DNA from: an uncultured Candidatus Saccharibacteria bacterium
GTDB lineage: Bacteria; Patescibacteriota; Minisyncoccia; UBA6257
Reading direction: 5' to 3'
Assembly (NCBI GenBank): GCA_964618625.1
Contig: CAZUBI010000001.1
Span: 332,266-396,265, forward strand
Length of the DNA stretch: 64,000 nt
Part shown: in pieces, positions 1-64,000 of the stretch
How the letters are laid out: each line of letters opens with the position of its first letter
How positions within the stretch are numbered: position 1 is the first letter of the stretch
Translations under genes and position numbers: made by a program
Notes under the pieces: generated by a model
Databases searched by the model: none
What the model was told of the DNA's origin: nothing
Seen by the model: the letters and a program-made list of their open reading frames with translations, nothing else

Positions 1-41
1 AAATGAACACAAAGCTGTCAAGAACACAAAGTCAAATTAAC

Positions 42-353
42 TTACTTTCCAAAAGATATTTTTAAATCTTTATTAAAAACTTGAGCAATCTTTTGGAGCA
101 TATTAATACTGAAATTTTGATCCCCAGCTTCCATTCTCGCAATATTGCTTTGTTTTGTTCCAATTTTCTTTGCTAATGTTGCCTGAGACATTTTCTTTTT
201 TTTGCGCAATTTAAATATTTGGTAACCAATATTTAATTGAATACTATATTTATCAAAATATTTCTTAAACTTAGGGTCCTTTAATTGCTCCTTAAGATAT
301 TCTTGAAAATCTGTCGCTTTTTGTTGGTTTTTATTCATATTTTCCATCTTCAT
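42..353 (-). CDS. XRE-family helix-turn-helix transcriptional regulator, a possible R-M controller or antitoxin-like protein
   Basis: The C-terminal half carries the classic Cro/C1 HTH (MSQATLAKKIGTKQSNIARMEAG). It is 103 aa and sits at the end of the R-M operon. Confidence 0.6.
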   Translation of the reverse strand: MKMENMNKNQQKATDFQEYLKEQLKDPKFKKYFDKYSIQLNIGYQIFKLRKKKKMSQATLAKKIGTKQSNIARMEAGDQNFSINMLQKIAQVFNKDLKISFGK

Positions 354-354
354 T

Positions 355-374
355 ATATATCATATATGATATAT
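355..374. promoter_or_regulatory. Perfect 20-bp palindrome ATATATCATATATGATATAT, a putative operator, immediately upstream of the XRE gene start
   Basis: Read directly from the sequence: the stretch is self-complementary and lies 2 bp from the start codon at 351-353 (minus strand). Confidence 0.35.
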
Positions 375-442
375 GTCAATAGATTAAAAAATGAATAATA
401 ACTCCTATAAAATTTTCTATAACAAACTTTCGCATACTATTC

Positions 443-919
443 TTAAATAAAAATAGCTCCGCGATATTTATCCCATTTAGCAAGTTGCATACTCCTATTA
501 GGTAAATATTCAAGCATATCTAAACGATGGTATTTATTTACTATGTCATTAAGATATTTACTAAGCCCGTGAGGTGATATTAGAATTGCTTGATCTGGAC
601 GCACGAGTTTTGAATAAATAAGCAATTGAGCGAGATGTGAGAAGTTTAAAGATGAATCTTTTACCTCAATAAAAACCAACTTATATTTACCGTCCTTTTC
701 TACTATGCCAAGCAAATCTACTTTTATATTGTAAAGTGGGTAATCGGGAAAATCTTTTTTAAGTTTTCTCTTTGAAAAGAAGTCACTTAGATATATTTTA
801 TGAACATCAAAAATTTCTACTTTACATCCGCGATTTTTATTCTGGAGATACTCTAAAAACCAATCTCTCATTGGTGCATAAAGCGCAAGTTCTCTTTTTG
901 TTGGTTTATCGTTACTCAT
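443..919 (-). CDS. Small PD-(D/E)xK-like protein, candidate small nuclease subunit of the R-M system
   Basis: 158 aa. The motif VDLLGIVEKDGKYKLVFIEVKD fits the hD...(E)xK nuclease signature. It overlaps the upstream gene by 8 nt, consistent with an operon containing the methyltransferase. Confidence 0.3.
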   Translation of the reverse strand: MSNDKPTKRELALYAPMRDWFLEYLQNKNRGCKVEIFDVHKIYLSDFFSKRKLKKDFPDYPLYNIKVDLLGIVEKDGKYKLVFIEVKDSSLNFSHLAQLLIYSKLVRPDQAILISPHGLSKYLNDIVNKYHRLDMLEYLPNRSMQLAKWDKYRGAIFI

Positions 920-1820
920 CTTTTTCTACAACAGAAATTAGATAATTTAATAACTCTCTCCAGTTATCGAAATGTTTTTCCCTAAGAAAATCGGGAAGCT
1001 TTTTCGAATCTTCTTCTGGATTTGGCGGTTTTGGTTTAGACCTCATAACCGCTTTTTTATCACCAAGATCAGGTAAGTTCTTATCAGCCAACTCTTTTAA
1101 AACTTCGTTCTTATGATTCAAGTAAGACCCTATTTTGAGAAACTGATTTGCGTAAATCTTTACTTGATGTTCCTTTGCCCAAAATCCTTTATCCCTTTTA
1201 AATTCGGGGTCTCTAAAATTTGGATGCCCGAAGTCAATTGTTTGTATTGGGACATCGAGATTAGAAAGTAGTTTGAACAGGTCAACAATAACAAGCCAAT
1301 TTCTCTGATCAACTTCCAAATAAATCCTGTGTTGGTTTTCTTTTCCAAAGGCAGCGTTTGATTTTCTTATATGTCCAGTGGTATCGAAATAGCCACGCAA
1401 GAATTCTTTTTGTATTTCTTTATCTGCTTCAAATATTGCCGTTGGTATTCTGAAAGAATGAAAATCAACGAATTCATCATTGAGAAGATACTTCAGCACT
1501 TGCCACGATAAATCTTCTCCGTGCCATGTAAGAATCAATGCTACGTCATTTTGGTTTGTATTATCTTTAGAAACATCGAAGCCGTAATGCCGTATCCTAT
1601 TTACTATCGTGTCTAAACTACTGGACAATTCAAGAGAAGTATCGTATGACTTTGTGTAGCCAACAGCACCCAAGCTTTTATAAGGGAATGTAATTGAAAG
1701 GCGTTTTGTTTGTCCATCACGCATGAAAATTCCCTTACCGACTACCAAACCCAGAAGGTATGCGATATCCTCGTTTAAAAAGTCTGAAATTTTATTAGTT
1801 TTGTCCATATTATTTTTCAA
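912..1820 (-). CDS. Free-standing LAGLIDADG-fold protein with degenerate catalytic positions, paralogous to the endonuclease domain of the gyrB intein
   Basis: Two LAGLIDADG-like motifs are present: LNEDIAYLLGLVVGKGIF and IQKEFLRGYFDTTGHI. They closely match the gyrB intein-2 motifs LNEDFAYLLGFYIGDGCF and IQQAFLRGYLESDGSI. Position 8 of each motif is K/T rather than D. The gene overlaps the methyltransferase gene by 11 nt. Confidence 0.5.
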   Translation of the reverse strand: MKNNMDKTNKISDFLNEDIAYLLGLVVGKGIFMRDGQTKRLSITFPYKSLGAVGYTKSYDTSLELSSSLDTIVNRIRHYGFDVSKDNTNQNDVALILTWHGEDLSWQVLKYLLNDEFVDFHSFRIPTAIFEADKEIQKEFLRGYFDTTGHIRKSNAAFGKENQHRIYLEVDQRNWLVIVDLFKLLSNLDVPIQTIDFGHPNFRDPEFKRDKGFWAKEHQVKIYANQFLKIGSYLNHKNEVLKELADKNLPDLGDKKAVMRSKPKPPNPEEDSKKLPDFLREKHFDNWRELLNYLISVVEKDE

Positions 1821-3657
1821 AAATTAAAATATACTCATGAACTTTATTCACGATAAAACTATAAGGATATCCTAGGGGTTTTAGATTATTATATTCTTTC
1901 TGTCTGTCCCAAATCGCTATATCTCGCTGCTTGAAACCTATGTCTTGTAATTTATTAGCCAAGTCAGAATGAAAAGGATAAAAGTTTGATTTTTTTCTGA
2001 TATCCATAACGATTACAGCACAGAACCCACCACTTTGTAATGAGATGTAGACGTTTTTAAATATATTCTGAAGAGATATTAAAAACTCCTCATAGTCGTG
2101 TAGATTTCCTAAATCTTGTTTACTATCTCCATAATTTACTATTTTTTTATTGTCCGCCGTTCTTCTTTCATTCAAGATATCCCAATATGGTGGTGAAGTA
2201 ATACATAACTTCACAGAATTTGGTTTAACGTGTTTACTTAAATTCAAAGCATCGTCAACGAATAATTCATATCTGCCTTTCTTATTAAAATCTTTATAAT
2301 GGGTAGAGAGGCGTTTTTTGCAAAGTTTAATATATTCTTTGTTGAGATCTATTCCTACTGCCTTTCTATCTTTTCTTAATGCAGCGATGACCACGCTACC
2401 GCTACCCACCATGGGATCAAGGACAATGGAAGTTTTTTTGCCAGTGTAAATATCTATAAGTCGTTCCGCTAAAGAAATTGGAAATATTGCTGGGTGATCA
2501 AGTGTTGACTCTTCCGAATTCTTTGAAATATCTCGCCAGATGCTAAACGAATTTTGCAACCACCTAGATCCATTCAGTCTATTAAACCTGTCTTTAAGTC
2601 CGTTTATACTAACAACATATAAACGTTCGTTTGTAGAATTAGGATCATTGCTGGTCTGGTTTATGCTCCTGTATCTTTTATGGCTCTGTTGATAAAGTTT
2701 TAAATCGCCCTTTTGAGATAGAATATTATTAATAGTGGGATCGGAAATTATGCCTTCGTTATTATAACTAAGAAGTATGTGGCGGGCTTTAGCTTTTTTG
2801 ATTAAATCTGCAAATACTTTTTGTGCTGTAGATTTTTGGCAGTAGAGCGATTTTTTTGATTCGTCAAAGTAAATACCGGTTTTGCTTTTCGGTAGTATCT
2901 TTACTTCTTTATCAAACCAACCTGTAGCAATTAGTTCAAGTAAAAAATAATTGGAAACGAATTGGCGAGTGTTGTAAGGTGGATCTAAATATAGAATATC
3001 CGTAGAAATTCTTCCTACAATATCATTTGCATCGGACTTAAATGCCTTATTAACTCTTTTGCTGGGAATAATTTCTGGTGGTGTTAGTGTTAGTGATTTC
3101 AAAGCCCTTTTGTCCCACTTTTTGAGAAAAGCACCGTAAGTGCCCGCAACATTTGATACAAGATTTACAGCTTCAATTAAAGCGGTAATCAAGTAGTAGT
3201 ATTCTAATTCTGTAATCTTGTTGTTATCTTTCCATTCCTCGATTTGAGTTCTAATTGTATCAATCTTCTTACCATTTTCATCAGAAAAATATTTTCTAAT
3301 TTTTTTAGTTCCGGTGGGACAATAATTTTTATATATAAATCCCTCTGTTGGTTTAAGCTTATTAAGGTAGTTTATAACTTTCTCATAAGTTTCTTTACCT
3401 TTATTATTATCAACTACTTTTTTTAACTTTCTAAGCTTGGGGTATTCATTTAATTCAATGTATGTTTTCGCTAAAGCGTAGCAAAATTCAAGATTGTCAT
3501 TAGCGATAACTGTGTAACCTAATTTCTTAAAATGTTTAGCCACGGCCGTAGTTCCAGTAAAAAGATCAAAAAACTTTGCGCCCTCGTAGAGATCGAGGTT
3601 CTTTGATGCCTCTTCAATAAATTTTAAGAGTTTTGTTTTACAGCCGTAGTATCTCAT
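1810..3657 (-). CDS. Fused dual DNA methyltransferase: an N-terminal Dam-like (D12 class) m6A domain plus a C-terminal N4/N6 (SPPY-type) domain
   Basis: N-terminal half: RYYGCK, FDLFTGTTAV and ILYLDPPYNT (Dam motifs I and IV). C-terminal half: HPAIFPISLAERLI...LDPMVGSGS (motifs X and I) and CITSPPYWD (motif IV). The protein is 615 aa. Confidence 0.8.
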   Translation of the reverse strand: MRYYGCKTKLLKFIEEASKNLDLYEGAKFFDLFTGTTAVAKHFKKLGYTVIANDNLEFCYALAKTYIELNEYPKLRKLKKVVDNNKGKETYEKVINYLNKLKPTEGFIYKNYCPTGTKKIRKYFSDENGKKIDTIRTQIEEWKDNNKITELEYYYLITALIEAVNLVSNVAGTYGAFLKKWDKRALKSLTLTPPEIIPSKRVNKAFKSDANDIVGRISTDILYLDPPYNTRQFVSNYFLLELIATGWFDKEVKILPKSKTGIYFDESKKSLYCQKSTAQKVFADLIKKAKARHILLSYNNEGIISDPTINNILSQKGDLKLYQQSHKRYRSINQTSNDPNSTNERLYVVSINGLKDRFNRLNGSRWLQNSFSIWRDISKNSEESTLDHPAIFPISLAERLIDIYTGKKTSIVLDPMVGSGSVVIAALRKDRKAVGIDLNKEYIKLCKKRLSTHYKDFNKKGRYELFVDDALNLSKHVKPNSVKLCITSPPYWDILNERRTADNKKIVNYGDSKQDLGNLHDYEEFLISLQNIFKNVYISLQSGGFCAVIVMDIRKKSNFYPFHSDLANKLQDIGFKQRDIAIWDRQKEYNNLKPLGYPYSFIVNKVHEYILIFEK

Positions 3658-3660
3658 AGC

Positions 3661-3840
3661 TTAGTTTTTCTTATTACTATTTTGGTCAATAAAGCAATCA
3701 ATGTCTGTAGCTTTTACTCTCCATTGACCTATCTTTGACGCATTTAATCTTTTCGCCTTGATATAGCGCATAATAGTGTGCTCACTAACGCGTAACTTTT
3801 GTACTATCTCTTTTATATTTAAGAAGTTTTCTTTAGCCAT
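3661..3840 (-). CDS. Small HTH DNA-binding protein of the excisionase/MerR-like HTH_17 type (59 aa), a candidate controller of the R-M operon
   Basis: This ORF is not in the supplied track because it is shorter than 60 aa. It translates as MAKENFLNIKEIVQKLRVSEHTIMRYIKAKRLNASKIGQWRVKATDIDCFIDQNSNKKN. It starts 3 nt after the methyltransferase gene. Confidence 0.5.
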   Translation of the reverse strand: MAKENFLNIKEIVQKLRVSEHTIMRYIKAKRLNASKIGQWRVKATDIDCFIDQNSNKKN

Positions 3841-3882
3841 ATGTCCTTTACATATACTTATACTTAATTCTATTATAGCAGT

Positions 3883-3934
3883 TTGTCATATTTTGTCACC
3901 CACAAGCCCTGTCACGTATTGTCATATTTTGTCA
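3883..3934. promoter_or_regulatory. Array of five TGTCA half-sites with 10-bp phasing, a putative operator in the promoter of the HTH and methyltransferase operon
   Basis: TGTCA occurs at 3884, 3894, 3910, 3920 and 3930. TTGTCATATTTTGTCA is repeated twice. Confidence 0.4.
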
Positions 3935-4048
3935 TTTAATATAAAATAAAATTACGACATGCTATTATTAAACATAAAGCATTCCAAGCTATGATTAAAT
4001 ATTTTCTTTACGCCCGCAAATCAACTTTATGGTCTATTTAAAATAAAA

Positions 4049-4081
4049 AAGGCTTTCCTAAGTCCATGTTAGGAAAGCCTT
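4049..4081. terminator. Bidirectional rho-independent terminator hairpin
   Basis: AAGGCTTTCCTAA-gtccatg-TTAGGAAAGCCTT forms a perfect 13-bp stem flanked by an A-run and a T-run. It lies just after the stop of the minus-strand gene 4099..4419. Confidence 0.55.
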
Positions 4082-4098
4082 GATTGTATTGTTTTCTT

Positions 4099-4419
4099 TT
4101 ATTTTTTCAATACCTCTTTCTTAAAAGCAAAAATCTTCTTAAGTCGCTGAATCTGACAGTATTTCTCCCCATCATATTCAACGATCGCCTTCTTGTATTT
4201 TGCCTGCAATGATGACGAAGGTATAAGAATAAAATTCTTTACCTTCTTTGTTTTTTTATCCATATCTCTCTTGTCATGTTCTTCACCAATCACCTGATCA
4301 GTTTCTTTCAAAAAATCTTCCCAAAATTCCCGTTCTTCTGGGCTCATTTTTGAAAGAGTAAACTCATTAAGAGGTACTCCTAACTGACTAGGCGACCTAA
4401 ATCCTCCGCACATACACAT
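4099..4419 (-). CDS. Hypothetical protein
   Basis: ORF of 106 aa in the track; the true start may be an internal Met (MSPEEREFWEDF). No recognisable motif. Confidence 0.3.
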   Translation of the reverse strand: MCMCGGFRSPSQLGVPLNEFTLSKMSPEEREFWEDFLKETDQVIGEEHDKRDMDKKTKKVKNFILIPSSSLQAKYKKAIVEYDGEKYCQIQRLKKIFAFKKEVLKK

Positions 4420-4455
4420 AATTTCATTCCTCCTTTTTTCTATTTATATCTAATC

Positions 4456-4944
4456 TTAAAAAGTAAATCTTTCTTCCATCTGTTTTACTGCAGGAGATCT
4501 ATAAACACCAGACATAATAATCTTCTCGTGCATTTCCATTAAAAATTTCGTTGGTGTAAGAAACATGGGATCTTCCTTTTTTCTTTCAGATATTATCCGT
4601 TGTGCTTCTACCAAAAAATCTTCTAAAATTCGTTTTTTTTCTTTTGAGATTTTTGAACCAGATGGATATAGTTCTTCTTCAAATTTCATAGATTCACTCT
4701 CTCCTATTTCTATAACCTCCATTATAACTTTTAGTATGACTGGCCTGGAATTCTTATTTATCATTTTTTTACAGTCTTCTACTTTTTCCAGCGCTTCCTC
4801 CCAAGAACAACCCACAATATCATAATGCCTAAAATCATTAATATTCTTCGGATCATTATGAACTGGGTAGATTATAAACCCCATTGCCATTGTCCCCGGT
4901 TCCTTAAAAGCCAATTCTCTCAAAATCTGCACTCCTGGTTTCAC
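4456..4944 (-). CDS. Hypothetical protein
   Basis: ORF of 162 aa with no recognisable motif. Confidence 0.3.
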   Translation of the reverse strand: MKPGVQILRELAFKEPGTMAMGFIIYPVHNDPKNINDFRHYDIVGCSWEEALEKVEDCKKMINKNSRPVILKVIMEVIEIGESESMKFEEELYPSGSKISKEKKRILEDFLVEAQRIISERKKEDPMFLTPTKFLMEMHEKIIMSGVYRSPAVKQMEERFTF

Positions 4945-4970
4945 TTTCTTTAATCCTCCTTTTCAAATTT

Positions 4971-5168
4971 TTAATTTTTATCTTTCTTTTCATCCTTATT
5001 AATAGACAACAATGCTTCAATTAACCATTTACCTACAATAATAAAAATCAATATATTTCTATGATATTCCGACAACATAGGAACAAAACCTAACAAACTT
5101 AACACCAAAAATATCGTAATTGCAACATTGAAAATAATTCCCAATAAATACTTATTTGATTTTGTCAT
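4971..5168 (-). CDS. Small hydrophobic membrane protein (hypothetical)
   Basis: 65 aa with two predicted TM segments. Confidence 0.3.
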   Translation of the reverse strand: MTKSNKYLLGIIFNVAITIFLVLSLLGFVPMLSEYHRNILIFIIVGKWLIEALLSINKDEKKDKN

Positions 5169-5364
5169 ATTTTACCTCCTTTAATAAAATTTTTAATAAT
5201 ACACACCAGGAAACTGACTACTAATAAAGATAACAACCAATTTCCTTGTGTGTATCAGAAGATATTGTTTTTCAAAGAACTAAAAATACCCTAATTATAG
5301 GATATTATAAACATAACATATTTAATCGTAAAGGTCAACTCCGAAAACTAAGCGATGCTAGAAT

Positions 5365-5916
5365 CTACTGAACCAATTTCTTATATATTTTATAAGCTGT
5401 CATCGTTCCGTTTATAGCTCGATGAGGCATTGGCTCTTCTGGGACTCCAAGTCTCTTTGCCGCTTCATTCAAACTAAATTTTTCACAGCTTGAGTTTCGA
5501 AGCTTCATCCAAATCATGGTAAAAAGGTCAACGCGATGATGGTCCATCTGGTTTTTAATGCCAGTTTTCTTAAACGCTTCAAAAACAAAAGACCAATCAA
5601 AAGTCACATTGTGAGCGCAAAATATCGCGCCTTTTGTCTTTTCGCCATAGAGAGACATAGCTTCTTTAAGCGTTATGGCGTTTTTCCAATCAGTTTCATT
5701 ATATCCATTTAGCTTTAGCGCAAATTCATCTGCTGTTTCAATATGTTCAGGCTTTACCTTAATATCGAGAGTATCCAGAATCTCAAGACTTTGTTGATTG
5801 ATTACAACCAATCCGATTTCAATAATCTCTTGAATTGCGAAATCAAGACCAGTAGTTTCAACGTCAGTAATAGCAATTGGTCTTTCAAAAATATGGGTTG
5901 TATGTTCTTGCTTCAT
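5365..5916 (-). CDS. DEDDh 3'-5' exonuclease (DnaQ/epsilon-like)
   Basis: Exo I motif ITDVETTGLD, Exo II motif HNVTFDWSFV and Exo III motif HRAINGTMTAYKIY are present; 183 aa. Confidence 0.7.
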   Translation of the reverse strand: MKQEHTTHIFERPIAITDVETTGLDFAIQEIIEIGLVVINQQSLEILDTLDIKVKPEHIETADEFALKLNGYNETDWKNAITLKEAMSLYGEKTKGAIFCAHNVTFDWSFVFEAFKKTGIKNQMDHHRVDLFTMIWMKLRNSSCEKFSLNEAAKRLGVPEEPMPHRAINGTMTAYKIYKKLVQ

Positions 5917-5943
5917 TTTATTAATATTAATTTAGAAAATAAA

Positions 5944-6414
5944 CTACAGATCTAATCTCATTTTTAATCTAAAATCAAAAAAACCATATTTTCTCCAGGC
6001 TTTAAGACCTATTTTATTTCTAGCATCAACAGTAAGCTGAATGTGCTTAACTTTCTTACTTTTAAACCATTTCAATAATTCTTTAAATATCTTCTTGCCA
6101 ATACCTTGATTTCTATATTCCTTTTCAATAAAAGCATCATAAATTACTCCAATTTTTTTTGGGGGAACATAGTTGGGAGCTTTTTCTATTACTCCCATAA
6201 AATATCCAATAACTTTTTCGTTTTCCTCAGCAATGATAATTTTTGTATTTCTATCTTTCATTAATTTCTCAAAATGATCCCTAATTTCTATATAATCATA
6301 ACCAGAACGATCTTTATAGTATTTATCAATAACTCGATGGTAGTCTACTATCTGTTTCACTGATTTAACTATAAATTGGATATCTTGTTTTGTAGCATTC
6401 CTTATTAACATCAT
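5944..6414 (-). CDS. GNAT family N-acetyltransferase
   Basis: GNAT motif A is present: YRNQGIGKKIFKELLKW...HIQLTVDARN. Confidence 0.7.
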   Translation of the reverse strand: MMLIRNATKQDIQFIVKSVKQIVDYHRVIDKYYKDRSGYDYIEIRDHFEKLMKDRNTKIIIAEENEKVIGYFMGVIEKAPNYVPPKKIGVIYDAFIEKEYRNQGIGKKIFKELLKWFKSKKVKHIQLTVDARNKIGLKAWRKYGFFDFRLKMRLDL

Positions 6415-6432
6415 ATACCTTTATTCTACCAA

Positions 6433-6455
6433 AAAATCGCCTCTTTGGCGATTTT
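6433..6455 (-). terminator. Terminator hairpin AAAATCGCC-tcttt-GGCGATTTT, with a T-run on the minus strand, after the 6608..7519 gene
   Basis: Inverted repeat read directly. A near-identical hairpin lies at 9705..9727. Confidence 0.45.
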
Positions 6456-6493
6456 GATGTATCTCGGTCTCTCGATAAAAAAGTTAGGCGGCT

Positions 6494-6518
6494 GGGGCTA
6501 TAGAACGATGTTGGAACC
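6494..6518. repeat. Intergenic tRNA-like motif GGGGCTATAGAACGATGTTGGAACC (copy A)
   Basis: A near-identical copy is at 7574..7598 and a related one at 9733..9754. The flank ggcgattttgatgta (6447..6461) is also repeated at 7555..7569. Confidence 0.4.
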
Positions 6519-6607
6519 TTTTTGACTCAATATAATAGCCTTTTAGGTGCTTAACAACATATTAAATTAAATAATAAAACCATTTATTTGCCTTCTTTCT
6601 TTTTCTT

Positions 6608-7519
6608 TCATTTTTTTATATTTATATAAGTAGTTAGACCGTCGTCGCCCATTTTCTTCTTACATTTATCACAATAGTCTTGATTATAGAGACTATAGGG
6701 ATAAGCAGAAATATTTGGAATAAAGCTTTTCCCACAACTGGAACATTTTTTAGACTTTACTCCTACAGTTACAGTATTGCTATTAGGATCAAATAAATAT
6801 GAATTAATGTCATAATCGCCAAGAGAACTTGCAGTTAGCGGAGTGCCATGAACTATCTGTGATCGTTCTTTTGTAATTTCCTTTATTTGTTTTTCTAAAT
6901 CATTAATTTTTTCCTTTAGTTCTTTTTCTACTTCTTTATTTTTGGCTACCACAAGTTCTTTTCTCTTATCAAGTAACTCAACCATAACTGATTGTCTAAC
7001 CTTTTTATACTTTTTGTCTACTTCTTTTATTTCTTTCCTTTCTTTTTCCCTATCTTGAATTTTTTCTTTCAATCCTGGAACAATATCGCCCCAATCCTCA
7101 AGACCAGAATTAATACTAAATTCGGCAGTTGAAATATGACGATTAATTTCTTCAAGGGCTCGTTTATATTCTTTTTTCTCCTTTATCTTTAAAAAATGAA
7201 CAATCCATACCCTTATATCTCGAAGCTGTTTGCTGACACCTTGAAGATTACGGAGTGCGGAAAGACCTTTCTTTTCAAGAATATTTTTACCGGACGCTCG
7301 ATCATATTCATCCTTGAAAAAAGCACCAGCGAAACCACCAAATAAACTTCCAATAATAGCCATCAGGTTTGAAAATTGAAGGTTATCCTTATAAGAGATT
7401 GACAAATATAAAGCAACACCTGTTAAAAAAACAAAAAACAAAAATCCCGAATTGAAAAAAGCACTGAGTATAATAGATCTATTTTTAATAAAATCTGAAT
7501 GTATCGACTTATCACTCAT
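6608..7519 (-). CDS. Membrane protein with two N-terminal TM helices, a long coiled coil and a C-terminal zinc ribbon (hypothetical)
   Basis: Hydrophobic N-terminus, a K/E-rich heptad region, and C-terminal CSSCGKS...CDKCKKK. Confidence 0.4.
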   Translation of the reverse strand: MSDKSIHSDFIKNRSIILSAFFNSGFLFFVFLTGVALYLSISYKDNLQFSNLMAIIGSLFGGFAGAFFKDEYDRASGKNILEKKGLSALRNLQGVSKQLRDIRVWIVHFLKIKEKKEYKRALEEINRHISTAEFSINSGLEDWGDIVPGLKEKIQDREKERKEIKEVDKKYKKVRQSVMVELLDKRKELVVAKNKEVEKELKEKINDLEKQIKEITKERSQIVHGTPLTASSLGDYDINSYLFDPNSNTVTVGVKSKKCSSCGKSFIPNISAYPYSLYNQDYCDKCKKKMGDDGLTTYINIKK

Positions 7520-7573
7520 ATTAAAATTTCTTAAGATTTAAACTTTTCGGACATAGGCGATTTTAATATACAT

Positions 7574-7598
7574 GGGGCTATGGAACGATGTTGGAACC
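7574..7598. repeat. Intergenic tRNA-like motif (copy B)
   Basis: GGGGCTATGGAACGATGTTGGAACC, preceded by ggcgattttaatata. Confidence 0.4.
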
Positions 7599-7622
7599 TA
7601 TTTGGCCTTAAATTAAGTTATA

Positions 7623-7892
7623 TTAAGATTTCTTTTTTGAATCAGGCAAATATTTATAATCTTCTTCAATTTCAGTCCGTTCACCAATAGGAAGATTTTT
7701 AATAAAATCCGGATGTTTTCCAAATAATTCTTTTAATATTTCGTCTGCTCTTCTCGATAGTTTTGGAACTACATAAACTACTTCTTCCTTAGCAACTTCG
7801 CCTTCTTTCAACTTATGCACCTTCTTTACTTCAGTAATTAATTCTTTATATTCTTTATATAATTCCTCGGGTTCTTGTTTTTTATTTTCCAT
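7623..7892 (-). CDS. Hypothetical protein, last gene of the SMODS/SLATT operon
   Basis: 89 aa, same strand, 36 nt downstream of the SLATT gene. Confidence 0.3.
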   Translation of the reverse strand: MENKKQEPEELYKEYKELITEVKKVHKLKEGEVAKEEVVYVVPKLSRRADEILKELFGKHPDFIKNLPIGERTEIEEDYKYLPDSKKKS

Positions 7893-7928
7893 ATTTATAA
7901 ATTTTATTTTTATTTTTTTATTTTGGAA

Positions 7929-8444
7929 TTATTCTACTTTGTATTGTGCCTCTCCATCTTTAATACCTTCTTTAGCTTTAAGAAAAGCCCACTTCGGAAT
8001 TTGTGGTGATTTATTATTCAACTTATCTCGTTCTGTGCATAGAGTCTTTAGATTTTCCAGCAAGCTCTCATCTGTTTCTAAATCTACATCGATTTCACCA
8101 AAAATCCGAGAGCGATTTCTAAGATTATTATAGCGATTTCCTGCATTGTGATGAGTAATTGCTTTTTCGTTAGGATTTATGAATGTTGAAACAGCACTAG
8201 TTGTAGAAACAATAATTGCTAAAAGCCCAGCAACAATTTGATGATTATTAAATTGAGACAAGGCAGAAGCCCCTGCGATTGCTGCCATTATTGAAACAGA
8301 TACACCAATCCATAAATGGAAACTTGCCCAAGATTGAGCAGCATAAAAATGTCCCTTGGAGGAATATAAAGAATCTTCTTCTATTCTTTTTGCTTCTTTT
8401 ATTATTTTTTCCTTAGTTTCCATATACTGGGAATTTATTTCCAA
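7929..8444 (-). CDS. SLATT-like two-TM effector protein
   Basis: 171 aa: an N-terminal helix, two TM helices (SFHLWIGVSVSIMAAIAGASAL and IVAGLLAIIVSTTSAVSTFI) and a C-terminal region HHNAGNRYNNLRNRSRIF. It overlaps the upstream nucleotidyltransferase gene by 32 nt. Confidence 0.45.
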   Translation of the reverse strand: MEINSQYMETKEKIIKEAKRIEEDSLYSSKGHFYAAQSWASFHLWIGVSVSIMAAIAGASALSQFNNHQIVAGLLAIIVSTTSAVSTFINPNEKAITHHNAGNRYNNLRNRSRIFGEIDVDLETDESLLENLKTLCTERDKLNNKSPQIPKWAFLKAKEGIKDGEAQYKVE

Positions 8445-9279
8445 AAATTTGTCTCCATAAATTTATCGCTTTTTCATGATCATTGCTGTCCCCATAAGTA
8501 TAGTACCATGCATCTCGTGCTTTATCTCTCGCTGTTTCAAGCCTCTTTACTGCTTCATTTCGCTTATTGTAATCAAGATAGTTGTCAATATAATCTCCTT
8601 CATGCCAAAAAGATAATTTTACCAATTCCATAGCCTTGTCGAAATATTGAAAGATATTCCACGGATAATCAGACAATTTGCCACTAAAAATTTTCAATGC
8701 AATAACCTCAATATGAAATGATTGAAGAAATGAGCTATGCTGGTGATTCCACCATTTTATCATTTTTACAATTCTCTTAAAGAATTCACCGCATACCTTA
8801 TTTTTATCGCTCATTGCCGTAGAGTGTTTACGTGGCCTTGATTGAATCCATGTTTCATTATTCATGTCTGGAACACTATAATAATTTACACTACCATCAT
8901 TGTTCGTAGTGCGAGATACTGGAACAATATCTACATTAGGCCATGTTTTGTAATGAAGTGTTACGGCTTGTCCATTCTTGCGAACATTCGTTTTATACCC
9001 TGCAAGTGTATCACGAACATTTTGGAGTATTTGAGAAGGTTTCTTGTTTTCTATATGTTTACCATAATGCAAAACTACAATCACATCAAGATCAGCATAT
9101 CCTTTTACTGCCGTATATCTAGGAATGGAACCAGAAGTAAATGCCTCAATTATTGTGAAGTCATTTTCTAATGATGATATAATATCGTCTTTTCTTTTGT
9201 TTGCTATATCACGATGATTTCCTGTTAGCTCTATATTTTCTCGGAATTTATCAAAAGATACTGGTACAGTATAAGGCAT
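8413..9279 (-). CDS. SMODS / CD-NTase-like nucleotidyltransferase
   Basis: GS...[DE]h[DE]h motif: TSGSIPRYTAVKGYADLDVIVVL. A third acidic residue is in NVDIVPV. 288 aa. Confidence 0.6.
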   Translation of the reverse strand: MPYTVPVSFDKFRENIELTGNHRDIANKRKDDIISSLENDFTIIEAFTSGSIPRYTAVKGYADLDVIVVLHYGKHIENKKPSQILQNVRDTLAGYKTNVRKNGQAVTLHYKTWPNVDIVPVSRTTNNDGSVNYYSVPDMNNETWIQSRPRKHSTAMSDKNKVCGEFFKRIVKMIKWWNHQHSSFLQSFHIEVIALKIFSGKLSDYPWNIFQYFDKAMELVKLSFWHEGDYIDNYLDYNKRNEAVKRLETARDKARDAWYYTYGDSNDHEKAINLWRQIFGNKFPVYGN

Positions 9280-9338
9280 ATTTTTATTTTAATTTTTAAA
9301 TTAATTTTTCGACCTTTTTAATTTTTTCTTTCATAGAT

Positions 9339-9650
9339 TCATTTATTTTGCTCTTTCTTCGCTGAATTAAAAATATTAGCTTCTATCTTTTTCATTATTT
9401 TTCCGCTAATAGATATATAAACAATAAAAGATAAAACAATTGTTGTGATTCCAGCTATCCAAGAAAAAATAAAAAACGTAGCAATAATTAATATCACCCC
9501 TAAAATAATAAGAGAATTATTCCAAATTAAAGCATTTGGTTTTTTAGATAGAATCTCCTTGGACCAAGTATTATTAACAGCAATGTAGGTAATAATCAAC
9601 ATTAATCCTAGCAATAGTAAATAGAAAATGTTTCCAAAAAATTCAAACAT
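9339..9650 (-). CDS. Hypothetical membrane protein with three TM helices
   Basis: 103 aa, strongly hydrophobic. Confidence 0.35.
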   Translation of the reverse strand: MFEFFGNIFYLLLLGLMLIITYIAVNNTWSKEILSKKPNALIWNNSLIILGVILIIATFFIFSWIAGITTIVLSFIVYISISGKIMKKIEANIFNSAKKEQNK

Positions 9651-9704
9651 AAATTTATTTTAACTTCTTTCACCACGCCTACTACCCATTGTTTATTTTA
9701 CCAA

Positions 9705-9727
9705 AAAATCGCCTCTCTGGCGATTCT
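9705..9727 (-). terminator. Terminator hairpin AAAATCGCC-tctct-GGCGATTCT after rpsP, a paralogue of the 6433..6455 hairpin
   Basis: Inverted repeat followed by a T-run on the minus strand. Confidence 0.45.
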
Positions 9728-9732
9728 AATTT

Positions 9733-9754
9733 GCTGGGGGACTAGGATTCGAAC
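9733..9754. repeat. tRNA 3'-end-like fragment (minus-strand reading GTTCGAATCCTAGTCCCCCAGC), copy C of the island-bounding motif
   Basis: On the minus strand it reads as a T-loop TTCGAAT, then a stem, then an acceptor-like TCCCCCA. No full tRNA is present. Confidence 0.35.
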
Positions 9755-9786
9755 TTTAAAATAAATAACTCAAAATAGTTATTTTT

Positions 9787-10347
9787 CTATTTTTCTCTGT
9801 TGCTTTTCTTTTTAACTTTTTCTTTGACCTCTTTTTCTTTTTTCTTTTCCTTTTTTGGCTCCTCTTTCTTTTCTTTAGCTTTTTCTTCAGGTTTTGCTTC
9901 AGCTGGCTTCTCTTCAGGTTTTGTCTCATCTTTTGTTTCTTCAACAGGTTTCTCTTCTACCTTTTCTTCAGATTCTTCCTCAGGCTTATCTTTGGTTGGT
10001 TTTTCTTCAATCTTCTCTTCAGTTGCTGGCACCTGCTCCATCTTTTCTCCAGTTTCAGCTTTTACTTTTTTCTCTTTTTTCTTTCTAATAGTAATGGGCC
10101 TTTTTTTGCCTTCAATAATTTTTGCTCGTATTAAAAGATTATAGCAAGAATCTGAAGGTTGAGCCCCTTGACTAATCCAATAAAGAATTCTTTCTTTTTT
10201 TAATTCAAATTTATTTATTCGCGGATCCCACCATCCTAAAATTTCTTTTGATTTGCCGCTATTAACAGCTATTTTAGAATCTACGGCTATTATCCGAAAA
10301 ATAAAATCCCTTTTTTTACCTTGTCTTTGAAATCGTAAAGTTAACAT
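9787..10347 (-). CDS. rpsP: 30S ribosomal protein S16 with a long Lys/Glu/Pro-rich C-terminal tail
   Basis: The N-terminus MLTLRFQRQGKKRDFIFRIIAVDS is a bS16 signature. The tail is about 100 aa of K/E/P low complexity. Confidence 0.85.
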   Translation of the reverse strand: MLTLRFQRQGKKRDFIFRIIAVDSKIAVNSGKSKEILGWWDPRINKFELKKERILYWISQGAQPSDSCYNLLIRAKIIEGKKRPITIRKKKEKKVKAETGEKMEQVPATEEKIEEKPTKDKPEEESEEKVEEKPVEETKDETKPEEKPAEAKPEEKAKEKKEEPKKEKKKEKEVKEKVKKKSNREK

Positions 10348-10387
10348 AGTTTATACATCCTAATTGAAAACATTTAAAAAGTCAATT

Positions 10388-13300
10388 TTATATATCCAAA
10401 TTTCTTACTTTTTGGGCATAAGCTTGAATGAATTTTTTCCTTGGTAATACTTCTTTACCCATTAAAATATCAAATAATCTATCTGCCTCTTCTGCGTCTT
10501 CAATAGTAACTTGCTTCAAAACCCTCTTCTCAGGATCCATAGTTGTATCCCATAATTGATCTGGGTTCATTTCTCCTAACCCTTTGTATCGTTGAATAGA
10601 AATTCCTTTCATTAATTCTTCGTTGCTGCCATCAGAAAGTTCTTCTTTTTCTACAGCTAAAATAGCTTCATCTTTACCTTCTTCAACTAATTTTAATTTT
10701 CGCACCTTGGATTTGGAAAGCTTTCCCTTTTTTTCTTCAACTTTGCCTTGTATTTTTTCCAATACTTTTTGTTTTTCTGCCTCTGTATAGGCGTAATGAA
10801 ATTCTTTGCCTTTTTGAATCCGATACAGAGGAGGTTGCGCAATATAAAGATATCCAGCTTCAATAATTGGTCTGAAGTAGCGGAAAAACAATGTTAAAAG
10901 CAAGCTGCGGATATGAGCACCATCAGTATTATGAAGTAAAAATCCACCAGTACCAGCAACAAAATTTTCATCTTTTTTAACGGCAAAATCATAAACAAAA
11001 GGAATCTCCGTTTTAATCTTTTTTATTGAAGTTATTGGCAAAAGAACTGAATCACCAATGCGAATCTTTTTATAGCTACTTCTTCTCCTATCAGCTTTAA
11101 CAAGATAATTTTCTAATGCTTTGCTCCTCTTGTGATTTTTCCAAACATCTTTTAATCTCTCCAATTGACTAATTCCTTTAACCGAGATAAGACGTCCTGG
11201 ATAATTACTTCTTATCATTACCCCGTCTTTGCGCAGATGGTCTTTTGAAAATCGCATAGTACTTTCAGGAAAAATGCCAAGTTGGCGAAATAGCAAAACA
11301 ATACCGTCTGATAAATTTTCTGAGGCAGTGGTAAAAGTTAATTTTACATCTAATTTCTCTTTACAAGATTTTACAACAATACTTCCATCGCTTTCTAAGT
11401 AACCACGTAGGAAAGCTTGTTGAATTTTTGGATTGACACTAAAAATTTCCTCTGGAACAAACTTTTCATATGATTTCTTTCCCAAAAGCCCTAAAGATTG
11501 AAGGATTAATTTAAATTCATATGAATGAAATACTAATTGATTGTTGTTATCATTTCTTTTATCTATGAATGCTTTTGCTCCTAAAACATTATCTATGGCC
11601 TTAATAAGTTCTGGGCTATACAATTTTTTGTCTCTTCCTAAAGATAAAATAAAACGATTAGGGTTCTTTTTTTGAGACGCAAAACAACCATCGCCAATAT
11701 AAAAACCTAAGAGATAAGCAAAATCTTCATTAAGGTCAAATGCAACTTTGAGTTTTCGGGTGTGATTTTTAAAATAATACTCAATAGCATCGCTAGTTTC
11801 CAAACACGAAGATAAAGGAATGTATGCCGAAGCGTTTTTTAAAACTTTTTTTTCTTCTAAATTCAATCCCGTAAGATACTCTTTAAAAATTTTATAACGA
11901 GGCATAACATTATCAATCTTCAACTCCCATTGCTCTAATACTGTAGTATAAACTCCAATAGCTACCCCCAATCTTTTTCTCGATATTCCTTTTCCCTGAC
12001 GCCTTAATTGAAGTTTTTGCCAGTATTTAGAACTAATATCAATCCAAGCATCATTAGGAATAAACTTCATCTTTGAAGCCAGAACTTTTATTTGAATATT
12101 TTTTGCTTCTTCAGAATGTTTTAAAAGCGGGCTGATATCTATTTTTATCTTTTGATTTAACCGAGACATTGAAGCAGGAAAAACAATTCTGTCGCCAATC
12201 TTTAATTTTGTAGTTGGTACTGTGATAAAATTTCCATAACGATAAACAAACACATTATGGCATGAGGTTATTTTCATCTTATATCCATAGCGAGTTTTTA
12301 TCTCATAAAGGCTGCCTCTTAATGGATGACGTATTGTTTTTTCAATATCTCTTAAAGAAAAAGTTTTTTTGTCTAAATCACAAGCAAAAACCTGATATCT
12401 TTCTGTATCCTGACATTGGTTTTCTATAAATTCACCTGTTTTTACTAATTTTAATCTTTGTTGTTGTTTATCAAAAACAAAAATTGGCGTATCATAAGCC
12501 ACGCTATCAGCGTCAGTCATTATGACAATCTTATGATAACGAAGTTTATCAATATTAAAATCTTCACTTATTGCTGTTCCCAAAGCCACAATTAAAGCCT
12601 TTATTTCTTCGGAAGCCATCATTCTGTCAAAGCGACTTTTTTCTACATTCAAAATCTTGCCTTTTAAAGGGAGAATTGCTTGTGTGTTTCTGTTTCTCCC
12701 CATTTTTGAGCTATTATGAACAAATATACCACTTGATAACGCAAAATTATGTGTCCCTGGAACTTCTATATCGTAAACATCTATCTTTTCCTGTAATAGA
12801 ATTATTGATTTAATTCGATGATTATAATTAACGACTGCCTCATGTAATTTTTTCTCATCCCCTGCAAAAAATCTTTGGCAAATTGTATTATACCTTATAA
12901 GAGTTTTATCGTTTGTATTTTTTCTAATTAAATTATAAGAATCTTTATTAATTTTATTCTCCTTTTGATAAATTTCATACAAAACCTCTATGCATCTTCT
13001 TAGATATGTTTTGTTATAAGAAATTATCCTTTTTTTTCTAAATTCATCTGTCCATTGTTTTTTAGTCATTTCGGATCGCCAGTTTCTTAAATTTAAATTA
13101 TCCCATTGTTTCTTTGCTAATTCCGAATATTCCTTTTTCTTATCTGGATGATTTTCAAAGTATTCTTTAGTTCTTTTAGATTGTTTCTCTCTATTTTGCC
13201 AATCAGCCCAATATCTTTTTTGGGACTGATCAAGAATCTTTTTGCTTTTTGCCCTATATTCTGCATTGTTATTATAAAACTCCAAAAATTTTTGAGCCAT

Positions 13301-15361
13301 ATAGTTTTTGTACTCCTCGTTCTGCCATTGTTTCTTTGCCCTTTTGCTTAGCATCTTTTTCATCTCAGGCGTAGACATAATTTTTCTAATCTTTTCTCTA
13401 TACTCGATTGATTTGTGTGCTTGTCTGGCTTTTTCTATTACATCGGGGCGACGCAGAGTATGTTCTATATAATCATAATGGAGGTTCATATGCTGTTTGT
13501 AAGAAAATCGCTGAATGTTTATTGGATTATTATTTAATTTATTAAAATCTAAATGATGACGATGTTTTCCATCAGAAACTGAATAAATACCATTTTCAAG
13601 ATTAAATATATCAGCCAATATATGGGTATACATCCATTTCCTGGCTTTAGGGTCAAAGACCATTTCGTAACCATCTAAACCATATTTTCCTTGCCTCTTT
13701 GACACTTCTCGATAAAGAGGAGCAATGCTGTGTTGAGGAGTCAACTGAATAGCGGAAATATAACTACCATCAACTAATCTAAACCGATGATCAGGAGTAC
13801 AAATTAATTCCTCTCCATTGTCTAAAATAATTTTAATAACTTTTGTATTCTTTTTAGTCATCCTCGGGTCTAATATGGAAGCAATACCAATGTGTCCATT
13901 ATTCTGTATGGTGTAACAAAAATTTTTCTTGCCCTGCTTGTATTCTTTAATTAATGCTTTAAAAGAAAGATTACGTCCATCAGTTAATGCAATCTCTGTA
14001 TCTCCACTCCAACACCCGCCGGCAGAATCGCCCTCAACTATAAACAATTCTGATTCTTCTGCATTTTTTGAAATACAATCAGCTAATTTTCCAGGTAAAG
14101 TCATTCCTTCTAAAACCCCTTTTCTAAGAATATTCTCTCGAGCTTTTTTGGCAGCTTGTCGGGCTCGAGCGCTTAATAAAGATTTTTCAAGAATCCTTTT
14201 GGCGTCTTCCTTGTTGGCTTCTAAAAACTCTTTAAAGTTTTCCCCCACAACTTGTTCTACGGCAGTTCGCGCTTCTGGATTTCCTAATTTTGCTTTTGTT
14301 TGCCCTTCAAATTGAGGCTCTCTTAATTTTACACTGACTACGGTCACTAATCCTTCGCGAGTGTCTTCTCCACTAAAACCAATATCCCCATTTTTAAATA
14401 TTCCCTGCTCTTTGGCATAATCGTTTAAAGTTCTGGTTAATGCTGATCGAAAACCAGTCAAATGCATTCCTCCTTCTGGAGTATGAATATTATTAGCAAA
14501 AGCTTTTTCTGTACTCTCAGAATCATCGGTATAAAGCAAGGCAACCTCAACTAAAATTCCTTCTTTCTCTTGCTTGACATAAAAAATATTATTAGTTAAA
14601 CAATGAGCAGTTCTTGCCAAATATTGAACTAAAGTAATAATTCCGCTTTCAAAATAAAAAGTATAAGAAGGAAGAAGAGCGCTTTCTCTATTATCTTCAA
14701 ATTTAATTGTAGTACCTGATGTGAGATATGCCTGTTGTCTTAAATGATCAAGAATCTTTTTTGTATCAAACTTAATTTCTTTAAAGATTTCCGGATCTGG
14801 CTCAAAAATGATTTTTGTTCCAGATTTTTCGCATTTGCCTATTTTTTTAAGTTTTGTCTTTGGTTTTCCTCGATTATATTCTTGGCTATATAACATTCCA
14901 TCACGGCAGATTTCTGCTTGTAAATATTCTGAAAGGGCATTCACAACTGAAATCCCTACGCCGTGCAATCCTCCAGCTACTTTATAGGATTTTCCTCCAA
15001 ATTTTCCACCAGCATGCAAAGTACACATTACAGTTTCCAATGCTGATTTTTTCGTCTTTTTATGAATGTCCACAGGAATTCCTCTTCCATCATCTGTTAC
15101 AGCCACTTTATTTTCTTTCAATATCTGTACTTTAATATTTTTGGCATAACCACCCATTGCTTCGTCAATCGAATTATCTACACATTCCCAAATTAAATGA
15201 TGCAAGCCCTCGGGACCAGTAGATCCAATATACATACCAGGTCTTTTTCGAACCGGGTCCAATCCTTCTAAGACATAAATATCTTTAGCTGTGTAGGAAT
15301 TCTCCTCTATATTATTAAGAGAATCTTTAACTTTTTTTGTTTTTTTTACAGGTTTAATCAT
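10388..15361 (-). CDS. gyrB: DNA gyrase subunit B precursor containing two inteins
   Basis: GHKL ATPase N-terminus, the EGDSAGG motif, and IMTDAD...DGAHIRSLLLTLFFR. The mature length would be about 697 aa. The two inteins are 434 aa and 526 aa. Confidence 0.9.
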   Translation of the reverse strand: MIKPVKKTKKVKDSLNNIEENSYTAKDIYVLEGLDPVRKRPGMYIGSTGPEGLHHLIWECVDNSIDEAMGGYAKNIKVQILKENKVAVTDDGRGIPVDIHKKTKKSALETVMCTLHAGGKFGGKSYKVAGGLHGVGISVVNALSEYLQAEICRDGMLYSQEYNRGKPKTKLKKIGKCEKSGTKIIFEPDPEIFKEIKFDTKKILDHLRQQAYLTSGTTIKFEDNRESALLPSYTFYFESGIITLVQYLARTAHCLTNNIFYVKQEKEGILVEVALLYTDDSESTEKAFANNIHTPEGGMHLTGFRSALTRTLNDYAKEQGIFKNGDIGFSGEDTREGLVTVVSVKLREPQFEGQTKAKLGNPEARTAVEQVVGENFKEFLEANKEDAKRILEKSLLSARARQAAKKARENILRKGVLEGMTLPGKLADCISKNAEESELFIVEGDSAGGCWSGDTEIALTDGRNLSFKALIKEYKQGKKNFCYTIQNNGHIGIASILDPRMTKKNTKVIKIILDNGEELICTPDHRFRLVDGSYISAIQLTPQHSIAPLYREVSKRQGKYGLDGYEMVFDPKARKWMYTHILADIFNLENGIYSVSDGKHRHHLDFNKLNNNPINIQRFSYKQHMNLHYDYIEHTLRRPDVIEKARQAHKSIEYREKIRKIMSTPEMKKMLSKRAKKQWQNEEYKNYMAQKFLEFYNNNAEYRAKSKKILDQSQKRYWADWQNREKQSKRTKEYFENHPDKKKEYSELAKKQWDNLNLRNWRSEMTKKQWTDEFRKKRIISYNKTYLRRCIEVLYEIYQKENKINKDSYNLIRKNTNDKTLIRYNTICQRFFAGDEKKLHEAVVNYNHRIKSIILLQEKIDVYDIEVPGTHNFALSSGIFVHNSSKMGRNRNTQAILPLKGKILNVEKSRFDRMMASEEIKALIVALGTAISEDFNIDKLRYHKIVIMTDADSVAYDTPIFVFDKQQQRLKLVKTGEFIENQCQDTERYQVFACDLDKKTFSLRDIEKTIRHPLRGSLYEIKTRYGYKMKITSCHNVFVYRYGNFITVPTTKLKIGDRIVFPASMSRLNQKIKIDISPLLKHSEEAKNIQIKVLASKMKFIPNDAWIDISSKYWQKLQLRRQGKGISRKRLGVAIGVYTTVLEQWELKIDNVMPRYKIFKEYLTGLNLEEKKVLKNASAYIPLSSCLETSDAIEYYFKNHTRKLKVAFDLNEDFAYLLGFYIGDGCFASQKKNPNRFILSLGRDKKLYSPELIKAIDNVLGAKAFIDKRNDNNNQLVFHSYEFKLILQSLGLLGKKSYEKFVPEEIFSVNPKIQQAFLRGYLESDGSIVVKSCKEKLDVKLTFTTASENLSDGIVLLFRQLGIFPESTMRFSKDHLRKDGVMIRSNYPGRLISVKGISQLERLKDVWKNHKRSKALENYLVKADRRRSSYKKIRIGDSVLLPITSIKKIKTEIPFVYDFAVKKDENFVAGTGGFLLHNTDGAHIRSLLLTLFFRYFRPIIEAGYLYIAQPPLYRIQKGKEFHYAYTEAEKQKVLEKIQGKVEEKKGKLSKSKVRKLKLVEEGKDEAILAVEKEELSDGSNEELMKGISIQRYKGLGEMNPDQLWDTTMDPEKRVLKQVTIEDAEEADRLFDILMGKEVLPRKKFIQAYAQKVRNLDI
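10928..12505 (-). mobile_element. gyrB intein 2 (526 aa) with a LAGLIDADG homing endonuclease domain, inserted in TDAD|(V)DG
   Basis: It starts SVAYDT and ends FLLHN, followed by T+1. The LAGLIDADG motifs FAYLLGFYIGDGCF and FLRGYLESDGSI keep the catalytic Asp. Confidence 0.75.
12713..14014 (-). mobile_element. gyrB intein 1 (434 aa) with an HNH-type homing endonuclease domain, inserted after EGDSAGG
   Basis: It starts CWSGDTEIAL and ends FVHN, followed by S+1. The TPDHRF block B is present. The HNH region is GKHRHHLDFNKLNNNPINIQ...QHMNLH. Confidence 0.7.
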
Positions 15362-15366
15362 ATTAA

Positions 15367-17418
15367 TTATCGTATTTCTGCTCCAATGCCCTTTAATGCT
15401 TTATAAATTTTCTCCATTTCTTTATCTACTTCTATATTTTTTAAAGTATGATCATTGGCGCGAAAAGTTAAATGAAAAGACAAGCTTTTAGTGCCTGATG
15501 AAAGATTTTTCCCCACATATATATCAAACAAATCCACGTCTTCAAGATTAGCTGGGGAAGCCTCTTGGATAATATTTAATATTCTATCTACTAAAACATT
15601 CTGAGCAATAATAAAAGAAATATCTCTGATAATTGCCGGGTATTTTGGAAGTGATTGGAACTCTCTTTCTTCTTTAACAATTTCCAATAAAGGCAAAAGT
15701 TTAATTTCCCAAAAAACCGATTTGCCCTCGCAATCATATTTTTTTAATAAGTCTTTTTTAAGACTGCCTATTATGCCAATTAAATCTTTGTTTTTGTAAA
15801 TTGCGGCTCCTTGTTGTAATAAAAGCGAATACTCAGTACCTTCTAATGGTTTGAAACTATAATTATCTCTATCAATACCAAGGCGGTTAAATAAATCTTC
15901 AATAATTCCCTTTGCTTGATAAAACATAGTGGAATCATCACATTTTTCTTTTTGAGCTAAGACACCTGAAAAGACAAAATATTCTTTCAAGTTTTTACTA
16001 TCTTTAAGGTAGGTTTTGCCTATTTCAAAAAATCTGATTTTATCAACAAAAGAAAAATTATAATTTATGTTTTTTAGAAAATTGATTAAAAGAGTCGGGC
16101 GTAAATATTTAGTTAAGACACTGGTTGGATTTTGTATCTCTATAAGTTTCTGTTGCCATTTATTGGGTAAAATATCTTTATCTTTTTCTGATATAAATGA
16201 ATAATTATATACTTCCTCTAAATTATATCCCTTGAGCCAATCTTTCACTTGTTTTCGAAATTCAAAAAACTCGTTTTGTAAAGGAAGGGCTAGAATCTCC
16301 TGTGGAATAATAGAATCTATTTTATCAATCCCATACAAACGAGCTACTTCACCCATTACATCTTCTTTTATTTTTATATCATTTCGAAAAGGCGGCGGGG
16401 AAATCAAGAGATAATCTTTTCTTTCTTGAGTAAAAAAACCTAAAAGAGAAAGATAATGAATAATTTCCCTTTTTTTAATTGGCCACCCTAAAAACTTTTC
16501 CCAATTTTCCCATTTAATGGGAATTAATATTTTTTCTTCTTTAGAGATTCCTTGTCCTACTTTACCTTTTAATATATCTCCTCCAGCTAATTCCTGGATT
16601 AACTGAGCTAAACGATCAATTGCGTAGTCAGTTAATTCCAGAGGAATATTATGTTCAAATCTCCAAGAAGCGTCAGTCCTTAGGCCTAATTTCTGAGAAG
16701 TAAGTCGAATATTTACCCCGTTAAAATTAGCGCTTTCTAAAACTATATTTGTTGTATCCTTACTTATTCCAGCCATTTTTCCTCCTTTTATCCCAGCCAA
16801 AGCCAATGGATTCTTGTTATCAGCAATAAGCATTATACTCTCATCTAAATCATATGTTTCATCTTCCAAAGTAATAATTTTTTCATTCTTCTTCGCCTGC
16901 CTTATAATTATTTCTTTTTTATTAGCAACTGTTAATTTAGAACAAATTTTATCAAAATCAAAGGTATGAAGAGGCTGGCCTGTTTCCAGCATTACATAAT
17001 TAGCAGTATCTACAACATTATTAATGGAACGTACGCCACAATCAGCTAACACGTCTTTTAACCATCTTGGAGATTCTTTTACTTTCACTCCTTGAAGCAA
17101 TCTTGCTAAATAATAGTTACAATTTTGATCTTTTATTTGAACGTTCAAAAAATCTTTAGTAAATATATCTTTTTCCTTTAAATTAATTCTGGGATAAATA
17201 AATCTCTTTCCTAAAATCGCGCCAATTTCTCTAGCCAAACCTAAATGACCTGACGCTTTAGCTACCTGATTAGATAAAAGTTCCACATCTAAAACAGGTC
17301 TTTTGCCGCGGCGTTTAACTGTTGTTTCAGCAAAATACATTGTTAAAATGTCTGCCAGTTTTTCAGGAGATTCTTTAAACTTCAATAAATCTTTTAGCCA
17401 ATTGTATGAAAATTTCAT
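15367..17418 (-). CDS. pheT: Phenylalanine--tRNA ligase beta subunit
   Basis: N-terminus MKFSYNWLKDLL; 683 aa. Confidence 0.9.
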   Translation of the reverse strand: MKFSYNWLKDLLKFKESPEKLADILTMYFAETTVKRRGKRPVLDVELLSNQVAKASGHLGLAREIGAILGKRFIYPRINLKEKDIFTKDFLNVQIKDQNCNYYLARLLQGVKVKESPRWLKDVLADCGVRSINNVVDTANYVMLETGQPLHTFDFDKICSKLTVANKKEIIIRQAKKNEKIITLEDETYDLDESIMLIADNKNPLALAGIKGGKMAGISKDTTNIVLESANFNGVNIRLTSQKLGLRTDASWRFEHNIPLELTDYAIDRLAQLIQELAGGDILKGKVGQGISKEEKILIPIKWENWEKFLGWPIKKREIIHYLSLLGFFTQERKDYLLISPPPFRNDIKIKEDVMGEVARLYGIDKIDSIIPQEILALPLQNEFFEFRKQVKDWLKGYNLEEVYNYSFISEKDKDILPNKWQQKLIEIQNPTSVLTKYLRPTLLINFLKNINYNFSFVDKIRFFEIGKTYLKDSKNLKEYFVFSGVLAQKEKCDDSTMFYQAKGIIEDLFNRLGIDRDNYSFKPLEGTEYSLLLQQGAAIYKNKDLIGIIGSLKKDLLKKYDCEGKSVFWEIKLLPLLEIVKEEREFQSLPKYPAIIRDISFIIAQNVLVDRILNIIQEASPANLEDVDLFDIYVGKNLSSGTKSLSFHLTFRANDHTLKNIEVDKEMEKIYKALKGIGAEIR

Positions 17419-17450
17419 AATAATGTATCCGTATATAATATTTAACTTTT

Positions 17451-17783
17451 TTATCGTTCAAAATCTAGTAATTGAAAAATATCAATCGGTATCTCCTCGT
17501 AAGGGTGTGCTTTTTTTATAGCTGCTATAACATCTTTGACCTTATCTTGTTCACAAACAAATTCAATCTTTACTTCTTCAATTTGTGACATTTCACCTTG
17601 TTTACCTATTACGGGATTAGACCCCTTCATCGACAAAAAATACCCATGCCCACTCGAAACAAAAGCGCAATAATGATAATTCCCAATGCGACCTCCGCCA
17701 CTTTTTCCAATTGATAGACGTACTTTATCAGCAACATTTTTTGGACAAAAAACTTGAATTTTAACGATGTTGTTATTTTCCAT
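17451..17783 (-). CDS. Small CutA/PII-like protein (hypothetical)
   Basis: 110 aa. The C-terminal KKAHPYEEIPIDIF resembles the CutA HPY..PE motif. The assignment is tentative. Confidence 0.3.
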   Translation of the reverse strand: MENNNIVKIQVFCPKNVADKVRLSIGKSGGGRIGNYHYCAFVSSGHGYFLSMKGSNPVIGKQGEMSQIEEVKIEFVCEQDKVKDVIAAIKKAHPYEEIPIDIFQLLDFER

Positions 17784-17960
17784 AGATAGATAAAAAATTA
17801 AATTTCATATAATACGAGCTAATATACGAATTAATGCTAATGATACGAATAAAGCGAGGAAACGTAGTCAAGAAAAAGATTCGGAGATGTTGTTGAGAAA
17901 ACTATAGCGATTAGCGTGTTTTTGAAACAATATTTTGAACCTTTTGATTGGTATCGCGTA

Positions 17961-18983
17961 TTAAAATTGTTCCAAAAATCTTATATCTGAAGAGAAAAAT
18001 AATCTAATATCATCAATATGATATTTGATCATAGCGATTCTTTCCACTCCAAGCCCAAAAGCAAAACCCTGCCAGCGATTAGTCACATAACCCATCCTTT
18101 TAAACAAATCTGGATGAACCATTCCCGCACCCATTATTTCCAACCATTCATCCTTCATTTTTGACTTTTGACCCTTAGCTTTTGACTTTATTTTAATATC
18201 CACTTCAACACCAGGGGATACAAAGGGAAAATAACTAGGCCTAAAACGAACTAAAACATTCTGTTTAAAAATATCTTTTACAACTTCTTCAATAACAGCT
18301 TTAAAATTGGATAAATTAATATTTTCTCCTACCATCAAGCCTTCTATCTGATGAAATTGAATTTCATGGGAAGCATCAGTCGCTTCATAGCGAAAACATT
18401 TACCAGGAACAATTATACGAAAAGGAGGCTGATTAGTTTCCATAAAACGAACCTGCATTGGACTAGTATGTGTCCGCAATAACATTTTCGACTTCTCATT
18501 TTTAGCTTTTGATTTCACCCAAAGTGTATCCCACATTTCTCTGGCAGGATGACCAGCAGGAATGTTCAAAGCATCAAAATTATAATATTCAGTTTCAATT
18601 TCAGGTCCTTCTATAATGGAAAAGCCCATTTTTTGAAAAGAATTAGTTATATCACGTAAAATCAATGTCAAAGGATGAAGATGCCCTTGATGGATTTTCT
18701 CGCCTGGCCGAGTAATGTCAATAAAATCTGAGGAAAAAGAAAAATTACTTTCTAGATCTACTCTCTTTTCTTTATATAAGGATGAAAGGAGCTGACGAAC
18801 AGCATTAGCTTTCTGTCCTTGTTTTTTCTTTTCTTTTAATGGTAATCCTACCAAAGAATTAAAAAATAAAGAGAGAGCGCTTTTTCTCCCTAAATATTTA
18901 ATACGCCATTTTTCTAAATCTGATGTATCTTTGATTAAAGAAATGCCTATTTCAGCATCTTTTTTTAATTGCTTCAAATCCAT
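17961..18983 (-). CDS. pheS: Phenylalanine--tRNA ligase alpha subunit
   Basis: Class II motifs FRPSYFPFVSPG and GAGMVHP...FGLGVERIAM. Confidence 0.9.
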   Translation of the reverse strand: MDLKQLKKDAEIGISLIKDTSDLEKWRIKYLGRKSALSLFFNSLVGLPLKEKKKQGQKANAVRQLLSSLYKEKRVDLESNFSFSSDFIDITRPGEKIHQGHLHPLTLILRDITNSFQKMGFSIIEGPEIETEYYNFDALNIPAGHPAREMWDTLWVKSKAKNEKSKMLLRTHTSPMQVRFMETNQPPFRIIVPGKCFRYEATDASHEIQFHQIEGLMVGENINLSNFKAVIEEVVKDIFKQNVLVRFRPSYFPFVSPGVEVDIKIKSKAKGQKSKMKDEWLEIMGAGMVHPDLFKRMGYVTNRWQGFAFGLGVERIAMIKYHIDDIRLFFSSDIRFLEQF

Positions 18984-19061
18984 TGTATGCTTTTTGATAC
19001 CTCTATTTTAACGTCTGTTTTAACTCTTATAGTTAATTTTACTCTAAAATATTGATTTTTT

Positions 19062-19177
19062 CAACCCCGTTAGAGATTCTTAATCTCTTTATTTTTGATA
19101 ACCATAGCTGTTAAGCGGTTTCACCTTATAGTTCTTATATTATTGAGACACTTGGCTGAATCTCTAACGGGGTCAAG
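19062..19177 (+). repeat. MITE-like palindromic intergenic element, copy 1 (about 116 bp, 16-bp terminal inverted repeats AACCCCGTTAGAGATTC / GAATCTCTAACGGGGT)
   Basis: Terminal inverted repeats lie at 19063..19079 and 19158..19173. The internal sequence is about 85% identical to the copy at 47158..47279. Confidence 0.5.
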
Positions 19178-19260
19178 CGAAAACTGGGGAAAAAATAGTC
19201 CTCCTTGCGAAAAAATGAAAAAGATTATACAATAAAATAGGTAAATTTTTAAATATTATT

Positions 19261-19986
19261 ATGTCAGGACATTCTAAGTGGTCTAAGGTAAAATACCAAA
19301 AAGCTGTTAAAGACCCTAAAAGAGCTAAGGCTTTTTCTAAATTAACGGCCCTAATCACTGTGGCAGCAAAAAACGGTGGAAATATAGATTCCAATTCTAA
19401 ATTAAAAATGGCTGTTGATAAAGCAAAAGAATTCGGAATGCCTAAAGAAAATATTGAAAGAGCCATAAATAGAGGATCTGGTCAATTAGATGATGGAAAA
19501 AAAATAGATGAAATCTTCTACGAGGCGTATGGTCCAGGAGGCTCAGCTCTTCTAATTCAGGCGATTACAGATAATAAAAACCGCACCTTAGCTGAACTAC
19601 GGCATTTACTTCAAGAACATGGGGCTAAAATGGCAGATACTGGAAGTGTCCGCTGGATGTTTAAAGAGTCAGGAAAAATGATCTTGCCTAAAAGATTTTG
19701 GAATGATGATATTTCACTAGAAGCCATTGAAAATGGAGCAGAAGAAATAAAAGAAGAAGGTGAAAAGATTATAATTTACACTAATCCGCAAAATCTCGCT
19801 TCAATTAAAGATTTTCTTGAAAAAAGAATAGGCCAAGATGTTATTGAGACTGAATTTGATTTTATCAGCCAACAACCAATAAAAATTATCGACAAAGAAA
19901 TAAAAACCAAATTAGATAATTTATTCAATGCTTTAGATGAGTATGATGATGTAGAAGAAATTTATTGTAACGCTGATTTAAAATAA
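19261..19986 (+). CDS. yebC: YebC/PmpR family transcriptional regulatory protein
   Basis: N-terminus MSGHSKWSKVKYQKAVKDPKRAKAFSKL. Confidence 0.85.
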   Translation: MSGHSKWSKVKYQKAVKDPKRAKAFSKLTALITVAAKNGGNIDSNSKLKMAVDKAKEFGMPKENIERAINRGSGQLDDGKKIDEIFYEAYGPGGSALLIQAITDNKNRTLAELRHLLQEHGAKMADTGSVRWMFKESGKMILPKRFWNDDISLEAIENGAEEIKEEGEKIIIYTNPQNLASIKDFLEKRIGQDVIETEFDFISQQPIKIIDKEIKTKLDNLFNALDEYDDVEEIYCNADLK

Positions 19987-19993
19987 CAAAACT

Positions 19994-20476
19994 ATGATAA
20001 TTTTAGGTATTGATCCTGGAACAACTCGAACAGGGTGGGCTTTTCTCCGTGTTGGAAGAAAAAATATTAAACCAATAGACTATGGATGTTTGGAAATATC
20101 CAAAGAAAGCCAAGGTGAAAGACTGGCAATAATTGCTAAGGACCTTAATTCATTGATCAAAAAATACAAGCCATCAGTAATCGCTATAGAAAAAATATTT
20201 TTCTTTAAAAATGCTAAAACCGTTATGAGCATTAGTGAAGCCAGGGGCGTTATTCTATTAGTCGCTCAAAAAAACCGCTTAAAATGTATTGAATTAACAC
20301 CACTTGAAATCAAGCAAAATCTTATAGGCTATGGAAGAGCGAATAAAAAAGATGTGCAAAAAACAATTCAATATTTTTTCTCCTTAGAAACAATGCCCAA
20401 ACCCGATGATATTGCGGACGCTTTAGCTGTTGCCTTAGCAGGAGTTAATAAATTGGGAATAAAATATTCAAATTAA
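19994..20476 (+). CDS. ruvC: Crossover junction endodeoxyribonuclease RuvC
   Basis: N-terminus MIILGIDPGTTRTGWAF; 160 aa. Confidence 0.85.
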   Translation: MIILGIDPGTTRTGWAFLRVGRKNIKPIDYGCLEISKESQGERLAIIAKDLNSLIKKYKPSVIAIEKIFFFKNAKTVMSISEARGVILLVAQKNRLKCIELTPLEIKQNLIGYGRANKKDVQKTIQYFFSLETMPKPDDIADALAVALAGVNKLGIKYSN

Positions 20477-20483
20477 AACAAAA

Positions 20484-22952
20484 ATGATAAAAAAGACCAT
20501 TTCATTTTTCCTACTACTATCTTTTTTAGCTCTAACTTTATTGGGCTTTTTTTTGATTTTTCTCGCTGAAGGATTGCCAGACCCATCTACATTTGGTCAA
20601 CGAGTTGTTCCAGAATCAACAAAAATATATGACCGCACTGGAAAGATCTTACTTTACGAAATACATGGCGGAGAAAAAAGAACCATCGTGGGAATAAATG
20701 AAATGTCTCCCTATATCATAAAAACAACTCTCGCCGCAGAAGATCATAATTTTTATAAGCATTATGGTTTTTCTTTAAAAGGATTTGTCCGTTCTATTAT
20801 TCATAATCTGTCCCATCCAAACGATCTTCGGGGTGGTTCCACAATAACCCAACAATTGGCTCGCAATGCTTTTCTCACTATTGATAAAACTTTAGTAAGA
20901 AAATTTAAAGAAGCAATTTTGACTGTAAAAATTGAAAAAATATATAGCAAAGATCAAATTCTGGAAATGTACTTGAATCAAATTAATTATGGACATAATG
21001 TTTATGGAATTGAATCAGCAAGCAATTTTTATTACAGTAAAGAAGCTAAAAACCTAACATTAGCTGAAGCAACTTATCTAATCAGCCTGATCCAATCACC
21101 AAATTATTTATCCCCTTTTGGTAATCATCTGGAAGATCTAGAAAAAAGAAAAAACTGGATCCTTTCACGAGTAAAAGACCTTGATTATTGCTCCAGTGAG
21201 GAAGTAGAAAAAGCCCAACAAGAAAAAGTAATTTTTACACCACCAAAGGTTGGCTTTAAAGCGCCTCATTTTGTAATGTATGTTCGTAATCTTCTCTATG
21301 AAAAATTCAGTGAAGAAGAGTTGAAAAAAGGCGGATATACTATTATTACAAGTTTGGATATGCGCCTCCAAAACTTAGCTGAGGAATTAGTGGAAAAATA
21401 CGGAAATCTTAATGAAGAAAATGTAGGAGTAAAAAACCTAAGTCTTTTAGCTGAAGATCCTAAAACCGGCCAAATACTAGCAATGGTAGGATCACGCGAT
21501 TATTGGAATTTAGAAAATGAAGGAAATGTAAACACTACTTTGAGTATTCGCCAGCCAGGATCATCTTTTAAGCCAATGGTTTATGCCACGGTTTTTAAAA
21601 AAGGATTTCTTCCTGAAAGTATTATTTTTGATGCCGCTATAGATGGCAAAATAGCTAATTTTTCCACTGACCCACAAAATCCTTATTTAGTCCGAAACTA
21701 TGATGAAAAAACTAGAGGGCCAGTTACTTTCAAACAAGCCCTTGCTCAATCTTTAAATATTCCATCAGTAAAAATCTTATATCTAGCTGGCATAAAAAAT
21801 TCTATTAAAACAGCCCAGGATTTTGGCATTACAACACTTAATGATCCACCAGAACATTATGGATTAAGCTTAGTTCTTGGTGGAGGGGGCGTGAAACTAA
21901 TTGAAATGGTCCATGCATACACGGTTTTCAATCAAGAGGGAATCTATCACCCACAAATAAGTATTTTAAAAATAAAAGACAAAAATCACCAAACAATTGA
22001 AGAATTCTCTTTAAAAAATAAAGTGGTTTTAGATTCACAAATAGCTCGTCTTATTAATAGTATCCTATCAGATAATAGCGCAAGGGCCCCTACATTTGGA
22101 TGGAATAATCAATTATATTTTCCTGATTTTCAAGCGGCAGCAAAAACTGGAACAGATTCTGAATATCGCGATGCATGGACAATCGGCTACACTACATCTC
22201 TGGTTAGCGGAGTCTGGGCTGGAAACAATGATAGATCTGTAGTAAGTAGAACAGGAGCACCAGGGTCTATGTTAGCAGCTCCTTGCTGGCATGAATTTAT
22301 GGAAAAATCAATAGAATTTTATCCTCCAACAAATTTTATTGAACCACTTCCATATACCAATGACCAATCAATTAAAAATTCCATCCCAATGCTTAATGGA
22401 AATTATATAAATACAAAAAAATATAAGAATATTCAAACTGAAGAAATTATAAACGCCAATGAAATCCATAATATTCTTTATTATGTTAATAAAGATAATA
22501 TTCTTGAATCTCCGCCTACTAACCCACTAGGCAATCCCCAGTTTTGGAATTGGGAAATCCCCGTGCTTTTATGGGCGCAAAAAAACATTATTAATTTCAG
22601 TGAAGAATATAATAAATATTTAGGCGTTAATTATATACCTATTGACACTAATGCCATACAAACAACAATAAATTTTCCTGATGTTCCTAAAATTGAATTT
22701 ATTTCACCTCAAAACGGCAGCTTTGTTGATGCTGATATGGATTTAATTATTAAAATTAATAGCCCTATTGAAATAATGAATACCCAAATTTATCTTAATA
22801 AAATATTACTCGGGGAATTAAATAAAATTGATGACGATGTTTATTCCCACAAAATACATCTAGATGATTTAATCGATCAAAATGAAATAAAAATTGAAGC
22901 CATTGATGGCTTCAATCAAAAAAGCACAGCATCAATAATTATATTTAAATAA
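20484..22952 (+). CDS. Bifunctional class A penicillin-binding protein (transglycosylase plus transpeptidase) with a C-terminal extension
   Basis: GT51 motif GGSTITQQLARN; transpeptidase SSFKP; KTGT motif AKTGTDSEY; N-terminal TM segment. Confidence 0.8.
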   Translation: MIKKTISFFLLLSFLALTLLGFFLIFLAEGLPDPSTFGQRVVPESTKIYDRTGKILLYEIHGGEKRTIVGINEMSPYIIKTTLAAEDHNFYKHYGFSLKGFVRSIIHNLSHPNDLRGGSTITQQLARNAFLTIDKTLVRKFKEAILTVKIEKIYSKDQILEMYLNQINYGHNVYGIESASNFYYSKEAKNLTLAEATYLISLIQSPNYLSPFGNHLEDLEKRKNWILSRVKDLDYCSSEEVEKAQQEKVIFTPPKVGFKAPHFVMYVRNLLYEKFSEEELKKGGYTIITSLDMRLQNLAEELVEKYGNLNEENVGVKNLSLLAEDPKTGQILAMVGSRDYWNLENEGNVNTTLSIRQPGSSFKPMVYATVFKKGFLPESIIFDAAIDGKIANFSTDPQNPYLVRNYDEKTRGPVTFKQALAQSLNIPSVKILYLAGIKNSIKTAQDFGITTLNDPPEHYGLSLVLGGGGVKLIEMVHAYTVFNQEGIYHPQISILKIKDKNHQTIEEFSLKNKVVLDSQIARLINSILSDNSARAPTFGWNNQLYFPDFQAAAKTGTDSEYRDAWTIGYTTSLVSGVWAGNNDRSVVSRTGAPGSMLAAPCWHEFMEKSIEFYPPTNFIEPLPYTNDQSIKNSIPMLNGNYINTKKYKNIQTEEIINANEIHNILYYVNKDNILESPPTNPLGNPQFWNWEIPVLLWAQKNIINFSEEYNKYLGVNYIPIDTNAIQTTINFPDVPKIEFISPQNGSFVDADMDLIIKINSPIEIMNTQIYLNKILLGELNKIDDDVYSHKIHLDDLIDQNEIKIEAIDGFNQKSTASIIIFK

Positions 22953-23013
22953 CCTTCTTTAAATAAATTATGTATAGATAATTATTTTCAAGTAATTACG
23001 CTCTCATAATTAT

Positions 23014-23310
23014 TCATCCAATTTTATAAAAGATTTTATTAATTTTCACTTTAGGGATTCTCTTTTCAAGATAAGCTCTTAATTGCGGTTCCTCTAATCG
23101 TAATTCTGATGAAATAACTGCCCTACAACACTTAATTGTTAATATCCCCTGTTTTAAAGAACTGACCCTGACTATATCCAAGGACCAGTTTTTTCTTTTT
23201 TTAAAATATTGGTTTATTACGTTAATTGCTTCCTGCCCCTGAAAAAAACTTTTAAATCTTTTGGTGTTTGACCAACTATTTAATGCTTGTTTGATTGATA
23301 TAAAAGCCAT
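23014..23310 (-). CDS. DUF721 (DciA-like) protein downstream of dnaN
   Basis: 98 aa. LKQGILTIKCCRAVISSELRLEEPQLRAYLEK resembles the DUF721 core. Its position after dnaA-dnaN is conserved. Confidence 0.4.
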   Translation of the reverse strand: MAFISIKQALNSWSNTKRFKSFFQGQEAINVINQYFKKRKNWSLDIVRVSSLKQGILTIKCCRAVISSELRLEEPQLRAYLEKRIPKVKINKIFYKIG

Positions 23311-23326
23311 AAGACAAAATACTATG

Positions 23327-24463
23327 TCAAATTTTAATTGGCATTAAAATATAGGAAAAGCTATCATCAGATTTCCCATGAATCAAGCCGGGGTTAATTT
23401 CTTTATTTAACTTAATAATAATTTCATCTTCCTTAATTGAATGCAATCCATCTAATAAGAAATGATAATTAAAACTAATCTTCAATGGACTTCCACTTAT
23501 ATCTTTGGGGATAAGAACCGTATGGCTTTTCCCCAAAGAAGGGTCTTGAGCCTCAATAGCAATTTCCTTTTTCGATGGATTAAAATCAAACATAACGTCA
23601 TTTATCCTCCCACTAAATAAGCCAACAATTTTAACGGCCTCAATCAATTTCTTTCTATTTAAAATTGTCTGGTTTTCAAAATTAGACGGAATTATTGAAG
23701 AATATTTTGGATATTCAGCATTAATAAGCCTGGATATTAAACGAACATTATCTAATGAAAACTGAATTTGATTAGGTTCTGGAAAAATCTTTACTACACT
23801 ACCAATTTCCTCCATCTCCTCTTGAATAATTCTTAGAACTTCTTGCGCCGTTCTTAATGGAATTATTATTTCTAAATTATCTTTTATATTAGTTTTAATT
23901 TTCTGGGATAAAATATTCTTTTCTGCCAAACGAAAACTATCAGTGCCAACTAATTTAAAAACGCTTTTCGCAGTATTGTTTTCTAATTTAAATAAAATGC
24001 CATTCAATTCTGGTTTTGGAGAAGTATACCCAACACTCGGAATTACTTGCTCTAACGCTTCTTCAAGATCCCCTTTTTTTATTTCTATATATTTTTCTGT
24101 TTTTGTTTCTGGAATAATTGGAAATTCATCGGGATTTATTCCTTGAAAGGTTGTATTATAATTCCCACTTTTTACTGACAGAATATTTTTACTTTCTTCA
24201 ATTGTAATTCTTTCTTCTGATAAATTATTCAAAAACATAGAAAAAGTTTTTGCTGGAATGATAAATTTTCCTTCTTTCTCCACTTTTCCCGTGATAATTA
24301 ATTCAATTCCAATTTCCAAATCAGTAGCCAAAAGATGAAGCTTATTTTTATTTGTTTTTAAAAGAATATTACTCAAAATAGGAAGTGTAAGATTTTTCCC
24401 TGTAATTTTTTCTGCTAAATTAATAGATTTTTTAAAACTATCGACTAAAGTGATAAATTTCAT
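23327..24463 (-). CDS. dnaN: DNA polymerase III beta sliding clamp
   Basis: N-terminus MKFITLVDSFKKSINLAEKITGKN...LEIGIE; 378 aa. Confidence 0.85.
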   Translation of the reverse strand: MKFITLVDSFKKSINLAEKITGKNLTLPILSNILLKTNKNKLHLLATDLEIGIELIITGKVEKEGKFIIPAKTFSMFLNNLSEERITIEESKNILSVKSGNYNTTFQGINPDEFPIIPETKTEKYIEIKKGDLEEALEQVIPSVGYTSPKPELNGILFKLENNTAKSVFKLVGTDSFRLAEKNILSQKIKTNIKDNLEIIIPLRTAQEVLRIIQEEMEEIGSVVKIFPEPNQIQFSLDNVRLISRLINAEYPKYSSIIPSNFENQTILNRKKLIEAVKIVGLFSGRINDVMFDFNPSKKEIAIEAQDPSLGKSHTVLIPKDISGSPLKISFNYHFLLDGLHSIKEDEIIIKLNKEINPGLIHGKSDDSFSYILMPIKI

Positions 24464-24712
24464 ATTTTTATACTAATTATTATTTATATATATTAATATA
24501 TTATTATAATTAAGGACGGGTATTTTGTGTATAAATGATTCTTTTTAAAGATAGTATTTATTATAAATGATTTTTTAAATGGATAACTAGTGAATAATTA
24601 ATGAATAATCTGGAGAAAACATGGGGATAGTAATTTAATTTTTGGTTTTTAATTTTCAATTCTTAATTTTATCAAGTATTTATACCTTATTTTATCAACA
24701 ATATATCCACTA

Positions 24713-26095
24713 TCATTTATTATACAGCATTTCTTTTAAAATTATTATTTCCTGACAAAAAACAGGGTCTTTTTCAATTTCAGAAGATATCTTTTTATAT
24801 GCATGAATAACGGTGGTATGGTCACGATTACCTAATTTTTCAGCAATACTAGTATAGGAATAATGTAACTCTTCTCTCAAAAGATACATTACTATTTGCC
24901 TTGGTTTTACTAATTCTTTCTTCCTAGAACGACCCAAAACATCGTCTTCTTTAAGGTCATAAAAAGAAACTATTTTTTTAATCACTTCTTTTGGTGAAAT
25001 ATATTTATTCGATTTATTTAAAATTAGTGACAATATTCTTTTGGTTTCTTCTAAAGAGATTGGACTATTTTTAAGGCGCGCGTGCGCGAGGACCCTGTTT
25101 AATGCTCCCTCTAATTCCCTGATATTCTTTGGGATTGCTTCAGCTATATACTTAAGAACATCATTATTTATAAGATGGGATACATCCTGACTTTTGTTTT
25201 CTAAAATAGCCAACCTTGTTTCAAAATTAGGATAACCAATATCAGCTATCATACCCCCTTCAAATCTAGACCTTAGCCGTTCCTCAATAGACGGAATAGA
25301 TTTTGGCGGGCGATCGGAGGTAAAAACAATTTGTTTATTTTTTTCATAGAGAGTATTAAACGTATGGAAAAGTTCTTCCTGTGTTTTATCTTTTCCAGCG
25401 ACAAACTGGACATCGTCAATTAAAAGAAGGTCAAGATTTCGGAAACTTTTTTTAAATTCCGTCATTTTTTGATTACGGATGGCATTAACCAAATCATCTG
25501 TAAATTTTTCCGAGGTAGCATATAAAATTTTCAATTTTTTCTTTTTTCTTTTCAGTTCATTGCCAATAGCTTGTAGAAGATGTGTTTTTCCCAATCCAAC
25601 GCCGCCATAAATAAAAAGAGGATTATATTTTTTTCCTAAATTTTCTATTACTGCCAAGGATGCTGCATTAGCTAATTCATTATTGGTTCCGACAACAAAG
25701 TTTTCAAAAAGGTATTTTGGATTAAGATTAGTTTCAGGATCAATATTAAATTCTAATTGTTCATCTAAAACTGACGATTTTGAAATAGCTGAAGAACGTT
25801 TTGTTTTTTTAGTTTCTATTTTTTTTAAAGAATCTTTATTAGTAGTAACCAGATATTCAATCTTTTTAATTTTAGGATTCAAGCTATAAAGGGCGTGTAG
25901 AATTTGTTTATGGTATTTATTTTCAAGCCATTCTTTTGTAAAACTAGATGGGACCCCTATAAAGACCGTCCCTTCTTTAATATCTAAAATAAAAGCATCT
26001 TTTAACCATGTTAGGTAATTAGCTTTAGAAATATTCAATTTAATCTCTCCCAAGGCTGCTTCCCAAAGTTCTTTGATATCCATAATTGAAATCAC
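24713..26095 (-). CDS. dnaA: Chromosomal replication initiator DnaA
   Basis: Walker A motif GGVGLGKTHLLQAIGN, an AAA+ domain, and a C-terminal DnaA-box-binding HTH. Confidence 0.9.
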   Translation of the reverse strand: MISIMDIKELWEAALGEIKLNISKANYLTWLKDAFILDIKEGTVFIGVPSSFTKEWLENKYHKQILHALYSLNPKIKKIEYLVTTNKDSLKKIETKKTKRSSAISKSSVLDEQLEFNIDPETNLNPKYLFENFVVGTNNELANAASLAVIENLGKKYNPLFIYGGVGLGKTHLLQAIGNELKRKKKKLKILYATSEKFTDDLVNAIRNQKMTEFKKSFRNLDLLLIDDVQFVAGKDKTQEELFHTFNTLYEKNKQIVFTSDRPPKSIPSIEERLRSRFEGGMIADIGYPNFETRLAILENKSQDVSHLINNDVLKYIAEAIPKNIRELEGALNRVLAHARLKNSPISLEETKRILSLILNKSNKYISPKEVIKKIVSFYDLKEDDVLGRSRKKELVKPRQIVMYLLREELHYSYTSIAEKLGNRDHTTVIHAYKKISSEIEKDPVFCQEIIILKEMLYNK

Positions 26096-26353
26096 AATAT
26101 TTACATTCTATAGTATAACAATTTTTCGCTTCGCTCAAGAACGTTGAAATTGCAATATACTTATTTCAATTATTTAATATATATTGAAATATATATTAAA
26201 ATTAAAATACTATTATTTTAATTATAAAAATAAAATTTAGTCTTTGCAAGAAAATCATTCTCTTTTGGGGATAAACTGTTGATAGTCAGTGGGTTTGATA
26301 TTTAACGTATATTTTGGTATGCTGTTCTAGATTTAAATTTAATATTTATTGCT
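26096..26353. promoter_or_regulatory. Candidate replication origin (oriC) / dnaA promoter region, AT-rich with DnaA-box-like 9-mers
   Basis: TGGGGATAA at 26266..26274 and TGTTGATAG at 26277..26285 match the DnaA box at 8/9 and 7/9. More boxes are at 24580..24722 in the dnaN-dnaA spacer. It lies between divergent dnaA and rpmH. Confidence 0.35.
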
Positions 26354-26488
26354 ATGTCGATTACTTATCAACCAAAAAAGAAAAAGAGATTACGCACCCA
26401 CGGATTTTTAAAAAGGATGTCTTCTAAAGGAGGAAAAAAGATTATTAGTCAACGGAGGCAAAAAGGAAGAAAAAAATTAACTCCTTAA
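26354..26488 (+). CDS. rpmH: 50S ribosomal protein L34
   Basis: Not in the ORF track (44 aa). It translates as [44 protein letters not shown]. Confidence 0.8.
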
Positions 26489-26491
26489 GTA

Positions 26492-26821
26492 ATGCTTAAA
26501 AAGAAAAACAGAATTACATCTTCTGTTACTTTTAAAGAGATTCTTACAAAAGGCAATACAAAAGAGAACGAGTGTTTTAAGATTATCTTCAAAAAGAATG
26601 ATTTAGACTATCCGAGGTATGGAATTGTTGTAAGCACGAAAAATAGTAAATCAGCTGTACAAAGAAATGCTTTAAAAAGAAGAATTAGAAATATACTCAA
26701 AGATTCTTTATTGGTTTTTTCAAAAGGATTTGATGCGGTGATTGTTACGAAGAAAAATTGTTTAAATACGGACTTTCAAAAGCTCAAGGAATCTCTTAAC
26801 AAACTATTAAGATTATTTTAA
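26492..26821 (+). CDS. rnpA: Ribonuclease P protein component
   Basis: It sits directly after rpmH. It is a basic 109-aa protein with an RnpA-like KRRIRN motif. Confidence 0.7.
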   Translation: MLKKKNRITSSVTFKEILTKGNTKENECFKIIFKKNDLDYPRYGIVVSTKNSKSAVQRNALKRRIRNILKDSLLVFSKGFDAVIVTKKNCLNTDFQKLKESLNKLLRLF

Positions 26822-26827
26822 TAAATT

Positions 26828-27520
26828 ATGAACATTTTTGAATTATTAATCTTTCAACCGCTATATAATCTTTTAGCCTTACTCTCTAATCTAACAATGG
26901 GTGATTTAGGGTGGGCTGTTTTAATTTTGGCGGCGATAATTCGTCTTATTATCTGGTCTTGGTATAAAAAAGCCATGGGGGATCAAAGAAAAATGGCGAA
27001 ATTACAGCCTAAGATTAAAGAAATTCAAAAGAAGTTTAAGAAGGAACCAATAAAGGGCAATCAGGAAGTAATGAAAATTTTTAAGGAAGAAAAAATCAAT
27101 CCTGGTAATTCTTTCTTTTTTATCTTTTTCCAAATGGCTATTTTTATTTCTCTCTTTATATTTTTTAAGCAAGCTATAGTTAATGATTGGGCCTTTTATC
27201 TCTATAATTTTGTTAAACTACCAGAACAAATAAATTATTTATTTCTTGGTTTGATTGATCTTAAAGCTCCAAGTCTTGCTCTTGCGATTATTTCAGCTTG
27301 CTTGAACTCCTTTTTGATTTTTATCCAACCAAGCTCAGGCCAGAACAAAGCAATGCTACTTGGCTTCCCTTTTATAATCTTATTTTTCTACCAGAGATTT
27401 CCTGCGATTGTTATTTTGTATTGGATAGGATTTACTTTAGTGAATATTTTGCAGGAATATATGACTAAGAAAGAAACGCTACGCCCAAATCAAGCATTGG
27501 AAACAAAAGTTATCAGCTGA
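26828..27520 (+). CDS. yidC: Membrane protein insertase YidC (short form)
   Basis: Position after rnpA, a polytopic membrane protein of 230 aa. Confidence 0.7.
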   Translation: MNIFELLIFQPLYNLLALLSNLTMGDLGWAVLILAAIIRLIIWSWYKKAMGDQRKMAKLQPKIKEIQKKFKKEPIKGNQEVMKIFKEEKINPGNSFFFIFFQMAIFISLFIFFKQAIVNDWAFYLYNFVKLPEQINYLFLGLIDLKAPSLALAIISACLNSFLIFIQPSSGQNKAMLLGFPFIILFFYQRFPAIVILYWIGFTLVNILQEYMTKKETLRPNQALETKVIS

Positions 27521-27522
27521 TC

Positions 27523-27996
27523 ATGGAAACATTAAAAGTAAAAACCTTTTTAGAAGAATTGCTTACAATTGTTGGTTTTGTAAATTTTGAGATTAGTACA
27601 CAAGAAAGCCCCCAAGATAAACTTATTCAGTTTTCAATTAAAACTGATTCAGAAATTAATTATAGCGGTCTTTTAATAGGACGCGATGGAGAAAATCTGC
27701 AGGCATTAGAATATTTATTAAATATCTTTTCAAAAAAATGTTTCAATGATTATCCCTGGAGAATTATCTTGGATATTAATAATTATCGGGCAATACAGGA
27801 GGAAAAATTAAGAGAATTTGCCAAGAAAGCGGCTCGTCACGTATCTTTATCAAAAAAAGAGATAGAATTACCGCCCATGAGAGCGCGGGATAGAAGGATT
27901 ATCCATTTAGAGATTGCTTTAAGGAGCGATGTATTTACAGAGAGTATTGGGGAAGGAAAAGAAAGGCATATTATAATAAAGCCGCAAGAGAAATAA
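27523..27996 (+). CDS. jag: Jag/KhpB RNA-binding protein (KH plus R3H)
   Basis: KH motif LLIGRDGENLQALEYLLN and an R3H motif (RRIIHLEI). It follows yidC. Confidence 0.7.
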   Translation: METLKVKTFLEELLTIVGFVNFEISTQESPQDKLIQFSIKTDSEINYSGLLIGRDGENLQALEYLLNIFSKKCFNDYPWRIILDINNYRAIQEEKLREFAKKAARHVSLSKKEIELPPMRARDRRIIHLEIALRSDVFTESIGEGKERHIIIKPQEK

Positions 27997-28007
27997 TTTT
28001 TTATTAT

Positions 28008-28391
28008 TTAGAGCGAAGTATTTAAAATATCTGGATTAATTGTATAGAGAACAATATAAAAAGCAAATAATAAAAGAAGTCCAATAATAGCGCCTGTGAT
28101 TCTTTCTTGGGCGTCTTTTTGTTGGGCAGTATTACCACCAGAAGTAAGATATTGAAAACCAGCATAAACAATCATAGCAAAAGCCAGAATTCCAGCAAGA
28201 CGAAAAGCCCACCAGATTAAAACACTTATTAAACCCATTGGAGTTTTGGCTACTCCACCAGCACTACCAGCGTCATCTGCTGCAAAGACTAAAATTGGAC
28301 CAAGTATAAGTGGGTTTAATACAGTACAAATAATTATAATCAGTAAAACAGGCTTGATCGTTCTCATAAAACAAAGATTTCCTAAATTCAT
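28008..28391 (-). CDS. TrbC/VirB2-family T4SS pilin
   Basis: 127 aa: a signal peptide and two hydrophobic helices, VYAGFQYLTSGGN...AIIGLLLLFA. Confidence 0.55.
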   Translation of the reverse strand: MNLGNLCFMRTIKPVLLIIIICTVLNPLILGPILVFAADDAGSAGGVAKTPMGLISVLIWWAFRLAGILAFAMIVYAGFQYLTSGGNTAQQKDAQERITGAIIGLLLLFAFYIVLYTINPDILNTSL

Positions 28392-28413
28392 AAATTCTAT
28401 TCTTTTATTAAGT

Positions 28414-29112
28414 TTATTTAAAAGGTGTAATTTCTCCTGGCTTAGTGAATCCTGGAATTCCTATTTCCCATTGATAAGATTCAAAAATTGGGTATTGAAT
28501 TGTCTGTATATTAGAAGGAGCTGGTGGTGCTGGTAATGTCTGTAGAAATGCCTGTAGAATTTCATTTAAAATTATTGGGCATATTTGAGTAATAAGAATA
28601 GCCATTGGGGTGCCAATTGTTGTGCCAAGAACCATTATATTCGCAGCTGCATCTGAAAGTGATTTACAAATATGTTCAATGTCTATGTGTTTAAGTAATA
28701 AACCTAAAATCCAACTTTTGACAAGTCCTGAAATATCATTATTTCCGTTCATTGCGCTTATAACCAATAATTTTAAGTCTTCTGGGATGACTCCATTATT
28801 CTGTATTATATTTATGAGTTCCTCTTTAACAGCATCTGTAATGTTTTCGTCATTTTGTATTGAGTCTATGAGATATGGTTTTAAATTTTCCGGAATCTCT
28901 TGGCTGTTTTGTATTATGCTTATAAGTTCATTTTGGGTAAGTTCTGCTAATTCTGCGCCATCATTGAGATTTGTCATTGTGTCGAAGACTTCCTGCGGAT
29001 TCATAAAAGCTTGAGTTTGTGTTGGGGCTAAAAATAAACTACCTAATCCCAAATTTAATATAAAAACAATTAATGCTATAGCCTTTGTTTTTTTGAAGAT
29101 ATTTTTAAACAT
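28414..29112 (-). CDS. Secreted hypothetical protein with internal repeats (T4SS cluster)
   Basis: Signal peptide present. The motif ELI.IIQN..IPE.LK is repeated. Confidence 0.3.
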   Translation of the reverse strand: MFKNIFKKTKAIALIVFILNLGLGSLFLAPTQTQAFMNPQEVFDTMTNLNDGAELAELTQNELISIIQNSQEIPENLKPYLIDSIQNDENITDAVKEELINIIQNNGVIPEDLKLLVISAMNGNNDISGLVKSWILGLLLKHIDIEHICKSLSDAAANIMVLGTTIGTPMAILITQICPIILNEILQAFLQTLPAPPAPSNIQTIQYPIFESYQWEIGIPGFTKPGEITPFK

Positions 29113-29134
29113 GTTATTTTTTATTTAAAAATGA

Positions 29135-29503
29135 TTAGATCTTTTTTGACGATGTTGCAGATGTAAGTTTGGTTACAGATGTAAGTTTAGTCGCTGTTTT
29201 TATTGCTTTCTTAATAGGCGCTGGTGATTTTTGAAATGCATAGACAAGTATAACAGTTAAAGTGGCAATGGGCAAAATACTGGCAAATGGTATAAGGTCC
29301 AATGCTTGACCAATAAAAATCCATGTACCTCTTATTCCGCTGAGAAGTGTAATAACAAAGATATAAATGACGAGAGGCAGGACAATAATCCAAACAAAGA
29401 GGTTAATTCCGGGAATAAACCCCAAAAAGATTTCTATAACATCTTTGATAATGGCTGTTATAAGCAAGAATAAAAATATTGTTAAGCTCATTTTATTTTC
29501 CAT
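29135..29503 (-). CDS. Polytopic small membrane protein (T4SS cluster)
   Basis: 122 aa with three TM segments. Confidence 0.3.
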   Translation of the reverse strand: MENKMSLTIFLFLLITAIIKDVIEIFLGFIPGINLFVWIIVLPLVIYIFVITLLSGIRGTWIFIGQALDLIPFASILPIATLTVILVYAFQKSPAPIKKAIKTATKLTSVTKLTSATSSKKI

Positions 29504-29513
29504 AGAATAATAT

Positions 29514-31304
29514 TTATTCTTTTTTGAACTCTTCTTTAGCTTTTCTAATATCTATAAGTTGAGCTGGGTTTGAAGTAATAATTTGGTCTTCAGCATAAGA
29601 AGCGATAATCTGAATAGCAGCATGTTTGTCTTCTGCAAAAAAGAGACCTGTTCCAACAGAAGCTTGCAAAAGGATGGTCTTTTCCTGTTCTGTAAGATTT
29701 AAGGCTTTGCCTATAATATCAATATTGGCAGGTGATTGTCTTAGTAAAAGGGCTAAAGCAGAGTTGGTAATTAATGGTTTTCCATATGGCGAGCTTAAAG
29801 CGTCTTCTATATCCTGCGTAATAAAAGTTACTCCCATATAATATTTTCGTGCTCTTTTAACTAAACCAAACAAGAAAGAAGCGCTTTCTTCATGAGCTAA
29901 TAACCACCATCCTTCATCTATTATTACAATTCTTTTTCTTAAATCCTTTTTTACCATTGTCCATATGTAATTTAATACTACATACATGGCAATAGGCCTG
30001 AGTTCTTCTTCCAATTCCCTTACCCCAAAGACAACTAAACGATTGTTAATATTAATATTTGATGGTTGATTAAGGAAGCCAGAATAGCTTCCTCTAGTGA
30101 ATTTATAAAGTTTTGCAGCTAAATCTTCGCCTCCCTCTGTATTTTTAAGAACACTCTCTAGATCTTCCATTAATGGTAAATTTTTCTTTTCAGCGATATT
30201 TTCAGGAAAAATATCCCGACTTGCGTATGTTTGTACAATGGCTCTATCTAGCATAAGTTCTTCTTGAGGAGAAAGGCCTTTAAGCATTAACTTAATTAGG
30301 CCGATAAGATTTAAAATATGGTTGCGAAAAACTTCTTCACCAGTTTCTTCTTTTTTTACTGCAGGAAGTTCAAATGGATTAATATTATCATCAGAAGCAA
30401 CAGATATTTTAAAGTAGCTTCCGCTGATTGAATCAGCCAAGTATTCATATTCATTTTCCGGATCAATAATTAATACATTAGTTCCTAATAATAATGAACG
30501 AAGGATTTCTAATTTTATAGCATAACTTTTTCCTGCGCCTGTTTGGGCAAAAACTACCATATTGGCATTTGGCAAAACAAAGCGGTCAAAAATAATCAAG
30601 CTATTATTATGTAAGTTGACGCCATAAAGGATTCCTTTGTTTTCTGAAAGGTCTAAAGAAGAAAAAGGGAAAAGGGTTGAAGCTGGTTGTGAATTCAAGG
30701 GAGTAGTTAATAATAATCTATCTATTCCCAATGGTAAGGAAGATTCCATTCCTTCGAATTCTCTGAAGACAGTTGGTTTTGCGTAAATTAACTGCTGTTC
30801 TAGTATATTTTTGATTTTACTTTCTATTTTTATAAGCTCCTCCTTGTCATTGGCAAAAAAAGTAATATAAACACCCACTTCAAAAAGTTTTTCACTACCT
30901 TGCTGGACTGTATCTCTTAGTTTTTCAATATTACTTAAAGCAGCTTCTAATAAGGGGTTACGAACTAATCCTTTATCTGCCTCAATGCTTAATTGAGCTT
31001 GAATTTCCGCAGATTTTTTTCTTAAATTTCTTAAAACCTTATTAATGTTAAGTGGATGAAAGAAGATTGAGATATTAAAAGATTCATCTAAATTAATAGT
31101 TGAGGAAAACCAATTAGAGGCTAAATAATTTGGGTAAGTTAGGATAAAAAGAGTTGAACAATATTTATTTCCTAATTTGAGAAAGTTAGTATTAATTTCT
31201 AATCCAGCAGGGGAAATTAAGTCCTGAAGAGTAGAAACAGCCTGGGATTGGGCTAATATTTGCGGGTTTTTAGGTTTTCTTTTAAATAAATTTGGAAAAC
31301 GCAT
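29514..31304 (-). CDS. VirB4/TrbE-family T4SS ATPase, C-terminal ATPase portion
   Basis: Walker A FAQTGAGKS and Walker B VIIDEGWWLL are present. It is in frame with the upstream ORF, separated only by TAA plus one codon. Confidence 0.8.
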   Translation of the reverse strand: MRFPNLFKRKPKNPQILAQSQAVSTLQDLISPAGLEINTNFLKLGNKYCSTLFILTYPNYLASNWFSSTINLDESFNISIFFHPLNINKVLRNLRKKSAEIQAQLSIEADKGLVRNPLLEAALSNIEKLRDTVQQGSEKLFEVGVYITFFANDKEELIKIESKIKNILEQQLIYAKPTVFREFEGMESSLPLGIDRLLLTTPLNSQPASTLFPFSSLDLSENKGILYGVNLHNNSLIIFDRFVLPNANMVVFAQTGAGKSYAIKLEILRSLLLGTNVLIIDPENEYEYLADSISGSYFKISVASDDNINPFELPAVKKEETGEEVFRNHILNLIGLIKLMLKGLSPQEELMLDRAIVQTYASRDIFPENIAEKKNLPLMEDLESVLKNTEGGEDLAAKLYKFTRGSYSGFLNQPSNININNRLVVFGVRELEEELRPIAMYVVLNYIWTMVKKDLRKRIVIIDEGWWLLAHEESASFLFGLVKRARKYYMGVTFITQDIEDALSSPYGKPLITNSALALLLRQSPANIDIIGKALNLTEQEKTILLQASVGTGLFFAEDKHAAIQIIASYAEDQIITSNPAQLIDIRKAKEEFKKE

Positions 31305-31307
31305 ATT

Positions 31308-31988
31308 TTATTGGTTAAATTCTTCTGGAATATTTATCGACTCTCTTTCAAAAGCCTCTGGATTATATGAATTAAAAAATAATTCAATTAATTCTTTAGT
31401 AGTCAATGGGCGTGATTGTAATCCCATTCTGGTTAAATTTGTAATGATATTATTTTGTCTGATTATTAATTGTTGATAATGCTGGTTGAAATTTTCATCA
31501 GAAAGAGGGATTGTGGCGGAAAATGCCTGGTGTCTTAAATTAAGCAATGCTTTATAAGCTTCCAATATTTGGCTTAATGCGGTTCTTGGTTTGAACATAA
31601 TAGGGTCATAAGGCACTATTACATAGAACTTTTTTTTCATAATATTGTTTCCAGTAACAAGTCCTTTGATAAATGTATAATAATCCTCCCCCTGAAGTTT
31701 AAGCAGATTATTTGTTTCTTGGTCAATTCTTTCCCGAAGAAAATTTAAATAGGATTCAATATTAACGCGCCTAGAATGAGCTACAACTTGTAATGGAAAA
31801 TCTAAGTTATTTATAAGATTGCGCCAGCTCATTAACACAGAAGATTGTTCTTCTTCCGATTTTAAATCAAAATTTATACCTGACACTTCTAAAACTGAAC
31901 GGAGCGAACCGTTTTTAAGAATAATTACCCCCTTTCTAATTTGTTGAAGGGAAATAAGTGACTGGCTGCTGAAAGTTTCTTTGGGCAT
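31308..31988 (-). CDS. VirB4 N-terminal domain encoded as a separate ORF
   Basis: KGVIILKNGSLRSVLEVSGINFDLKSEEEQSSVLMSWRNLINNLDFPLQVV matches the CagE/TrbE/VirB4 N-terminal motif. Its stop codon is at 31308..31310, and the ATG of the ATPase ORF is at 31302..31304 in the same frame. Confidence 0.55.
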   Translation of the reverse strand: MPKETFSSQSLISLQQIRKGVIILKNGSLRSVLEVSGINFDLKSEEEQSSVLMSWRNLINNLDFPLQVVAHSRRVNIESYLNFLRERIDQETNNLLKLQGEDYYTFIKGLVTGNNIMKKKFYVIVPYDPIMFKPRTALSQILEAYKALLNLRHQAFSATIPLSDENFNQHYQQLIIRQNNIITNLTRMGLQSRPLTTKELIELFFNSYNPEAFERESINIPEEFNQ

Positions 31989-32405
31989 CTATTTATCTAA
32001 TATATCGGTTAATTGTTTAAGAGTTTTTTTGTCCAATTGTTTTTTAATCTGTGTTTTTACTGTAGGCTTAGGCTTTTGGGGAACAGAATAAGATATTTTC
32101 GAAAAAGTTTTTTCTTTTTTCCATAGATAGTATTTTGGAAGCCAAAAATGCCTGATTGCGGCCATAGCAAGCGTATAAATTGGAACGCTATGGATTTTTC
32201 CAAATGCAAGGGAAAAACCGATTGGAGCGAGAATTATTGCTAAAATTAACCAAAGCCATGATTTTAAAACAGAAAAAAGTAAAAGAATGAGTCCTCCAAA
32301 AGATAATAAAATCCATAATTGGGTAAAGGTAATCCAACCCATTAATTTTGTCTCCTCTTTTATAAACTGAGGTACTTGATAAGCCATATTTTTAAGCTTC
32401 ACCAA
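31989..32405 (-). CDS. VirB3-like small two-TM protein
   Basis: 138 aa with two TM segments. It sits immediately upstream of the VirB4 N-terminal ORF with stop/start coupling (TAGATG). Confidence 0.35.
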   Translation of the reverse strand: MVKLKNMAYQVPQFIKEETKLMGWITFTQLWILLSFGGLILLLFSVLKSWLWLILAIILAPIGFSLAFGKIHSVPIYTLAMAAIRHFWLPKYYLWKKEKTFSKISYSVPQKPKPTVKTQIKKQLDKKTLKQLTDILDK

Positions 32406-33279
32406 AAGGACTTTTCTTCTGATGTTTTTTATAAGGAATAGGCTCTTGAATAGTGGGGGTTTTTTCCTTTCTCTTTTTTTCTTCTTTTAATTTAACGTCA
32501 AGAATATATGGTTTTTCTTTCTTAGTTTTTACAAAAGTTTCTTCATCCTCGAATTCTTTTCCTTCACCACTCAAAACTTTAGAAGATGCCACTTCTCCCA
32601 TAGGTTTTTTTCCTAGCGGCTTTTTCTCTTCTTTAGGCAATGGCTTTTTTAAAGAAACCTTTTGCATTTCTTCAACAATCTTTGGTTGATCATTTTTTTT
32701 CTGCATTGCCGCTAATAGTTTTTCTCGAATTTTTTCTTGTTGTTCAGCAGAAACTTTTGGAGCAACGACTTTTTTTAATTCTTCTATCTTACTGACTGGT
32801 TTTTCCACTTTTACTTCAGATGGTTCAGGGAAAGAATATTCAGGAATAATTTGTTCAGAAGGTATTCGTTCTGCGATAGTTTGTTCAATTTTTTCTTTCG
32901 TAATAGGCTTTATCTTTGGGGGACCTAAAGGATCTTGCGGAATTCTTTGCTCTAAAGGTTGGGGTTTGTATTGACTCAATTCTTTTTCAAACATTTTAAA
33001 GATTTTTTCTTCAATTACTTTGTGAACAATTTGAGCCGCTATTGGAGGAATATTAATTCTTTTTTCTAACTCACCCCTGAATTGGTCTTTAGGCAATTGA
33101 AAAGATAAAGCTTCTGTTAGGATGTCCATAACTTCAGAAAATTTTTCAGATGAAACTTTACCTAAATTTAAAGCATCATCTATTATTACCCCCATTTTAT
33201 CAGAAGCCAAAAAATCCTGAATAGATGTTGGAAGTTTATTATACAATTCTAAGAATTCTTTTTTTTTCTTTTTTTCCAT
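32392..33279 (-). CDS. Lys/Glu/Pro-rich hypothetical protein (T4SS cluster)
   Basis: The track ORF extends to 33402, but the likely start is MEKKKKK at 33279. The sequence is low complexity. Confidence 0.3.
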   Translation of the reverse strand: MEKKKKKEFLELYNKLPTSIQDFLASDKMGVIIDDALNLGKVSSEKFSEVMDILTEALSFQLPKDQFRGELEKRINIPPIAAQIVHKVIEEKIFKMFEKELSQYKPQPLEQRIPQDPLGPPKIKPITKEKIEQTIAERIPSEQIIPEYSFPEPSEVKVEKPVSKIEELKKVVAPKVSAEQQEKIREKLLAAMQKKNDQPKIVEEMQKVSLKKPLPKEEKKPLGKKPMGEVASSKVLSGEGKEFEDEETFVKTKKEKPYILDVKLKEEKKRKEKTPTIQEPIPYKKHQKKSPFGEA

Positions 33280-33295
33280 TTTTCTTACTATAGAA

Positions 33296-35476
33296 TTAAC
33301 GTAGCAGTTCCCTGAAAAAAGGATTTCTATTGAATCTTTTATTCCTAAGGTAATCTTTAGCATCTTTTTGTGGTCCGATTTTTCGTTGTACAGACTCCAC
33401 AAATTCTTGCACCCATTTTGTTTGTTTTTCAGTATTCATTGGCCTAATCATAGCAGCAAAGCCTTCAGGGGGAACATTCTTATCCAAAAGAGAGTGGAAG
33501 AATTGATCGCTATATTGCGTACCCATTTTTTCTAATCTGCCAAGGATGTTATCCCAATTCCCTGATTTTATAGTTTCAGGAGAAGACTCCCGTACCCTTT
33601 TTGAAATAAGATTTATCTCAACACGTTTTCTGGCCTCGTTATCAGAAATTCCTGGCATACTTTTTCTAATTTGTGTTAATTCTTTGTTCATATCTTCAAA
33701 CGTTGTAAAGAATTTTACATAAAGTTCAGGGTGAGCTTTTTTAAGTCCCGGAACGTTCAAATTAGGTTGATTTTGGGCTATTTGAAGAAATTTTGTATCT
33801 TTTTCCGTTTCCAATTTGTTTTTTTCTATTAGAGCGTTAAGACCTACAGCAATTCTTCCTCTATCACCTTTATGTACTTCCATATCAGCCCTAATTTGAT
33901 CTGGGCCTCTTCCTTTATAATCTTCTTCAATTTGTTTTAGTTCAGTTGCTCGAATTTTTCCAGGCTGCCTACTCATCCAAACCCCTATGTCATGTGTAGG
34001 TGCAAATTTGCTGCTTTCTAATTTTTCTTGAGCTTTTCTCCATGTTTCTGAGCCCGTGACTCCTTTTAATGCTTTATAACCAATAAAGGCGCCAGCTGCT
34101 GCTCCAGCCTTAGTGGCTTGTTTCATAACTAATTGAGATGCTGCTCCACCTCCTTGAAGAGAGAAAATCAATCCTCCAACCAAAAACATAGAGAATAAAA
34201 CCATCTGTATTATTGTTGCGGCCATTGGACTTTCAGTACCAATTGATGGCATCTTATTCATTACTGTTAAAGCAAGGTATAAAGTGAATGCAAATATTAC
34301 AGGGAAAAAACACCATTTTAGGAAATTGCTCCACCACATTTTCCAGTACTTTTCTGTGTCAGGAAAAATCCAAGCTGCGAAAACAATTGGCGATAATCCT
34401 AGAAGGATAATTATTAAAAGGTTCCTAACGATTATGGTCAAGAAAATCGCTAATAAAGCAATGACAGCAAAGCCACCAACGAGAATCATAATAAAGCTGA
34501 TAATAAAGAAATTACCAAGGCGCAATGAATAGCTTTTTACTTCTTTTTCTGGGTCCTCATCGCTAATTATCCCTGTTGTTTTATATTTATCAACACCAAA
34601 TATAGAAGGAGGGTCATATTGGCCAATTATGCCAGGTGTTGTGGTTGCAACATAACCATAGCCTTCCATTATACGAGGGGCAATGCTTTCATTATTTTCT
34701 TGAGAAATGCTTAAGAAATATCCAGTAAGATAATTGGAAATATCTACAATCATTCCTGCTATAACTAAGCTAAAGTTTACTAATAAGGCAACAATTATTA
34801 ATTTCCAAAGAATTTGTTTCCAAGCGTATTTTTTATAGCCAACTATAGTAGCAATAGCAATACCTATGAATCCTAAAACTAAAAGAGCATTTACAATATT
34901 GCGTAACATTGTCCATATTGTTTGAACTCCGGGATTGTTAATAAACCCGCCATAGGTGTCGGGCTTTAATGCTTTTAATATCCAGTCTATTTCCAAATTT
35001 ATTATCCCGGCAAACATTTTACCAAAACCTTCTAATACACCCTTTACAATAAAACACCATTGTTTAACAAAAAACCCTTGCATTTCGCATACGAATTTAT
35101 TTGTTCCGTCGTCCATGCATTTGTTTATCCAGTCATTAGCGCTTATATTGCAAATTTCCTCAGCGTTCTTTTCTTGAAGTGTAACTTTTACTGTATGAAG
35201 GCCGTGTTGTCCGACTTGAGTGGTTCCAGCATCAGGGTCTGGAATACAACATTTAGGTTTTCCAACGCCAGAAGGACAAATTAGGGAGTTGTCCTGAACA
35301 TAGCCTGATTTACATGATATTTTGTTCGCCTCACAATAACCTCCTTGCGATTCACATGTTTGGTCATTTTCATCAGCATTTGCTTCAGGAGTTGTAAATT
35401 TTAAAATAGGGCTAATTAGCAAAGCAAAAACCACGATGCTAAAAATCCCGATTTTTAATATATTTTTTGTTTTCAT
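33296..35476 (-). CDS. VirB6/TrbL-like polytopic membrane protein with an N-terminal secreted Cys-rich domain
   Basis: The track ORF starts with GTG at 35563. The ATG at 35476 gives a signal peptide MKTKNILKIGIFSIVVFALL. There are at least six TM helices and a Cys-rich region CESQGGYCEANKISCKSG...KPKCC. Confidence 0.5.
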   Translation of the reverse strand: MKTKNILKIGIFSIVVFALLISPILKFTTPEANADENDQTCESQGGYCEANKISCKSGYVQDNSLICPSGVGKPKCCIPDPDAGTTQVGQHGLHTVKVTLQEKNAEEICNISANDWINKCMDDGTNKFVCEMQGFFVKQWCFIVKGVLEGFGKMFAGIINLEIDWILKALKPDTYGGFINNPGVQTIWTMLRNIVNALLVLGFIGIAIATIVGYKKYAWKQILWKLIIVALLVNFSLVIAGMIVDISNYLTGYFLSISQENNESIAPRIMEGYGYVATTTPGIIGQYDPPSIFGVDKYKTTGIISDEDPEKEVKSYSLRLGNFFIISFIMILVGGFAVIALLAIFLTIIVRNLLIIILLGLSPIVFAAWIFPDTEKYWKMWWSNFLKWCFFPVIFAFTLYLALTVMNKMPSIGTESPMAATIIQMVLFSMFLVGGLIFSLQGGGAASQLVMKQATKAGAAAGAFIGYKALKGVTGSETWRKAQEKLESSKFAPTHDIGVWMSRQPGKIRATELKQIEEDYKGRGPDQIRADMEVHKGDRGRIAVGLNALIEKNKLETEKDTKFLQIAQNQPNLNVPGLKKAHPELYVKFFTTFEDMNKELTQIRKSMPGISDNEARKRVEINLISKRVRESSPETIKSGNWDNILGRLEKMGTQYSDQFFHSLLDKNVPPEGFAAMIRPMNTEKQTKWVQEFVESVQRKIGPQKDAKDYLRNKRFNRNPFFRELLR

Positions 35477-35520
35477 ATTAATGATTTTTATATTTTTCTT
35501 ATTATAATTACACAATTTTA

Positions 35521-36339
35521 TTATACAATATTTTTGATTAACAAGGAAGAAAGAGAAATCCACTCTTTTATGGAAAGATTTTGCGCCCTGGTATTTGAGG
35601 GAAGATTTAATTTTAAAAATATTTTTTGAACAAAATCTTTTTCTAAATTTAGATTTTTAGAGAGGTTATTAATAAGCAGTTTTCTTGGTTGTTTAAAACC
35701 AGCCTTTACAATACTAAAGAAATTTTTGGTTTGTGTTCTATTCATGTTCTCTTTTGTATCCATTGGAGTTATTCTCACAACAGCAGAGTCTACTTTAGGT
35801 TTTGGATAAAAAACGGTTTTTGAGACATGACAAATAATTTCTGATTTTGCATAAAATTGCACCGAAGTAGATAGAAGATTCATTTTTGGTGGTTGGGCCA
35901 TTATTCTTTCAGCCACTTCTTTTTGTATCATTAAAACTATTAGCTTGGGTTTGATGGATTTTTCTAAAAGTAAACGCAAAAGTCGCGAAGTTAAATAATA
36001 AGGAATATTACCTATTACTTTGTATTGAGTGTTGAGTATTGAGTATTGAGTATAAAATTGATTAGTTTTTAGAAGATTGCGAATATCTGCGTTGATAATC
36101 TGTAGGTTCGATTTATTCTGAAAAAGGTCTTCAAGGAATTTTACTAATTTAATATCTTTTTCAACAGCAATTATTTTAGCGTCAGTTTTCAAAAGGACTT
36201 TGGTTAAAACGCCTTTTCCGGGTCCAATTTCCAAGATTTGATCTTTGGATTTAATATCTGCTGCCTGGATAATCTTTTGCACAACATTATTGTCTTTAAG
36301 AAAAACTTGCCCTAATTTTTTTTGTTTTTTTGTTATCAT
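35521..36339 (-). CDS. rsmA: 16S rRNA (adenine1518/1519-N6)-dimethyltransferase
   Basis: LGQVFLKDNNVVQKII...ILEIGPGKGVLT, i.e. a SAM motif I. Confidence 0.85.
   Translation of the reverse strand: MITKKQKKLGQVFLKDNNVVQKIIQAADIKSKDQILEIGPGKGVLTKVLLKTDAKIIAVEKDIKLVKFLEDLFQNKSNLQIINADIRNLLKTNQFYTQYSILNTQYKVIGNIPYYLTSRLLRLLLEKSIKPKLIVLMIQKEVAERIMAQPPKMNLLSTSVQFYAKSEIICHVSKTVFYPKPKVDSAVVRITPMDTKENMNRTQTKNFFSIVKAGFKQPRKLLINNLSKNLNLEKDFVQKIFLKLNLPSNTRAQNLSIKEWISLSSLLIKNIV
36005..36032. repeat. Heptamer microsatellite (TTGAGTR)x4 inside the rsmA coding sequence
   Basis: The sequence reads ttgagtg ttgagta ttgagta ttgagta. It encodes the insert QYSILNTQY. Confidence 0.5.
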
Positions 36340-36406
36340 ATAGATTTTGACAAAAGTATTTATAATGGTAAAATAGAAAGATAGTTAAAATAATTATATA
36401 AAAATA

Positions 36407-37090
36407 ATGAATAAAAAAACATATACAAATTTGGTTATCATTGGCTTAGCTATAATAGCAATTGTTGCAGTCTTGTTTATAAGAAGCATGGGCAATCAAA
36501 ATATTTATACTGGATTCTTAAAGCCTGGAGAAGGCGCTTGGTCTGAAATTATGAATGGTGCAGAAGAATCACAGAGAATAGTTTATTTAGGAGAAAAGAT
36601 TGTTCATAATACACGGGCATATGGAGTAGAAATTGAGTCAATTGTTTCTGAAAATGAAAGTGCTATTACGCAGGTATGGCGGGATAAAGAATCAAACGAG
36701 ATAGTGGAGATTGTTAGTAAATTAAAAGGGAAAGATGAAGTGATTTGTATAAATGATTCTTTAATGGAAATACTTATACCTTCGTTTAGTTCCTTGCTTC
36801 CAGCCATAGAAACACCAGAAAAATATAGTTCAAATAATAAATATATTTATGATACTTTTACTACTAACACTGGAAAAACAATTCAAATAGCGAAGTTCAT
36901 AGACGAAAACGATATTGAGATATGGATTAGCAGTGAAGTTCCATTTGGTATTGTGAAAATTGTAAATAATACAACAGGAGAAATCACATCCTATTTACAG
37001 GATTTTGGTCTAAGTGGAGGTAAACCGAAAATTTCTGAGGTAGAGATGATTAATTGTAAAAGAATGAATTTTCCTAATTTAACCGAATAG
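36407..37090 (+). CDS. Membrane-anchored hypothetical protein
   Basis: N-terminal TM segment; 227 aa. Confidence 0.3.
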   Translation: MNKKTYTNLVIIGLAIIAIVAVLFIRSMGNQNIYTGFLKPGEGAWSEIMNGAEESQRIVYLGEKIVHNTRAYGVEIESIVSENESAITQVWRDKESNEIVEIVSKLKGKDEVICINDSLMEILIPSFSSLLPAIETPEKYSSNNKYIYDTFTTNTGKTIQIAKFIDENDIEIWISSEVPFGIVKIVNNTTGEITSYLQDFGLSGGKPKISEVEMINCKRMNFPNLTE

Positions 37091-37177
37091 ACTAAAGGAT
37101 ATATTTTGTTTGCCCCGTTAGAAGTATTGTTTCTGACGGGGTTGACATTCAAACTATCTTTGATAGAATTATTGATA

Positions 37178-37199
37178 AGGCCTTCAAAAAGGCTTTTTT
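37178..37199 (+). terminator. Rho-independent terminator
   Basis: GCCTT-caaa-AAGGC followed by TTTTTT. Confidence 0.45.
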
Positions 37200-37276
37200 A
37201 ATAGCATTTATTCTAAATTACCATTTTTACCTGGAAAGTACAACTTAATAAAGGAATAAGGAGTATCAATCATTTA

Positions 37277-38353
37277 ATGCCATCATCCTTATTAAAGATA
37301 GCAATTGGTTTATTTTTGCTTTCTTTATTTTTTGGTAATTCTTATCTTTCTTCTCAAATTATGTTTCTTCAAAAAGAAGGGGAAGAGTTTTTAATAAAAG
37401 AAGACGGCTACCCCGTGATTTTAGAAGGTAGTGCATTTACTAAGACGGCTTATGCCTATCATGAATATTTGAGCGTGGAAGGAGGTCAAATTATTGAGGG
37501 GGATTTTGAAACGGATAATTTAGTAGAACAGAATTTTTTAATTATTATCAACAGCGATAGTTTTTTGGGCATTAATTCTCCTATAAAATTTTTATTACCT
37601 TCATCTCAACGTTATACAGTTTTTACCTACATAGTGCAGGAAGGAGATACACCTGGAAGAATTGCGGCAAATTTTGGAGTAAGTTTAAATACAATTTTAT
37701 GGGCTAATAATTTAAAATCCAGCTCTATAATTAAACCTAATCAGGAGCTTATTATTCTTCCAATTTCAGGAGTAATGCATATAGTTAAAAAAGGGGACAC
37801 ATTACTTTCTATAGCTAAAAAATACAGAGCATTATCTGATGATATATTTGTTTTTAATGATTTAAAAGATGAAGGTTCTATAAAAATCGGTCAAGAACTT
37901 ATTATCCCAAATGGCCGGCTTTCTTCAGCCACTTCTTTATTATTATCTGCCGGTCTTAAACCTATGACAATTGATATTAGCAATTGGCCAAAGACTGACG
38001 GTTTTTTTGCTTATCCTACTTCTTTCGGTTTGAATAGAGGAATTTTCCACTATTACAACGCAGTTGATATTGTTAGTTCCTGCGGAAGCCCTATTTATGC
38101 TGCTGCTGATGGAATGATAGTTGAGGCTAAAGGAACAGGAAGATATAATTACGGTTATGGTAATTTAGTTAAGATTCAACATTATAACGGCACCACGACT
38201 GTTTATGGTCATCTAAGCGAATTATCTGTAAAAGAGGGAGATAAGGTTTATCAAGGAGATTTAATAGGGAAAATGGGCAATACAGGAAATGCTGAAGGTT
38301 GCCATCTCCATTTTGAAGTTAGAGGAGCTCAGAATCCTTTTGTAAAAAGATAA
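37277..38353 (+). CDS. LysM-domain peptidase M23 (peptidoglycan endopeptidase)
   Basis: Two LysM repeats (YIVQEGDTPGRIAANFGVS and HIVKKGDTLLSIAKKY) and a C-terminal M23 domain with HLHFEV. Confidence 0.75.
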   Translation: MPSSLLKIAIGLFLLSLFFGNSYLSSQIMFLQKEGEEFLIKEDGYPVILEGSAFTKTAYAYHEYLSVEGGQIIEGDFETDNLVEQNFLIIINSDSFLGINSPIKFLLPSSQRYTVFTYIVQEGDTPGRIAANFGVSLNTILWANNLKSSSIIKPNQELIILPISGVMHIVKKGDTLLSIAKKYRALSDDIFVFNDLKDEGSIKIGQELIIPNGRLSSATSLLLSAGLKPMTIDISNWPKTDGFFAYPTSFGLNRGIFHYYNAVDIVSSCGSPIYAAADGMIVEAKGTGRYNYGYGNLVKIQHYNGTTTVYGHLSELSVKEGDKVYQGDLIGKMGNTGNAEGCHLHFEVRGAQNPFVKR

Positions 38354-38354
38354 A

Positions 38355-38642
38355 TCATTGATATTCATTCCAGGAAAATTCTGTTTTATATTGTAATGCC
38401 TCGGCAACGTGATTAAATTTAATTGTTTTTGTATTTTCTAAATCAGCTATTGTTCGGCTGATTTTTAAAATTCTGTGATAAGATCGAGCTGACAAAGAAT
38501 ATTTGTCGATGGCTTTTTTAATAGAAATATCTGGTAAGCCGATTATATTAAAAGAATGAAGTCCATTAGATACATCAACTTCTACTTCAATTAAAGTAGT
38601 TTCTAAGCCAAAAAAAGCGGCAGAGTAAATTTTAGACAACAT
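38355..38642 (-). pseudogene. Remnant of comM/yifB (Mg-chelatase-like AAA+) that keeps only the N- and C-terminal ends
   Basis: MLSKIYSAAFFGLETTLIEVEVDVSNGLHSFNIIGLPD matches the ComM N-terminus. SARSYHRILKISRTIADLENTKTIKFNHVAEALQY matches Mg_chelatase_C. The roughly 400-aa ATPase core is missing. Confidence 0.5.
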
Positions 38643-38680
38643 AATTTATGCATCCGCCGCTTTTTTGAGTATTTTATAGT

Positions 38681-39088
38681 TTATTTTTCCTTGGGCTTGT
38701 TTTTATTATTGCAGGTTATACAAGTTTTAGCCGCAGCATTGGCTTTTAAACGGTCTAATTGAATATCTTTTTTACAGATTTCACAATGGCCATAATTATT
38801 TTCTTTAATTTTCTCTAGAGCCTCGTTAACTTCTTTCAGTCGGAGCTCTAAAGCGTATTCTACGGCCAATAAATTTTCATATATTTCTACTTCTTTGGCG
38901 TCTTCATCAGGTGAAGAAGAACGACCTCCAAGATCTGGGAATCTGGTATCATAATCACCAGATATCTTCTTATCTTTATCGGCAAATTTTAACAGATCCT
39001 TTTCTAAAAGGGTTCGTTCTTGCTCTAATTTCTTTTTTAATTCAGAAAGAATCTTTTTATCCATAGTCTTAATATAAGACATAAACAT
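38681..39088 (-). CDS. DksA/TraR-family C4 zinc-finger protein
   Basis: Coiled coil followed by CEICKKDIQLDRLKANAAAKTCITC. Confidence 0.55.
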   Translation of the reverse strand: MFMSYIKTMDKKILSELKKKLEQERTLLEKDLLKFADKDKKISGDYDTRFPDLGGRSSSPDEDAKEVEIYENLLAVEYALELRLKEVNEALEKIKENNYGHCEICKKDIQLDRLKANAAAKTCITCNNKNKPKEK

Positions 39089-39193
39089 TCTATCATAAAG
39101 TCAGAATTTTGAAAAGTCAACCTCGGTAGATAGAAGATTATCTAACGGGGCCGATTGACCTTACAGAAAAATATTGATATTATGGAAACAGAT

Positions 39194-39264
39194 GCGGGGT
39201 TAGTATAGTGGTAATATACGACATTGCCAATGTCGAGACGCGAGTTCAATTCTCGTACCCCGCT
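39194..39264 (+). tRNA. tRNA-Gly(GCC)
   Basis: Acceptor GCGGGGT/ACCCCGC; anticodon arm CGACA-TTGCCAA-TGTCG; T-loop TTCAATT. 71 nt. Confidence 0.8.
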
Positions 39265-39270
39265 CTGAAT

Positions 39271-39301
39271 AAAAACAATCCGTAAAAACGGATTGTTTTT
39301 A
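39271..39301. terminator. Bidirectional terminator
   Basis: AACAATCCG-taaaaa-CGGATTGTT with an A-run upstream and a T-run downstream. Confidence 0.5.
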
Positions 39302-39315
39302 ATTTCTGGTAGAAA

Positions 39316-40800
39316 TTATTTTTTCTCTTTCTTTTTACCTGTAGCTTGCCCAGAAAGATAATCTACTCCTTTTAATTCTAGTAACATAAATAGAACCAAG
39401 AACAATAATATTGACCAACCTATTGTCCCAAAGACTGTCTTCCACGGAGATTCTTTTTTCTCTTCTTTTTTTTCAATAGACTCTTTTGTTTCAGCAACAG
39501 AATCAGGAATTTGTCCTTTTTTCATGGTTTTTTCTATGATGTCTTTAAGTCCTTGCCATTGCTTTGTCTCTATTAGTTCTTGGAATTTTTCACGAACTTC
39601 TGATTCTTTGAAAGATTCAACCAATCCAGGCAATACTTTGGATACTTCTTTTGAATCCAATCCAGCTTTTTCTAATTGATATTTGATATTTTCCTCAATT
39701 GATTCTTTTTCTTTATCTTCTTTTTCCTTTTCTTTAATTTTCTCTTTAACCCAAGCTTGGGCTTCTTTGGAAAGCTTTGATTGATTTTGTTTTAGATAAT
39801 CACTAAGCTCCTCTTGGTTTTTATTTAAGGTGCTATCCATTACTTGATTATAGTCAGGAGTCTTTCTGAATTCTTTCCAAACTTCTTCGCGTTTTTTATA
39901 ACTCTTCCGTGGATCAAGCTTTTCTTTTTTCTCTTCACTCTCCGGTTCTTCTTTTTCCTTTTGGAGAGAATCTTTCATAGTTTTTTCTATGGCATCCTGA
40001 AGTTCCTGCCATTGCTCTGTCTCTATTAGTTCTTGGAATTTTTCACGAACTTCTGGTTCTTTGAAGGATTCAACCAATCCAGGCAATACTTTGGATACTT
40101 CTTTTGAATCCAATCCAGCTTTTTCTAATTGATCTTTGATATTTTCCTCAATTGATTCTTTTTCCTTTTTTTCTTTTTTATTCTCTTTTTTGGATTTTTC
40201 TTTAGTTCCTTTAAGGATTTTATCTGCCTCCTCTTTATCTATTTCTGTTTTTTTCCATTTTATATCTTCTGCTTTAGCCCTTTTTCTTCTTGGTTGTTTT
40301 TCTTTATCCTTTTCTTTTGGATCTTTTATTTCGGGTTTATTCCATTCTTTTAATTCTTCAAGCGTTACAATCTTATCTATAAAAGGTCTATCCTTTTCTT
40401 TTTCTGAAGTGAATTTCAATACTGTTGCTTCTCCTGTTTTAGGATTAATGTTACTAATCACCCAACCGTCCTCGATCTTTCCTGAGGATATTTTAACTTT
40501 TACTTCTATAAACTTTCCTTTTTCATGTGCAGCTTTAAAATTCGCCGCAGCTTTAATGTTCTCCGGAATTAATTTTTGGATAATATTCTCATTTTTTATT
40601 TCTTTTTCTGCTCCTTCTTTTTTCTTTTTCTCAGATTCTTCTATCTCATCTTTAATTAGTTCTTCAGTTGGCTCCTCTTGTCCTGATAATCTCTCATACT
40701 TTTCCTTTATTCTTTCTCGTTTTTTTTTCTCCATTTCAGCATTCTTTTCATCTAATTCTTTGCGTATTTTATTAATGTCTGGCGTTTGTTCAATTCCCAT
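39316..40800 (-). CDS. Lys/Glu-rich coiled-coil protein with a C-terminal TM anchor and two roughly 66-aa near-identical repeats
   Basis: Repeat KESIEENIK.QLEKAGLDSKEVSKVLPGLVESFKE.EVREKFQELIET.QWQ occurs twice. C-terminal TM segment WSILLFLVLFMLL. Confidence 0.4.
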   Translation of the reverse strand: MGIEQTPDINKIRKELDEKNAEMEKKKRERIKEKYERLSGQEEPTEELIKDEIEESEKKKKEGAEKEIKNENIIQKLIPENIKAAANFKAAHEKGKFIEVKVKISSGKIEDGWVISNINPKTGEATVLKFTSEKEKDRPFIDKIVTLEELKEWNKPEIKDPKEKDKEKQPRRKRAKAEDIKWKKTEIDKEEADKILKGTKEKSKKENKKEKKEKESIEENIKDQLEKAGLDSKEVSKVLPGLVESFKEPEVREKFQELIETEQWQELQDAIEKTMKDSLQKEKEEPESEEKKEKLDPRKSYKKREEVWKEFRKTPDYNQVMDSTLNKNQEELSDYLKQNQSKLSKEAQAWVKEKIKEKEKEDKEKESIEENIKYQLEKAGLDSKEVSKVLPGLVESFKESEVREKFQELIETKQWQGLKDIIEKTMKKGQIPDSVAETKESIEKKEEKKESPWKTVFGTIGWSILLFLVLFMLLELKGVDYLSGQATGKKKEKK

Positions 40801-40814
40801 AATATTTTTTGCTA

Positions 40815-41432
40815 CTATTTTTTGTTTTTTATAATTTCATCAATAATTCCATATTCTTTTGCTTCTTCAGGGGTAAGCCAAAAATCTCTGTCAATCTCTT
40901 TTGATATTTTCGTAATAGGTTGTCCAGTATGTTTTGCCAAGATCTGATTTAATTGTTTTTTAACACGAAGAATTTGTTTTGCCGCAATTTCTATTTCTGA
41001 AGCTTGTCCTCCTGCTTCTCCCATTACCTGATGAAGAAGAAGCTCTGCATTAGGAAGGGCAAAGCGTTTGCCTTTTTTACCAGCAGCTAAAATGACAGCA
41101 GCGCCAGAAGCGGCCATGCCCAAGCAAAGTGATGAAACATCACATTTAACATATTGAATTGTATCGTAAATTGCCAGAGTAGAAGTAACTGATCCTCCTG
41201 GGGAATTGATATAAAGGAGGATGTCTTTTTTTGGGTCTTGATGTTCCAAAAACAGCAATTGGGCAATAATAGTATTGGCAAGGGGGTCATCAATCGGACC
41301 TCCTAAGAAGACGATTCTTTCTTTCAATAGTCGGGAATAAATGTCATAAACCCTTTCTCCAATAGCGGATTTTTCAATAACAGTAGGGACAAGAACCATA
41401 TTATTTGGTTTTTGGATAGAAGATTCTTTCAT
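40815..41432 (-). CDS. clpP: ATP-dependent Clp protease proteolytic subunit
   Basis: Ser/His/Asp triad context [14 protein letters not shown]...LLHQ; 205 aa. Confidence 0.9.
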
Positions 41433-41522
41433 ATTTTTTTATTCAAATTTTGATTATTCAAATATAATATAGTGGTTTTTTTTGAATCTGTCAAATACGA
41501 ATCAAATTTCTCTTCATAATTT

Positions 41523-42236
41523 TTATTTTAAAGATTTTTTGATAATAAATAAATCTTTTATTGTTGGATAAATTCTTTTTAGTATTCCATAGGTACTTTT
41601 TCGTTTTTCAATAACAGTAATAGGTAGTTCTTTTATTTTTAAACCTTTATATTGCGCCCTAATGATAAATTCTGTATCAAATATTTCTTCCTCTGTGATG
41701 CATTCATTTATTATTGGAGTGAGTTTTTTTCTATTAAATACTTTTAAACCATGGGTATCAGTCCCCTGATAATGAAAACAAAGTTTCAGAAAAAGATTAA
41801 AACTCTTAGTAATTAGTCGCCTTATAAAATTTCTTTTATCGTGAGAACCTTTTAATGTTTTTGAAGCAACTACAATATCAGCATTGTTTTTAATAATTAA
41901 ATCCAGGCCCTGTTTTAAAAAATTTACATCCCAAAAATCGATATTACAAATAGAAACATATTTTGTGGAGGCAATAGAAACCCCATGTTTAACAGCTTTT
42001 CCGTAACTGGGATTATCTAAGACAGCTATTTTGATTTGAGAAAATTGAGAAGCAAGTTTTTTCGCTATTTCTAAAGTATTGTCAGTGCTTCCATTTTCTA
42101 CCAAAATCAATTCTAAATTATTATATTCAGGGGGTAATTTATGAGAAATTTCTTGGAAAAGATTGTTAATTTCTTTTTCCAAAATGAGCCCTTCATTATA
42201 AATAGGAATAATGATGGAGATTTTTTTATTTTGCAT
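41523..42236 (-). CDS. Family 2 glycosyltransferase (dolichol-phosphate mannosyltransferase-like)
   Basis: ISIIIPIYNE...LVENGSTDNT, the GT2 N-terminal motif. Confidence 0.7.
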   Translation of the reverse strand: MQNKKISIIIPIYNEGLILEKEINNLFQEISHKLPPEYNNLELILVENGSTDNTLEIAKKLASQFSQIKIAVLDNPSYGKAVKHGVSIASTKYVSICNIDFWDVNFLKQGLDLIIKNNADIVVASKTLKGSHDKRNFIRRLITKSFNLFLKLCFHYQGTDTHGLKVFNRKKLTPIINECITEEEIFDTEFIIRAQYKGLKIKELPITVIEKRKSTYGILKRIYPTIKDLFIIKKSLK

Positions 42237-42302
42237 AAATCTAGCAAATATAATATGCTATATTAACTATAATATATATTAATTATAATATAATAAAAAG
42301 GC

Positions 42303-44387
42303 ATGAAAAACAATTATCTTATTATTCTTATCACTTTATTAGTTTTTGCTTTTGTTTATGGTTTTATAATTTTCCAACTCCCTTGGAATTTAATTTTTGC
42401 CGATACGATGGTTAGTGGAGGAGATACTGGTTCCCATAATTATATTGCTTATTATGCTCAGGAAATTTTTCCGAAAATAAGATGGTGGTCTCCTGATTGG
42501 ACAGCTGGTTTTCCGTTTCTTTATTTTTATCCACCTTTTTTGTTTTATTTAACAAGTATTTTTGCTCATTTTTTTCCGATAAATATTGTTTTCAAGATAG
42601 TAACTCTTTTAGGAACTTTTTGTCTGCCACTGACGATATTTTTGTGTTTAAAATTGTTGAAGTTTGAGTTTCCGATTCCACATATAGGCGCTCTATTTAG
42701 TCTAAACTATCTATTTTTAGAAAAATTTTCTATTTATGGTGGAAATATTCCGAGTACTTTATCCGGAGAGTTTTCTTATTCGCTTAGTTTTGCTCTTTTC
42801 TTTTTATTTATCGGTTTATTAGTGAAAGGGATAAAAGAAAATCGTTATTTAGTTCCTAATATTTTTATTCTTTCATTGATGGTTTTGGTTCACCCTTTTC
42901 CTGTAATGGTAGCAGTTTTGATAGGTTCCCTTCTTTTTTTTACAGAAGGGGTTTTAGTCAAAAAAGCAAAACAGATATTTGTTTATCTACTGAAAGTGTA
43001 TGGCAGTGCTTTTTTTATAACAGCTTTTTGGTCGCTTCCGTTTTTGGGTTTATTATCATATACAGCGAAAATGAGTTGGACACGGACTGTTAAATTAGAA
43101 GAGATATTTCCATCAACCCTATTGCCAATGTTAATTTTTGCTTGTTTTGGGATTTTGTATTTTCTTATAAGGTGGAAAAAAGAAAAAAGATTGACTATTC
43201 TATTTCTAATAATAATAACTGGTTTGATTCCCTATCTATTTTTAAATCATTCGAGTATTTTTAATGCTAGGTTTTTACCATTTATTATTATTGGTTATCT
43301 TTTGATCGCGTCTTACGGTTTAGGCTCACTATTAAACTTAATATCCTCGGCTTTTAAAAAATCATGGCGAGTTTGGTTTACGATATTATTTCTAATCTCT
43401 ATCAGTATTGTGTCGATTTTCTTTTATTTACCAAGAAATATTTCCTATATTCCTTTTTGGTTAAAATGGAATTATGAAGGCTTTGAGAAGAAAACAACCT
43501 GGACAGAAATATCCCCTCTTTTTGAGTATTTAAAATCTTTACCCTATGGTCGGGTGATGGTGGAATATCGACCAGAGTATGATAAATTTGGAACGCCTAG
43601 GATTTTTGAAAATCTTCCTGTTTTTTCAAACAAACCTACTTTTGAGGGGCTTCTAACAGAATCTTCGATTAGTAGTTATTTTCATTTTATTAATCAAACA
43701 GAAACTAGTCATAAACCCAGTGCTGCTATTGCAGGTTTTGAGTACCCTCCTTTTAATTTTGAAAATGGCGTTAAGCATATAGAACTTTTTGGAGCTCAAT
43801 ATTTTCTCGCTTTCACGCCAGAAATTAAACAATTAGCTAATCAATATCTGATTAAATTAAAAGATATTGGTGAATTTACTGTTTATCAAATGCCGAAATC
43901 TGAATTAGTGATTTTAGTGCCCCGCATAGAATTAAAATCAAAAAGCAAAGACTGGCTTGATGAATCGATTAATTGGTATAAAACAATGGATTTTTCTAAG
44001 TTTATAGTTTTTTATCGTAATAACAAAGAACTCAGAGATATCAAAAGCTATGTCCAAGATAATTCTCAAACTGAAGGATCAATAACCGTTAAAGATATTA
44101 GAAAGGATTCTTTGTCTTTTGAAACAGAGAATCTTTATAAACCACATTTGATAAAGATTAGTTATTTTCCTGGTTGGAAAGTAAAAGGAGCAAAAGGCCC
44201 TTATTTAATTAGTCCGTCTTTTATGATGGTAATTCCTTTTCAAAATGAAGTAACTTTAGAGTATTCTTATAATATTTGGGATAAAGTTGGTTTTGCAATG
44301 TCTATAGGTAGTTTTATGGTAATTTTATTGTTGTCGTTGCGAACTCTGTTTCTTTGGCAAAGCCAAAAAGGCGATGCGAAGCAATGA
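42303..44387 (+). CDS. Large polytopic membrane protein, a putative GT-C type glycosyltransferase (YfhO/ArnT-like)
   Basis: 694 aa with more than 10 TM helices, divergent from the GT2 gene. Confidence 0.35.
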   Translation: MKNNYLIILITLLVFAFVYGFIIFQLPWNLIFADTMVSGGDTGSHNYIAYYAQEIFPKIRWWSPDWTAGFPFLYFYPPFLFYLTSIFAHFFPINIVFKIVTLLGTFCLPLTIFLCLKLLKFEFPIPHIGALFSLNYLFLEKFSIYGGNIPSTLSGEFSYSLSFALFFLFIGLLVKGIKENRYLVPNIFILSLMVLVHPFPVMVAVLIGSLLFFTEGVLVKKAKQIFVYLLKVYGSAFFITAFWSLPFLGLLSYTAKMSWTRTVKLEEIFPSTLLPMLIFACFGILYFLIRWKKEKRLTILFLIIITGLIPYLFLNHSSIFNARFLPFIIIGYLLIASYGLGSLLNLISSAFKKSWRVWFTILFLISISIVSIFFYLPRNISYIPFWLKWNYEGFEKKTTWTEISPLFEYLKSLPYGRVMVEYRPEYDKFGTPRIFENLPVFSNKPTFEGLLTESSISSYFHFINQTETSHKPSAAIAGFEYPPFNFENGVKHIELFGAQYFLAFTPEIKQLANQYLIKLKDIGEFTVYQMPKSELVILVPRIELKSKSKDWLDESINWYKTMDFSKFIVFYRNNKELRDIKSYVQDNSQTEGSITVKDIRKDSLSFETENLYKPHLIKISYFPGWKVKGAKGPYLISPSFMMVIPFQNEVTLEYSYNIWDKVGFAMSIGSFMVILLLSLRTLFLWQSQKGDAKQ

Positions 44388-44397
44388 TAGGAGAAAA

Positions 44398-45678
44398 TTA
44401 TTGTTTTTCCAGTATTTGGAATACTTTTTCGTTGCGTATTATCCCCAACGCAAATTCTTTTAAGTCTTCGGGATTAACTTTTTCTTTAACTTTTGGGTCA
44501 GGAATCTGTTGCAGAATTTCATTAGCTTTTTCTTTTATCTCGTTCTCAGATATTTCAATCTTTTCTAAAAGACCAATTTTTCTTAAAACCAAAGCCGAGA
44601 AAACTCTTTTTTTTGCTAGTTCCTGGAAATCTTTTCTTAGCCCTTCTTCTGTTTTTTTAATCTGCTTGAGGTATTTTTCAAAAGTTAATTGGATTTTTTC
44701 AAGTTGGGACTTTAATTCTTCCATCATTTTCTCAATTTCAGTATGAATAAGTATTTCAGGAATATCTATTTTAGTATCTGTCATTATTTTATCTAAAACC
44801 GTTAAACGCCATCTTTCTTTTTCTTTTGCTTCTTTTTCAATTTTAAGCCCTTTTTGAATATTTTTCTTTAATTCTTCTAAATTTTTAAATTTTCCCAATT
44901 CCTGAGCAAATTTATCATTTAAAGGGGATAGTTTTTTCCTCTTTATTTCTTTGAGAGAAATTTCAACAGAAAGTTTTTTGCCTTGTAAATCTTTTTGAGC
45001 CCAAGATTTTGGCACTGTCACATTGAAGATTTTATTTTCTCCAGCCTTCATTCCAATTAAATTTTCTTCAAATCCTGGAATAAAATGTCCTTTTCCTAAT
45101 ACAAAAGAATAGTTCTTATCTTCGCCATTTTTAATTAAGTTTTTCTTTTCTTTAATCTGATAATCAATGGTAACAACATCCTCTTTTTCAGCGGGACGCT
45201 CTACTTTTTCCAAAACGGAACGGGAATTTTGCAACCATAGTAATGCGTCATCGATTTCTTTTTTCTCTATTGCAACATTCATTTTTTTCGCCCGCATATC
45301 TTTGGTGATCTTTTTATAATCAGGTAAATTTAAATTAGGAATAATAGATATTTCCGCTTTAAACTCTACCTCCTGATTGGGAATTATTTTAGTGATATTA
45401 ATAGATGGATAACCAATTGCTTGAATTTTTTTTTCTTTAATAATTTGCGGATAGAATTTTTCAATAGCTAGGCCAGCTGCTTTTTCATAAATTTTTAAAG
45501 GAGAAAAATGGTTTTCTGCGATTGACAAAGGGGCTTTGCCGACGCGATATCCGTTAATCTTTAAATCTTTATTGAGACCTTTTAAAGCGATATCTTTAAA
45601 AGGCAAAAGATCTTTTTTATCAAGATTAACAACTATTTCAATTTTTGATTTTGGAAGGGAGTTAATTTTTATTTTCAT
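44398..45678 (-). CDS. tig: Trigger factor
   Basis: N-terminal ribosome-binding domain, an FKBP-type PPIase core, and a C-terminal domain; 426 aa. Confidence 0.85.
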   Translation of the reverse strand: MKIKINSLPKSKIEIVVNLDKKDLLPFKDIALKGLNKDLKINGYRVGKAPLSIAENHFSPLKIYEKAAGLAIEKFYPQIIKEKKIQAIGYPSINITKIIPNQEVEFKAEISIIPNLNLPDYKKITKDMRAKKMNVAIEKKEIDDALLWLQNSRSVLEKVERPAEKEDVVTIDYQIKEKKNLIKNGEDKNYSFVLGKGHFIPGFEENLIGMKAGENKIFNVTVPKSWAQKDLQGKKLSVEISLKEIKRKKLSPLNDKFAQELGKFKNLEELKKNIQKGLKIEKEAKEKERWRLTVLDKIMTDTKIDIPEILIHTEIEKMMEELKSQLEKIQLTFEKYLKQIKKTEEGLRKDFQELAKKRVFSALVLRKIGLLEKIEISENEIKEKANEILQQIPDPKVKEKVNPEDLKEFALGIIRNEKVFQILEKQ

Positions 45679-45691
45679 AATTACAAATTTA

Positions 45692-46984
45692 TTATTTAAC
45701 CTTAACCTTTTTAATCTTTTTTGATTCTTTTTCTACTTTATCCTTTACCTTATTAGAACTTTTTTCTTCTTTTTTGATTTTTACTTTTTCTTCTTTTATA
45801 GTTTTTTCTTTGATATTTGCAGTTCCTCCTTCTATTGTTTCTTCTGGCGCAAGAGCAGAACGAATATCAATTTTCCAACCAGTAAGTTTTGCCGCTAAGC
45901 GAACATTCTGGCCATTTTTGCCAATAGCTAAAGAAATTTGATCGGGTGGAACAAACACCCTTACTTCTCTTTTCTCTGAAATAATTTCGGCTTCTTTAAT
46001 TTTCGCTGGACCTAAAGCAGACGCAACATATTTAGTTGGTTCTTCAGAATAAGGAATAATGTCTATTTTTTCACCGTTTAGTTCGTCAATAATAGTGGTT
46101 ACTCGTGTTCCTTTTTGCCCAACACAAGCGCCTACTGGGTCTACGTTTTCGTCTTTGGAATCTACAGCGATTTTTGTTCGGTTTCCCGGTTCACGGGCGA
46201 TAGATTTTATTTCTACTACCCCTTCACTTATTTCAGGAACTTCCATTTCAAAAAGATGAGAGACAAATTTTGGATGACAACGGGAAAGCAAAATCGTTGG
46301 ACCTCGCCCTTTTTCTTCCAAACGAAGAACGTAGAATTTTTTTCTTTCTCCTATTTGATAATGTTCACCTGGTATTCCCTCGTTGGCGTAGAGGACCCCA
46401 AATGTTCTTCCTAAATCAATATAGATATTTCTTCTTTCTATTCTTTGGATAATTCCACTTATTACCATGCCTTCTTTTTCTTTAAATTCTGAAAGAATAG
46501 TTTCTTTTTCCAATTCTTTAAGTTTTTGCAGAATAACTTGTTTGGCAGTTTGGGCAGCTATCCGGCTAAAATCGCTTTTTATCTCCAAAGGCGTAATTAT
46601 TTCTTCATCGATTTTAACGCTTGGCTTTATCTTTTTCGCTTCTTCTAAGAGGATATGCCGTTCAGGATTAAATTTGATCTTTCGATCTTCGTCTTCATTA
46701 ATCTCACCTTCACTCTCCTTCTTTTTTTTTGCTGGCTCGATTTCTTTTTCTTCTTCCTCGGTGATAACAGAAGATTTATCAACAACAACCTTTATTTGAG
46801 AGAATTTTACTTGTCCATCGTCAGAATTGATTTCTGCTCGAATAACTTGCATCTTTTTGCCATATTCTTTTTTATAAGCAGCAGCAAAAGCGACTTCCAA
46901 AGCTTCGAAAACTTTTTGTTCTGAAAGTCCCTTTTCTTCGGCAATCTGACGAATCAATGGTTTTAAAGTTTTTAGATCTAACAT
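45692..46984 (-). CDS. nusA: Transcription termination/antitermination factor NusA with a Lys/Glu-rich C-terminal tail
   Basis: NusA N-terminal, S1 and two KH domains (GQKGTRV, GKNGQNVRLA). Confidence 0.85.
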   Translation of the reverse strand: MLDLKTLKPLIRQIAEEKGLSEQKVFEALEVAFAAAYKKEYGKKMQVIRAEINSDDGQVKFSQIKVVVDKSSVITEEEEKEIEPAKKKKESEGEINEDEDRKIKFNPERHILLEEAKKIKPSVKIDEEIITPLEIKSDFSRIAAQTAKQVILQKLKELEKETILSEFKEKEGMVISGIIQRIERRNIYIDLGRTFGVLYANEGIPGEHYQIGERKKFYVLRLEEKGRGPTILLSRCHPKFVSHLFEMEVPEISEGVVEIKSIAREPGNRTKIAVDSKDENVDPVGACVGQKGTRVTTIIDELNGEKIDIIPYSEEPTKYVASALGPAKIKEAEIISEKREVRVFVPPDQISLAIGKNGQNVRLAAKLTGWKIDIRSALAPEETIEGGTANIKEKTIKEEKVKIKKEEKSSNKVKDKVEKESKKIKKVKVK

Positions 46985-47024
46985 ATTTTTAGATTAGTTA
47001 ATGTTAATTAATTTTATCCCCACA

Positions 47025-47085
47025 TCATAATGAGTACTAAGTGTTTTACACCAAAATATGAAATATGTGCTCATTTGGTGTGGGG
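47025..47085. repeat. Imperfect palindromic element containing the 13-mer TTTGGTGTGGGGG that also closes the tRNA insert
   Basis: CCCCACATCATAATGAGTAC...GTGCTCATTTGGTGTGGGGG. The arms are reverse-complementary with a few mismatches. Confidence 0.4.
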
Positions 47086-47157
47086 GTTTATTAAGAAAGA
47101 CCGCCTTTGGGCGATCTCATCGTTACTTTTTATAGTCTACCTTGTATTTCTTGGAAA

Positions 47158-47279
47158 GTCAACCCCATTAGAGATTTAAGTTTGCTTATCTATTTTCAAT
47201 AACTATAGTCGAGAGGCGACTTCGCCTTATAATCTTTATATTATTGAGAGACTTGGTTGAATCTCTAATGGGGTCAACC
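47158..47279 (+). repeat. MITE-like palindromic intergenic element, copy 2
   Basis: Terminal inverted repeats ACCCCATTAGAGATT and AATCTCTAATGGGGT, with interior homology to copy 1. Confidence 0.5.
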
Positions 47280-47344
47280 CCTGACCTCCCTTGCTATTAT
47301 TTGTAATTTTAGAAGAAAAATATTAAAATAAATAAAACAAAAGA

Positions 47345-47722
47345 ATGAGAATAGGAAAGATTGGTTCTTTTGGAGAAGATAAGACGACAGCTTATCTACA
47401 GAATAGCCATTATCAGATTATACAAAGAAATTTTAAAAGAAAATGGGGTGAAATTGATATTATTGCAAAAGATAAAAAAACAAAGGAAATAGTTTTTGTA
47501 GAGGTTAAAACAAGACAATTAAATTGTGATTATAGTTTAAGCCCAGAAGAAGCGTTAACCTCAAAAAAGGTTCGCCGTTTGAAACGAGCCTTTTTAAGTT
47601 ATTTAAACCGCTATAACTTAGAGGATAAACCCTGGCGTTTTGATTTTATTGCAGTGGAAATTGATAATTTCAATCAAAAACCAATAATCCGGCATTATAA
47701 AGATATATTTTTGGAATTTTAA
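47345..47722 (+). CDS. yraN: UPF0102 / YraN-family endonuclease
   Basis: GEIDIIAKDKKTKEIVFVEVKTRQ, a PD-(D/E)xK core. Confidence 0.7.
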   Translation: MRIGKIGSFGEDKTTAYLQNSHYQIIQRNFKRKWGEIDIIAKDKKTKEIVFVEVKTRQLNCDYSLSPEEALTSKKVRRLKRAFLSYLNRYNLEDKPWRFDFIAVEIDNFNQKPIIRHYKDIFLEF

Positions 47723-47732
47723 GTAAAACCTT

Positions 47733-47777
47733 GCTTTGTGACACGGTAAACATTGTGCGAAACAAAGTGCGAAACAA
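47733..47777. repeat. 45-bp direct repeat, copy 1 (ctttgtgacacggtaaacattgtgcgaaacaaagtgcgaaacaa)
   Basis: The second copy is at 47895..47940 (about 95% identical). The two flank 117 bp. Confidence 0.45.
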
Positions 47778-47894
47778 TATTAACAGAGCCATTTCCTAAT
47801 TTTAGACTAAAGATTTGGCTCAACCATAAACAAACCCGGTATTTTAAGCTGCTTTTGCCTCTATTAAGCCAAAGATTGTTGTTAAAGATATTTA

Positions 47895-47940
47895 CTTTGT
47901 GACACGGTAAACATTGTGTGAAACAAAGTGTGAAACAAAG
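47895..47940. repeat. 45-bp direct repeat, copy 2
   Basis: See copy 1. It ends 6 nt before the 3' end of the split tRNA. Confidence 0.45.
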
Positions 47941-47946
47941 TATTTG

Positions 47947-48141
47947 TGGACTCAGCGAGAATCGAACTCGTGTTTCCGCAACTTGCCCCCACACCAAACG
48001 CATTATTTTGGTGGACCTAAGGAGAATCGAACTCCTGTCTCGGCAATGCGAATGCCGTGTTTTACCACTGAACCATAGGCCCGTATATGCCTTGTGGTGT
48101 GGGGGTAAAAATGCGGTATATTACCACTATACTATGAGCTC
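47947..48141 (-). tRNA. tRNA-Lys(UUU)-like gene split after nt 37 by a 124-nt insert (intron-like) that contains a whole tRNA-Ala; the exons are 48141..48106 and 47981..47947
   Basis: Exon 1 is GAGCTCATAGTATAGTGGTAATATACCGCATTTTTA. Exon 2 is TTGCGGAAACACGAGTTCGATTCTCGCTGAGTCCA. Joined, they give a 71-nt cloverleaf. The D-arm is identical to tRNA-Gly at 39194. The anticodon stem is CCGCA/TGCGG and the loop is TTTTTAT. The insert ends are CCCCCACACCA (48105..48095) and TGGTGTGGGGG (47996..47986), a perfect 11-bp helix. Confidence 0.4.
48009..48082 (-). tRNA. tRNA-Ala(CGC), CCA encoded, nested inside the split tRNA
   Basis: GGGCCTA...TAGGTCC acceptor with G3:U70 and A73. Anticodon arm CGGCA-TTCGCAT-TGCCG. 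T-arm AGGAG-TTCGATT-CTCCT. Confidence 0.75.
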
Positions 48142-48247
48142 ATTAATATATCCCATTATTTAGAGATTTAAAATAGAATAACAAAAATTTCGGCTTAAAA
48201 CAAATTTTAAAGAAATAAAAAAGGAGAGATAAAACTCTCTCTTAATT

Positions 48248-48320
48248 TGGTCGGGGAACCGGGACTTGAACCCGGACTAAATCCTCCCAAAGGACTCGTG
48301 CTACCATTACACTATCCCCC
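48248..48320 (-). tRNA. tRNA-Pro(UGG)
   Basis: GGGGGAT acceptor; anticodon loop TTTGGGA; T-loop TTCAAGT; CCA encoded. Confidence 0.8.
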
Positions 48321-48333
48321 GATATATTTTTGT

Positions 48334-48409
48334 GTCTCCCTGGCAGGACTCGAACCTGCAACCTATTCCTTAGAAGGGAATCGCTCTATCCAGTTGAGCT
48401 ACAGGGAGA
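48334..48409 (-). tRNA. tRNA-Arg(UCU)
   Basis: Acceptor TCTCCCT/AGGGAGA; anticodon arm ATTCC-CTTCTAA-GGAAT; T-loop TTCGAGT. Confidence 0.75.
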
Positions 48410-48478
48410 GCTGATTTTTATTCTATCATATCTTTACTTGAAATAAAAGTTTTTTTGATTTATAATAGCTTAGATGAT

Positions 48479-48552
48479 GGTGGGCGTAGCTCAATTGGTA
48501 GAGCACTTCGCTGTGGCCGAAGTGGTTGGGAGTTCAAATCTCCTCGCTCACC
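48479..48552 (+). tRNA. tRNA-His(GUG) with encoded G-1
   Basis: G-1 plus GTGGGCG acceptor; anticodon arm CTTCG-CTGTGGC-CGAAG; T-loop TTCAAAT; discriminator C. Confidence 0.8.
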
Positions 48553-48562
48553 CTGCCAATTT

Positions 48563-48590
48563 AAAAAGCCTTTATTTAAAAGGCTTTTTA
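48563..48590 (+). terminator. Rho-independent terminator after tRNA-His
   Basis: AAAGCCTTT-attt-AAAGGCTTT followed by TTT. Confidence 0.5.
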
Positions 48591-48680
48591 ATTAGGGCGA
48601 GACAATGTTTGAACTTGTGGTATAATAGAAAAAATAAAGGTCAAAAAATTAACATCATAAATTTAAATAATTCAAATAAT

Positions 48681-49487
48681 ATGACAGAAAACTATAATCA
48701 ATATAATGCTAATTCTACTAATCAACCACTGGTTAATACCTCCGGGCAGGGAAGTAGTGCTCCAGTACCAAAAGAAATAAAAGGCTGGAACTGGGGGGCT
48801 TTTCTTTTAACTTGGATTTGGGGATTGTTTCATCATGTTTGGCTGTCATTTTTAGTTTTTATTCCCTATGTAGGTTTTGTGATAGCAATTATTTTAGGAA
48901 TAAAGGGGGCTGAATGGGCTTGGCAGGCACAACGCTATGGCTCTATTGAAGAATTTAAAAGGAGGGAAAGAAAATGGACCCGCGCTGCTCTTATTATTAT
49001 ACTTGTAATTATTATACCTATTCTATTCGCCACAATGATCCTGGTGATTCATCCAACCAAAATGTTACGAGAAGCTTGTGCCTTCCAAAGAATTTTTGAT
49101 TTAAATCCGAGTGATTGTAATAAAATACCAGAGCGAAACATTAAAGCTATTTGTTATATAATTATTATTAAATCTGCAAAGGATCCATCTATTTGTGATA
49201 AGATACAGGATCAAGACTTTAAAAATGGTTGTTATTCGGGTGTTGCTCGAGCCAAACAAGATTTATCTATTTGTGATAAGATACAGAATCAAAACGATAA
49301 AGATGGTTGTTATTCGGTTGTTGCTCAAGCCAAACAAGACTCATCTATTTGTGATAAGATAAAGAGTCAAGGCTGGAAAGATGGTTGTTATAAGAGAGTT
49401 GGTATAGCCAAACAAGATTTATCTATTTGCGATAAGATAGAGAGCCAGAGGGGTAAAGGCGAGTGTTATAAAAGTATACAACATTAA
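48681..49487 (+). CDS. Membrane protein with four C-terminal roughly 26-aa tandem repeats, each carrying a Cys pair (hypothetical)
   Basis: The track ORF starts at 48474 inside tRNA-His; the ATG at 48681 (MTENYNQY) is the plausible start. There are two TM helices. The repeat is SICDKI.....GCY..V..AKQD. Confidence 0.4.
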   Translation: MTENYNQYNANSTNQPLVNTSGQGSSAPVPKEIKGWNWGAFLLTWIWGLFHHVWLSFLVFIPYVGFVIAIILGIKGAEWAWQAQRYGSIEEFKRRERKWTRAALIIILVIIIPILFATMILVIHPTKMLREACAFQRIFDLNPSDCNKIPERNIKAICYIIIIKSAKDPSICDKIQDQDFKNGCYSGVARAKQDLSICDKIQNQNDKDGCYSVVAQAKQDSSICDKIKSQGWKDGCYKRVGIAKQDLSICDKIESQRGKGECYKSIQH

Positions 49488-49830
49488 ATTAAGGCATTTT
49501 TTAGTTTTAAGATTATCTTATTTTTAATCCTAATAATTAAGAGAGGCGTTTACTGTTAATAATTTTTGTTCCATCATAACTCTAAAAGGTTCAATCTCTT
49601 CCTTTATCTTATTCCAATCAATAGTTCTAAACACGTCCTTTAATAGACCCCATTAGAGATAAAGACTTGACAAATTATTTTTCTTTACTATAATGAGAAT
49701 GCTGTCGTTTAGAGATATTAAATAGCTTGCTATCTAATTTCAAAAAGCGATAGCATTTTTTTACCGCAAAATATAGAGGATTACTCTCTATATTTTTTAA
49801 ATTCATAATATTTGGTATAATATAAATATT

Positions 49831-50139
49831 ATGAAAATAGATTGGAACAAAAAAATCGGGATGCAGGAAGAAAATTACGGTTTAACGGTATTTGTTGGAG
49901 GATTAATGCAAATAGTTTTTGGATTTAGTTTTGGTTTAATTCCTTTAGCCATTTTTATTATTACAGTAATCGCTTTTGTTTTAAGTTTAAAACATGACAG
50001 ATACGAACCTTTTAGAAGAAGAATGAGTTTTATTGGTATAGGCATTGTGATTACAATGGTTTTACTTTATTTTGTTTTCGGTTGGGTTGGAATTATTGGG
50101 ACATTAGTAATGCCGAAATATGTTTCAGTGTCGAGATAG
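49831..50139 (+). CDS. Small two-TM membrane protein (hypothetical)
   Basis: 102 aa, hydrophobic. Confidence 0.3.
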   Translation: MKIDWNKKIGMQEENYGLTVFVGGLMQIVFGFSFGLIPLAIFIITVIAFVLSLKHDRYEPFRRRMSFIGIGIVITMVLLYFVFGWVGIIGTLVMPKYVSVSR

Positions 50140-50150
50140 GGTAGAAATTT

Positions 50151-50182
50151 AAAACAGCCCCGATAAATCGGGGCTGTTTTTA
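50151..50182. terminator. Bidirectional terminator
   Basis: ACAGCCCCG-ataaat-CGGGGCTGT followed by TTTT. Confidence 0.5.
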
Positions 50183-50194
50183 TCAGTTACTTTT

Positions 50195-52354
50195 TTAATC
50201 TTTGCGCATAATCTGATGACGTGTATATGTCAACCAAATATCACGGATTTTACTTTCTACTCTGACTAAAGCAAGCTGCCCTTTAGAATTAAATCTCAGG
50301 TAATACCAAATTATTAGAGCTGATATTAAGCTAATAATAAGAGATATAAACAAAGTATTAAATGGTCCTGTACGAATTGTGGCAGCGCCAGCTACTAATC
50401 CATAGGTGATTGAAGCGCTATCTGTTATTTTGCTTTCGTTATCTGCTGTTACTTCGGCAGTATTAGTATAGGTCAAATAGGTTCCTGGAGAAATGCTGAT
50501 AGCCTGAAATACTATGGTTTTACTAGTTCCTTTATAAATAGTTCCTAATGATAAGCCAATAGTAGTGATCGTATCTGGTTGAACTATGTTATTAATTTTA
50601 GTAGTACCAGGCATATAGCTAAGTACAGAGGGCATAATGTCTTTTATATTTACATTATAAAGATTTTTATTGCTACCAGCAGTTACAGTAAGATGAAATT
50701 CAATAATATCTCCTTGAGTGATGCGGATAACCTTCGAATAAATTCTATCTCCAGAAGAAAGATTTCTTCCTAATTTCGTTAAATTCAGATTAGTGCTTAC
50801 AGAAGTTACATAGATTGTAATAGAGCGTGTAACTTGTCCATCACTGCCATAACAAGTTAAATTATAATTTGTATCGGAATTAGGAGAAACAGATTCATAT
50901 CTATCAGTTGATTTAGTTCCGCTCCATCCATTAGAAGCAGTACAATAGTCAGTATTATTAGATGCCCAACGGAGATATGTAGATTCTCCCTGAGCAATAG
51001 TATATTCATCTGCCCAAAGGTCAAGTGTTGGGGAATTTGTGTCTTCTTCATCTATATGTACTCTACAAGAAGTACTCGCGCTTCTATTTTGTGAATCATG
51101 CACAGTTAAATAAGCTGTATAATTGCCATCAGAATTAAATCTTTCTTGACTATATGAATTGCTACCATAAGTTGCTCCAGACCAATAATATGAATAATTT
51201 CCTGAGCCTCCAGAAACATTACTACGAAAAGTTACTGTTTCATTTTCTTCAGCTGGATTTGGAGAGGCATAGCAGGAAACAGAAAGCGTATCATTATAAG
51301 AATCCTGAATAGTTAAGTGATATATGGTTGTTCTTGTGATTCCTCCACCTGTGGCAGTAACAGTAATTGGAAATGTTCCTACTGATGCATATGAATTAAT
51401 AGTTAAAGTATTGGTTTTAGAACAAGTAGGATAACAAGAGTAAAGAGAATAAGTACTTACTCCATAAGCTAATCCACTTTGGGAAAAACTAACAGATTGA
51501 GCAGTTCCGCTAACCAAATTAGCAGTGATAGTATTAGATCTTGTTATACTTCCAGATGTTGGTTTAGTTACTATAATATTTCCACTATTATAGAGAGAGA
51601 AGTCAAAATTTTCTGAAGGTGCCTGACAATTAGCCTGACATGTATTCAAAGAAGTGTAAGCACCAGAAGTTGATTGATAGCATTGATAGGTATTTGTATT
51701 ACAAGAATATTTTGTTGGAGCAATGCAGTTATTTTGGCAAGTGCTTAAAGAAGTATATTCTCCATTAGAATCTATCACACATTGATAATTAGCATTACAA
51801 GTATATCTAGTTACAGGTGTCTGACAATTAGTTGAACAATCATTTAAATTAGCATAAGCCCCATTAGTAGCTACATAGCATTGATAGGTATTTGTATTAC
51901 AAGAATATTTTGTTGGAGCAATACAGTTATTCTGACAAGTGCTTAAAGAAGTATATTGTCCATTAGAATCTACTACACATTGATAATTAGCATTACAAGT
52001 ATATCTAGTTACAGGTGTCTGACAATTAGTTGAACAATCATTTAAATTAGCATAAGCCCCATTAGTAGCTACATAGCATTGATATGTATTTGTATTACAG
52101 GAATATCTTGTTGGTGCAATGCAGTTATTTTGGCAAGTGCTTAAAGAAGTATATTGTCCACTAGAATCTACTACACATTGATAGTTAGAATTACAAGTGT
52201 ATCTGGCACAAGAAGGATAATGACAAAGCGGATGGGTAGTTGTAGTTGTACCAGTAACAATTATGGAAGCATTAACAAATGTAGTATTTACAATAGTGAA
52301 CAGTAAAACTCCTCCTAAAATGATGCTAAGAAGTAAATATTTTTTTATTTTCAT
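50195..52354 (-). CDS. Large secreted or cell-surface protein with three roughly 66-aa Cys-rich tandem repeats and a C-terminal TM anchor
   Basis: Signal peptide present. The repeat RYTCNANYQCVVDSNGQYTSLSTCQNNCIAPTKYSCNTNTYQCYVATNGAYANLNDCSTNCQTPVT occurs three times. The nucleotide repeats are about 198 bp at roughly 97% identity (about 51613..52207). The C-terminal hydrophobic segment is followed by basic residues. Confidence 0.5.
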   Translation of the reverse strand: MKIKKYLLLSIILGGVLLFTIVNTTFVNASIIVTGTTTTTHPLCHYPSCARYTCNSNYQCVVDSSGQYTSLSTCQNNCIAPTRYSCNTNTYQCYVATNGAYANLNDCSTNCQTPVTRYTCNANYQCVVDSNGQYTSLSTCQNNCIAPTKYSCNTNTYQCYVATNGAYANLNDCSTNCQTPVTRYTCNANYQCVIDSNGEYTSLSTCQNNCIAPTKYSCNTNTYQCYQSTSGAYTSLNTCQANCQAPSENFDFSLYNSGNIIVTKPTSGSITRSNTITANLVSGTAQSVSFSQSGLAYGVSTYSLYSCYPTCSKTNTLTINSYASVGTFPITVTATGGGITRTTIYHLTIQDSYNDTLSVSCYASPNPAEENETVTFRSNVSGGSGNYSYYWSGATYGSNSYSQERFNSDGNYTAYLTVHDSQNRSASTSCRVHIDEEDTNSPTLDLWADEYTIAQGESTYLRWASNNTDYCTASNGWSGTKSTDRYESVSPNSDTNYNLTCYGSDGQVTRSITIYVTSVSTNLNLTKLGRNLSSGDRIYSKVIRITQGDIIEFHLTVTAGSNKNLYNVNIKDIMPSVLSYMPGTTKINNIVQPDTITTIGLSLGTIYKGTSKTIVFQAISISPGTYLTYTNTAEVTADNESKITDSASITYGLVAGAATIRTGPFNTLFISLIISLISALIIWYYLRFNSKGQLALVRVESKIRDIWLTYTRHQIMRKD

Positions 52355-52455
52355 ATAAATAATTAGATAATTTTATCATGTTATTTTTAATTGGTTACTT
52401 GCAATATTATCACATAAGGTATTAATTGTCAAGAAATAATGAATTTTGTATAGGG

Positions 52456-52483
52456 TTGACAAATTATAAAAATGTAGTATAAT
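52456..52483 (+). promoter_or_regulatory. Near-consensus sigma70 promoter (TTGACA, 16 bp, TATAAT); a second TTGACA/TATATT lies at 52502..52529
   Basis: Read directly from the sequence. A strong Shine-Dalgarno AAGGAGG is at 52548..52554 before the ATG at 52566. Confidence 0.4.
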
Positions 52484-52565
52484 TAGATTAGATTAGTATT
52501 ATTGACAATCTTTTATATATATATATATTATATATAAATAAAAAAAAGAAAAGGAGGATTTAGAT

Positions 52566-52952
52566 ATGAAAAAGTTGTTATTGATTTTGGTGATTTTGGT
52601 AGGAATTGTTTTTTTGACTGGATGTATTATAGTGACCGCACCAGATGGCTGCCCACCTGTTACTCCGCCGATCACCCCGCCACCTGTAGAGGATTGTTAT
52701 CTTGTTATTACGGCTGGTTATTGGGTGTGGGGTGGAGTTTATGCAAACGATGAATATGTTGGTGAGATAGATTTTGAAACAAACCCAATAGTAATCATTG
52801 ACGTTTCTTGTGGTACATGGGTGAGGATTTATATAATTGACGTGTGTGGTTGGCAAAGCCATACGGAAATTATATTTATTCATCCAGGTCGAAATGATCT
52901 TGACTTTCCCTACATACCTCAGCCTTATCCCTATGTACTTCGGTCTCGGTAG
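52566..52952 (+). CDS. Small lipoprotein (hypothetical)
   Basis: Signal peptide with lipobox LTGC; Pro/Thr-rich linker; 128 aa. Confidence 0.4.
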   Translation: MKKLLLILVILVGIVFLTGCIIVTAPDGCPPVTPPITPPPVEDCYLVITAGYWVWGGVYANDEYVGEIDFETNPIVIIDVSCGTWVRIYIIDVCGWQSHTEIIFIHPGRNDLDFPYIPQPYPYVLRSR

Positions 52953-52977
52953 ATACTGATAGAATCTCTTTTCAGTC

Positions 52978-53011
52978 AGCCCGTTCAGTAAGTGGACGGG
53001 CTTTTCTTTTT
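52978..53011 (+). terminator. Rho-independent terminator
   Basis: AGCCCGT-(11 nt)-ACGGGCT followed by TTTCTTTTT. Confidence 0.45.
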
Positions 53012-53149
53012 GTAAAATACTATTTTTATTTCAACACAAAGAAGAACTATTTGTCAAGGATGGAGAAATATGGTATAATATAAGTATTAATTAATAATTC
53101 ATTAAAATTAATAGAAATTAATAGAAATTTATTGTAATATAGGTTAAAT

Positions 53150-54127
53150 ATGAAAATGCTATCTAAAATTAAAAACTGGTTCTTGCCGACTAAAGAGAAT
53201 AATTTTCAGCCAGGCGTTTTAAGCGACAGGGCGATTTCTATTTTTATACTTTTATTCTTATTAGTAAAGGTTATTTTTAGTTTTAATTTAATTTTAGTAA
53301 AACAGTCTTCCCTTTTTGCCGATATTAGCGCTCAAAGGATAATAACTTTAACTAATGAAGTCCGTCAGCAATATAGTTTGCCTCTTGTGCAAGAAGATTC
53401 TTTATTAAACAAAGCTGCCCAGGACAAAGCTGAGGATATGTTTAAAAATAAGTATTTTAGTCATTATAGCCCAACTGGGACTTCTCCTTGGCATTGGATA
53501 GATAAATCCGGATATGATTATTATTATGCTGGGGAAAATTTGGCAATGAATTTTTTAGATACCGAAGAAGTAATAAAAGGATGGCTTAATTCTCCTTCTC
53601 ACAGGGAAAATCTTTTGAATGAGGATTATAAAGACATGGGAATTGCCGTTGTTTCAGGGGATTTTAATAATGAAGGAATTAATAGGATTTTAGTAGTACA
53701 GATGTTTGGTTCTAAGGATAAACCATCAATTCCTGTAGCTATGGCCCAAGTTCCTTCAGAAATTATTCCTCCAGAGAAAACATTAGAAGAAGATGAAGTT
53801 TTACCTGAAACAACAACCCAGACAATTATTGGGGTTACAGAGAAACAGGCAAAAGATATAACCAGTAAACAGGTTTTAGCGCAAAAAAATATATTAGCTC
53901 AAATTAATAATAATACAAGAAATCAGGTAGAAACAACGAATAAAGTTATTGCTGGATTTATAATTCTTTTAGGGGTAATGGCTATTGCAGGAATTATTTT
54001 GCAGCAGAGAACAATTGCTTTTGGTTTCTCCGAACTCATTTTAAGAAGCGCGATTATTATTATTTTAGGTGTATCATTTGCTGGTTTTCATTTGGAGGAT
54101 TTTATAGGACGCTTGATGATTTCCTAA
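53150..54127 (+). CDS. CAP/SCP (PR-1-like) domain protein with N- and C-terminal TM segments
   Basis: CAP core: YFSHYSPTGTSPWHWI...GENLAMNF...GWLNSPSHRENLL. Confidence 0.55.
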   Translation: MKMLSKIKNWFLPTKENNFQPGVLSDRAISIFILLFLLVKVIFSFNLILVKQSSLFADISAQRIITLTNEVRQQYSLPLVQEDSLLNKAAQDKAEDMFKNKYFSHYSPTGTSPWHWIDKSGYDYYYAGENLAMNFLDTEEVIKGWLNSPSHRENLLNEDYKDMGIAVVSGDFNNEGINRILVVQMFGSKDKPSIPVAMAQVPSEIIPPEKTLEEDEVLPETTTQTIIGVTEKQAKDITSKQVLAQKNILAQINNNTRNQVETTNKVIAGFIILLGVMAIAGIILQQRTIAFGFSELILRSAIIIILGVSFAGFHLEDFIGRLMIS

Positions 54128-54151
54128 TCGTTATTTGTTATTATGTAGAAC

Positions 54152-54838
54152 ATGTTTAAAGATTTAAAGCTTTTTTTTCAGATTTTTTTTATAATTTTTA
54201 TAATTTCTTTTTTTATTTTTAATGGGGCTGCTTTTTTTGATTTAGTAAAGTATAAAATTAATAAATTAACAGAGGAGATAAAGCAAGAATTAATTCGTAC
54301 CCCCTCTTTTTTAACTAATTTACCTACACAGAAGGAAATACAATCTTTAATACCAACCATTATTTTATCTGTAATTCAGCCTATTCCTCCTGAAGCAGAA
54401 AATGCCAATATTTTAGAAATGCCTCAGTTTAATATTAAAGCGCCAATTTTGGAAGTGGAAACAGCTGATTCAGGAACAATTTATAAAAGATTAAAACAAG
54501 GAGTTGTATTGTATCCAGGTTCTGATATTCCCGGTAAGGGTTATTCTATTATTATAGGGCATAGCTCGCAATATCCTTGGGATCCAGGCAGGTATAAATC
54601 AGTATTTTCCTTATTAAACCAATTAGAGCAAGGTGATAAAGTTTATGTATTTTGGGATCAAAAACCATTAGTTTTTGAGGTAAGGGATAAAAAGATATTT
54701 TTACCTTGGCCCAAGGGAACGGAAAGTACTGAAACTATTTTTCCGCCAAGCGATGAGAAAACTTTAATCTTACAAAGCTGCTGGCCTGTAGGTGTTGCTT
54801 CTAAGAGAGTGACAGTGAGAACCGTGCTTGTAAGATAA
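54152..54838 (+). CDS. Sortase family transpeptidase
   Basis: N-terminal TM segment; His in IIIGHSS; Cys in TLILQSCWPVG (TLxTC-like); Arg in KRVTVRTV. Confidence 0.55.
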   Translation: MFKDLKLFFQIFFIIFIISFFIFNGAAFFDLVKYKINKLTEEIKQELIRTPSFLTNLPTQKEIQSLIPTIILSVIQPIPPEAENANILEMPQFNIKAPILEVETADSGTIYKRLKQGVVLYPGSDIPGKGYSIIIGHSSQYPWDPGRYKSVFSLLNQLEQGDKVYVFWDQKPLVFEVRDKKIFLPWPKGTESTETIFPPSDEKTLILQSCWPVGVASKRVTVRTVLVR

Positions 54839-54882
54839 TCTTTTTTTTGTTATGCTAATTTGGTTCGTTCCAAAATGATAAT

Positions 54883-54957
54883 GCCGTCATCGTCTAGCTT
54901 GGTTTAGGACACGGGGCCTTCAATCCCGTAACATGGGTTCAAATCCCATTGACGGCG
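54883..54957 (+). tRNA. tRNA-Glu(UUC)
   Basis: Acceptor GCCGTCA/TGACGGC; anticodon arm CGGGG-CCTTCAA-TCCCG; T-arm ATGGG-TTCAAAT-CCCAT. Confidence 0.65.
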
Positions 54958-54976
54958 CTCTTCATTTTTCTTATTT

Positions 54977-56074
54977 ATGATAATTTTAGGAATTGAGACT
55001 TCTTGTGATGAAACGGCTGTTGGTGTTTTAGAAATAAAAAAAACCAAAGCCGGTTTTTTTATTAATCCACTTTCTAATGTGGTAGCTAGCCAGATAAAAA
55101 TACATAGAAAATATGGAGGAGTGGTGCCTATGTTAGCGAGCAGGGAGCACACAAAAAATATTTCAATAGTAACCAAAAAAGCCTTAAAAGAGGCGTTTGG
55201 TTTTGAAAAATCTATTATTTCTAAAATAGATCTTATAGCTGTTACAAAAGGCCCTGGTTTAATTTTGTCTCTCTTGATTGGGGTTAATTTTGCCAAAACA
55301 TTAGCCTGGAAGTGGAATAAATCAATCGCCGGGATCAATCATTTAGAAGGTCATCTTCTGAGTTTTCTGCTACCGCAGAAAATTCAGAATTACCAATTAC
55401 CAATTACCAATTACAAAAAGTTTTTTCCATCAATTTGTCTTTTAGTTTCTGGGGGAAATACACAATTAATTCATGTAAAAGATATTAGCAGATATAAGAT
55501 TATTGGAGAAACTCGCGATGATGCTGCTGGGGAGTGCTTTGATAAAGGAGCAAGGATTTTAGGCCTTAGTTATCCAGGAGGGCCGAGTATTGTTGCTGAA
55601 ACAGCAAAGTATAAGAAACAAGATACACAATACACAATACGGCTCCCAAGACCTATGATTGATTCTAAAAATTATGATTTTTCTTTTTCCGGACTTAAAA
55701 CCGCTTTACTTTATTTAACTCAAGATCTTGGGCCAAAAAAGGTGAAAAAATATCGTCAAGCTATTGCTTATGAGTTTCAGGAAGCTATTGTTGATGTTTT
55801 AATAAGAAAAACAATAAAAGCTGCCAAAGAATTTAAAACGAAATCCATTATTTTGGCTGGTGGCGTTTCTGCCAATAAGCGATTAAAAGAAAAATTTCAG
55901 GAAAGGTTAAAAGAGGAAAAATTGAACATTAAACTACTTGTTCCAAAATTGGAATACGCAACTGATAATGCTATAATGATAGCGCTTGCGGGGTTTTTCC
56001 AATATATTAAACATGGTAAAAAATTCTTGAGTTGGAAAAGAATTGAGGCAGATGCAAATTTAAGATTGAGATAA
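54977..56074 (+). CDS. tsaD: tRNA N6-adenosine threonylcarbamoyltransferase
   Basis: N-terminus MIILGIETSCDETAVGV; Kae1/YgjD family; 365 aa. Confidence 0.85.
   Translation: MIILGIETSCDETAVGVLEIKKTKAGFFINPLSNVVASQIKIHRKYGGVVPMLASREHTKNISIVTKKALKEAFGFEKSIISKIDLIAVTKGPGLILSLLIGVNFAKTLAWKWNKSIAGINHLEGHLLSFLLPQKIQNYQLPITNYKKFFPSICLLVSGGNTQLIHVKDISRYKIIGETRDDAAGECFDKGARILGLSYPGGPSIVAETAKYKKQDTQYTIRLPRPMIDSKNYDFSFSGLKTALLYLTQDLGPKKVKKYRQAIAYEFQEAIVDVLIRKTIKAAKEFKTKSIILAGGVSANKRLKEKFQERLKEEKLNIKLLVPKLEYATDNAIMIALAGFFQYIKHGKKFLSWKRIEADANLRLR
55388..55414. repeat. Heptamer microsatellite (AATTACC)x3.9 inside the tsaD coding sequence
   Basis: aattacc aattacc aattacc aattac, encoding NYQLPITNY. An 8-mer doublet ACACAATA x2 lies at about 55625. 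Confidence 0.5.
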
Positions 56075-56088
56075 ATATAATATAAATA

Positions 56089-58254
56089 GTGGATAAAATT
56101 TACGAACCACAAAAAACCGAGCAGAAAATTTACCGGCTTTGGAAAAAGTCGGGTTATTTTAACCCTGATAAATTACCTAACAAAAGAGGTAAGCCATATT
56201 GTATTATAATGCCTCCACCTAATGCAAATGCTCCTTTACATATTGGGCATGGGGTTGTTGTTACTCTGCAGGATATTATGATTCGTTATCAGAGGATGAA
56301 AGGAAAAAAGACTTTATGGTTGCCAGGTACAGATCATGGTGGTTTTGAAACCCAAGTTGTTTTTGAAAAAAAATTAAAAGAAGAAGGAAAATCTGGCTTA
56401 GATATGTCTCGCGATGAATTTTATAAAGCGGTTTGGGAATATACGCAAAAAAATAGGAAAGTTGTTAGGAAACAAGCAGAACAATTAGGCGCCTCATGTG
56501 ATTGGTCTCGCGAGAAATTTACTCTTGATAAAGACATTCAAAAGATTGTTTATGAAACATTAGAGCGATTATGGAAAGATAGATTGCTTTATCGTGGCAA
56601 AAGGATAGTTAATTATTGTCCCAAACACAAAACAGCATTCTCTGATTTGGAAGTTGAATACAAAGAGAAAAAAGGAAAACTGTACTTTGTAAAATATAGG
56701 TGCGTAGATAAGAATAAATCAATTACCATTGCTACCACGAGACCAGAAACTATTCCGGGTGATACTGCTATTGCTGTTAATCCAAAAGATAAGAGATATA
56801 AATCATTAATTGGAGAAATAGTCATTGAACCGATTACCAAAAGGGAGATTTCTGTTATTAGTGATAAGGCGGTAGATATTGATTTTGGTACAGGGGCTTT
56901 AAAGATTACACCAGCTCATGATTCCTTGGATTTTGAAATTGGACAGAGACATAATTTAGAGACAAGAGAAACATTAGATTTTGATGGGTATTTTAATAAA
57001 TTAGCAGGTCCATTATCAGGATTAAATATTGCAGAGGCAAGAGAAAAATCTGTTGATATTTTAAGAAAAAATGGGGCTTTAATTAAAGAAGAAGATTATA
57101 TTCATGAAGTGGGACATTGTTATAAATGTGAAACAGTTATAGAGCCTATGTTAATGGACCAATGGTTTATAGCTGTAACAAAATCATTGTCTAAAACAAA
57201 AAAATCTTTACGGGATTTAGCTGTTGACACAGTCAAGAATAAAGAAATAAAGATTATACCAAAACATTTTGAAAAGGTTTTTTTCCATTGGATGAAAAAT
57301 ATAAAAGATTGGAATATCTCGCGTCAAATTCGTTGGGGAATTCCAATTCCCGCTTATTATTGTGATGATTGCGGAAAATCCTTCATTAAAACAGGCGTTA
57401 AAACAAAAGGAAAGGTATCAAATTGTATTTATTGCAAGAGTAAAAATATTAAAAGCGATTCAGATGTATTGGATACTTGGTTTTCTTCAGGACAATGGCC
57501 GTTTGCTACTCTTTTAACATCTAAAAACAAAAAAGATTTTAAAGATTTTTATCCAACTGATGTAATGGAAACAGGTTGGGATATTTTATTTTTTTGGGTG
57601 GCAAGAATGATAATGCTTGGAATTTATTGTACAGGAAAAATTCCTTTTAAAACGGTATATTTACATGGATTAGTAAGGGATAAAAATCGCCAAAAAATGT
57701 CTAAATCTAAAGGTAATGCGATTGATCCTTTGGTAATTGCTAAAGTTTATGGAACAGATGCTGTAAGAATGGCTTTAATAATTGGTAATACCGCTGGTAG
57801 TGATATTATTATTTCTGAAGAAAAAATCAAAGGATATCGTAATTTTGCAAATAAAATCTGGAATGCATCTCGCTTTGTTTTGATGAATTTAAAAGATTTT
57901 GATGGCAAAAAATCTGTTTTAACTACGCAAGACAAGAAACTTTTAAAAAATTTGGAAATTATAAAGAAAAAAATAACTCATCATTTGGATAATTTTCATT
58001 TTTCTTTAGCAGGAGAATTAATTTATCATTATTTTTGGCATACTTTTGCTGACAAGATAATTGAAGAGATGAAAAATAGGATTAGAGATAATAAAGATAA
58101 AAAACAGGCGCAGTATGTGCTTTACAAAATTCTTACTGATTGCTTAAAAATGCTTCATCCGTTTATGCCATTTGTGACAGAAGAAATATGGCAGAAAATT
58201 CCTCAATATGAGGATAAAAGGGTAGATTTATTAATGATAGAAAAATGGCTTTAA
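56089..58254 (+). CDS. valS: Valine--tRNA ligase (short form lacking the C-terminal coiled-coil domain)
   Basis: HIGH motif PLHIGHG and KMSKS motif KMSKSKGN; 721 aa. Confidence 0.9.
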   Translation: MDKIYEPQKTEQKIYRLWKKSGYFNPDKLPNKRGKPYCIIMPPPNANAPLHIGHGVVVTLQDIMIRYQRMKGKKTLWLPGTDHGGFETQVVFEKKLKEEGKSGLDMSRDEFYKAVWEYTQKNRKVVRKQAEQLGASCDWSREKFTLDKDIQKIVYETLERLWKDRLLYRGKRIVNYCPKHKTAFSDLEVEYKEKKGKLYFVKYRCVDKNKSITIATTRPETIPGDTAIAVNPKDKRYKSLIGEIVIEPITKREISVISDKAVDIDFGTGALKITPAHDSLDFEIGQRHNLETRETLDFDGYFNKLAGPLSGLNIAEAREKSVDILRKNGALIKEEDYIHEVGHCYKCETVIEPMLMDQWFIAVTKSLSKTKKSLRDLAVDTVKNKEIKIIPKHFEKVFFHWMKNIKDWNISRQIRWGIPIPAYYCDDCGKSFIKTGVKTKGKVSNCIYCKSKNIKSDSDVLDTWFSSGQWPFATLLTSKNKKDFKDFYPTDVMETGWDILFFWVARMIMLGIYCTGKIPFKTVYLHGLVRDKNRQKMSKSKGNAIDPLVIAKVYGTDAVRMALIIGNTAGSDIIISEEKIKGYRNFANKIWNASRFVLMNLKDFDGKKSVLTTQDKKLLKNLEIIKKKITHHLDNFHFSLAGELIYHYFWHTFADKIIEEMKNRIRDNKDKKQAQYVLYKILTDCLKMLHPFMPFVTEEIWQKIPQYEDKRVDLLMIEKWL

Positions 58255-58964
58255 CACTTATTTTGGCTAGTTTATGCGGCATTTTGCCAATAGCCTTATG
58301 GTTGATATTTTTTCTTTGGCAGGATATTAAAAAACCAGAGCCTTTGCGATGGATAGGCATTCTTTTTTTATTAGGAATGGCTATTACGCCTTTTGTCTGG
58401 TTTTTGGAGAATTATTTTATTGATTTGTTACAAATTGATATTAATGTTGCGCTTCCTTTTTTTGTTTCCGCTTTTGTTTATTTAGTCGTAGCAGGGATAG
58501 AAGAATTGGCTAAATTTTTTAGCGCTGCTTTATTGTTGAGAAAAAACAAATATTTTGATGAGGCTATAGACGCGATGATTTATTTGATTGTTTTAGGATT
58601 AGGATTTGGAGTGGTAGAAAATATTTTAATTTCTTATCAGGAAATTTCTTCGGGAGGACATTTTCTATCAACTTTTCAAATAACAACTTTGCGTTTTATT
58701 GGAGCTAATCTTCTTCATGCTTTAAGCTGCGGATTAATAGGTTTTTTCTGGGCTTTAAAATTAGTTACCGGCAAAAGGAGATATTTAGGTATTGGCTTAA
58801 CATTGGGAATTTTGTTGCATTGGGCCTTTAATATTGCTATTATAAATTTAGGTGGCGACGCAGTATTTTTAATAAGTTTAATTTTATTTCTTGTTGGAGT
58901 CGTCGTTCTTTGGGCATTTGATGTTCTTAAGCAAATTAAAAAACCAATAAAAATCAACGAATAA
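58245..58964 (+). CDS. PrsW-like intramembrane metalloprotease
   Basis: Polytopic membrane protein with EExxK (GIEELAK) and FxxxE (GFGVVEN) motifs. Confidence 0.5.
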   Translation: MALTLILASLCGILPIALWLIFFLWQDIKKPEPLRWIGILFLLGMAITPFVWFLENYFIDLLQIDINVALPFFVSAFVYLVVAGIEELAKFFSAALLLRKNKYFDEAIDAMIYLIVLGLGFGVVENILISYQEISSGGHFLSTFQITTLRFIGANLLHALSCGLIGFFWALKLVTGKRRYLGIGLTLGILLHWAFNIAIINLGGDAVFLISLILFLVGVVVLWAFDVLKQIKKPIKINE

Positions 58965-59014
58965 CGAATCCAATACGAATATACGAATAAGACAATTTAA
59001 CAATAATTAATAAT

Positions 59015-59407
59015 ATGGCAGAAAAAACAAAATCAGAAGATATTAAAAGCGTTAATCCATGGCCATCCTCAGAAGAAGAAGGGGAATTGGCAGTTGATCT
59101 TTGTGAAAGTAAAGATGAGTTAATTCTTCAGGCAGTAATCGGCGGAGTAGTCATTAGTGATTTAGATATTTCAATTACTAATGATATGATTACTATTCGG
59201 GGCGAGAGAAATAGAGAAGATAAAGATAAAATTGAAAAAGTTTATTATAATGAGTGTTTTTGGGGTCCGTTTTCCCGTTCTCTAATTCTTCCTCAAGAAG
59301 TAAACGCAGACAAAGCAAAGGCAACAATCAAAAACGGTATGCTGACTATTCATTTACCTAAACTGATAAAAACCAAAAGGAAAACTTTAAAGATTGAAGA
59401 AGAATAG
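59015..59407 (+). CDS. Hsp20/alpha-crystallin small heat-shock protein
   Basis: Alpha-crystallin domain: AVDLCESKDELIL...GMLTIHLPK. Confidence 0.8.
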   Translation: MAEKTKSEDIKSVNPWPSSEEEGELAVDLCESKDELILQAVIGGVVISDLDISITNDMITIRGERNREDKDKIEKVYYNECFWGPFSRSLILPQEVNADKAKATIKNGMLTIHLPKLIKTKRKTLKIEEE

Positions 59408-59455
59408 TTAGTAAATATCGCCGCAATTTAATATTTTATAGCAAAGCCATACTTT

Positions 59456-59537
59456 GCGGACGTGGTGAAATTGGAAAACACATAGGACCTAGAATCCTAT
59501 GCCGAAAGGCTTGTGGGTTCGAGTCCCACCGTCCGCA
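59456..59537 (+). tRNA. tRNA-Leu(UAG), class II
   Basis: Acceptor GCGGACG/CGTCCGC with A73; anticodon arm TAGGA-CCTAGAA-TCCTA; variable arm GCCGAAAGGC; T-loop TTCGAGT. Confidence 0.75.
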
Positions 59538-59570
59538 CCCGCTCCCAATACTAAACTTATAAATCTAATC

Positions 59571-59594
59571 AAAAACCCCTTTTAAGGGGTTTTT
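59571..59594. terminator. Bidirectional terminator
   Basis: AAAAACCCCT-ttta-AGGGGTTTTT. Confidence 0.5.
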
Positions 59595-59617
59595 AATTGA
59601 ATAGATATATTCTAGAT

Positions 59618-59980
59618 CTAGAAGAAAGAGCATCCTGTTGTACTCCCACCGACAAACACACATATCATATAAATTAGGCCCTTAGCCAAAACAGCAACAC
59701 CTATACCTATAAGAGCGTAGGTAAGGGAATCCAAAGCCTTTTTCATTTTTGTCGCATCACCGGCAGCAGTAATATAAGTAAAACCAGCCCAGACAAGCAT
59801 AATACCAGCGACAAAAACTACAATGCCAAAAACCCAATTAAAAGCTTTCTGTAAAATACCATTATCTCCCCAAAGCTCAAGTTTAATATCTGGTGGTTTC
59901 AGTCCTTCTGTTGTTGCACCAAAAACAGGTATCGCAATTAACATACTTATAGCTAAAATAGGTAAAATAGCTTTTTTCAT
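59618..59980 (-). CDS. TrbC/VirB2-like pilin paralogue
   Basis: Signal peptide and two hydrophobic helices (VWAGFTYITAAGD...LIGIGVAVL). It resembles the gene at 28008..28391. Confidence 0.45.
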   Translation of the reverse strand: MKKAILPILAISMLIAIPVFGATTEGLKPPDIKLELWGDNGILQKAFNWVFGIVVFVAGIMLVWAGFTYITAAGDATKMKKALDSLTYALIGIGVAVLAKGLIYMICVFVGGSTTGCSFF

Positions 59981-60078
59981 TTTATTATTTTATTTAAATT
60001 ATTTATTATATTCGACCTTTTCCTTTAATGTAAATTATAGCAAATTGTGGTTAAGCTATCAACTTATTATTAAAAAAT

Positions 60079-60570
60079 TCATATTTGAATAGACTCAGGA
60101 AGTTCATTATCTATTTCTTCTATTTCTTCAGATTCTCCGGAAAGAAATTCTTCAATAATAGTAGGAATACTACTGGCGACTAAAACAATAGCGAAACCTA
60201 TTATAGCCCAAATTAATGCTTTCTGAGCAGTTTTTACTTTATCTTCATTTCCAGCAGAAGTGATATATAAATATCCCGCATAAACTACAAGAATAGCAGT
60301 AATAGGAATAGCTAATATAATTAAAAAATTAATGATATTTTTTATTAAAGAGTTAATATCACTTGTTTCTCCCAATGGATTTTCAATAAATAAACCTGTG
60401 GTAGAAGTAGAACCAACTTCTTCTTCGGTGTTTCCGATTTCCACATCAATAGGAATCTCTGCCTGACTTTGTATTGGGTTTAAAAATAAGCTTAATAATA
60501 CTAAATTAATAATTAGAATAGTTAATAAAACGATATTTATTTTTGTAGAATTTTTAAATATAGATTTCAT
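60079..60570 (-). CDS. TrbC/VirB2-like pilin paralogue
   Basis: VYAGYLYITSAGNEDKVKTAQKALIWAIIGFAIVL. Confidence 0.45.
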   Translation of the reverse strand: MKSIFKNSTKINIVLLTILIINLVLLSLFLNPIQSQAEIPIDVEIGNTEEEVGSTSTTGLFIENPLGETSDINSLIKNIINFLIILAIPITAILVVYAGYLYITSAGNEDKVKTAQKALIWAIIGFAIVLVASSIPTIIEEFLSGESEEIEEIDNELPESIQI

Positions 60571-60576
60571 AGTTAA

Positions 60577-62043
60577 TTAATTATTATTAAACTCACATTT
60601 TCCTCCCGGTCCAAAAGTGTTTGTGAATTCGCAGTCTCCAAGAGAAAGACATTCTGCTTTGTCGCAAATATTAAACAAACCTACCCCACACTCTTCACAT
60701 TTAGATGCCGGCTCTATCTCTGGTTCTGGTTCGGATTCCACGGGGTTCGCGGGTGTTTCATCGTCTTCTGAAACACAATAAGCGAAAGATTTACCTTCTG
60801 GGCTTGGGCTATTAATATTGCTTTTTCCAAAATCACAATGCCATCCATTCCCATAAATTTCTCCTGGCGGATTGAGTAATTTACTTGGTTCTACGGCAAG
60901 ACAGAAACCATCTTTTATCTTTTTTTCTATTCCACACTCAGCTGCTCCAGAAGTTTCATTACAGTTCTGATCCCACTCTGGGCACATAATTGGATATTCA
61001 ATCCATTCTCCATCTAAATTGGGATATTTTTCTTCTATTTCTTTTTTCTTCTGTTCTATTTGTTCTTCAGGAGGAATATAATCAGGATCAATAATGCAAT
61101 CAATATATAAAGTGCCAATAGGAGGGTAACAAGGATTACTTTCTGAGCCAGCAGGATTAATTTCACCCGTAAATTCGCAATACCAGCCTTTTCCATTACT
61201 TGTTATTTCACTTTTTGTTGGAATTGTGTGTTCTCCTGCCTGACATTTACCTTTTGGATTAAATTCATCTCCACATTCACGTGAGATCGCTATAGGCAAA
61301 CACATTTGATTTGAGTCGCTAACAGGATATTGATCAGCATCTTCCCATCCTTCTTCATTTTCATCATTTTCATCATCATTTTGTTTAGGTTTGCAAAAAC
61401 CACCAGGCCAGGCAATGTAATTATAATATTCACAGTTTCCAAGGGAAAGACATTCTGCTTCGTCGCAAATATTGCCATCCAACAAATATCCTCCGCAATT
61501 CGTACAATTAGATTCTGGTTCTGGCTCTGTGACTTGGTCGCCAGGATCTACATCATCTATAGGAATACTTGATTGTTCAGGCAGATCAAATATAGAGCCG
61601 GCTTCAGGGCATTCTATATGGAACCAGGTTCCTGTATAATCATCACCACCCATTTGTTTGATTGTCCAAAATACAGTATTAACAATTATCCAAGCAGTCA
61701 AAATTATAACTAATCCAATAATAGCATTTGTTATAATTTGTTGTCCAGCCTTAAGATTTTCTTCTTTACCAAGAGAGAAGATCCAGCGAAATCCTCCATA
61801 GACAATAAATCCAATTATGATAAGAAAAGCCATTTTTAAGGCAAACTCTAAAACATTTTGCGTTAAGACTAATAAATCACAAGTAGTACAAGCCTGCTCA
61901 CCAGGACCTCCACACGGAACCAATCCAGCAGCTCCTGCTGAAATAGGCACAAATATGAGAATCAGAAGAGAGAAAATAATTAATTCTTTTGTTCTTTTAT
62001 TCTTTGGCTTTGTACATTTCATGTTTATTGTTTTTTGTTCCAA
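60577..62043 (-). CDS. Pilin-like N-terminal domain fused to a roughly 350-aa Cys-rich extracellular domain
   Basis: N-terminus LVPCGG...GGFRWIFSLGKEENLKAGQQIITNAIIGLVIILTAW (VirB2-like), followed by an acidic Cys-rich region. That region has terminal repeats CxxCG..L..ICDEAECLSLGNCE[Y/F]. Confidence 0.4.
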   Translation of the reverse strand: MEQKTINMKCTKPKNKRTKELIIFSLLILIFVPISAGAAGLVPCGGPGEQACTTCDLLVLTQNVLEFALKMAFLIIIGFIVYGGFRWIFSLGKEENLKAGQQIITNAIIGLVIILTAWIIVNTVFWTIKQMGGDDYTGTWFHIECPEAGSIFDLPEQSSIPIDDVDPGDQVTEPEPESNCTNCGGYLLDGNICDEAECLSLGNCEYYNYIAWPGGFCKPKQNDDENDENEEGWEDADQYPVSDSNQMCLPIAISRECGDEFNPKGKCQAGEHTIPTKSEITSNGKGWYCEFTGEINPAGSESNPCYPPIGTLYIDCIIDPDYIPPEEQIEQKKKEIEEKYPNLDGEWIEYPIMCPEWDQNCNETSGAAECGIEKKIKDGFCLAVEPSKLLNPPGEIYGNGWHCDFGKSNINSPSPEGKSFAYCVSEDDETPANPVESEPEPEIEPASKCEECGVGLFNICDKAECLSLGDCEFTNTFGPGGKCEFNNN

Positions 62044-63335
62044 AAAAGATTAATTCTATCAGCTGCAGCAATTATCGCTTGGGCAGGGGATTTGCCTTTA
62101 TGAGTAACATCTTCTATCATTTCTTTAAATATTTGATTAATTTCCTGAAAATTATATTGATGCCAATTTTGGCTTGTTAGAATTTGTCTTGTAAATATTC
62201 CACTAGCAGGTTCATTAACATAATTTTGAATTAAGTCTAATCTGGCAGGGGGATTTTTTGTTTGAAGGTAATAGAATTTAGCGGTATTCTGTTGTGCAAG
62301 AAATTTTAAAAACATCCAACATACTTCAGGGGATTTTGAATTTTGAGAAACTACTAAACTCATTGTGTCTCCATAATTTATCTTTGAAGAACTAGCAGTA
62401 AATTGTGGTAAAGAGGCAATACCATAATTAAGATTAGGATTATATTCTTTTATAATCTTTTGGGCTTGACTATATCCAATCAACATAGCAGTTTCCCCTT
62501 TACTAAAAGCAATTACCGAATCAGTAAAGTTATCATTCCAAGTATAATAACGGGAACGAGAGTCGCTAAATTGAGTATAAAATTTTAATGCTTCTTCGCC
62601 AGGCAAAATCTTTTTGCCATTGATCAATGCATCATATCTAAAAGTTGTTTGTTTTTTATCTATATCAACAATATTACCGCCATATTGCATCATTAGAGCT
62701 GATATAATATCAAAGTTCCATCGAACATTATAAGGAGATCCCAATGCGATTGCTGCTCGTGTAATCTGTCCTTGATTATTGATTCTGCGCAGACGGGAAA
62801 TTAAATTAAGAACTTCTTCCCATGTAGCAGGGGGGAGAGCAATATTATAATAGTTAAAAATATCCTGATTATAATAAAGGGCTAAACTATCAACATATAA
62901 AGGAACACCAAGCAAATAATCGCCTTTTAGTAATTCATTTTTTGCTATTTGAGGATAGGTTTGGTCTAAATCAAATAAGTTTAAATCTTTATCCTTTTTT
63001 AAGTCCAAATGGGAAATTTTATTTTGATAGTAAGGAAGATTGCTATTCCAAAGCATAAAGATATTTGGAGCTTGATTATCACTAAAAGCTTTTAGGAGAT
63101 CTTCATGATAAGTGTCTTTGTCTTTTAATGTATAATTAATACGAGTGTAAGGATATTTCTTTTGAAAATTATCAATTATCGGCAAAAATGTTTTAGAATC
63201 ATCCAATATTCCCCAAATCTCTAAACTAACAGGTGTTGGTCTGGTCCTCTGAAACCTTATTCCTAAGAAAATAATAGAAACAATAATTAAACCGGCGACT
63301 AATAAAATTTTCTTTTGTCGTATTGTTAGTGCCAT
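62025..63335 (-). CDS. Extracellular solute-binding protein (ABC transporter substrate-binding, family 1-like), membrane-anchored
   Basis: N-terminal TM segment; 436 aa with a periplasmic-binding-protein-like sequence. Assignment by overall similarity only. Confidence 0.4.
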   Translation of the reverse strand: MALTIRQKKILLVAGLIIVSIIFLGIRFQRTRPTPVSLEIWGILDDSKTFLPIIDNFQKKYPYTRINYTLKDKDTYHEDLLKAFSDNQAPNIFMLWNSNLPYYQNKISHLDLKKDKDLNLFDLDQTYPQIAKNELLKGDYLLGVPLYVDSLALYYNQDIFNYYNIALPPATWEEVLNLISRLRRINNQGQITRAAIALGSPYNVRWNFDIISALMMQYGGNIVDIDKKQTTFRYDALINGKKILPGEEALKFYTQFSDSRSRYYTWNDNFTDSVIAFSKGETAMLIGYSQAQKIIKEYNPNLNYGIASLPQFTASSSKINYGDTMSLVVSQNSKSPEVCWMFLKFLAQQNTAKFYYLQTKNPPARLDLIQNYVNEPASGIFTRQILTSQNWHQYNFQEINQIFKEMIEDVTHKGKSPAQAIIAAADRINLFWNKKQ

Positions 63336-63365
63336 AATCTATTTTTGGACAAAGTGAGCAGGTTC

Positions 63366-63905
63366 TTATTTATCTACTAATTTTGTTAGAAATCCATAGT
63401 GGGTTAATCCTAAAGACAACTCTCTTTCTACTCGAAAACCAGATTTTTCCAGTAAATCAACGCTTTCGTCTTTACTAATTGGATAAAGTTTCTTTTGCGA
63501 AGGTAATTTATCAGGATACCATTCTATAAGGACTAAATAACCTTCCAATTTCAATACTCTTTTTGCTTCTTGGATTAATTTTTCTTTTTTCTCAACTTCA
63601 AAAAGGATATTGGATATTAAAACTAAGTCGCAAGAATCATTGGGCAAATTACTTCCTCGCGCATCTTCTAAATTTGCCCAGCGGGGCTCTATAATATTAA
63701 AAAGCCCTTCTAATTTAGAACGGAATTCCAAAGCTTCTAATGAAGGCTTCCAGATATCAAGAGCTATCACTCTTCCAGAAGGTTTTAAGCACTTAGCTAT
63801 TGCCAAACTAAAATACCCTGCGCCGCTGCCAAAATCAGCAACAGTCATTCCTTCTTTTAAAGGAAGAGTTTTAACTATTTCATCAGGGTTGAGGAAAGAT
63901 GTCAT
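63366..63905 (-). CDS. Class I SAM-dependent methyltransferase
   Basis: Motif I VADFGSGAGYFSLAIA and motif II VIALDI. Confidence 0.65.
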   Translation of the reverse strand: MTSFLNPDEIVKTLPLKEGMTVADFGSGAGYFSLAIAKCLKPSGRVIALDIWKPSLEALEFRSKLEGLFNIIEPRWANLEDARGSNLPNDSCDLVLISNILFEVEKKEKLIQEAKRVLKLEGYLVLIEWYPDKLPSQKKLYPISKDESVDLLEKSGFRVERELSLGLTHYGFLTKLVDK

Positions 63906-64000
63906 AATAAAGAATTAAATATTGGTTGGTTATTTGCTTGTATTATATCAAATTTTTTCACAATAGAGTAATTGCAGCAATTTTATCTTCTTGATCTAAT

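Follow-up and report, generated by a model that had tools for sequence, protein, structure and literature searches.

Two inteins with different homing endonuclease families in the gyrB gene of a Patescibacteria-like bacterium

A 64-kb stretch of DNA (hereafter the window) from a small, AT-rich, Patescibacteria-like bacterium contains a gyrB open reading frame of 1657 codons. The locus raises the question of how such a reading frame can yield a gyrase subunit and how its additional sequence was acquired. The initial annotation had attributed the excess length to two inteins with unrelated endonucleases. The evidence presented below makes it very probable that the gene is a self-splicing, double-intein gyrB in which each intein carries its own homing endonuclease and arrived independently.

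Organisation of the gyrB precursor

The gyrB ORF (10388..15361, minus strand, as are all parts of the gene) runs over 4974 nt without an internal stop codon. Its N-extein (aa 1-449; 14015..15361) comprises the GHKL ATPase and transducer domains and ends with the Toprim EGDSAGG motif. It is followed by intein 1 (434 aa, precursor aa 450-883; 12713..14014), a middle extein of 69 aa (SSKMGRNR ... IMTDAD; 12506..12712) that represents the Toprim core, intein 2 (526 aa, precursor aa 953-1478; 10928..12505) and a C-extein (aa 1479-1657, TDGAHIR ...; 10388..10927) containing the GyrB C-terminal domain and the stop codon. Coordinate arithmetic on the precursor gave a sum of 697 aa for the joined exteins, and the partition proposed initially, including its exact coordinates, was reproduced independently. 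After splicing in silico, the extein sequence aligned to E. coli GyrB without gaps over both junctions (E 1.8e-198 for the whole protein), the aligned strings being vEGDSAGGSaKqGRNR at site 1 and IMTDADvDGsHIR at site 2; the junctions are in frame and the extein is a continuous, canonical GyrB, as had been claimed.

The HMM search for inteins that the initial annotation had suggested returned matches above threshold for both inserts. Pfam Intein_splicing matched them with E-values of 4e-18 and 8e-18, and the NCBIfam models intein_Nterm and intein_Cterm each had two matches over their cut-offs in the precursor. Together with the LAGLIDADG_3 score of intein 2 (see below), these values indicate that the intein features in gyrB are not due to chance. 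No further intein was found in the window when all six frames were searched with HMMs of both intein families, the only other match being ORF 912-1820 through its LAGLIDADG region, and Pfam detected none in nine other large ORFs. A second, intein-free gyrB may lie outside the visible 64 kb. GC and GC3 of both inteins equal those of the host gyrB, with uniform composition between inteins and exteins, so that base composition gave no sign of foreign origin for either insert.

The two inteins and their endonuclease domains

Intein 1 is inserted at EGDSAGG|S, starts with Cys1 and ends with VHN, followed by Ser+1. It is built as a class-1 Hint domain into which an HNH endonuclease and a long helical region are inserted. 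Block B (TPDH; 13787..13798, minus strand) contains T73 and H76, which are invariant in the intein-1 family, as are the C-terminal H433 and N434; Cys1 is found in at least 90% of members. The HNH motif HRHHLDFNKLNNNPINIQRFSYKQHMNLH (13478..13564, minus strand) includes the invariant residues H153, H154, N162, P164 and N166; at least 90% of 32 sequences also share D156, N161, N163, H175 and H179, and the string HRHHLDFNKLNNNPINIQ is present at precursor aa 600-617. All residues initially listed for this intein were therefore recovered, with the HNH motif being conserved throughout the family. The score of the window's copy against HNH_3 (E 0.061, 13.4 bits) is below the Pfam cut-off of 24.8, and its isolated central region had no significant Pfam HNH match. 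Per-member Pfam scans detected HNH_3 in 20 of the 32 homologues (best E 4.5e-5). Given the sub-threshold score, the assignment is based on the family alignment, the per-member scans and structure, the endonuclease being structurally similar to the solved HNH homing endonuclease I-HmuI (PDB 1u3e). The latter, from phage SPO1, is free-standing and intron-encoded, whereas the intein 1 nuclease is nested in the Hint domain and shares 15% sequence identity with it. I-HmuI is a nickase, a mode of cleavage that the intein 1 nuclease may or may not share.

A database search with intein 1 yielded 344 matches. Among the best 120 of these, all except one short unannotated fragment had GyrB domains, the splicing domain of inteins or both, or bore a GyrB name, and identity to intein 1 was 41-57% at 100% coverage among the matches listed. 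The junctions are identical in 31 of 31 complete copies, and site 2 (DADVDG) is uninterrupted in most carriers. The homologues include the cyanobacterial GyrBs of Planktothrix, Waterburya, Pseudanabaena and Aetokthonos (47-56% identity). By its sequence, intein 1 is a member of a large, classical GyrB intein allele, typified by the intein in the GyrB of Synechocystis PCC6803 (Ssp GyrB intein) and including cyanobacterial, haloarchaeal and other relatives, a link based on the cyanobacterial homologues and the literature. The two share the GyrB host, the insertion point EGDSAGG|S, a length of ~430-435 aa, the termini C[FW]xG[DE]T ... G[VI]FVHN|S and a bifunctional layout with a central endonuclease domain; they differ in that intein 1 resides in a Patescibacteria-like host and shows only ~50% identity to the cyanobacterial copies. 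Dalgaard et al. reportedly assigned the Ssp GyrB endonuclease to the HNH type in 1997. A literature search on GyrB inteins with HNH domains and on inteins in CPR/Patescibacteria gave nothing usable. One gyrB intein allele is described as spanning bacteria and halobacteria (PMC4071816), and the Ssp GyrB intein, which has an endonuclease domain, splices in E. coli as a mini-intein (PMC3620165).

Intein 2 interrupts the Toprim DxD|xD motif at TDAD|TDG, starts with Ser1 and ends with LHN, followed by Thr+1. It is likewise a class-1 intein and combines a Hint domain with a double-motif LAGLIDADG endonuclease. Block B (TSCH; 12257..12268, minus strand) carries the invariant T80 and H83. LAGLIDADG motif 1 (LLGFYIGDG; 11687..11713, minus strand) and motif 2 (LRGYLESDG; 11384..11410, minus strand) retain the invariant G271-D272-G273 and S372-D373-G374, respectively, and Ser1 and N526 are invariant across the allele; the terminal residues and intact LAGLIDADG blocks noted at the outset are all in place. 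LAGLIDADG_3 scored 42.6 bits (cut-off 22.5) and Hom_end 23.5 bits (cut-off 21.1). A segment at 11894..11989 (minus strand) is homologous to an XRE-type helix-turn-helix, which Pfam matched in three of seven family members and left undetected in the window's own copy.

Similarity to PI-PkoII, the Pol intein-2 of Thermococcus kodakarensis (E 2e-17), extends over residues 49-526, the two LAGLIDADG motifs and the terminal HN being aligned to their counterparts. As in this enzyme and in LAGLIDADG inteins of the PI-SceI/PI-PfuI type, the Hint domain is interrupted by a two-motif LAGLIDADG nuclease. Intein 2 differs from them by its gyrB DxD|xD host site, its Ser1/Thr+1 chemistry and the extra segment between splicing domain and nuclease, which in some members is recognised as an XRE-type HTH. 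Rarer than the intein-1 allele, the intein-2 allele occurs at the identical site in 46 species-level genomes, with the common junction xDAD|S ... HN|[T/S]DG, in Patescibacteria, Omnitrophota, Planctomycetes and DPANN archaea. The joined, intein-less target sequence is ATAATGACTGACGCTGAT|ACTGATGGTGCTCATATC. An alignment scan of viral contigs with intein 2 gave no phage copy of the allele, only distant, partial LAGLIDADG domains (24-40% identity), and hence no evidence for a viral vector.

Genes with several inteins are known, among them the RIR1, DnaE and RFC genes in InBase. Like the pol gene of T. kodakarensis with PI-PkoI and PI-PkoII, the present gyrB is a replication-related gene that accommodates its inteins in different conserved motifs, each of which must splice. 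It differs from the multi-intein genes named here in that its two inteins bear endonucleases of unrelated folds.

Predicted splicing and homing, and origin of the inteins

Since gyrB is essential and the ORF and its motifs are intact, we infer that the precursor is spliced; both intein nucleases are predicted from their sequences to be active. Before splicing, the 1657-aa translation product would be unable to serve as a gyrase subunit. Intein 1 would keep the catalytic-glutamate motif of Toprim (EGDSAGG) apart from the remaining fold, and intein 2 would break the metal-binding DxDxD triad behind its second Asp; with both inteins in catalytic Toprim motifs, the precursor should stay inactive until spliced. 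Splicing would start with an N-S acyl shift by Cys1 (intein 1) or an N-O acyl shift by Ser1 (intein 2), followed by trans-esterification by the +1 Ser or the +1 Thr, respectively. The terminal Asn would then cyclise with the help of the penultimate His and thereby free the intein, after which an acyl shift would establish a normal peptide bond between the exteins. The expected output is the 697-aa GyrB and two free inteins. The nuclease of intein 1 would act as an I-HmuI-like HNH (beta-beta-alpha-metal) enzyme with a long helical DNA-binding region and that of intein 2 as a monomeric, two-motif LAGLIDADG enzyme, probably aided by the HTH-like segment. Each would cut gyrB alleles that lack the respective intein, whether incoming or co-resident, at its own insertion site, and repair by recombination would then copy the intein into them.

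The initial annotation had postulated two independent invasions by elements with different endonuclease families, and several observations support independent acquisition. The splicing domains are not specifically related, with the intein-1 HMM giving no specific match to intein 2, and each allele is widespread without the other: site 1 is empty in 27 of the 46 carriers of intein 2, both inteins being found together in eight. In a syntenic relative (L094/P0255), which was assembled independently and shares the gene order pheT-gyrB-rpsP with the window, intein 2 is present and site 1 is empty (EGDSAGG|SSKMGR; DNA GAGGGCGATTCCGCCGGCGGC|TCGAGCAAAATGGGAAGA). Between these two genes, identical codons were used at 75% of the conserved residues in intein 2 and at 60% in the exteins (Fisher p 3e-6), and third-position identity was 0.74 and 0.57-0.59, respectively. 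The DNA of intein 2 is therefore less diverged than the flanking gyrB sequence, which supports an independent and fairly recent mobility of this element. As regards intein 1, the database search gave no close relative above ~74% identity, those nearest being partial, so that its recent history can be read only from its absence in the sister genome; the empty site could also reflect precise loss there instead of gain here.

Shortened copies are found in relatives, with ~145-225 aa at the intein-1 position (mini or shortened forms in L014, L030 and L040) and 439 and 467 aa for intein 2 (L024 and L030). Along with the sub-threshold Pfam score of the window's HNH domain, they speak for a situation in which splicing is retained but one of the endonucleases, or both, is a dead remnant, fixed in the lineage and immobile. 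We consider this rather unlikely, since the window's copies are of full length and retain all family-invariant HNH/LAGLIDADG residues, including both catalytic Asp residues, and since recent movement is implied both by the lower synonymous-position divergence of intein 2 compared to the host gene and by the occupied/empty polymorphism of site 1 among close relatives. The clustering of inteins in replication proteins has been discussed previously (PMC4760082). Other replisome inteins have been proposed to splice conditionally, which, combined with a precursor that would be inactive before splicing because of insertions in catalytic Toprim motifs, might suggest that the inteins mainly serve as environment-sensing switches, retained to gate gyrase post-translationally. 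However, no sequence feature points to regulation, the patchy occupancy of both sites in close relatives is the signature of selfish elements and not of a conserved regulator, and conservation of homing sites explains the location in conserved motifs equally well, which makes this role very improbable. That the gene is a chimera of assembly or binning, or else a pseudogene whose insertions do not splice, is barely conceivable: the source is apparently metagenome-derived, given that all related sequences come from MAGs, but the uninterrupted ORF with exact in-frame junctions, the uniform composition, the pheT-gyrB-rpsP order in the independent assembly and the recurrence of the two-intein arrangement in eight other genomes all contradict it. 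A self-splicing gyrB with two independently acquired homing elements is thus the reading that we favour.

A neighbouring LAGLIDADG-fold protein and wider context

ORF 912-1820 (912..1820, minus strand), located outside the gyrB inteins, had been described as a recruited paralogue of the intein 2 endonuclease. The LAGLIDADG fold was confirmed; the motifs deviate from the canonical residues (LLGLVVGKG, LRGYFDTTG), the catalytic acids are absent, and the protein belongs to a separate, widespread family found in a restriction-modification-like operon. Derivation as a recent paralogue was rejected, as neither a close relationship nor retained catalytic acids were found. Searching PDB sequences with a profile of the family yielded no match, and neither did PADLOC. 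Unlike WhiA, a non-catalytic, LAGLIDADG-derived DNA-binding protein, it lacks the WhiA-type C-terminal HTH, shares its operon with DNA methyltransferases and a small protein bearing a PD-(D/E)XK-like motif, and possesses a conserved C-terminal region of its own (GHPNxR ... W.KEHQxK). This region was considered as an HNH-like finger (GHPN ... EHQxK) and dismissed, as local hhalign showed no similarity to the HNH profile of intein 1 (probability 0.2%). The overlapping small ORF (443-919; 158 aa), which contains a PD-(D/E)XK-like D...E-V-K motif, was also compared to ORF 912-1820, and the result spoke against a LAGLIDADG half-domain copy. The gene order methyltransferase(s), ~300-aa LAGLIDADG-fold protein and ~160-aa protein persists in relatives with as little as 34% identity, including those with methyltransferases of different classes. 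We tentatively propose, as a possibility short of an even chance, that ORF 912-1820 encodes an undescribed DNA-recognition large subunit of a two-subunit type II restriction enzyme, with 443-919, the two-domain DNA methyltransferase 1810-3657 and the C-protein-like regulator 42-353 as partners. This LAGLIDADG-fold restriction-modification component near gyrB is perhaps of greater interest than the inteins.

GyrB inteins have been known since the 1990s, and both gyrB inteins described here are ordinary examples of families that are found in numerous public genomes. The name "intein-containing DNA gyrase subunit B" is already in use in annotation pipelines. Some related public genomes (L006, L014 and L029) have a third GyrB intein. 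In the GyrBs of Patescibacteria, DPANN and Omnitrophota, inteins are inserted at no fewer than three sites, namely DN|S of the ATPase N-box, EGDSAGG|S and DxD|xD; all of these belong to catalytic motifs, and every combination of occupancy is seen. As full-length inteins with intact nuclease motifs, the window's copies could provide new rare-cutting enzymes of the HNH and LAGLIDADG types as well as splicing tools that do without Cys (Ser1/Thr+1). For site 1, the window and the syntenic relative constitute a natural occupied/empty pair, with a shared intein 2 that is younger than the divergence of the host genes, and could be used for studies of homing in uncultured, episymbiotic bacteria.

Structure of the gyrB precursor

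The gyrB gene (10388–15361, minus strand) encodes a precursor of 1657 aa in a single uninterrupted ORF, flanked by pheT (15367–17418) and rpsP (9787–10347). Part boundaries were determined by searching the translation for the junction strings and converting their positions to window coordinates. The precursor is composed of an N-extein (aa 1–449), intein 1 (434 aa; aa 450–883, nt 12713–14014), a middle extein (aa 884–952), intein 2 (526 aa; aa 953–1478, nt 10928–12505) and a C-extein (aa 1479–1657), all on the minus strand, and its joined exteins yield a GyrB of 697 aa. The initial annotation had resolved the ORF into the same GyrB and two inteins; its coordinates were reproduced exactly, and the observation is confirmed to the single base. 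In agreement with its claim of in-frame junctions within a continuous, canonical extein, the product spliced in silico aligned to E. coli GyrB (whole-protein E 1.8e-198) and was colinear with this intein-free protein, without gaps or insertions, across both junctions (vEGDSAGGSaKqGRNR and IMTDADvDGsHIR). Based on this alignment, site 1 is located directly after the Toprim motif EGDSAGG, which contains the catalytic glutamate, and site 2 inside the metal-binding DxDxD triad, following its second Asp; both motif functions are well known from type IIA topoisomerases. The Toprim active site would be reconstituted only once two independent class-1 inteins have each spliced. With dnaA at a distance of about 10 kb from gyrB, the window is probably situated near the replication origin (listed window features: 24713–26095, 29514–31304 and 60577–62043). 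The window further encodes a TraG/VirB4-like ATPase and a protein resembling type IV secretion pilins.

Splicing domains, endonucleases and intein families

Both inserts were matched by the Pfam model Intein_splicing (66.0 and 65.1 bits; cut-off 35.8) and by the NCBIfam models intein_Nterm and intein_Cterm (two matches each in the precursor, all above cut-offs). The terminal and block residues reported previously (Cys1, TxxH and HN+S; Ser1 and HN+T) were all found in the translation, with intein 1 starting with Cys1, carrying TPDH as block B and ending in THNFALSSGIFVHN before Ser, and intein 2 starting with Ser1, carrying TSCH and ending in NFVAGTGGFLLHN before Thr. Each intein apparently contains an intact homing endonuclease, and the predicted folds differ between the two.

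For intein 1, Pfam HNH gave no match at E<0.01 in the window's copy and HNH_3 reached E 0.061 on a 77-aa fragment, so that the HNH motif proposed in the initial annotation needed independent support. It is borne out by the family: HHxDFxKxNNNPxN...R.....H...H is invariant or at least 90% conserved among 31 complete homologues and the window's intein 1, and HNH_3 matched 20 of these 32 members (best E 4.5e-5). We conclude that the domain is a putative I-HmuI-like HNH nuclease in which every family-conserved residue is kept. Dalgaard et al. reportedly recognised the first HNH nuclease of an intein, in 1997, in Ssp GyrB. NCBIfam NF052663 (intein-containing RtcB-family protein) matched residues 1–213 of intein 1 (window 12713–14014; E 4.5e-34), comprising the N-terminal splicing region plus the HNH domain, which suggests that an rtcB-related gene is also occupied by the same HNH-intein lineage.

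A protein search (E≤1e-5) returned 344 relatives of intein 1; nearly all of the best 120 were recognisable as GyrB, and several are already annotated as "intein-containing DNA gyrase subunit B". All 31 complete homologues (371–435 aa, 29 of them within 429–435 aa) share the junctions EGDSAGG|C ... VHN|S. According to database names, the bacterial sources include Parcubacteria/Paceibacterota, other Patescibacteria, Chloroflexota, Omnitrophota and cyanobacteria (Planktothrix, Waterburya, Pseudanabaena and Aetokthonos), and the archaeal ones Nanoarchaeota, Woesearchaeota and Methanosarcinales. This family agrees with the single gyrB intein allele described across bacteria and halobacteria (PMC4071816) and with the count of 33 GyrB inteins given by Novikova et al. 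(PMC4760082). Intein 1 also matches the type of the much-used, bifunctional Ssp GyrB intein, which in its mini-version is capable of splicing in E. coli (PMC3620165), a link made through cyanobacterial homologues and the literature. Intein 1 can be assigned to the classical GyrB allele as a further member.

The LAGLIDADG blocks of intein 2, described earlier as intact, were recovered by Pfam (LAGLIDADG_3, 42.6 bits, cut-off 22.5; Hom_end also above threshold). Its two motifs, LLGFYIGDG and LRGYLESDG, are in register with their counterparts in PI-PkoII, and the Asp-Gly pair of each is invariant across the allele. Between the N-terminal splicing region and the nuclease, a conserved segment, GISR...QQWExKIDNVMP (residues 173–204; 11894–11989, minus strand), scored as an XRE-type HTH (HTH_19/HTH_3; best E 4.9e-7) in 3 of 7 allele members and did not do so in the window's copy; it is probably an additional DNA-recognition module. 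No more than 14 relatives were retrieved by a word-indexed protein search; every one of them is a GyrB and has the junctions TDAD|S ... LHN|T. The distribution was determined by a pattern scan of 185,579 species (one genome each), in which 46 genomes had a full-length match, invariably within gyrB, with junctions xDAD|S ... [HK]N|[T/S]DG. They comprise Patescibacteria, Omnitrophota, Planctomycetes, uncultured Gammaproteobacteria and DPANN archaea; no phage-borne copy was found in a scan of viral contigs. In a few copies (loci L004, L028, L030 and L041 of other public genomes), KN replaces the terminal HN. Intein 2 belongs to a second GyrB allele, one that dozens of public genomes share.

The operon of ORF 912–1820

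The LAGLIDADG-fold protein encoded by ORF 912–1820 (minus strand) had been regarded as a recruited paralogue of the intein 2 endonuclease. Its separate family, its motif residues and its gene context rule out that it was recently copied from that endonuclease. The family comprises at least 712 proteins (~290–306 aa, without Pfam annotation) from Patescibacteria, Bacteroidota and others. At the positions of the canonical catalytic acids, motif 1 has K/R/H/N and motif 2 a conserved Thr; invariant instead are D146 and a C-terminal GHPNxR ... W.KEHQxK, a region without HNH-like similarity on test. Relatives with 100%, 57% and 34% identity are always preceded by one or more DNA methyltransferases, either a fused D12+N6_N4 enzyme (window and loci L084–L088) or a separate EcoRI-type N6 enzyme together with a C5 enzyme (L089–L093). 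An overlapping ORF of ~160 aa comes next in every case, and an HTH regulator is usually close by. In the window, these neighbours are a methyltransferase at 1810–3657 (type II by PADLOC), a 158-aa ORF at 443–919, whose product shows a PD-(D/E)XK-like pattern by eye only (D68 ... E85-V-K87), and an ORF at 42–353 matching restriction-modification control proteins (E 8e-9). The layout is reminiscent of heterodimeric type IIS enzymes; BtsI, for example, combines subunits of 38 and 18 kDa with two methyltransferase activities (PMC3017599). The previous interpretation is thus supported for the inteins and was overstated for the paralogue; ORF 912–1820 is a side lead and not evidence for intein traffic.

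Independent invasion, probable recent movement and recurrence

The HMM of intein 1 matched intein 2 marginally, over the last ~30 residues only (domain E 2.6), as did the reciprocal search, which rules out that the two are duplicates of each other. Each site is also occupied without the other elsewhere, in line with the two independent invasions postulated earlier. The consensus of intein 1 carriers is uninterrupted at site 2 (IIIMTDADVDGxHIR). Site 1 could be scored in 35 of the 46 intein 2 genomes (11 could not be scored); it was uninterrupted (EGDSAGG-S/T) in 27/46 and contained an intein in 8/46.

A cluster look-up identified P0255, a 1226-aa GyrB (6001–9681 of L094, a locus from a syntenic close relative), whose contig has the window's gene order (PBP, ruvC, yebC, pheS, pheT, gyrB, rpsP). 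Its intein 2 shares 88% aa identity with the window's, but its site 1 is empty. The extein peptide at site 1, ELFIVEGDSAGG|SSKMGRNRNTQA, is identical in both, and its DNA differs only synonymously, the site being followed by the Ser codons AGC TCA in the window and TCG AGC in L094. Between window and L094, DNA identity was 79–80% for the exteins and 87% for intein 2, third-position identity 0.57–0.59 versus 0.74, and identical codons at conserved amino acids 60% versus 75% (Fisher p 3e-6). A selfish insert passed on only vertically is expected to have diverged no less than the essential gene that hosts it; the lower divergence of intein 2 indicates exchange between the two lineages after their split. 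For intein 1, the alternatives are gain in the window's lineage and precise loss in that of L094, and either would require recombination with a different allele. Both inteins share the GC and GC3 of their host gene, and neither is thus foreign in composition.

Some patescibacterial gyrB genes have a third intein (~530–550 aa), inserted into the N-box of the GHKL ATPase at DN|S(I/T)DE, a site that is empty in the window (ECVDNSIDEAMGG). L006, L014 and L029 carry three inteins, their precursors reaching 2226 aa, and L028 carries those at sites 3 and 2 (gyrB ORFs near position 6001 of each locus). Shortened inserts were found at site 1 (~145–225 aa; L014, L030 and L040) and for intein 2 (439 and 467 aa; L024 and L030); together with the KN ends, they are expected decay stages of the homing cycle. 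Given the 8/46 genomes with both inteins and the three-intein genes, the two-intein gyrB is a recurrent arrangement among public genomes and is surpassed by others in intein number.

Follow-up and report, generated by a model that had tools for sequence, protein, structure and literature searches.

Gene Content of the Operon

The 64,000-nucleotide stretch of DNA analysed here (the window) contains a tightly packed T4SS operon of eight ORFs, none of them broken (28008-35476). The operon lies on the minus strand, as do the three further pilin genes described below. All of the ORFs listed in a first-pass annotation are present at the places given, and domain searches bear out their labels, but an eighth gene, encoding a TrsD-like protein, had been overlooked. 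Similarly, VirB6, the K/E/P-rich protein, VirB3 and the long pilin had been placed correctly, but their starts probably lie further in than those of the maximal ORFs.

The VirB6-like protein is a polytopic membrane protein of 726 aa (33296-35476). Behind its signal peptide come a variable ectodomain, on the N-terminal side, and a TM core, and the C-terminal domain is conserved and wholly helical. The protein weakly matches MMCAP2_0566 and CD3337 in NCBIfam. Its start is the ATG at 35476. A GTG at 35563 was rejected because the ORF would then overlap ksgA and because every homologue opens with MKTKNILKIG. The ectodomain carries a six-Cys module (residues 41-77; 35246-35356) with the spacing C-x6-C-x6-C-x11-C-x8-CC, a pattern that is present in 17 of 120 VirB6 homologues among the matches listed and is patchy among close relatives. 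The predicted model of this module is of low confidence (pLDDT about 50-60), and a search for a matching family returned none. The earlier label "defensin-like" was taken only from the spacing of the six cysteines, and we would keep it as a putative one.

Two members of the operon gave no family match. The K/E/P-rich protein (KEP; 295 aa, 32392-33279) has neither a TM segment nor a signal peptide and consists of a conserved N-terminal helical domain of ~100 aa, with the motif LPxxlxDxLxS, and a variable low-complexity tail. Its slot between VirB6 and VirB3 is kept in 69 loci, and no match was found in Pfam (0 of 33 members scanned) or NCBIfam. The small membrane protein mem122 (122 aa, 29135-29503) has three hydrophobic segments of membrane-spanning length and is a conserved operon member, being found directly after VirB4 in 50 loci; neither the window protein nor 46 relatives had a Pfam or NCBIfam match.

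The remaining genes upstream of mem122 encode the ATPase and its partners. The VirB3/PrgI-like membrane protein (132 aa, 31989-32387) matches PrgI just under the Pfam threshold (3e-5), and its family is matched by PrgI in all 46 members scanned (best E-value 3.3e-13), seven of which are also matched by TcpE. The TrsD-like protein (226 aa, 31308-31988) matches the NCBIfam TrsD profile (4.4e-10), with PF26593 and PF27097 as precomputed matches, and VirB4 (596 aa, 29514-31304) comprises the middle and P-loop domains (P-loop_TraG, 2.7e-25; AAA_10; CagE_TrbE_VirB). VirB4 scores 352 bits against the NCBIfam "VirB4-like conjugal transfer ATPase, CD1110 family", whose cutoff is 325, and its best plasmid homologues, all from monoderm hosts, are at most 32.5% identical. 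In the NCBIfam profiles, the TrsD-like protein falls on positions 3-119 of CD1110 VirB4 and 102-233 of Mbov_0397, and VirB3 on positions 16-111 of the VirB3-VirB4 fusion of Mycoplasma ICE; the three proteins are colinear with the single Mycoplasma protein. Judging from these alignments, the TrsD-like gene is the N-terminal domain of VirB4, encoded separately.

The TrsD-like ORF and VirB4 are in frame and parted by a TAA stop and one codon, which could be read as a sign that VirB4 has been broken by a stop codon and that the system is decaying and non-functional. The existence of a single fused ORF of 842 aa in one relative, the only such locus (L032), would fit with this, but the idea is hardly credible. 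The two genes are separate ORFs in about 65 related loci, in which their spacing and frame vary; neither half is damaged, and both are well conserved (the TrsD profile match reaches 8.8e-104). Furthermore, pGO1-type systems have TrsD as a component in its own right, reported to be essential in Southlakia (PMC12102498), and all eight ORFs of the operon are intact and tightly packed. Conservation of the split in so many loci therefore refutes decay, and the split is not a pseudogene.

Outside the operon, a divergently oriented gene for a protein with the architecture LysM-LysM-Peptidase_M23 (37277-38353, plus strand; Pfam M23 1.3e-30, LysM 8.1e-24) is conserved next to ksgA-VirB6, on the upstream side, in 37 loci. 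Matches to the VirB1 profile in Patescibacteria bear M23/LysM domains, and VirB1 homologues are associated with virB4 specifically in Paceibacteria (PMC12102498). It is possible that this peptidase is a cell-wall remodelling partner in the role of VirB1, a stand-in that the first-pass annotation did not mention.

Pilins of the Operon and of the Distal Array

The operon closes with a VirB2-like pilin of 127 aa (28008-28391), and a pilin is the last gene in 54 loci. Three paralogues form an array 25 kb away, among housekeeping genes (59618-62022), and this array and its neighbours are kept in a relative with 61% identity. Its members are pilins of 120 aa (59618-59980) and 163 aa (60079-60570) and a long pilin of 481 aa (60577-62022). 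All four exceed the Pfam threshold for PF18895, T4SS_pilin (1.1e-7 for the operon pilin; 1.5e-13, 1e-8 and 8.9e-9 for the array, in that order), and they are 25-36% identical to one another. The 120-aa and 163-aa pilins also match the NCBIfam Mbov_0395 family of pilin-like conjugal transfer proteins just below its cutoff (3.7e-8 and 1.3e-8), and the latter matches TrbC (4.9e-6).

Between mem122 and the operon pilin lies a gene for a secreted, internally repetitive protein of 232 aa whose C-terminal part is hydrophobic (28414-29112). This protein and the 163-aa pilin have a signal peptide in common and match each other weakly in profile searches in both directions (1.2e-7 and 1.9e-6), so that it is perhaps a fifth, degenerate member of the pilin-like set. 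It is lineage-specific, occurring in only 10 loci, mostly of the closest relatives; in more distant ones, its slot is filled by an unrelated secreted protein of ~233 aa.

In the long pilin (481 aa, against 488 aa for the maximal ORF), the signal peptide is followed by a VirB2-like hairpin and then, at the C-terminal end, by an acidic ectodomain rich in Cys (ORF residues 136-488; 60580-61638), which consists of a linker, a CxxCG module (A1), a core (B1-B2) and a second CxxCG module (A2). Of the 28 cysteines of the mature protein, an even number, 24 are in the ectodomain, and the latter is 21% acidic and 6% basic. The terminal CxxCG repeats noticed earlier are real, as A1 and A2 are identical at 27 of 50 positions and have six cysteines each. 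These modules come and go among relatives (A1 is found in 6 of 14, A2 in 12 of 14), and the ectodomain as a whole (58-79% identity) evolves faster than the pilin module (90%). A search of 1.84 billion proteins found the core in only 10; in all that are full length, it lies about 150-200 residues into the protein, and a pilin module was seen ahead of it in 8 of the 10. A Foldseek search of the ectodomain against the PDB gave no match. In relatives, pilins bear SLT or Peptidase_M15 (cell-wall hydrolase) domains in the same C-terminal position, and because these enzymes act outside the membrane, they fix the topology of the ectodomain as external.

These observations could also be explained if PF18895 "pilins" did not polymerise at all, the hairpin being an anchor that displays ectodomains on the cell's own surface and the array being independent of the operon. 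The distance of the array from the operon would agree with this, the SLT and Peptidase_M15 fusions could act on the cell's own wall, the operon-terminal pilins of most relatives (200-500 aa) are large for filament subunits, and a patescibacterial T4SS pilus has never been observed (PMC12857230). Nevertheless, we regard this explanation as quite unlikely. The hairpin is more conserved than its ectodomain, and beyond what a plain anchor needs; its fold agrees with that of true conjugative pilins; a pilin gene recurrently closes the T4SS operon; and the pilin array within the Southlakia T4SS cluster is essential (PMC10633639).

If the pilins do polymerise, the long pilin is unlikely to form a filament by itself, since a 350-aa domain on each subunit would crowd a VirB2-type helical filament. 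A reasonable idea is that the long pilin may be a host-binding adhesin at the tip of a pilus, its assignment as a minor or tip subunit being our guess.

Chromosomal Site and Conjugation Genes

The operon is flanked by ksgA on one side and by jag-yidC-rnpA-dnaA-dnaN on the other, and it occupies this same site in ~80 Paceibacteria loci. In nearly all of those with enough flank, the order is ksgA, VirB6, KEP, VirB3, TrsD, VirB4, mem122, a variable slot and pilin, followed by jag, yidC and rnpA on the opposite strand and by dnaA and dnaN. In the window, the ORF labelled dnaN (378 aa, 23327-24463) is so named only from its position and from profile matches in related loci. The cumulative GC skew has its minimum at dnaA, and the GC content of the operon (0.32-0.34) is the same as that of the neighbouring sequence.

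No relaxase, T4CP, VirB11 or integrase was found in the window, in ~8.4 kb to the left of it or in the one truncated gene (~2.5 kb) reached on its right, and a VirB8-like component was likewise not found in the window and the flanks reached. The first-pass annotation had stated that VirD4, VirB11, relaxase and VirB8-10 are missing from the window, and the ORFs of at least 300 aa that we scanned gave no Pfam or NCBIfam match to any of them; a complete conjugative set just outside, which it named as a possible refutation, was not found in the flanks reached. In related loci, the Walker-A ORFs of at least 380 aa near the operon are all ComM/Mg-chelatase-like by sequence, leaving aside a 549-aa ORF in one locus (L022).

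Could the cluster still be part or a remnant of an ordinary ICE, with its relaxase, VirD4 and other parts elsewhere on the element? The CD1110 family, to which VirB4 belongs, takes its name from conjugative elements of Firmicutes, most of the plasmids that carry the nearest homologues are conjugative, and some genes at the left end of the window look mobile (a fused DNA methyltransferase, an HTH protein and a weak match to LAGLIDADG). Synteny largely refutes this, as the site between ksgA and jag-yidC-rnpA-dnaA is the same in ~80 genomes from many Paceibacteria lineages; together with the uniform GC content and the lack of conjugation genes in the window and the flanks reached, it makes an ICE very improbable. 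Relaxases were found in only 103 of 3,035 Patescibacteria genomes and rarely near virB4 (PMC12102498). Because the same gene order and site recur in ~80 Paceibacteria genomes, we conclude that the operon has been passed on vertically at its site beside the replication origin and is not a mobile element. The earlier view that this is not a conjugation system is thus upheld by its fixed site and by its surroundings.

Comparison with Known Systems

The architecture and location of the operon and the existence of pilin arrays have already been published, as typical traits of the ultra-small Patescibacteria (CPR). Quinonero-Coronel et al. (2025; PMC12102498) described Patescibacteria T4SS near dnaA, dnaN, rnpA, ksgA and rpmH, without relaxases or T4CP nearby, and pilin arrays of 2-11 genes with a mean identity of 25%. 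The gene content agrees with theirs (VirB4, TrsD, VirB3/PrgI, VirB6, VirB2-like PF18895 pilins, separate divergent pilin arrays, and an M23/LysM peptidase associated with virB4 in Paceibacteria), and at the system level, we see no difference. The first-pass description of the cluster as reduced, T4SS-like and from a CPR-like bacterium was apt. The differences are in the parts: pilins with large C-terminal ectodomains are not described there, the authors reporting that no adhesins were detected, and KEP and mem122 are not named. They also hold that VirB2-like pilins are absent from MPF_FATA, whereas two window pilins match the Mycoplasma ICE family, if just below cutoff.

The only experimentally tested relative is the T4SS of the Saccharibacterium Southlakia epibionticum ML1 (SEML1_0006-0019), which Wang et al. 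(2023; PMC10633639) showed to be essential, with its pilins, for epibiotic growth. By description, it is similarly Gram-positive-like and has predicted pilins, while neither a coupling protein nor a relaxase can be recognised in it (PMC10633639). In contrast to our case, with one pilin in the operon and three 25 kb away, Southlakia has six within the T4SS cluster, and it belongs to the class Saccharimonadia. Its low locus-tag numbers presumably place the cluster near the genome start.

Among the monoderm MPF_FATA systems (CTn2/CD1110, pGO1 TrsD, Mycoplasma ICE Mbov_0395-0397), likenesses are found in VirB4, which passes the CD1110 cutoff, in TrsD, a pGO1-type component, and in the colinear Mycoplasma fusion and its pilin family, which two pilins match at about 1e-8. 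Identity is nevertheless low (at most 32.5%), the window lacks a relaxase, T4CP, VirB8-like protein and PrgB-type adhesin, and those systems are mobile, whereas this operon is chromosomally fixed. We also count the archaeal Ced/Ted DNA-import systems and conjugation-like pili (PDB 8dft, 8dfu) among the closest known systems. Several divergent tandem pilin genes are likewise found in the VirB2 arrays of Bartonella and Anaplasma. These T4SS are diderm MPF_T systems of animal pathogens with short pilins, and no VirB2 paralogue among them is known to carry a 350-aa ectodomain. This comparison is drawn in PMC12102498 as well, such arrays being regarded as a means of varying what the host meets at the cell surface.

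Proposed Mechanism and Function

Our preferred reading, to which we give a probability of about three in four, is that the cluster is a chromosomal Patescibacteria-type T4SS of an MPF_FATA-derived clade in a Paceibacteria (Parcubacteria) bacterium with a source contig of 533 kb, and that it would make a pilus-like filament for contact with a host cell and not for conjugation. The identities of the genes, their synteny, the lack of conjugation genes nearby, the folds of VirB6 and of the pilin hairpin and the pattern of conservation are shown here, whereas assembly of a pilus, adhesion and the substrate carried are inferred. Several points count against this reading: VirD4-like genes lie far from virB4 in most Patescibacteria (PMC12102498), neither a T4CP nor a VirB8-like component was found in the window and the flanks reached, a pilus of a patescibacterial T4SS has not been seen so far, the essentiality results come from another class, and the scheme below gives no part to KEP, mem122 and the variable secreted protein. 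The VirB4 ATPase, assembled from the TrsD-like and VirB4 polypeptides, would be anchored to the membrane by VirB3, with VirB6 as the membrane platform. The VirB2-like pilins would enter the membrane by the Sec pathway, and VirB4 would extract them and stack them on VirB6, giving a pilus-like filament that passes through the thin envelope and makes contact with the host. Alternative or minor subunits would then be supplied by the four or five divergent paralogues, among which the 481-aa pilin, with its disulfide-rich ectodomain outside, would most plausibly bind to the surface of the host as a minor or tip subunit. A host-dependent lifestyle may be served by such contact, by protein export or by uptake of host molecules.

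It is also conceivable that the system imports DNA in the manner of archaeal Ced/Ted, with a pilus that captures DNA and a VirB4/VirB6 channel that feeds a cell unable to make nucleotides. This is rather unlikely. Competence in Southlakia needs comEC, yet comEC is dispensable there, while the T4SS and pilins are essential for epibiotic growth (PMC10633639, PMC12857230); DNA uptake for nucleotides is therefore not the essential role of the T4SS in that organism. In the window, only a 95-aa Mg_chelatase_C remnant (38355-38642) stands where relatives have a full-length ComM-type ORF, and no CedA-like component was identified. The essentiality results come from Saccharimonadia, and the genome analysed here belongs to another class, Paceibacteria.

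Thus, the kind of cluster to which this operon belongs is already known, and what it adds is modest. We found no pilin with a large Cys-rich outer domain described for patescibacterial T4SS in PMC12102498, PMC10633639 or PMC12857230, and it is in such "cargo-bearing" pilins, which may present a host-binding domain at the cell exterior, that the novelty of the locus lies.

The Operon and Its Genes

Eight closely packed open reading frames (ORFs), with gaps of 0 to 22 nt, occupy the minus strand from 28008 to about 35476, downstream of ksgA (35521-36339) and convergent with jag (27523-27996), and we conclude, with a probability of about 0.95, that they encode a type IV secretion system (T4SS) of the Patescibacteria type that is not conjugative. 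The first-pass annotation had described a reduced T4SS-like cluster on this strand, and the ORFs together with the domain matches to VirB4, VirB3, and pilins bear this out. VirB4 (29514-31304, minus) matches P-loop_TraG (2.7e-25), AAA_10, and CagE_TrbE_VirB in Pfam, and with 352 bits it exceeds the cutoff of 325 set for CD1110, an NCBIfam family of VirB4-like conjugal ATPases. All of its best plasmid homologues come from Actinomycetota or Bacillota, an affinity with the monoderm T4SS class MPF_FATA, and the members of its 90%-identity cluster, like all related loci, are Paceibacterota or Patescibacteria. Homologues of VirB6 and VirB3/PrgI lie near it; the latter (31989-32387, minus) matches PrgI at 3e-5, as did all 46 VirB3 relatives scanned, with a best E-value of 3.3e-13. 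The last gene (28008-28391, minus) encodes a pilin that matches PF18895 (T4SS_pilin) above threshold.

The genes named in the first-pass annotation are all present at the loci it gave, but it missed a TrsD-like gene at 31308-31988, and the true starts lie further inside the maximal ORFs: at 35476 for VirB6, 33279 for a K/E/P-rich protein (KEP), 32387 for VirB3, and 62022 for the long pilin encoded outside the operon, which has 481 aa rather than 488. KEP (32392-33279) carries a conserved N-terminal domain of about 100 aa (LPxxlxDxLxS...) and keeps its operon position in 69 related loci, and the 122-aa membrane protein mem122 (29135-29503) is present in 50; neither matches a Pfam or NCBIfam family, with Pfam applied to 33 members of the KEP family and 46 of the mem122 family. 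The secreted repeat protein (28414-29112, minus) has a signal peptide in common with the 163-aa pilin and gives weak pilin-profile matches in both directions, and judging from these sequence likenesses it may be a degenerate pilin. A scan of 27400-36800 for promoters and terminators gave no excess over shuffled sequence.

A secreted protein of about 233 aa with the motif PQFLVSW(K/Q)A.SY.P.WY.GKIFPT, a widely conserved but unnamed T4SS-operon component, lies between mem122 and the pilin in most Paceibacteria operons (L017 15854-16555, L048 16415-17116, L063 16361-17071, and about 35 other loci), and in the lineage of the window it is replaced in this slot by an unrelated 232-aa protein. Small ORFs of about 115 to 125 aa with the motif ...GANYIEAN... 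or ...SNIAEG..., resembling the four-helix-bundle proteins of 23S rRNA intervening sequences, were found in or beside the operon of L025, L032, L035, L057, L059, L069, and L074; in several relatives they sit between T4SS genes, and none occurs in the operon of the window.

Chromosomal Location and Conjugation Genes

For comparison, one genome per species, taken from the GTDB representatives, was scanned with a VirB6 alignment, and 80 loci were kept; the species of the window is outside these representatives, and the best locus is 60 to 62% identical. The loci with a lineage in their record belong mainly to Paceibacterota and related Parcubacteria groups (Wolfe-, Harrison-, Staskawicz-, Azam-, Portnoy-, and Ryanbacteria). 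Wherever the flanks allow, ORF profile searches recover a near-universal order: M23 (reverse); ksgA, VirB6, KEP, VirB3, TrsD, VirB4, mem122, a variable secreted protein, and the pilin (all forward); jag, yidC, and rnpA (reverse); and dnaA and dnaN (forward). The operon of the window lies in the dnaA/dnaN/rnpA/ksgA/rpmH neighbourhood typical of Paceibacteria, with the ORF at 23327-24463 labelled dnaN by its position and by profile matches in related loci only.

In line with the first-pass annotation, none of the window ORFs of at least 300 aa scanned with Pfam or NCBIfam matched a relaxase, VirD4, VirB11, or VirB8-10, and no integrase domain was found in the scanned ORFs. The search for a relaxase or type IV coupling protein (T4CP, VirD4) was equally negative in about 8.4 kb to the left of the window, which holds only housekeeping-type or unannotated genes (TyrRS, GAPDH, RpiB, Rpe), and in one cut-off gene (about 2.5 kb) to the right. 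In the 80 related loci, all ORFs that a crude Walker-A filter picked out near the operon as possible T4CPs are ComM/Mg-chelatase-like by sequence, leaving aside a 549-aa ORF in L022. A complete conjugative set just outside the window would have made this an ordinary integrative conjugative element (ICE); such a set was not found in the window or in the flanks reached, and the non-conjugative reading holds as far as the search extended. Within the window and the flanks reached of the 533-kb contig, the locus therefore has neither a relaxase nor a T4CP near virB4, as is usual in the Patescibacteria clade, and lacks the pair that characterizes conjugative T4SSs and ICEs.

That the operon is itself an ICE is very improbable, given that the same housekeeping genes flank it in about 80 genomes and that a relaxase, T4CP, and integrase were not found among the scanned ORFs. 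The composition of the DNA also supports a non-mobile location, as the GC content of the operon equals that of the adjoining sequence and the minimum of the cumulative GC skew, at 24-26 kb, coincides with dnaA. The operon (28008-35476) is transcribed towards the presumed origin in the rpmH/dnaA intergenic region (dnaA, 24713-26095), and thus head-on to replication; this orientation is conserved in relatives and is to be weighed against the gene-dosage argument in the literature.

TrsD and the Split VirB4

The TrsD-like gene (31308-31988, minus) encodes 226 aa matching the NCBIfam TrsD family (4.4e-10) and PF26593/PF27097, and its product also matches the N-terminal 120 to 130 residues of three VirB4 profiles. 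It lies next to virB4, an association conserved in 67 loci, and is separated from it by an in-frame TAA stop and one codon. Such an interruption could be read as decay of the operon, which we consider scarcely credible: in about 65 related loci, TrsD (207-240 aa) and VirB4 (570-630 aa) are likewise separate ORFs, with widely varying spacings and frames, and a split that is conserved while spacing and frame vary is not the result of decay. Recoding of the stop (for example, UGA as Gly) was also considered and rejected, because the codon in question is TAA and the two genes stay separate in different frames. A single relative encodes TrsD and VirB4 as one ORF of 842 aa, and VirB3, TrsD, and VirB4 of the window align one after the other to positions 16-111, 102-233, and 286-893 of the fused VirB3-VirB4 protein of Mycoplasma ICEs.

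VirB6

The N-terminal ectodomain of VirB6 is hypervariable. Its six-Cys module, with the spacing C-x6-C-x6-C-x11-C-x8-CC, was found in 17 of the 120 VirB6 homologues among the matches listed, and close relatives carry unrelated segments in its place. It matches no Pfam or NCBIfam family, and the predicted model has only two short strands at a pLDDT of about 50 to 60; the fold is thus not confidently predicted, and the likeness to defensins is one of sequence pattern only. The C-terminal 220 residues or so, in contrast, are predicted as a helical domain with a pLDDT above 90, which the topology places probably in the cytoplasm. A VirB6 profile search against PDB sequences returned nothing relevant, and fold comparison alone worked.

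Pilins and the Pilin Array

Four window proteins match PF18895 above threshold, namely the terminal pilin of the operon and the products of three tandem genes at 59618-62022, which the first-pass annotation had recognized as extra pilin genes; no further clear pilin emerged when all window ORFs were searched with profiles. In these proteins, a signal peptide is followed by a two-helix hydrophobic hairpin of the VirB2/TrbC type. They are divergent VirB2-like proteins, three of them encoded in an array, with mutual identities of 25 to 36%, compared with a mean of 25% within the arrays of the published Patescibacteria clade (PMC12102498). The three-gene array is conserved together with its neighbours (SBP, HSP20, PrsW, ValRS, TsaD) in a relative at 61% identity. 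In most relatives, the operon-terminal pilins have 200 to 500 aa, their extra length being inserted after the signal peptide and ahead of the hairpin, and two carry Cys-rich C-terminal extensions.

Two of the window pilins also match the NCBIfam family "Mbov_0395 pilin-like conjugal transfer protein" from a Mycoplasma ICE at about 1e-8, with 33 to 34 bits against a cutoff of 40. These sub-threshold matches hint at the existence of pilin-like proteins in one FATA branch of monoderms. They also hint that pilins could be an ancestral trait of some monoderm T4SSs and not a loan from diderms. A 2025 FEMS review (PMC12857230) called a pilus an "intriguing possibility"; the alternative, that the pilin modules are mere membrane anchors, seems to us unlikely.

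The Ectodomain of the Long Pilin

The long pilin (60577-62022) has 55 homologues of 276 to 635 aa, for most of which PF18895 is annotated, and the two with a named source come from Paceibacterota and Nealsonbacteria. Compared with its 14 closest homologues, the pilin module is 90% identical and the ectodomain regions are 58 to 79% identical. The ectodomain is 21% acidic, and the mature protein contains 28 Cys, an even number. The CxxCG repeats previously noted at its ends are real, the first and last modules sharing 27 of 50 residues and having six Cys each. Modules of this type (CxxCG...EC.SLG.C) come and go among the 14 closest homologues, 6 of which have the first module and 12 the last. 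When 1.84 billion representative proteins were searched exhaustively, the core between the two modules turned up in only 10; in every full-length case it lies about 150 to 200 residues in, and a pilin module precedes it in 8 of the 10.

In other long pilins, the same position is occupied by an SLT lytic transglycosylase or a Peptidase_M15 domain. Examples are P0051 and P0055 (pilin and SLT) and P0054 (pilin and Peptidase_M15); two of the three are confirmed by Pfam, and P0055 comes from the homologue listing. Given that both enzymes act outside the membrane, the extension of the long pilin must face outward, and the fusions could represent VirB1-like activities delivered on pilins.

A tentative proposal, which we consider less likely than not, treats the VirB2-like pilins of Paceibacteria as modular carriers, in which a highly conserved hairpin would sit in the T4SS filament and interchangeable ectodomains would serve as adhesins, host-wall-breaching enzymes, and host-range determinants, with the variable Cys module of VirB6 as a second host-facing element. 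Under this proposal, C-terminal or internal ectodomains would be displayed along the filament or at its tip. That of the window is a lineage-restricted, beta-rich domain of 24 Cys with swappable CxxCG end modules, and relatives have an SLT or M15 hydrolase instead. Such ectodomains might then be the adhesins that have so far not been found in patescibacterial T4SSs.

A 719-aa surface protein (50195-52354, minus) with 32 Cys and with DUF11, PKD, and isopeptide-forming fimbrial-type domains is encoded beside a secreted CAP-domain protein and a sortase of PF04203 (53150-54127 and 54152-54838, both plus). Together, these genes could encode another system for surface display, dependent on sortase and located near the pilin array.

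Other Genes in the Window

GyrB (10388-15361, minus) is encoded by a 1657-aa ORF with intein sequence (Intein_splicing in two stretches, LAGLIDADG_3, Hom_end), and a further gap of about 470 aa between the end of the GyrB domain (409) and the start of Toprim (886) suggests a second insertion; the relative L084 has an intein in GyrA. In L004 (5584-7128) and other relatives, a full-length ORF of about 512 aa that is of the ComM/Mg-chelatase type by sequence lies a few kb upstream of the operon. The window has only a 95-aa ORF with Mg_chelatase_C (38355-38642, minus), and ComM thus appears truncated or lost in this lineage. A protein with a SMODS nucleotidyltransferase domain (8413-9279, minus; 3.9e-21) and its small neighbours (7929-8444, 9339-10347) may be a CBASS-like defence gene. 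The left end of the window (42-3657, minus; also L089 2612-6410) encodes a 615-aa fusion of Dam-type (D12) and N6_N4 DNA methyltransferases, HTH proteins, and a 302-aa product that matches LAGLIDADG weakly. From this content, the region resembles an islet of the restriction-modification or mobile kind that has no connection with the T4SS.

Relation to Published Systems and Working Model

In a survey covering 3,035 genomes of Patescibacteria, Quinonero-Coronel et al. (2025; PMC12102498) found that the VirB4 proteins form a monophyletic clade within MPF_FATA. TrsD was the commonest companion of virB4, alongside VirB3/PrgI, VirB6, and VirB2-like pilins (PF18895/PF04956); relaxases occurred in only 103 genomes, T4CP genes were seldom near virB4, and the neighbourhood in Paceibacteria comprised dnaA, dnaN, rnpA, ksgA, and rpmH. 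They also reported VirB1-profile matches with M23/LysM, VirB1 homologues associated with virB4 in Paceibacteria, and 441 pilin arrays of 2 to 11 genes with a mean identity of 25%. Adhesins were reported as not detected, and pilin-ectodomain fusions are not mentioned. The window cluster is one more example of this T4SS, and as the system, its location, and the pilin arrays have already been published, its novelty is low; its modest and testable contribution consists of pilins that bear cargo domains and of conserved proteins in the operon that still lack a name.

Taking the R388 and F systems as analogues and drawing on the genetics of Southlakia epibionticum, we arrive at a working model in which we infer pilus formation, an adhesin role, and the substrate, and which we consider fairly probable with all its parts combined. 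A two-part VirB4 anchored by VirB3 would extract Sec-inserted pilins from the membrane, with VirB6 as the assembly platform, and the pilins would be stacked into a filament reaching the host. Surface specificity would come from the divergent pilin paralogues, the ectodomain-bearing one being a minor or tip subunit. By Tn-seq, Wang et al. (2023; PMC10633639) found a homologous cluster and pilins to be essential for growth of S. epibionticum on its host. According to the FEMS review, comEC is dispensable in this species, and this T4SS is the only one reported to be essential for its own carrier bacterium (PMC12857230). Import of DNA in the manner of Ced, as an alternative function, we regard as doubtful.

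The T4SS of Patescibacteria is probably central to the host-borne life of a large share of uncultured bacteria. To this, the window adds testable candidates for host contact, namely a pilin whose large, disulfide-rich ectodomain changes more quickly than the pilin module and has end modules that are variously gained and lost, the related pilin-hydrolase fusions, and, as conserved operon proteins still unnamed in current inventories, KEP and mem122.

Follow-up and report, generated by a model that had tools for sequence, protein, structure and literature searches.

Two adjacent open reading frames in a Patescibacterial T4SS cluster very probably encode an old, two-gene VirB4

Two open reading frames (ORFs) with the hallmarks of the T4SS ATPase VirB4 follow one another on the minus strand of the 64,000-nucleotide stretch of DNA analysed here (the window), with a single codon between the stop of the first and the start of the second, and both in one frame. 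This arrangement raises the question of whether a single virB4 gene has been interrupted or whether two genes have always stood here side by side. An earlier note on this DNA, made from the sequence alone, described a VirB4 ATPase split into an N-domain ORF and an ATPase ORF by one in-frame TAA, and it listed a recent nonsense mutation, a sequencing error, a genuine two-piece VirB4 and a stop-codon readthrough site as possible explanations.

Re-reading of the sequence confirmed the elements on which that description was built, namely: a 226-aa ORF ending with TAA at 31308-31310, one AAT codon, an in-frame ATG and a 596-aa ORF, with Walker A and Walker B motifs located inside the latter (Table 1). 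On the minus strand the junction reads ...GAA TTT AAC CAA TAA AAT ATG CGT TTT..., where TAA occupies 31310-31308, AAT 31307-31305 and ATG 31304-31302, and stop and start share one frame. For any short spacer, the prior for a shared frame is one in three. A Shine-Dalgarno sequence was looked for ahead of the ATPase gene and is absent. Since the same is true of most genes in this 32%-GC window, its absence is uninformative either way, and for the same reason initiation 3 nt past a stop codon is unremarkable in this genome.

Table 1. Coordinates of the two VirB4-related ORFs, their junction and the surrounding genes within the window.
Feature	Position	Strand	Basis or remark
dnaN	23327-24463		
dnaA	24713-26095		
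rnpA, yidC, jag	26492-27996		
T4SS pilin (VirB2-like), 127 aa	28008..28391	minus	PF18895 E 1.1e-07, 32.2 bits vs cut-off 26.6
Protein with N-terminal hydrophobic segment, 232 aa	28414..29112	minus	
Hydrophobic protein, 122 aa, directly 3' of the ATPase gene	29135..29503	minus	No Pfam/NCBIfam family match
VirB4-family ATPase piece, 596 aa	31304..29514	minus	ORF call, Pfam, NCBIfam, PDB match
Walker B RIVIIDEGWW	29904..29933	minus	Residues 458-467 of the 596-aa ORF
Walker A AQTGAGKSY	30522..30548	minus	Residues 253-261 of the 596-aa ORF
Junction: TAA stop and 3-nt spacer AAT ahead of the ATPase ATG	31305..31310	minus	
TrsD-like gene, 226 aa	31988..31308, stop included	minus	ORF call
PrgI-family (VirB3-like) small membrane protein	31989..32405	minus	PF12666 E 3e-05, 24.9 bits, just under gathering score 27
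Lys/Glu-rich protein, 336 aa as longest ORF	32392..33402	minus	No Pfam/NCBIfam family match
Large polytopic membrane protein, 755 aa, weak VirB6/TrbL and CD3337/EF1877-like candidate	33296..35563	minus	PF04610 E 0.0047, NF046089 E 0.0016, both below cut-off; tentative
ksgA	35521-36339		
LysM-M23 peptidase, beyond ksgA	37277-38353		

The 596-aa ORF belongs to the VirB4 family by its domain content. Pfam returned P-loop_TraG (2.7e-25, 89 bits), AAA_10 and DUF87, and CagE_TrbE_VirB over residues 44-171, with the P-loop C-terminal domain spanning residues ~243-577. Among the NCBIfam models, NF045971 (VirB4-like, CD1110 family) is matched at 352.4 bits against a cut-off of 325, over positions 184-729 of 752, and TIGR00929 is matched below its cut-off (123 vs 643). 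In the PDB, the ORF matches the VirB4 C-terminal domain structure 4ag5 with an E-value of 5.2e-37, and it matches TrwK (E 1.2e-05) such that TrwK residues 446-734 pair with residues 248-543 of the ORF. Judged by this offset, ~200 residues are missing from the N-terminus of the 596-aa ORF, about as many as the upstream protein has.

Features by which a VirB4 is recognized are present at this locus: a P-loop C-terminal domain with Walker A and B motifs that is homologous to solved VirB4 domains, a score above a curated VirB4-family cut-off, and a neighbourhood of T4SS inner-membrane genes (PrgI/VirB3, together with weak TrbL and CD3337 matches) and a pilin gene. A complete N- and C-domain on one chain of ~750-830 aa is not found in the 596-aa ORF; positions 3-119 of the CD1110 model lie on the separate 226-aa ORF. 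Together, the two ORFs supply complementary parts of a full VirB4, and they do so in the order of the single-chain protein. It should be noted that the division does not run between an N-domain and an ATPase, as the earlier note had it. CagE_TrbE_VirB represents the VirB4 N-domain, and because it covers residues 44-171 of the 596-aa ORF, the break falls within the VirB4 N-terminal region. The 226-aa ORF holds only the first part of that region (~3-123 in the NCBIfam VirB4 models).

The nature of this smaller protein was less apparent from standard searches. A scan of the local Pfam library gave no match for it, with neither PF26593 nor PF27097 returned there, and PDB sequence searches with two profiles of the small protein gave chance matches only. 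These empty searches would suit the idea that the 226-aa protein is an unrelated accessory protein which merely happens to be encoded upstream of a short VirB4. They are set against several independent observations. Three NCBIfam models of full-length VirB4 are matched by the ORF over ~120 positions at their N-terminal end, namely: the CD1110 family (3-119 of 752), TIGR00929 (19-123 of 792) and VirB4_plasma (102-233 of 894). The first ~183 positions of the CD1110 model are missing from the 596-aa ORF. Precomputed Pfam families for homologues of the small protein and for the locus of a fused orthologue (see below) are PF26593 (TraC-like) and PF27097, and the 226-aa protein is also collinear with the N-terminus of that fused orthologue.

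Structure prediction pointed the same way. An AlphaFold (AF2) model of the 226-aa protein built from a 118-sequence alignment reached a pLDDT of 88.8; a first run had a shallow 12-sequence alignment and a pLDDT of 47.5, and was therefore left unused. In a Foldseek search of the PDB with the model, the top 14 matches are all R388 TrwK/VirB4 chains (E 5e-4 to 7e-3) and the next match has an E-value of 0.3, so that the significant fold matches are to TrwK/VirB4 only. The match to the TrwK fold, though specific, is a moderate one, with TMq up to 0.47 over up to 196 aligned columns, the region of TrwK that is aligned not being given. We conclude that the 226-aa protein is a separate protein homologous to the first ~200 VirB4 residues, and that an unrelated accessory protein is extremely unlikely.

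The name that best fits this protein comes from the TrsD/TraD family. It is matched by model NF041427 with an E-value of 4.4e-10, at 39.7 bits against a curated cut-off of 200. Because this score is far under the cut-off, the protein is to be regarded as a remote TrsD/TraD relative only and not as a curated member. Its layout is that of TrsD/TraD, i.e. a stand-alone protein of ~200-230 aa encoded directly upstream of a VirB4-like ATPase, and its remote homology to the N-terminal portion of VirB4 is seen in the three VirB4 models, in the fused orthologue and in the fold matches.

The fused orthologue just mentioned was found with a profile of the small protein, which was searched against 1.84 billion cluster representatives at E<=0.001 and gave 2595 matches. 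Among the best 150 of these, all are 110-443 aa in length except one of 797 aa (P0127). At 43% identity, residues 1-214 of P0127 pair with 1-215 of the 226-aa ORF, and at 55% identity its residues 226-796 pair with 22-591 of the 596-aa ORF. The contig that carries it is Patescibacterial, with PrgI, the VirB4 gene and a small ORF followed by jag, yidC, rnpA, dnaA and dnaN, and at this locus (L019) PrgI sits at the same position as in the window. P0127 provides, by alignment, a simple Rosetta-stone argument for TrsD and the short VirB4 working as a single functional unit, of which the two ORFs of the window are the collinear halves. With 1 of the best 150 family representatives fused, the split form is the rule and the fused form the exception.

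The existence of a fused relative is, together with the shared frame and the single codon between stop and ATG, what would speak for a recent nonsense mutation, i.e. pseudogenisation of a single-chain VirB4. Such a mutation calls for intact single-ORF orthologues and a lesion confined to one lineage. What we found when the orthologues were compared is the reverse, a split that is the rule. The 226-aa protein has 482 homologues in a collection of 5.8 billion proteins, and the best 120 of the 482 are all stand-alone proteins of 212-229 aa (63-100% identity) from Patescibacteria/Paceibacteria MAGs. The C-terminus of the protein, PEEFN[QK], is kept at the same position in the orthologues. The position of the stop is unchanged in orthologues with as little as 63% identity, both proteins are intact at full length, and the downstream gene keeps its own ATG and N-terminus. 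In addition, the same split is common to Firmicute plasmids (see below), and the fused form is confined to the one representative among the best 150. Taken with these data, a recent nonsense mutation retains next to no probability.

A false stop created by a sequencing or assembly error has nothing in its favour beyond the in-frame arrangement itself. The identical 226-aa sequence occurs on 7 contigs drawn from ncbi, lgn and ena sources, and five other genomes (L001-L005), at 92-96% identity, have the identical TAA-AAT-ATG junction. Because independent assemblies agree, an assembly error is untenable, and the probability that we attach to it is practically nil.

We tabulated the junction itself at 16 loci in other genomes, these five included, which were taken from a scan of one genome per species. 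The same two-gene pair is present at all 16, with a spacer of 1-15 nt. Outside the five close relatives, the spacers in the 11 more distant orthologues measure 1, 4, 4, 5, 7, 7, 11, 11, 11, 12 and 15 nt; 9 of these 11 are out of frame and 2 are in frame, where about 3.7 would be expected. The 15-nt in-frame spacer holds a second in-frame TAA. The stop codon of the upstream gene is TAA at 14 of the 16 loci, TGA at 1 and TAG at 1. By contrast with this variation between the genes, the downstream ORF is always 595-601 aa long where the contig is long enough, and its N-terminus, of the type M-[RKA]-[FL]-P, is conserved across loci. Because only 2 of the 11 distant orthologues are in frame, the frame relation seen here is no more than chance would give, and the shared frame of both genes in this window is incidental. 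The pattern is characteristic of two genes that are each translated on their own and kept under purifying selection.

The same junctions bear on programmed readthrough or recoding, by which a fused VirB4 of ~824 aa would be made besides or instead of the two pieces. In the window and in the five close relatives, no stop interrupts the in-frame spacer, and P0127 shows that a fused protein is viable. A conserved recoding site would be expected from such a mechanism, and none was found at the junctions of the 16 loci. Frame is not under selection (9 of 11 distant orthologues out of frame), one of the in-frame spacers contains a second TAA, and the identity of the stop codon varies; a conserved, in-frame, stop-free continuation with a conserved stop context is thus lacking among these loci. 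The downstream gene also has its own conserved ATG and N-terminus. Readthrough of this kind is very unlikely. A weaker version of the idea, to which we give only a very slim chance, is that occasional readthrough of the TAA in the in-frame sub-clade might give a minor fused isoform of ~824 aa; more broadly, repeated splitting and fusion of VirB4 here could mark the N-terminal part as an autonomous module, the stoichiometry of which is tuned independently of the ATPase hexamer.

Reassignment of the stop codon was considered separately and rejected: TAA, TGA and TAG all occur at the junction among the orthologues, and the ORFs of the window are normal with table 11.

Taken together, the varying spacers, frames and stop codons and the conserved ends of both proteins leave no room for a recent nonsense mutation, for an assembly error or for a conserved readthrough site. 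Of the explanations listed in the earlier note, the genuine two-piece VirB4 is borne out, by the stand-alone homologues and by the two-gene layout in 16 genomes; the nonsense mutation, the sequencing error and the readthrough site are contradicted by homologue lengths, the 7 contigs, spacers and stops. That note had named orthologues which are consistently two genes with an intergenic spacer as the outcome that would tell against it, and the comparison of orthologues returned this outcome. The picture of a gene split by a single in-frame TAA is accordingly misleading, as there are two old genes that happen, in one sub-clade, to be in frame.

The stop codon of the PrgI gene abuts the ATG of the TrsD-like gene, and the T4SS cluster listed in Table 1 reaches from the pilin on one side to the large membrane protein on the other, with dnaN, dnaA, rnpA, yidC and jag next to the former and ksgA next to the latter. 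A scan of the larger ORFs of the window returned neither a coupling protein nor a relaxase. The close homologues are all from Patescibacteria MAGs. In Paceibacteria, the T4SS adjoins dnaA, dnaN, rnpA and ksgA, and a relaxase is usually absent (PMC12102498). The layout described in that study is present in the window, i.e. VirB4, TrsD, PrgI/VirB3, VirB6-like and pilin genes on the chromosome with dnaA, dnaN, rnpA and ksgA nearby and, among the scanned ORFs, without an adjacent relaxase. The cluster is a chromosomal, origin-proximal T4SS of a Patescibacterium, of the Paceibacteria type.

We therefore consider it very probable that the two ORFs are a genuine and evolutionarily old two-gene VirB4 of a Patescibacterial T4SS, made up of a TrsD/TraD-like piece and a piece with the remainder of the N-domain and the P-loop ATPase. 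In such a two-gene VirB4, the upstream gene would encode the equivalent of the first ~200 residues of canonical VirB4, and the downstream gene the rest of the N-domain and the hexameric P-loop ATPase domain. Each polypeptide would be translated on its own, and translation of the second probably begins by tightly coupled initiation, 3 nt past the stop codon. To judge from VirB4 in the R388 T4SS structure, the pieces may then come together, without a covalent bond, as a VirB4-like unit. If they are arranged as in TrwK of R388, the TrsD-like piece would lie close to the membrane and face VirB3/PrgI, and the 596-aa piece would form the ATPase ring. A unit assembled in this way would energise the assembly of the T4SS, pilus or channel, and the transfer of substrates.

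The result matters mainly for annotation. The junction should not be flagged as a frameshift, a pseudogene or a recoding site, and the upstream 'hypothetical protein' is better named a TrsD-like VirB4 N-terminal-domain protein. The locus also adds one further instance of the essential-looking, origin-proximal T4SS of Patescibacteria.

When compared with canonical single-chain VirB4 proteins (TrwK of R388, the CD1110 family, PrgJ and TraC), the ORFs of the window jointly cover the whole protein, and their summed length of 822 aa is close to the 823 aa of TrwK. The window form differs in being made as two polypeptides, which are divided within the N-terminal region.

A parallel is found on plasmids. 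A tblastn search against plasmids matched the small protein in 190 records, mostly conjugative Firmicute plasmids. On a Pontibacillus plasmid, a 274-aa gene runs 11 nt into a 621-aa gene for a 'VirB4-like conjugal transfer ATPase, CD1110 family'; this pair is 29% and 31% identical to the pair in the window, and its cluster comprises pilin, large membrane protein, small protein, split-VirB4 and peptidoglycan-hydrolase genes. On L. plantarum pL125-4, a gene annotated as trsD (219 aa) stands ahead of one for a 671-aa DUF87 ATPase. The Firmicute TrsD/TrsE pairs (staphylococcal pGO1/pSK41) and TraD/TraE pairs likewise have a protein of ~220 aa encoded directly before an ATPase of ~620-670 aa in which the beginning of the N-domain is missing. 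These Firmicute TrsD/TraD systems are plasmid-borne conjugation machines with a relaxase and a coupling protein, whereas the system in the window is chromosomal and a relaxase was not detected in the scanned ORFs.

The closest counterpart is the Patescibacterial T4SS itself, in which TrsD is described as a remote homologue of the VirB4 N-terminus that is encoded adjacent to virB4 (Quinonero-Coronel et al., Microb Genom 2025, PMC12102498). In that survey TrsD is the most abundant T4SS component of Patescibacteria, with 2272 homologues of which 1664 are associated with VirB4; its function has not been determined experimentally (PMC12102498), and Wang et al. 2023, as cited in PMC12102498, count a TrsD homologue among the essential genes of Ca. 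Southlakia epibionticum. The geometry of the junction is not discussed there; the in-frame spacer of 3 nt in the window is, by the comparative data, incidental. In components and in chromosomal neighbourhood the window is the same as the published system and differs from it in nothing substantive, and the two-gene arrangement is one that has already been described, both for Patescibacteria and for the pGO1-type systems of Firmicutes.

Among the best 150 of the 2595 family representatives, only P0127 is a fused protein, in which the TrsD-like and VirB4 parts form one natural chain with the junction peptide ...NPATIEKRGEVIGRQGMGGVASIEDVV... Its locus, L019, has the same origin-proximal synteny as the window. 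About one quarter of the TrsD-like representatives listed from the 226-aa profile search are 280-443 aa long, for example P0137 (432 aa), P0154 (443 aa) and P0205 (417 aa), and consist of an N-terminal TrsD-like region followed by a C-terminal extension. Partial fusion, a truncated gene call or a separate type of architecture could each explain these longer representatives.

Most genes of the window, including housekeeping genes, are preceded by AT-rich leaders (window GC, 32%). For most genes, again including housekeeping ones, no recognisable Shine-Dalgarno motif was found window-wide in the 30 nt upstream of the start codon.

Features of the window and of the locus of the fused orthologue
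Feature	Location	Strand	Evidence
Methyltransferase protein, 615 aa; D12-class N6-adenine and N6_N4 DNA methyltransferase domains	window 1810-3657	-	domain matches
SMODS nucleotidyltransferase-domain protein, 288 aa	window 8413-9279	-	domain match, E 3.9e-21
GyrB, 1657 aa	window 10388-15361	-	domain matches
LysM + Peptidase_M23 protein	window 37277-38353	+	domain matches
T4SS_pilin-domain protein, 488 aa	window 60577-62043	-	PF18895, residues 60-124, E 8.9e-09
P0127, naturally fused TrsD-VirB4, 797 aa	L019 544-2937, contig CAZTUR010000004.1	+	profile search and locus

GyrB is about twice the normal length. Two stretches with Intein_splicing matches both lie inside residues 969-1478; residues 1314-1367 form a LAGLIDADG homing-endonuclease domain. 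As the DNA_gyraseB match ends at residue 409 and the Toprim match is seen only at 886-953, the domain layout suggests that a second large insertion, perhaps another intein, may occupy residues ~410 to ~885. Elsewhere in the window, the SMODS protein may be part of a CBASS-like defence module, and the methyltransferase protein may be a fused double methylase.

The 488-aa protein, whose T4SS_pilin domain sits N-terminally, is a second pilin-domain protein and by far the bigger; its gene lies ~30 kb away from the T4SS cluster and adjoins a solute-binding protein gene. The gene that encodes the LysM + Peptidase_M23 protein is located immediately past ksgA as seen from the cluster. In Patescibacteria, LysM and Peptidase_M23-type domains are found with VirB1 homologues (PMC12102498), and this protein is thus a candidate cell-wall hydrolase of the T4SS.

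Follow-up and report, generated by a model that had tools for sequence, protein, structure and literature searches.

A MITE-like palindromic insertion has very probably killed the resident tRNA-Ala(CGC) gene of this genome and itself supplies the same isoacceptor; the interrupted gene was, on this reading, never a gene for tRNA-Lys. The ancestral locus would have held one tRNA-Ala(CGC) gene, here called type A, with its own promoter and terminator. A short insert with 11-bp inverted-repeat ends would have entered its anticodon loop, both in the lineage of the window (the whole stretch of 64,000 nt that was analyzed) and in that of a relative, L005 (GCA_964479005.1). The loop TTCGCAT would thereby have become TT-TTTA[insert]CAAG-T, so that CGC was lost and the old gene inactivated. 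The insert would have brought a whole tRNA-Ala(CGC) belonging to another allele, type C, and the decoding capacity lost by insertion would therefore have been restored from within. The old promoter would drive a single transcript, from which RNase P and 3′ processing would free the inner tRNA-Ala(CGC), leaving the outer half-molecules as by-products of a pseudogene in decay. The insert appears to belong to a small family of palindromic MITE-like repeats that have the same termini and are insertion-polymorphic in the clade.

Architecture of the Nested Locus

The nest comprises the following features of the window.

48106–48141, minus strand: outer 5′ half, with acceptor, D-arm, and 5′ anticodon stem, followed by TT+TTTA
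47982–48105, minus strand: insert E1, 124 nt, between the two outer tRNA halves
48095–48105, minus strand: 5′ arm of the 11-bp inverted repeat, CCCCCACACCA, paired with 47986–47996 in the minimum-free-energy fold
48009–48082, minus strand: inner tRNA-Ala(CGC), type C, called by ARAGORN and scoring 64 bits with the Rfam tRNA model
47986–47996, minus strand: TGGTGTGGGGG, the 3′ arm of the same inverted repeat, and then CAAG at 47985–47982
47947–47981, minus strand: outer 3′ half, with T38, 3′ anticodon stem, variable loop, T-arm, acceptor, and A73

Read on the minus strand, the outer 5′ half (48141–48106) is GAGCTCATAGTATAGTGGTAATATACCGCATTTTTA and the outer 3′ half (47981–47947) is TTGCGGAAACACGAGTTCGATTCTCGCTGAGTCCA; no CCA is encoded in the outer gene. 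Between them, E1 runs in the order arm CCCCCACACCA, 12-nt linker, tRNA-Ala(CGC), 13-nt linker, arm TGGTGTGGGGG, and CAAG. Because 74 of its 124 nt are tRNA, only 50 nt of E1 lie outside the nested gene, and it contains no ORF. An earlier note on this DNA had placed the two halves and the 124-nt insert at these same coordinates, had described a complete tRNA-Ala(CGC) inside the insert, and had found the outer D-arm identical to that of the tRNA-Gly at 39194; we agree on all three points. It had also described the first and last 11 nt of the insert as exact reverse complements. The arms do form a perfect 11-bp pair, but the 3′ arm is not terminal, as CAAG comes after it.

Relatives Identify the Outer Gene as tRNA-Ala(CGC)

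Using yraN (47345–47722) as an anchor, we collected homologues, retrieved their contigs, and compared the tRNA locus. The gene order tig-nusA-yraN-[tRNA locus]-tRNA-Pro-Arg-His is kept in relatives. At the syntenic site, between yraN and tRNA-Pro, L028–L031, L033, L034, and L036 carry an uninterrupted 71-nt tRNA-Ala(cgc), an intact orthologue of the kind that a pseudogene has in close relatives. Four of the relatives with an intact gene are 87–89% identical to the window at the nucleotide level over nusA and tig, where this was measured.

The intact orthologue reads GGGCTCATAGTATAGTGGTAATATACCGCA-TTCGCAT-TGCGGAGACGCGAGTTCGATTCTCGCTGAGTCCA; outside the anticodon, the joined halves of the window depart from it at three positions and those of L005 at one. 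Compared with L034, L033, L036, and L028, the 5′ half of the window shows only G2→A besides the former anticodon CGC, which now reads TTT. The 3′ half differs from the intact orthologues by G49→A, which breaks pair 49–65, and by a G→A change in the variable loop. Where the orthologue has the loop TTCGCAT, the window has TT-TTTA, the insert, and CAAG-T, and the anticodon CGC is lost at the junction. Homology extends to both sides of the gene: the downstream trailer, which begins CAAATA, and the upstream promoter-like region are shared by the window and the intact orthologues.

The pair G3·U70 together with A73 forms the alanine identity set. The outer gene has both, as expected of a former tRNA-Ala. 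On this comparison the outer gene is a resident type A tRNA-Ala(CGC) gene broken by insertion and never was a tRNA-Lys gene, and the apparent UUU anticodon is an accidental junction sequence. The tRNA-Lys(UUU) assignment made in the earlier note is contradicted both by the syntenic orthologues and by these identity elements.

Signs of Decay in the Outer Halves and of Upkeep in the Inner tRNA

The outer halves have three stem substitutions (G2A and G49A in the window, G43A in L005); each disrupts a base pair, and none of them is compensated. Four intact type A genes together have no broken pair; they show one compensated pair (28–42, in L028) and changes in loops. Uncompensated pair-breaking changes, one mark of a pseudogene, are therefore three of three in the outer halves against none in intact orthologues, a small sample. 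Joining the halves, described before as giving a canonical 71-nt tRNA, in fact yields a molecule with A·C mismatches at 2–71 and 49–65 in addition to G3·U70.

The inner gene shows another pattern. Between the window and L005 it differs at 12 sites, eight of which fall in four doubly compensated pairs. It has G3·U70 and A73, and its CCA is encoded; we presume that this type C tRNA-Ala(CGC) is a functional gene. Taken together, the substitution pattern is, as far as sequence comparison can tell, the signature of an outer gene in decay and an inner gene under selection.

The Insert Probably Belongs to a Family of Palindromic Elements

The 11-mer arm of E1 occurs three times in the window, against 0.11 copies expected, and the third of these lies in a palindrome at about 47017–47086. 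A second element, E2, lies about 900 nt from E1.

About 47017–47090, strand not assigned: E2, a cargo-less palindrome of 70 nt in the 5′ leader of nusA, with the start of nusA 33 nt downstream

E1 and E2 have the terminal 13-mer CCCCCACACCAAA in common, which bears out the recurrence of a 13-mer in a palindrome at 47025–47085 that had been pointed out before. E2 is absent from eight of eight relatives compared (L005, L009, L013, L014, L028, L032, L033, and L034), whose spacers read uninterrupted as TTAATTTTA|TTAAGAAAG; in the window, a duplicated TTTA(T) borders E2 on either side. A third palindrome, E3, was found in another spacer of the more distant relative L014, with arms CCCCCACACCATAACCG...CGGTTTGGTGTGAGAG. 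E2, which occurs only in the window, and E3 share CCCCCACACCA(A/T)A.

Unlike E2, E1 has no visible target-site duplication: its two sides differ, with TTTA at one and CAAG at the other. The insertion site has also lost four of its former nucleotides (CGCA). TTTA is probably part of the element or of its target, because TAAAA adjoins the G-rich arm in three of three family members. E1, E2, and E3 have only their termini in common; their interiors are unrelated. E1 has perfect 11-bp terminal inverted repeats in both the window and L005, and copies with common termini are present or absent between relatives, as in MITE-like families. Neither the window nor the retrieved loci contained a transposase or an autonomous element with matching ends.

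Relatives also vary in whether the nusA-yraN spacer carries a second, unrelated family of MITE-like elements (ACCCCNTTAGAGATT...AATCTCTAANGGGGT). Copies of this family lie at 47162–47274 and 19064–19173 of the window and in the nusA-yraN spacers of L005 and L032. They have inverted repeats of 16–18 nt, ACCCC(A/G)TTAGAGATT...AATCTCTAA(T/C)GGGGT, about 78 nt apart, with GTCAACCCC at both sides, and there is a possible solo end near 39120–39151, beside tRNA-Gly. Judging by E2, E3, and this second family, small palindromic insertions are active in the clade.

E1 and its relatives resemble MITE- and REP-like insertions in their size (70–124 nt), their noncoding nature, their terminal inverted repeats, the inactivation of a gene, the shared termini of their copies, their insertion polymorphism between close relatives, and the 4–5-bp flanking duplication at one copy. 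They differ from them in that E1 carries a whole tRNA gene, interrupts the anticodon loop of a gene encoding that same isoacceptor, and has no target duplication, and in that the interiors of the copies are unrelated. The fallback reading of the earlier note, a pseudogene disrupted by a palindromic mobile insert, holds in essentials once tRNA-Lys is replaced by tRNA-Ala(CGC) as the disrupted gene.

Two other candidates were discarded. The match of CCCCACACCCAA at 52721 is a chance match within a coding region. Site-specific (att/lox-like) insertion and IS200/IS605-like insertion were rejected, as the two junctions differ and the left flanks vary among E1, E2, and E3.

Predicted Transcription Unit and Processing

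Sequences resembling transcription signals flank the nest.

48145–48184, minus strand: promoter-like hexamers, TTGTTA-18-AATAAT and TTTAAA-16-TATATT, upstream of the outer 5′ half
47807–47873, minus strand: hairpin and U-run, a likely terminator, which folds and is conserved across relatives

A region homologous to the upstream one precedes the intact tRNA-Ala of L033, L034, and L036 and the allele types B and D described below. In L028, tRNA-Ala follows tRNA-Pro after 6 nt, and the promoter-like region is missing. We infer that the hexamers and the hairpin delimit one transcription unit, the same as for the intact alleles in relatives. When the transcript is folded, the 11-bp helix is extended to about 17 bp and closes a domain that contains the inner cloverleaf (z = −4.5).

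Several further features of the transcript and of its surroundings were observed. Within the outer 5′ half, the junction TTTTT makes a terminator-like hairpin and U-run out of the D-arm/anticodon-stem region (48113–48127, minus strand; GTGGTAATATACCGC ATTTTTA), which could attenuate read-through into the inner tRNA. In the nusA leader (47093–47120, minus strand), every relative has the conserved hairpin GATCGCCCAAAGGCGGTC, followed by TTTCTT, downstream of a conserved, −35-like GTTGACTTT; the hairpin resembles an attenuator or a terminator in the leader. Arrays of TTTGTTTCAC(A/G)C, together with perfect palindromes (for example, GTTTCACGTGAAAC in relatives), occupy 47733–47776 and 47891–47940 on the minus strand and are found in all related loci. 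The terminator-like hairpin that lies between yraN and the tRNA-Ala locus has these arrays on both sides, and many metagenome contigs end precisely in them; their 9-mer TGTTTCACA departs from a consensus DnaA box at a single position. The cumulative GC skew is lowest over a broad interval, roughly 24–48 kb. Close to its first minimum, 24479–24763 is very AT-rich, with overlapping palindromes and a 52-nt imperfect inverted repeat, and is a possible replication origin region.

Allele Turnover at the tRNA-Ala Locus

Two further, unrelated tRNA-Ala(CGC) alleles, each 62–63% identical to type A, occupy the spot in some relatives: L032 has type B, and L039 and L040 have type D.

L032 3620–3691 and L009 11574–11645: type B tRNA-Ala(CGC), GGGGATGTAG...
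L039 2174–2246: type D tRNA-Ala(CGC), GGGGACGTAG...

The type B gene of L009 stands behind the same promoter and has been pushed away from the spot by inserted DNA. Because both flanks are homologous up to the gene borders in L032 and L039 (in L009, the upstream flank only), the tRNA-Ala gene has apparently been replaced repeatedly. At 10379–10800 of L009, a 5-nt tRNA 3′ remnant, GTCCA, lies by yraN just before the conserved CAAATAC trailer, and a 232-aa ORF and other DNA separate this remnant from the type B tRNA-Ala. The remnant looks like the trace of another insertion event at the tRNA-Ala locus. On these comparisons, the locus is generally unstable. By wobble rules, tRNA-Ala(CGC) is probably dispensable in a genome that has tRNA-Ala(UGC).

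Conservation of the Shell between Carriers

The nest is also present in L005, L008, and L017, with the same arms and junctions and with diverged linkers and cargo. L005 is 88.9% identical to the window over nusA and tig, so that coding DNA differs by 11%; its insert is about 111 nt long, against 124 nt in the window. The two carriers differ at 4 of 71 positions in the outer halves, at 0 of 22 in the arms, and at 0 of 10 in the junctions, compared with 12 of 71 in the inner tRNA; the linkers also have indels. A single old insertion followed by neutral decay does not predict a shell that is better conserved than its cargo, and the pattern therefore needs recombination, independent insertions, or constraint. 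The better-kept shell could reflect recombination that exchanged the interior, diverged cassettes that inserted independently at the same site, or selection on the shell. Statistics on this conservation are weak because there are only two independent carriers.

A tree of nusA and tig placed the two carriers with bootstrap values of 23–37, too low to tell sisters from non-sisters or one insertion from several. L036 shares a 65-aa ORF insertion with L005, yet its tRNA-Ala is intact, a pattern that hints at mosaicism. In the surroundings of the locus, the tRNA-Pro(TGG) genes of the window and L005 are identical (48334–48408 and L005 11441–11515), but the neighboring tRNA-Arg(TCT) genes are strongly diverged (48248–48321 and L005 11355–11426). 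An ORF of 59–65 aa lies between tRNA-Pro and the tRNA-Ala promoter in L005, L036, and L039; the window lacks it.

The near-identical arms, junctions, and shell beside strongly diverged cargo and linkers would be explained by a self-compensating mobile tRNA cassette that targets tRNA-Ala(CGC) anticodon loops, by a shell selected as a scaffold or as an alanylatable two-piece tRNA-like RNA, or by both. We regard this broader reading as unlikely. Taken by itself, the proposal that selection keeps the tRNA-Ala shell and the 11-bp helix is decidedly unlikely. The selected product would be an RNA scaffold, a tRNA-like fold that stabilizes the transcript or guides RNase P/Z in processing the embedded tRNA, or an alanylatable two-piece tRNA-like RNA, and not a decoder. 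Such selection would fit the four differences in 103 nt of arms, junctions, and outer halves, set against far more diverged linkers and cargo and 11% divergence of coding DNA, and it would fit a fold that retains the helix and the inner cloverleaf (z = −4.5). Every stem change in the shell, however, breaks a pair; close relatives do without a shell and have intact A, B, and D alleles behind the same promoter; and with two independent carriers only, recent recombination explains the conservation equally well.

A Larger Integrated Element as an Improbable Source of the Insert

In actinobacteriophages with tRNA-dependent lysogeny, a host tRNA gene is disrupted by insertion and is not rebuilt (Guerrero-Bustamante & Hatfull 2024, PMC10865867). 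E1 might by analogy be the scar of a larger phage or ICE that integrated into the tRNA-Ala anticodon loop with its own tRNA-Ala and was later reduced to about 120 bp, an origin that we consider quite improbable. The logic of disruption and same-isotype replacement is that of tRNA-dependent lysogeny (PMC10865867): in both cases, inserted DNA breaks a tRNA gene without rebuilding it, and the same isotype is supplied. The locus is, moreover, an insertion hotspot, as the 232-aa ORF and other DNA between type B and the GTCCA remnant of L009 illustrate, and the allele at the site switches among A, B, C, and D. In contrast to the phage systems, the insert here is about 120 bp, with no phage genome and with inverted repeats rather than att cores. 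Its 124 nt hold no ORF, integrase, or phage gene, and the two carriers would need identical deletion end points. Viral contigs yielded neither the arms-plus-gap pattern nor the type C tRNA, and scanning them with a 15-mer (TTTA plus arm) gave chance matches only. A MITE-like unit is favored over att sites because the ends are perfect inverted repeats that are common to tiny cargo-less palindromes.

Intron and Split-tRNA Readings

We also evaluated the reading in which a tRNA-Lys(UUU) is split at 37/38 by an intron that houses a tRNA-Ala and is either BHB-spliced or, after release of the inner tRNA by RNase P/Z, acts as a two-piece molecule held by the 11-bp helix. This reading is highly improbable. 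ARAGORN does call tRNA-Lys(ttt) on the joined halves, the insert would sit at the canonical 37/38 position if the junction is so read, the 11-bp helix would bring the ends together, and two species share well-conserved arms and halves. Against it stands, first, the identity of the gene: its orthologues are tRNA-Ala(CGC), and G3·U70 with A73 would give an alanine acceptor that reads Lys codons. Second, the body is damaged, with two A·C mismatches in the window and a different one in L005, none compensated. The joined product thus combines A2·C71 and A49·C65 with the alanine identity set and a UUU loop, where a BHB intron would leave a sound tRNA with matching identity. Splicing would also be unable to restore the CGC anticodon, because neither junction contains CGC.

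Searches for an intact counterpart and for an intron were likewise negative. Among 185,579 species-representative genomes, the 20-mer from the D-arm through TTTTTA occurred only in the contig of L005; in the metagenome collection, the same 20-mer with one position as N gave only chance matches outside tRNA genes, in coding DNA. Neither the species genomes nor the metagenome scan yielded an uninterrupted tRNA with the body of the outer gene and a UUU loop. With its intron and pseudogene options, ARAGORN reported the inner tRNA-Ala alone on the native region. Rfam detected no intron family at the gathering threshold and none at E ≤ 10 over 46950–48620; below threshold, there were tmRNA-like scores for the Ala-type acceptor/T-arm only.

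A BHB consists of two 3-nt bulges on opposite strands with a 4-bp helix between them, at the exon–intron junctions. The fold of a junction mini-substrate instead gave a 5-bp stem, a 1×1 loop, 3 bp, a 2×1 loop, and the 11-bp helix, so that the resemblance to archaeal BHB introns seen in the earlier note does not hold. Group I introns have a conserved catalytic core (P3–P9), are usually longer than 200 nt, and are detectable with Rfam Intron_gpI. A group I intron was rejected on the lack of any Rfam intron match at E ≤ 10 and on the mere 50 nt of the insert that lie outside the nested tRNA. In a split tRNA of the Nanoarchaeum type, each half has a gene of its own with a leader complementary to that of the other, and the halves once joined form the functional isoacceptor of the cell. 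We rejected this arrangement as well: the halves here are 124 nt apart behind one promoter-like site, and the unsplit gene of relatives is tRNA-Ala(CGC). The two-piece tRNA-Lys proposed earlier fails on those same orthologues, on the uncompensated stem breaks, and on the alanine identity elements.

What the locus shares with archaeal BHB introns and Nanoarchaeum split tRNAs is a break beside 37/38 and a GC-rich helix that joins the halves. It differs in having no bulge-helix-bulge, a bacterial host, halves that are contiguous in one transcription unit, and a joined product that is defective and misidentified (Ala acceptor, UUU loop). The tRNA introns known from Patescibacteria belong to self-splicing group I and are quite unlike E1 in size and structure (PMC13011429). 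They occur in the same phylum and, like the present case, break the anticodon loop in a way overlooked by standard tRNA finders (PMC13011429). E1 differs from them in that it has no group I core, in that 74 of its 124 nt are tRNA, and in that the ancestral CGC could not be restored.

That the nest is an assembly or chimera artifact is barely conceivable: many metagenomic contigs end near the locus, but their ends fall at the flanking direct repeats and the tRNA cluster and not at the nest, the 301-nt region containing the nest has the same sequence in four independent Logan assemblies of separate samples, and the same architecture occurs in a different species-level relative (L005), in separate NCBI and JGI records.

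Implications

Reading the locus as a MITE-like insertion into a tRNA-Ala(CGC) gene does away with what would have been an extraordinary claim, namely that a bacterium has a tRNA-Lys spliced by proteins or working in two pieces. The case also illustrates that tRNA halves joined by eye or by ARAGORN can invent an isoacceptor out of junction sequence. The locus is not a new kind of tRNA intron; it combines MITE-like gene disruption with same-isotype tRNA compensation, both of which are known. It appears to be a modest but uncommon case in which a palindromic insert of ~120 bp breaks a tRNA gene and a cargo tRNA with the same anticodon replaces its function. More broadly, tRNA-Ala(CGC) alleles have been swapped repeatedly at this locus among related Patescibacteria. 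If such cassettes are common, they would be a route of tRNA gene turnover in reduced genomes, as well as a source of misannotation.
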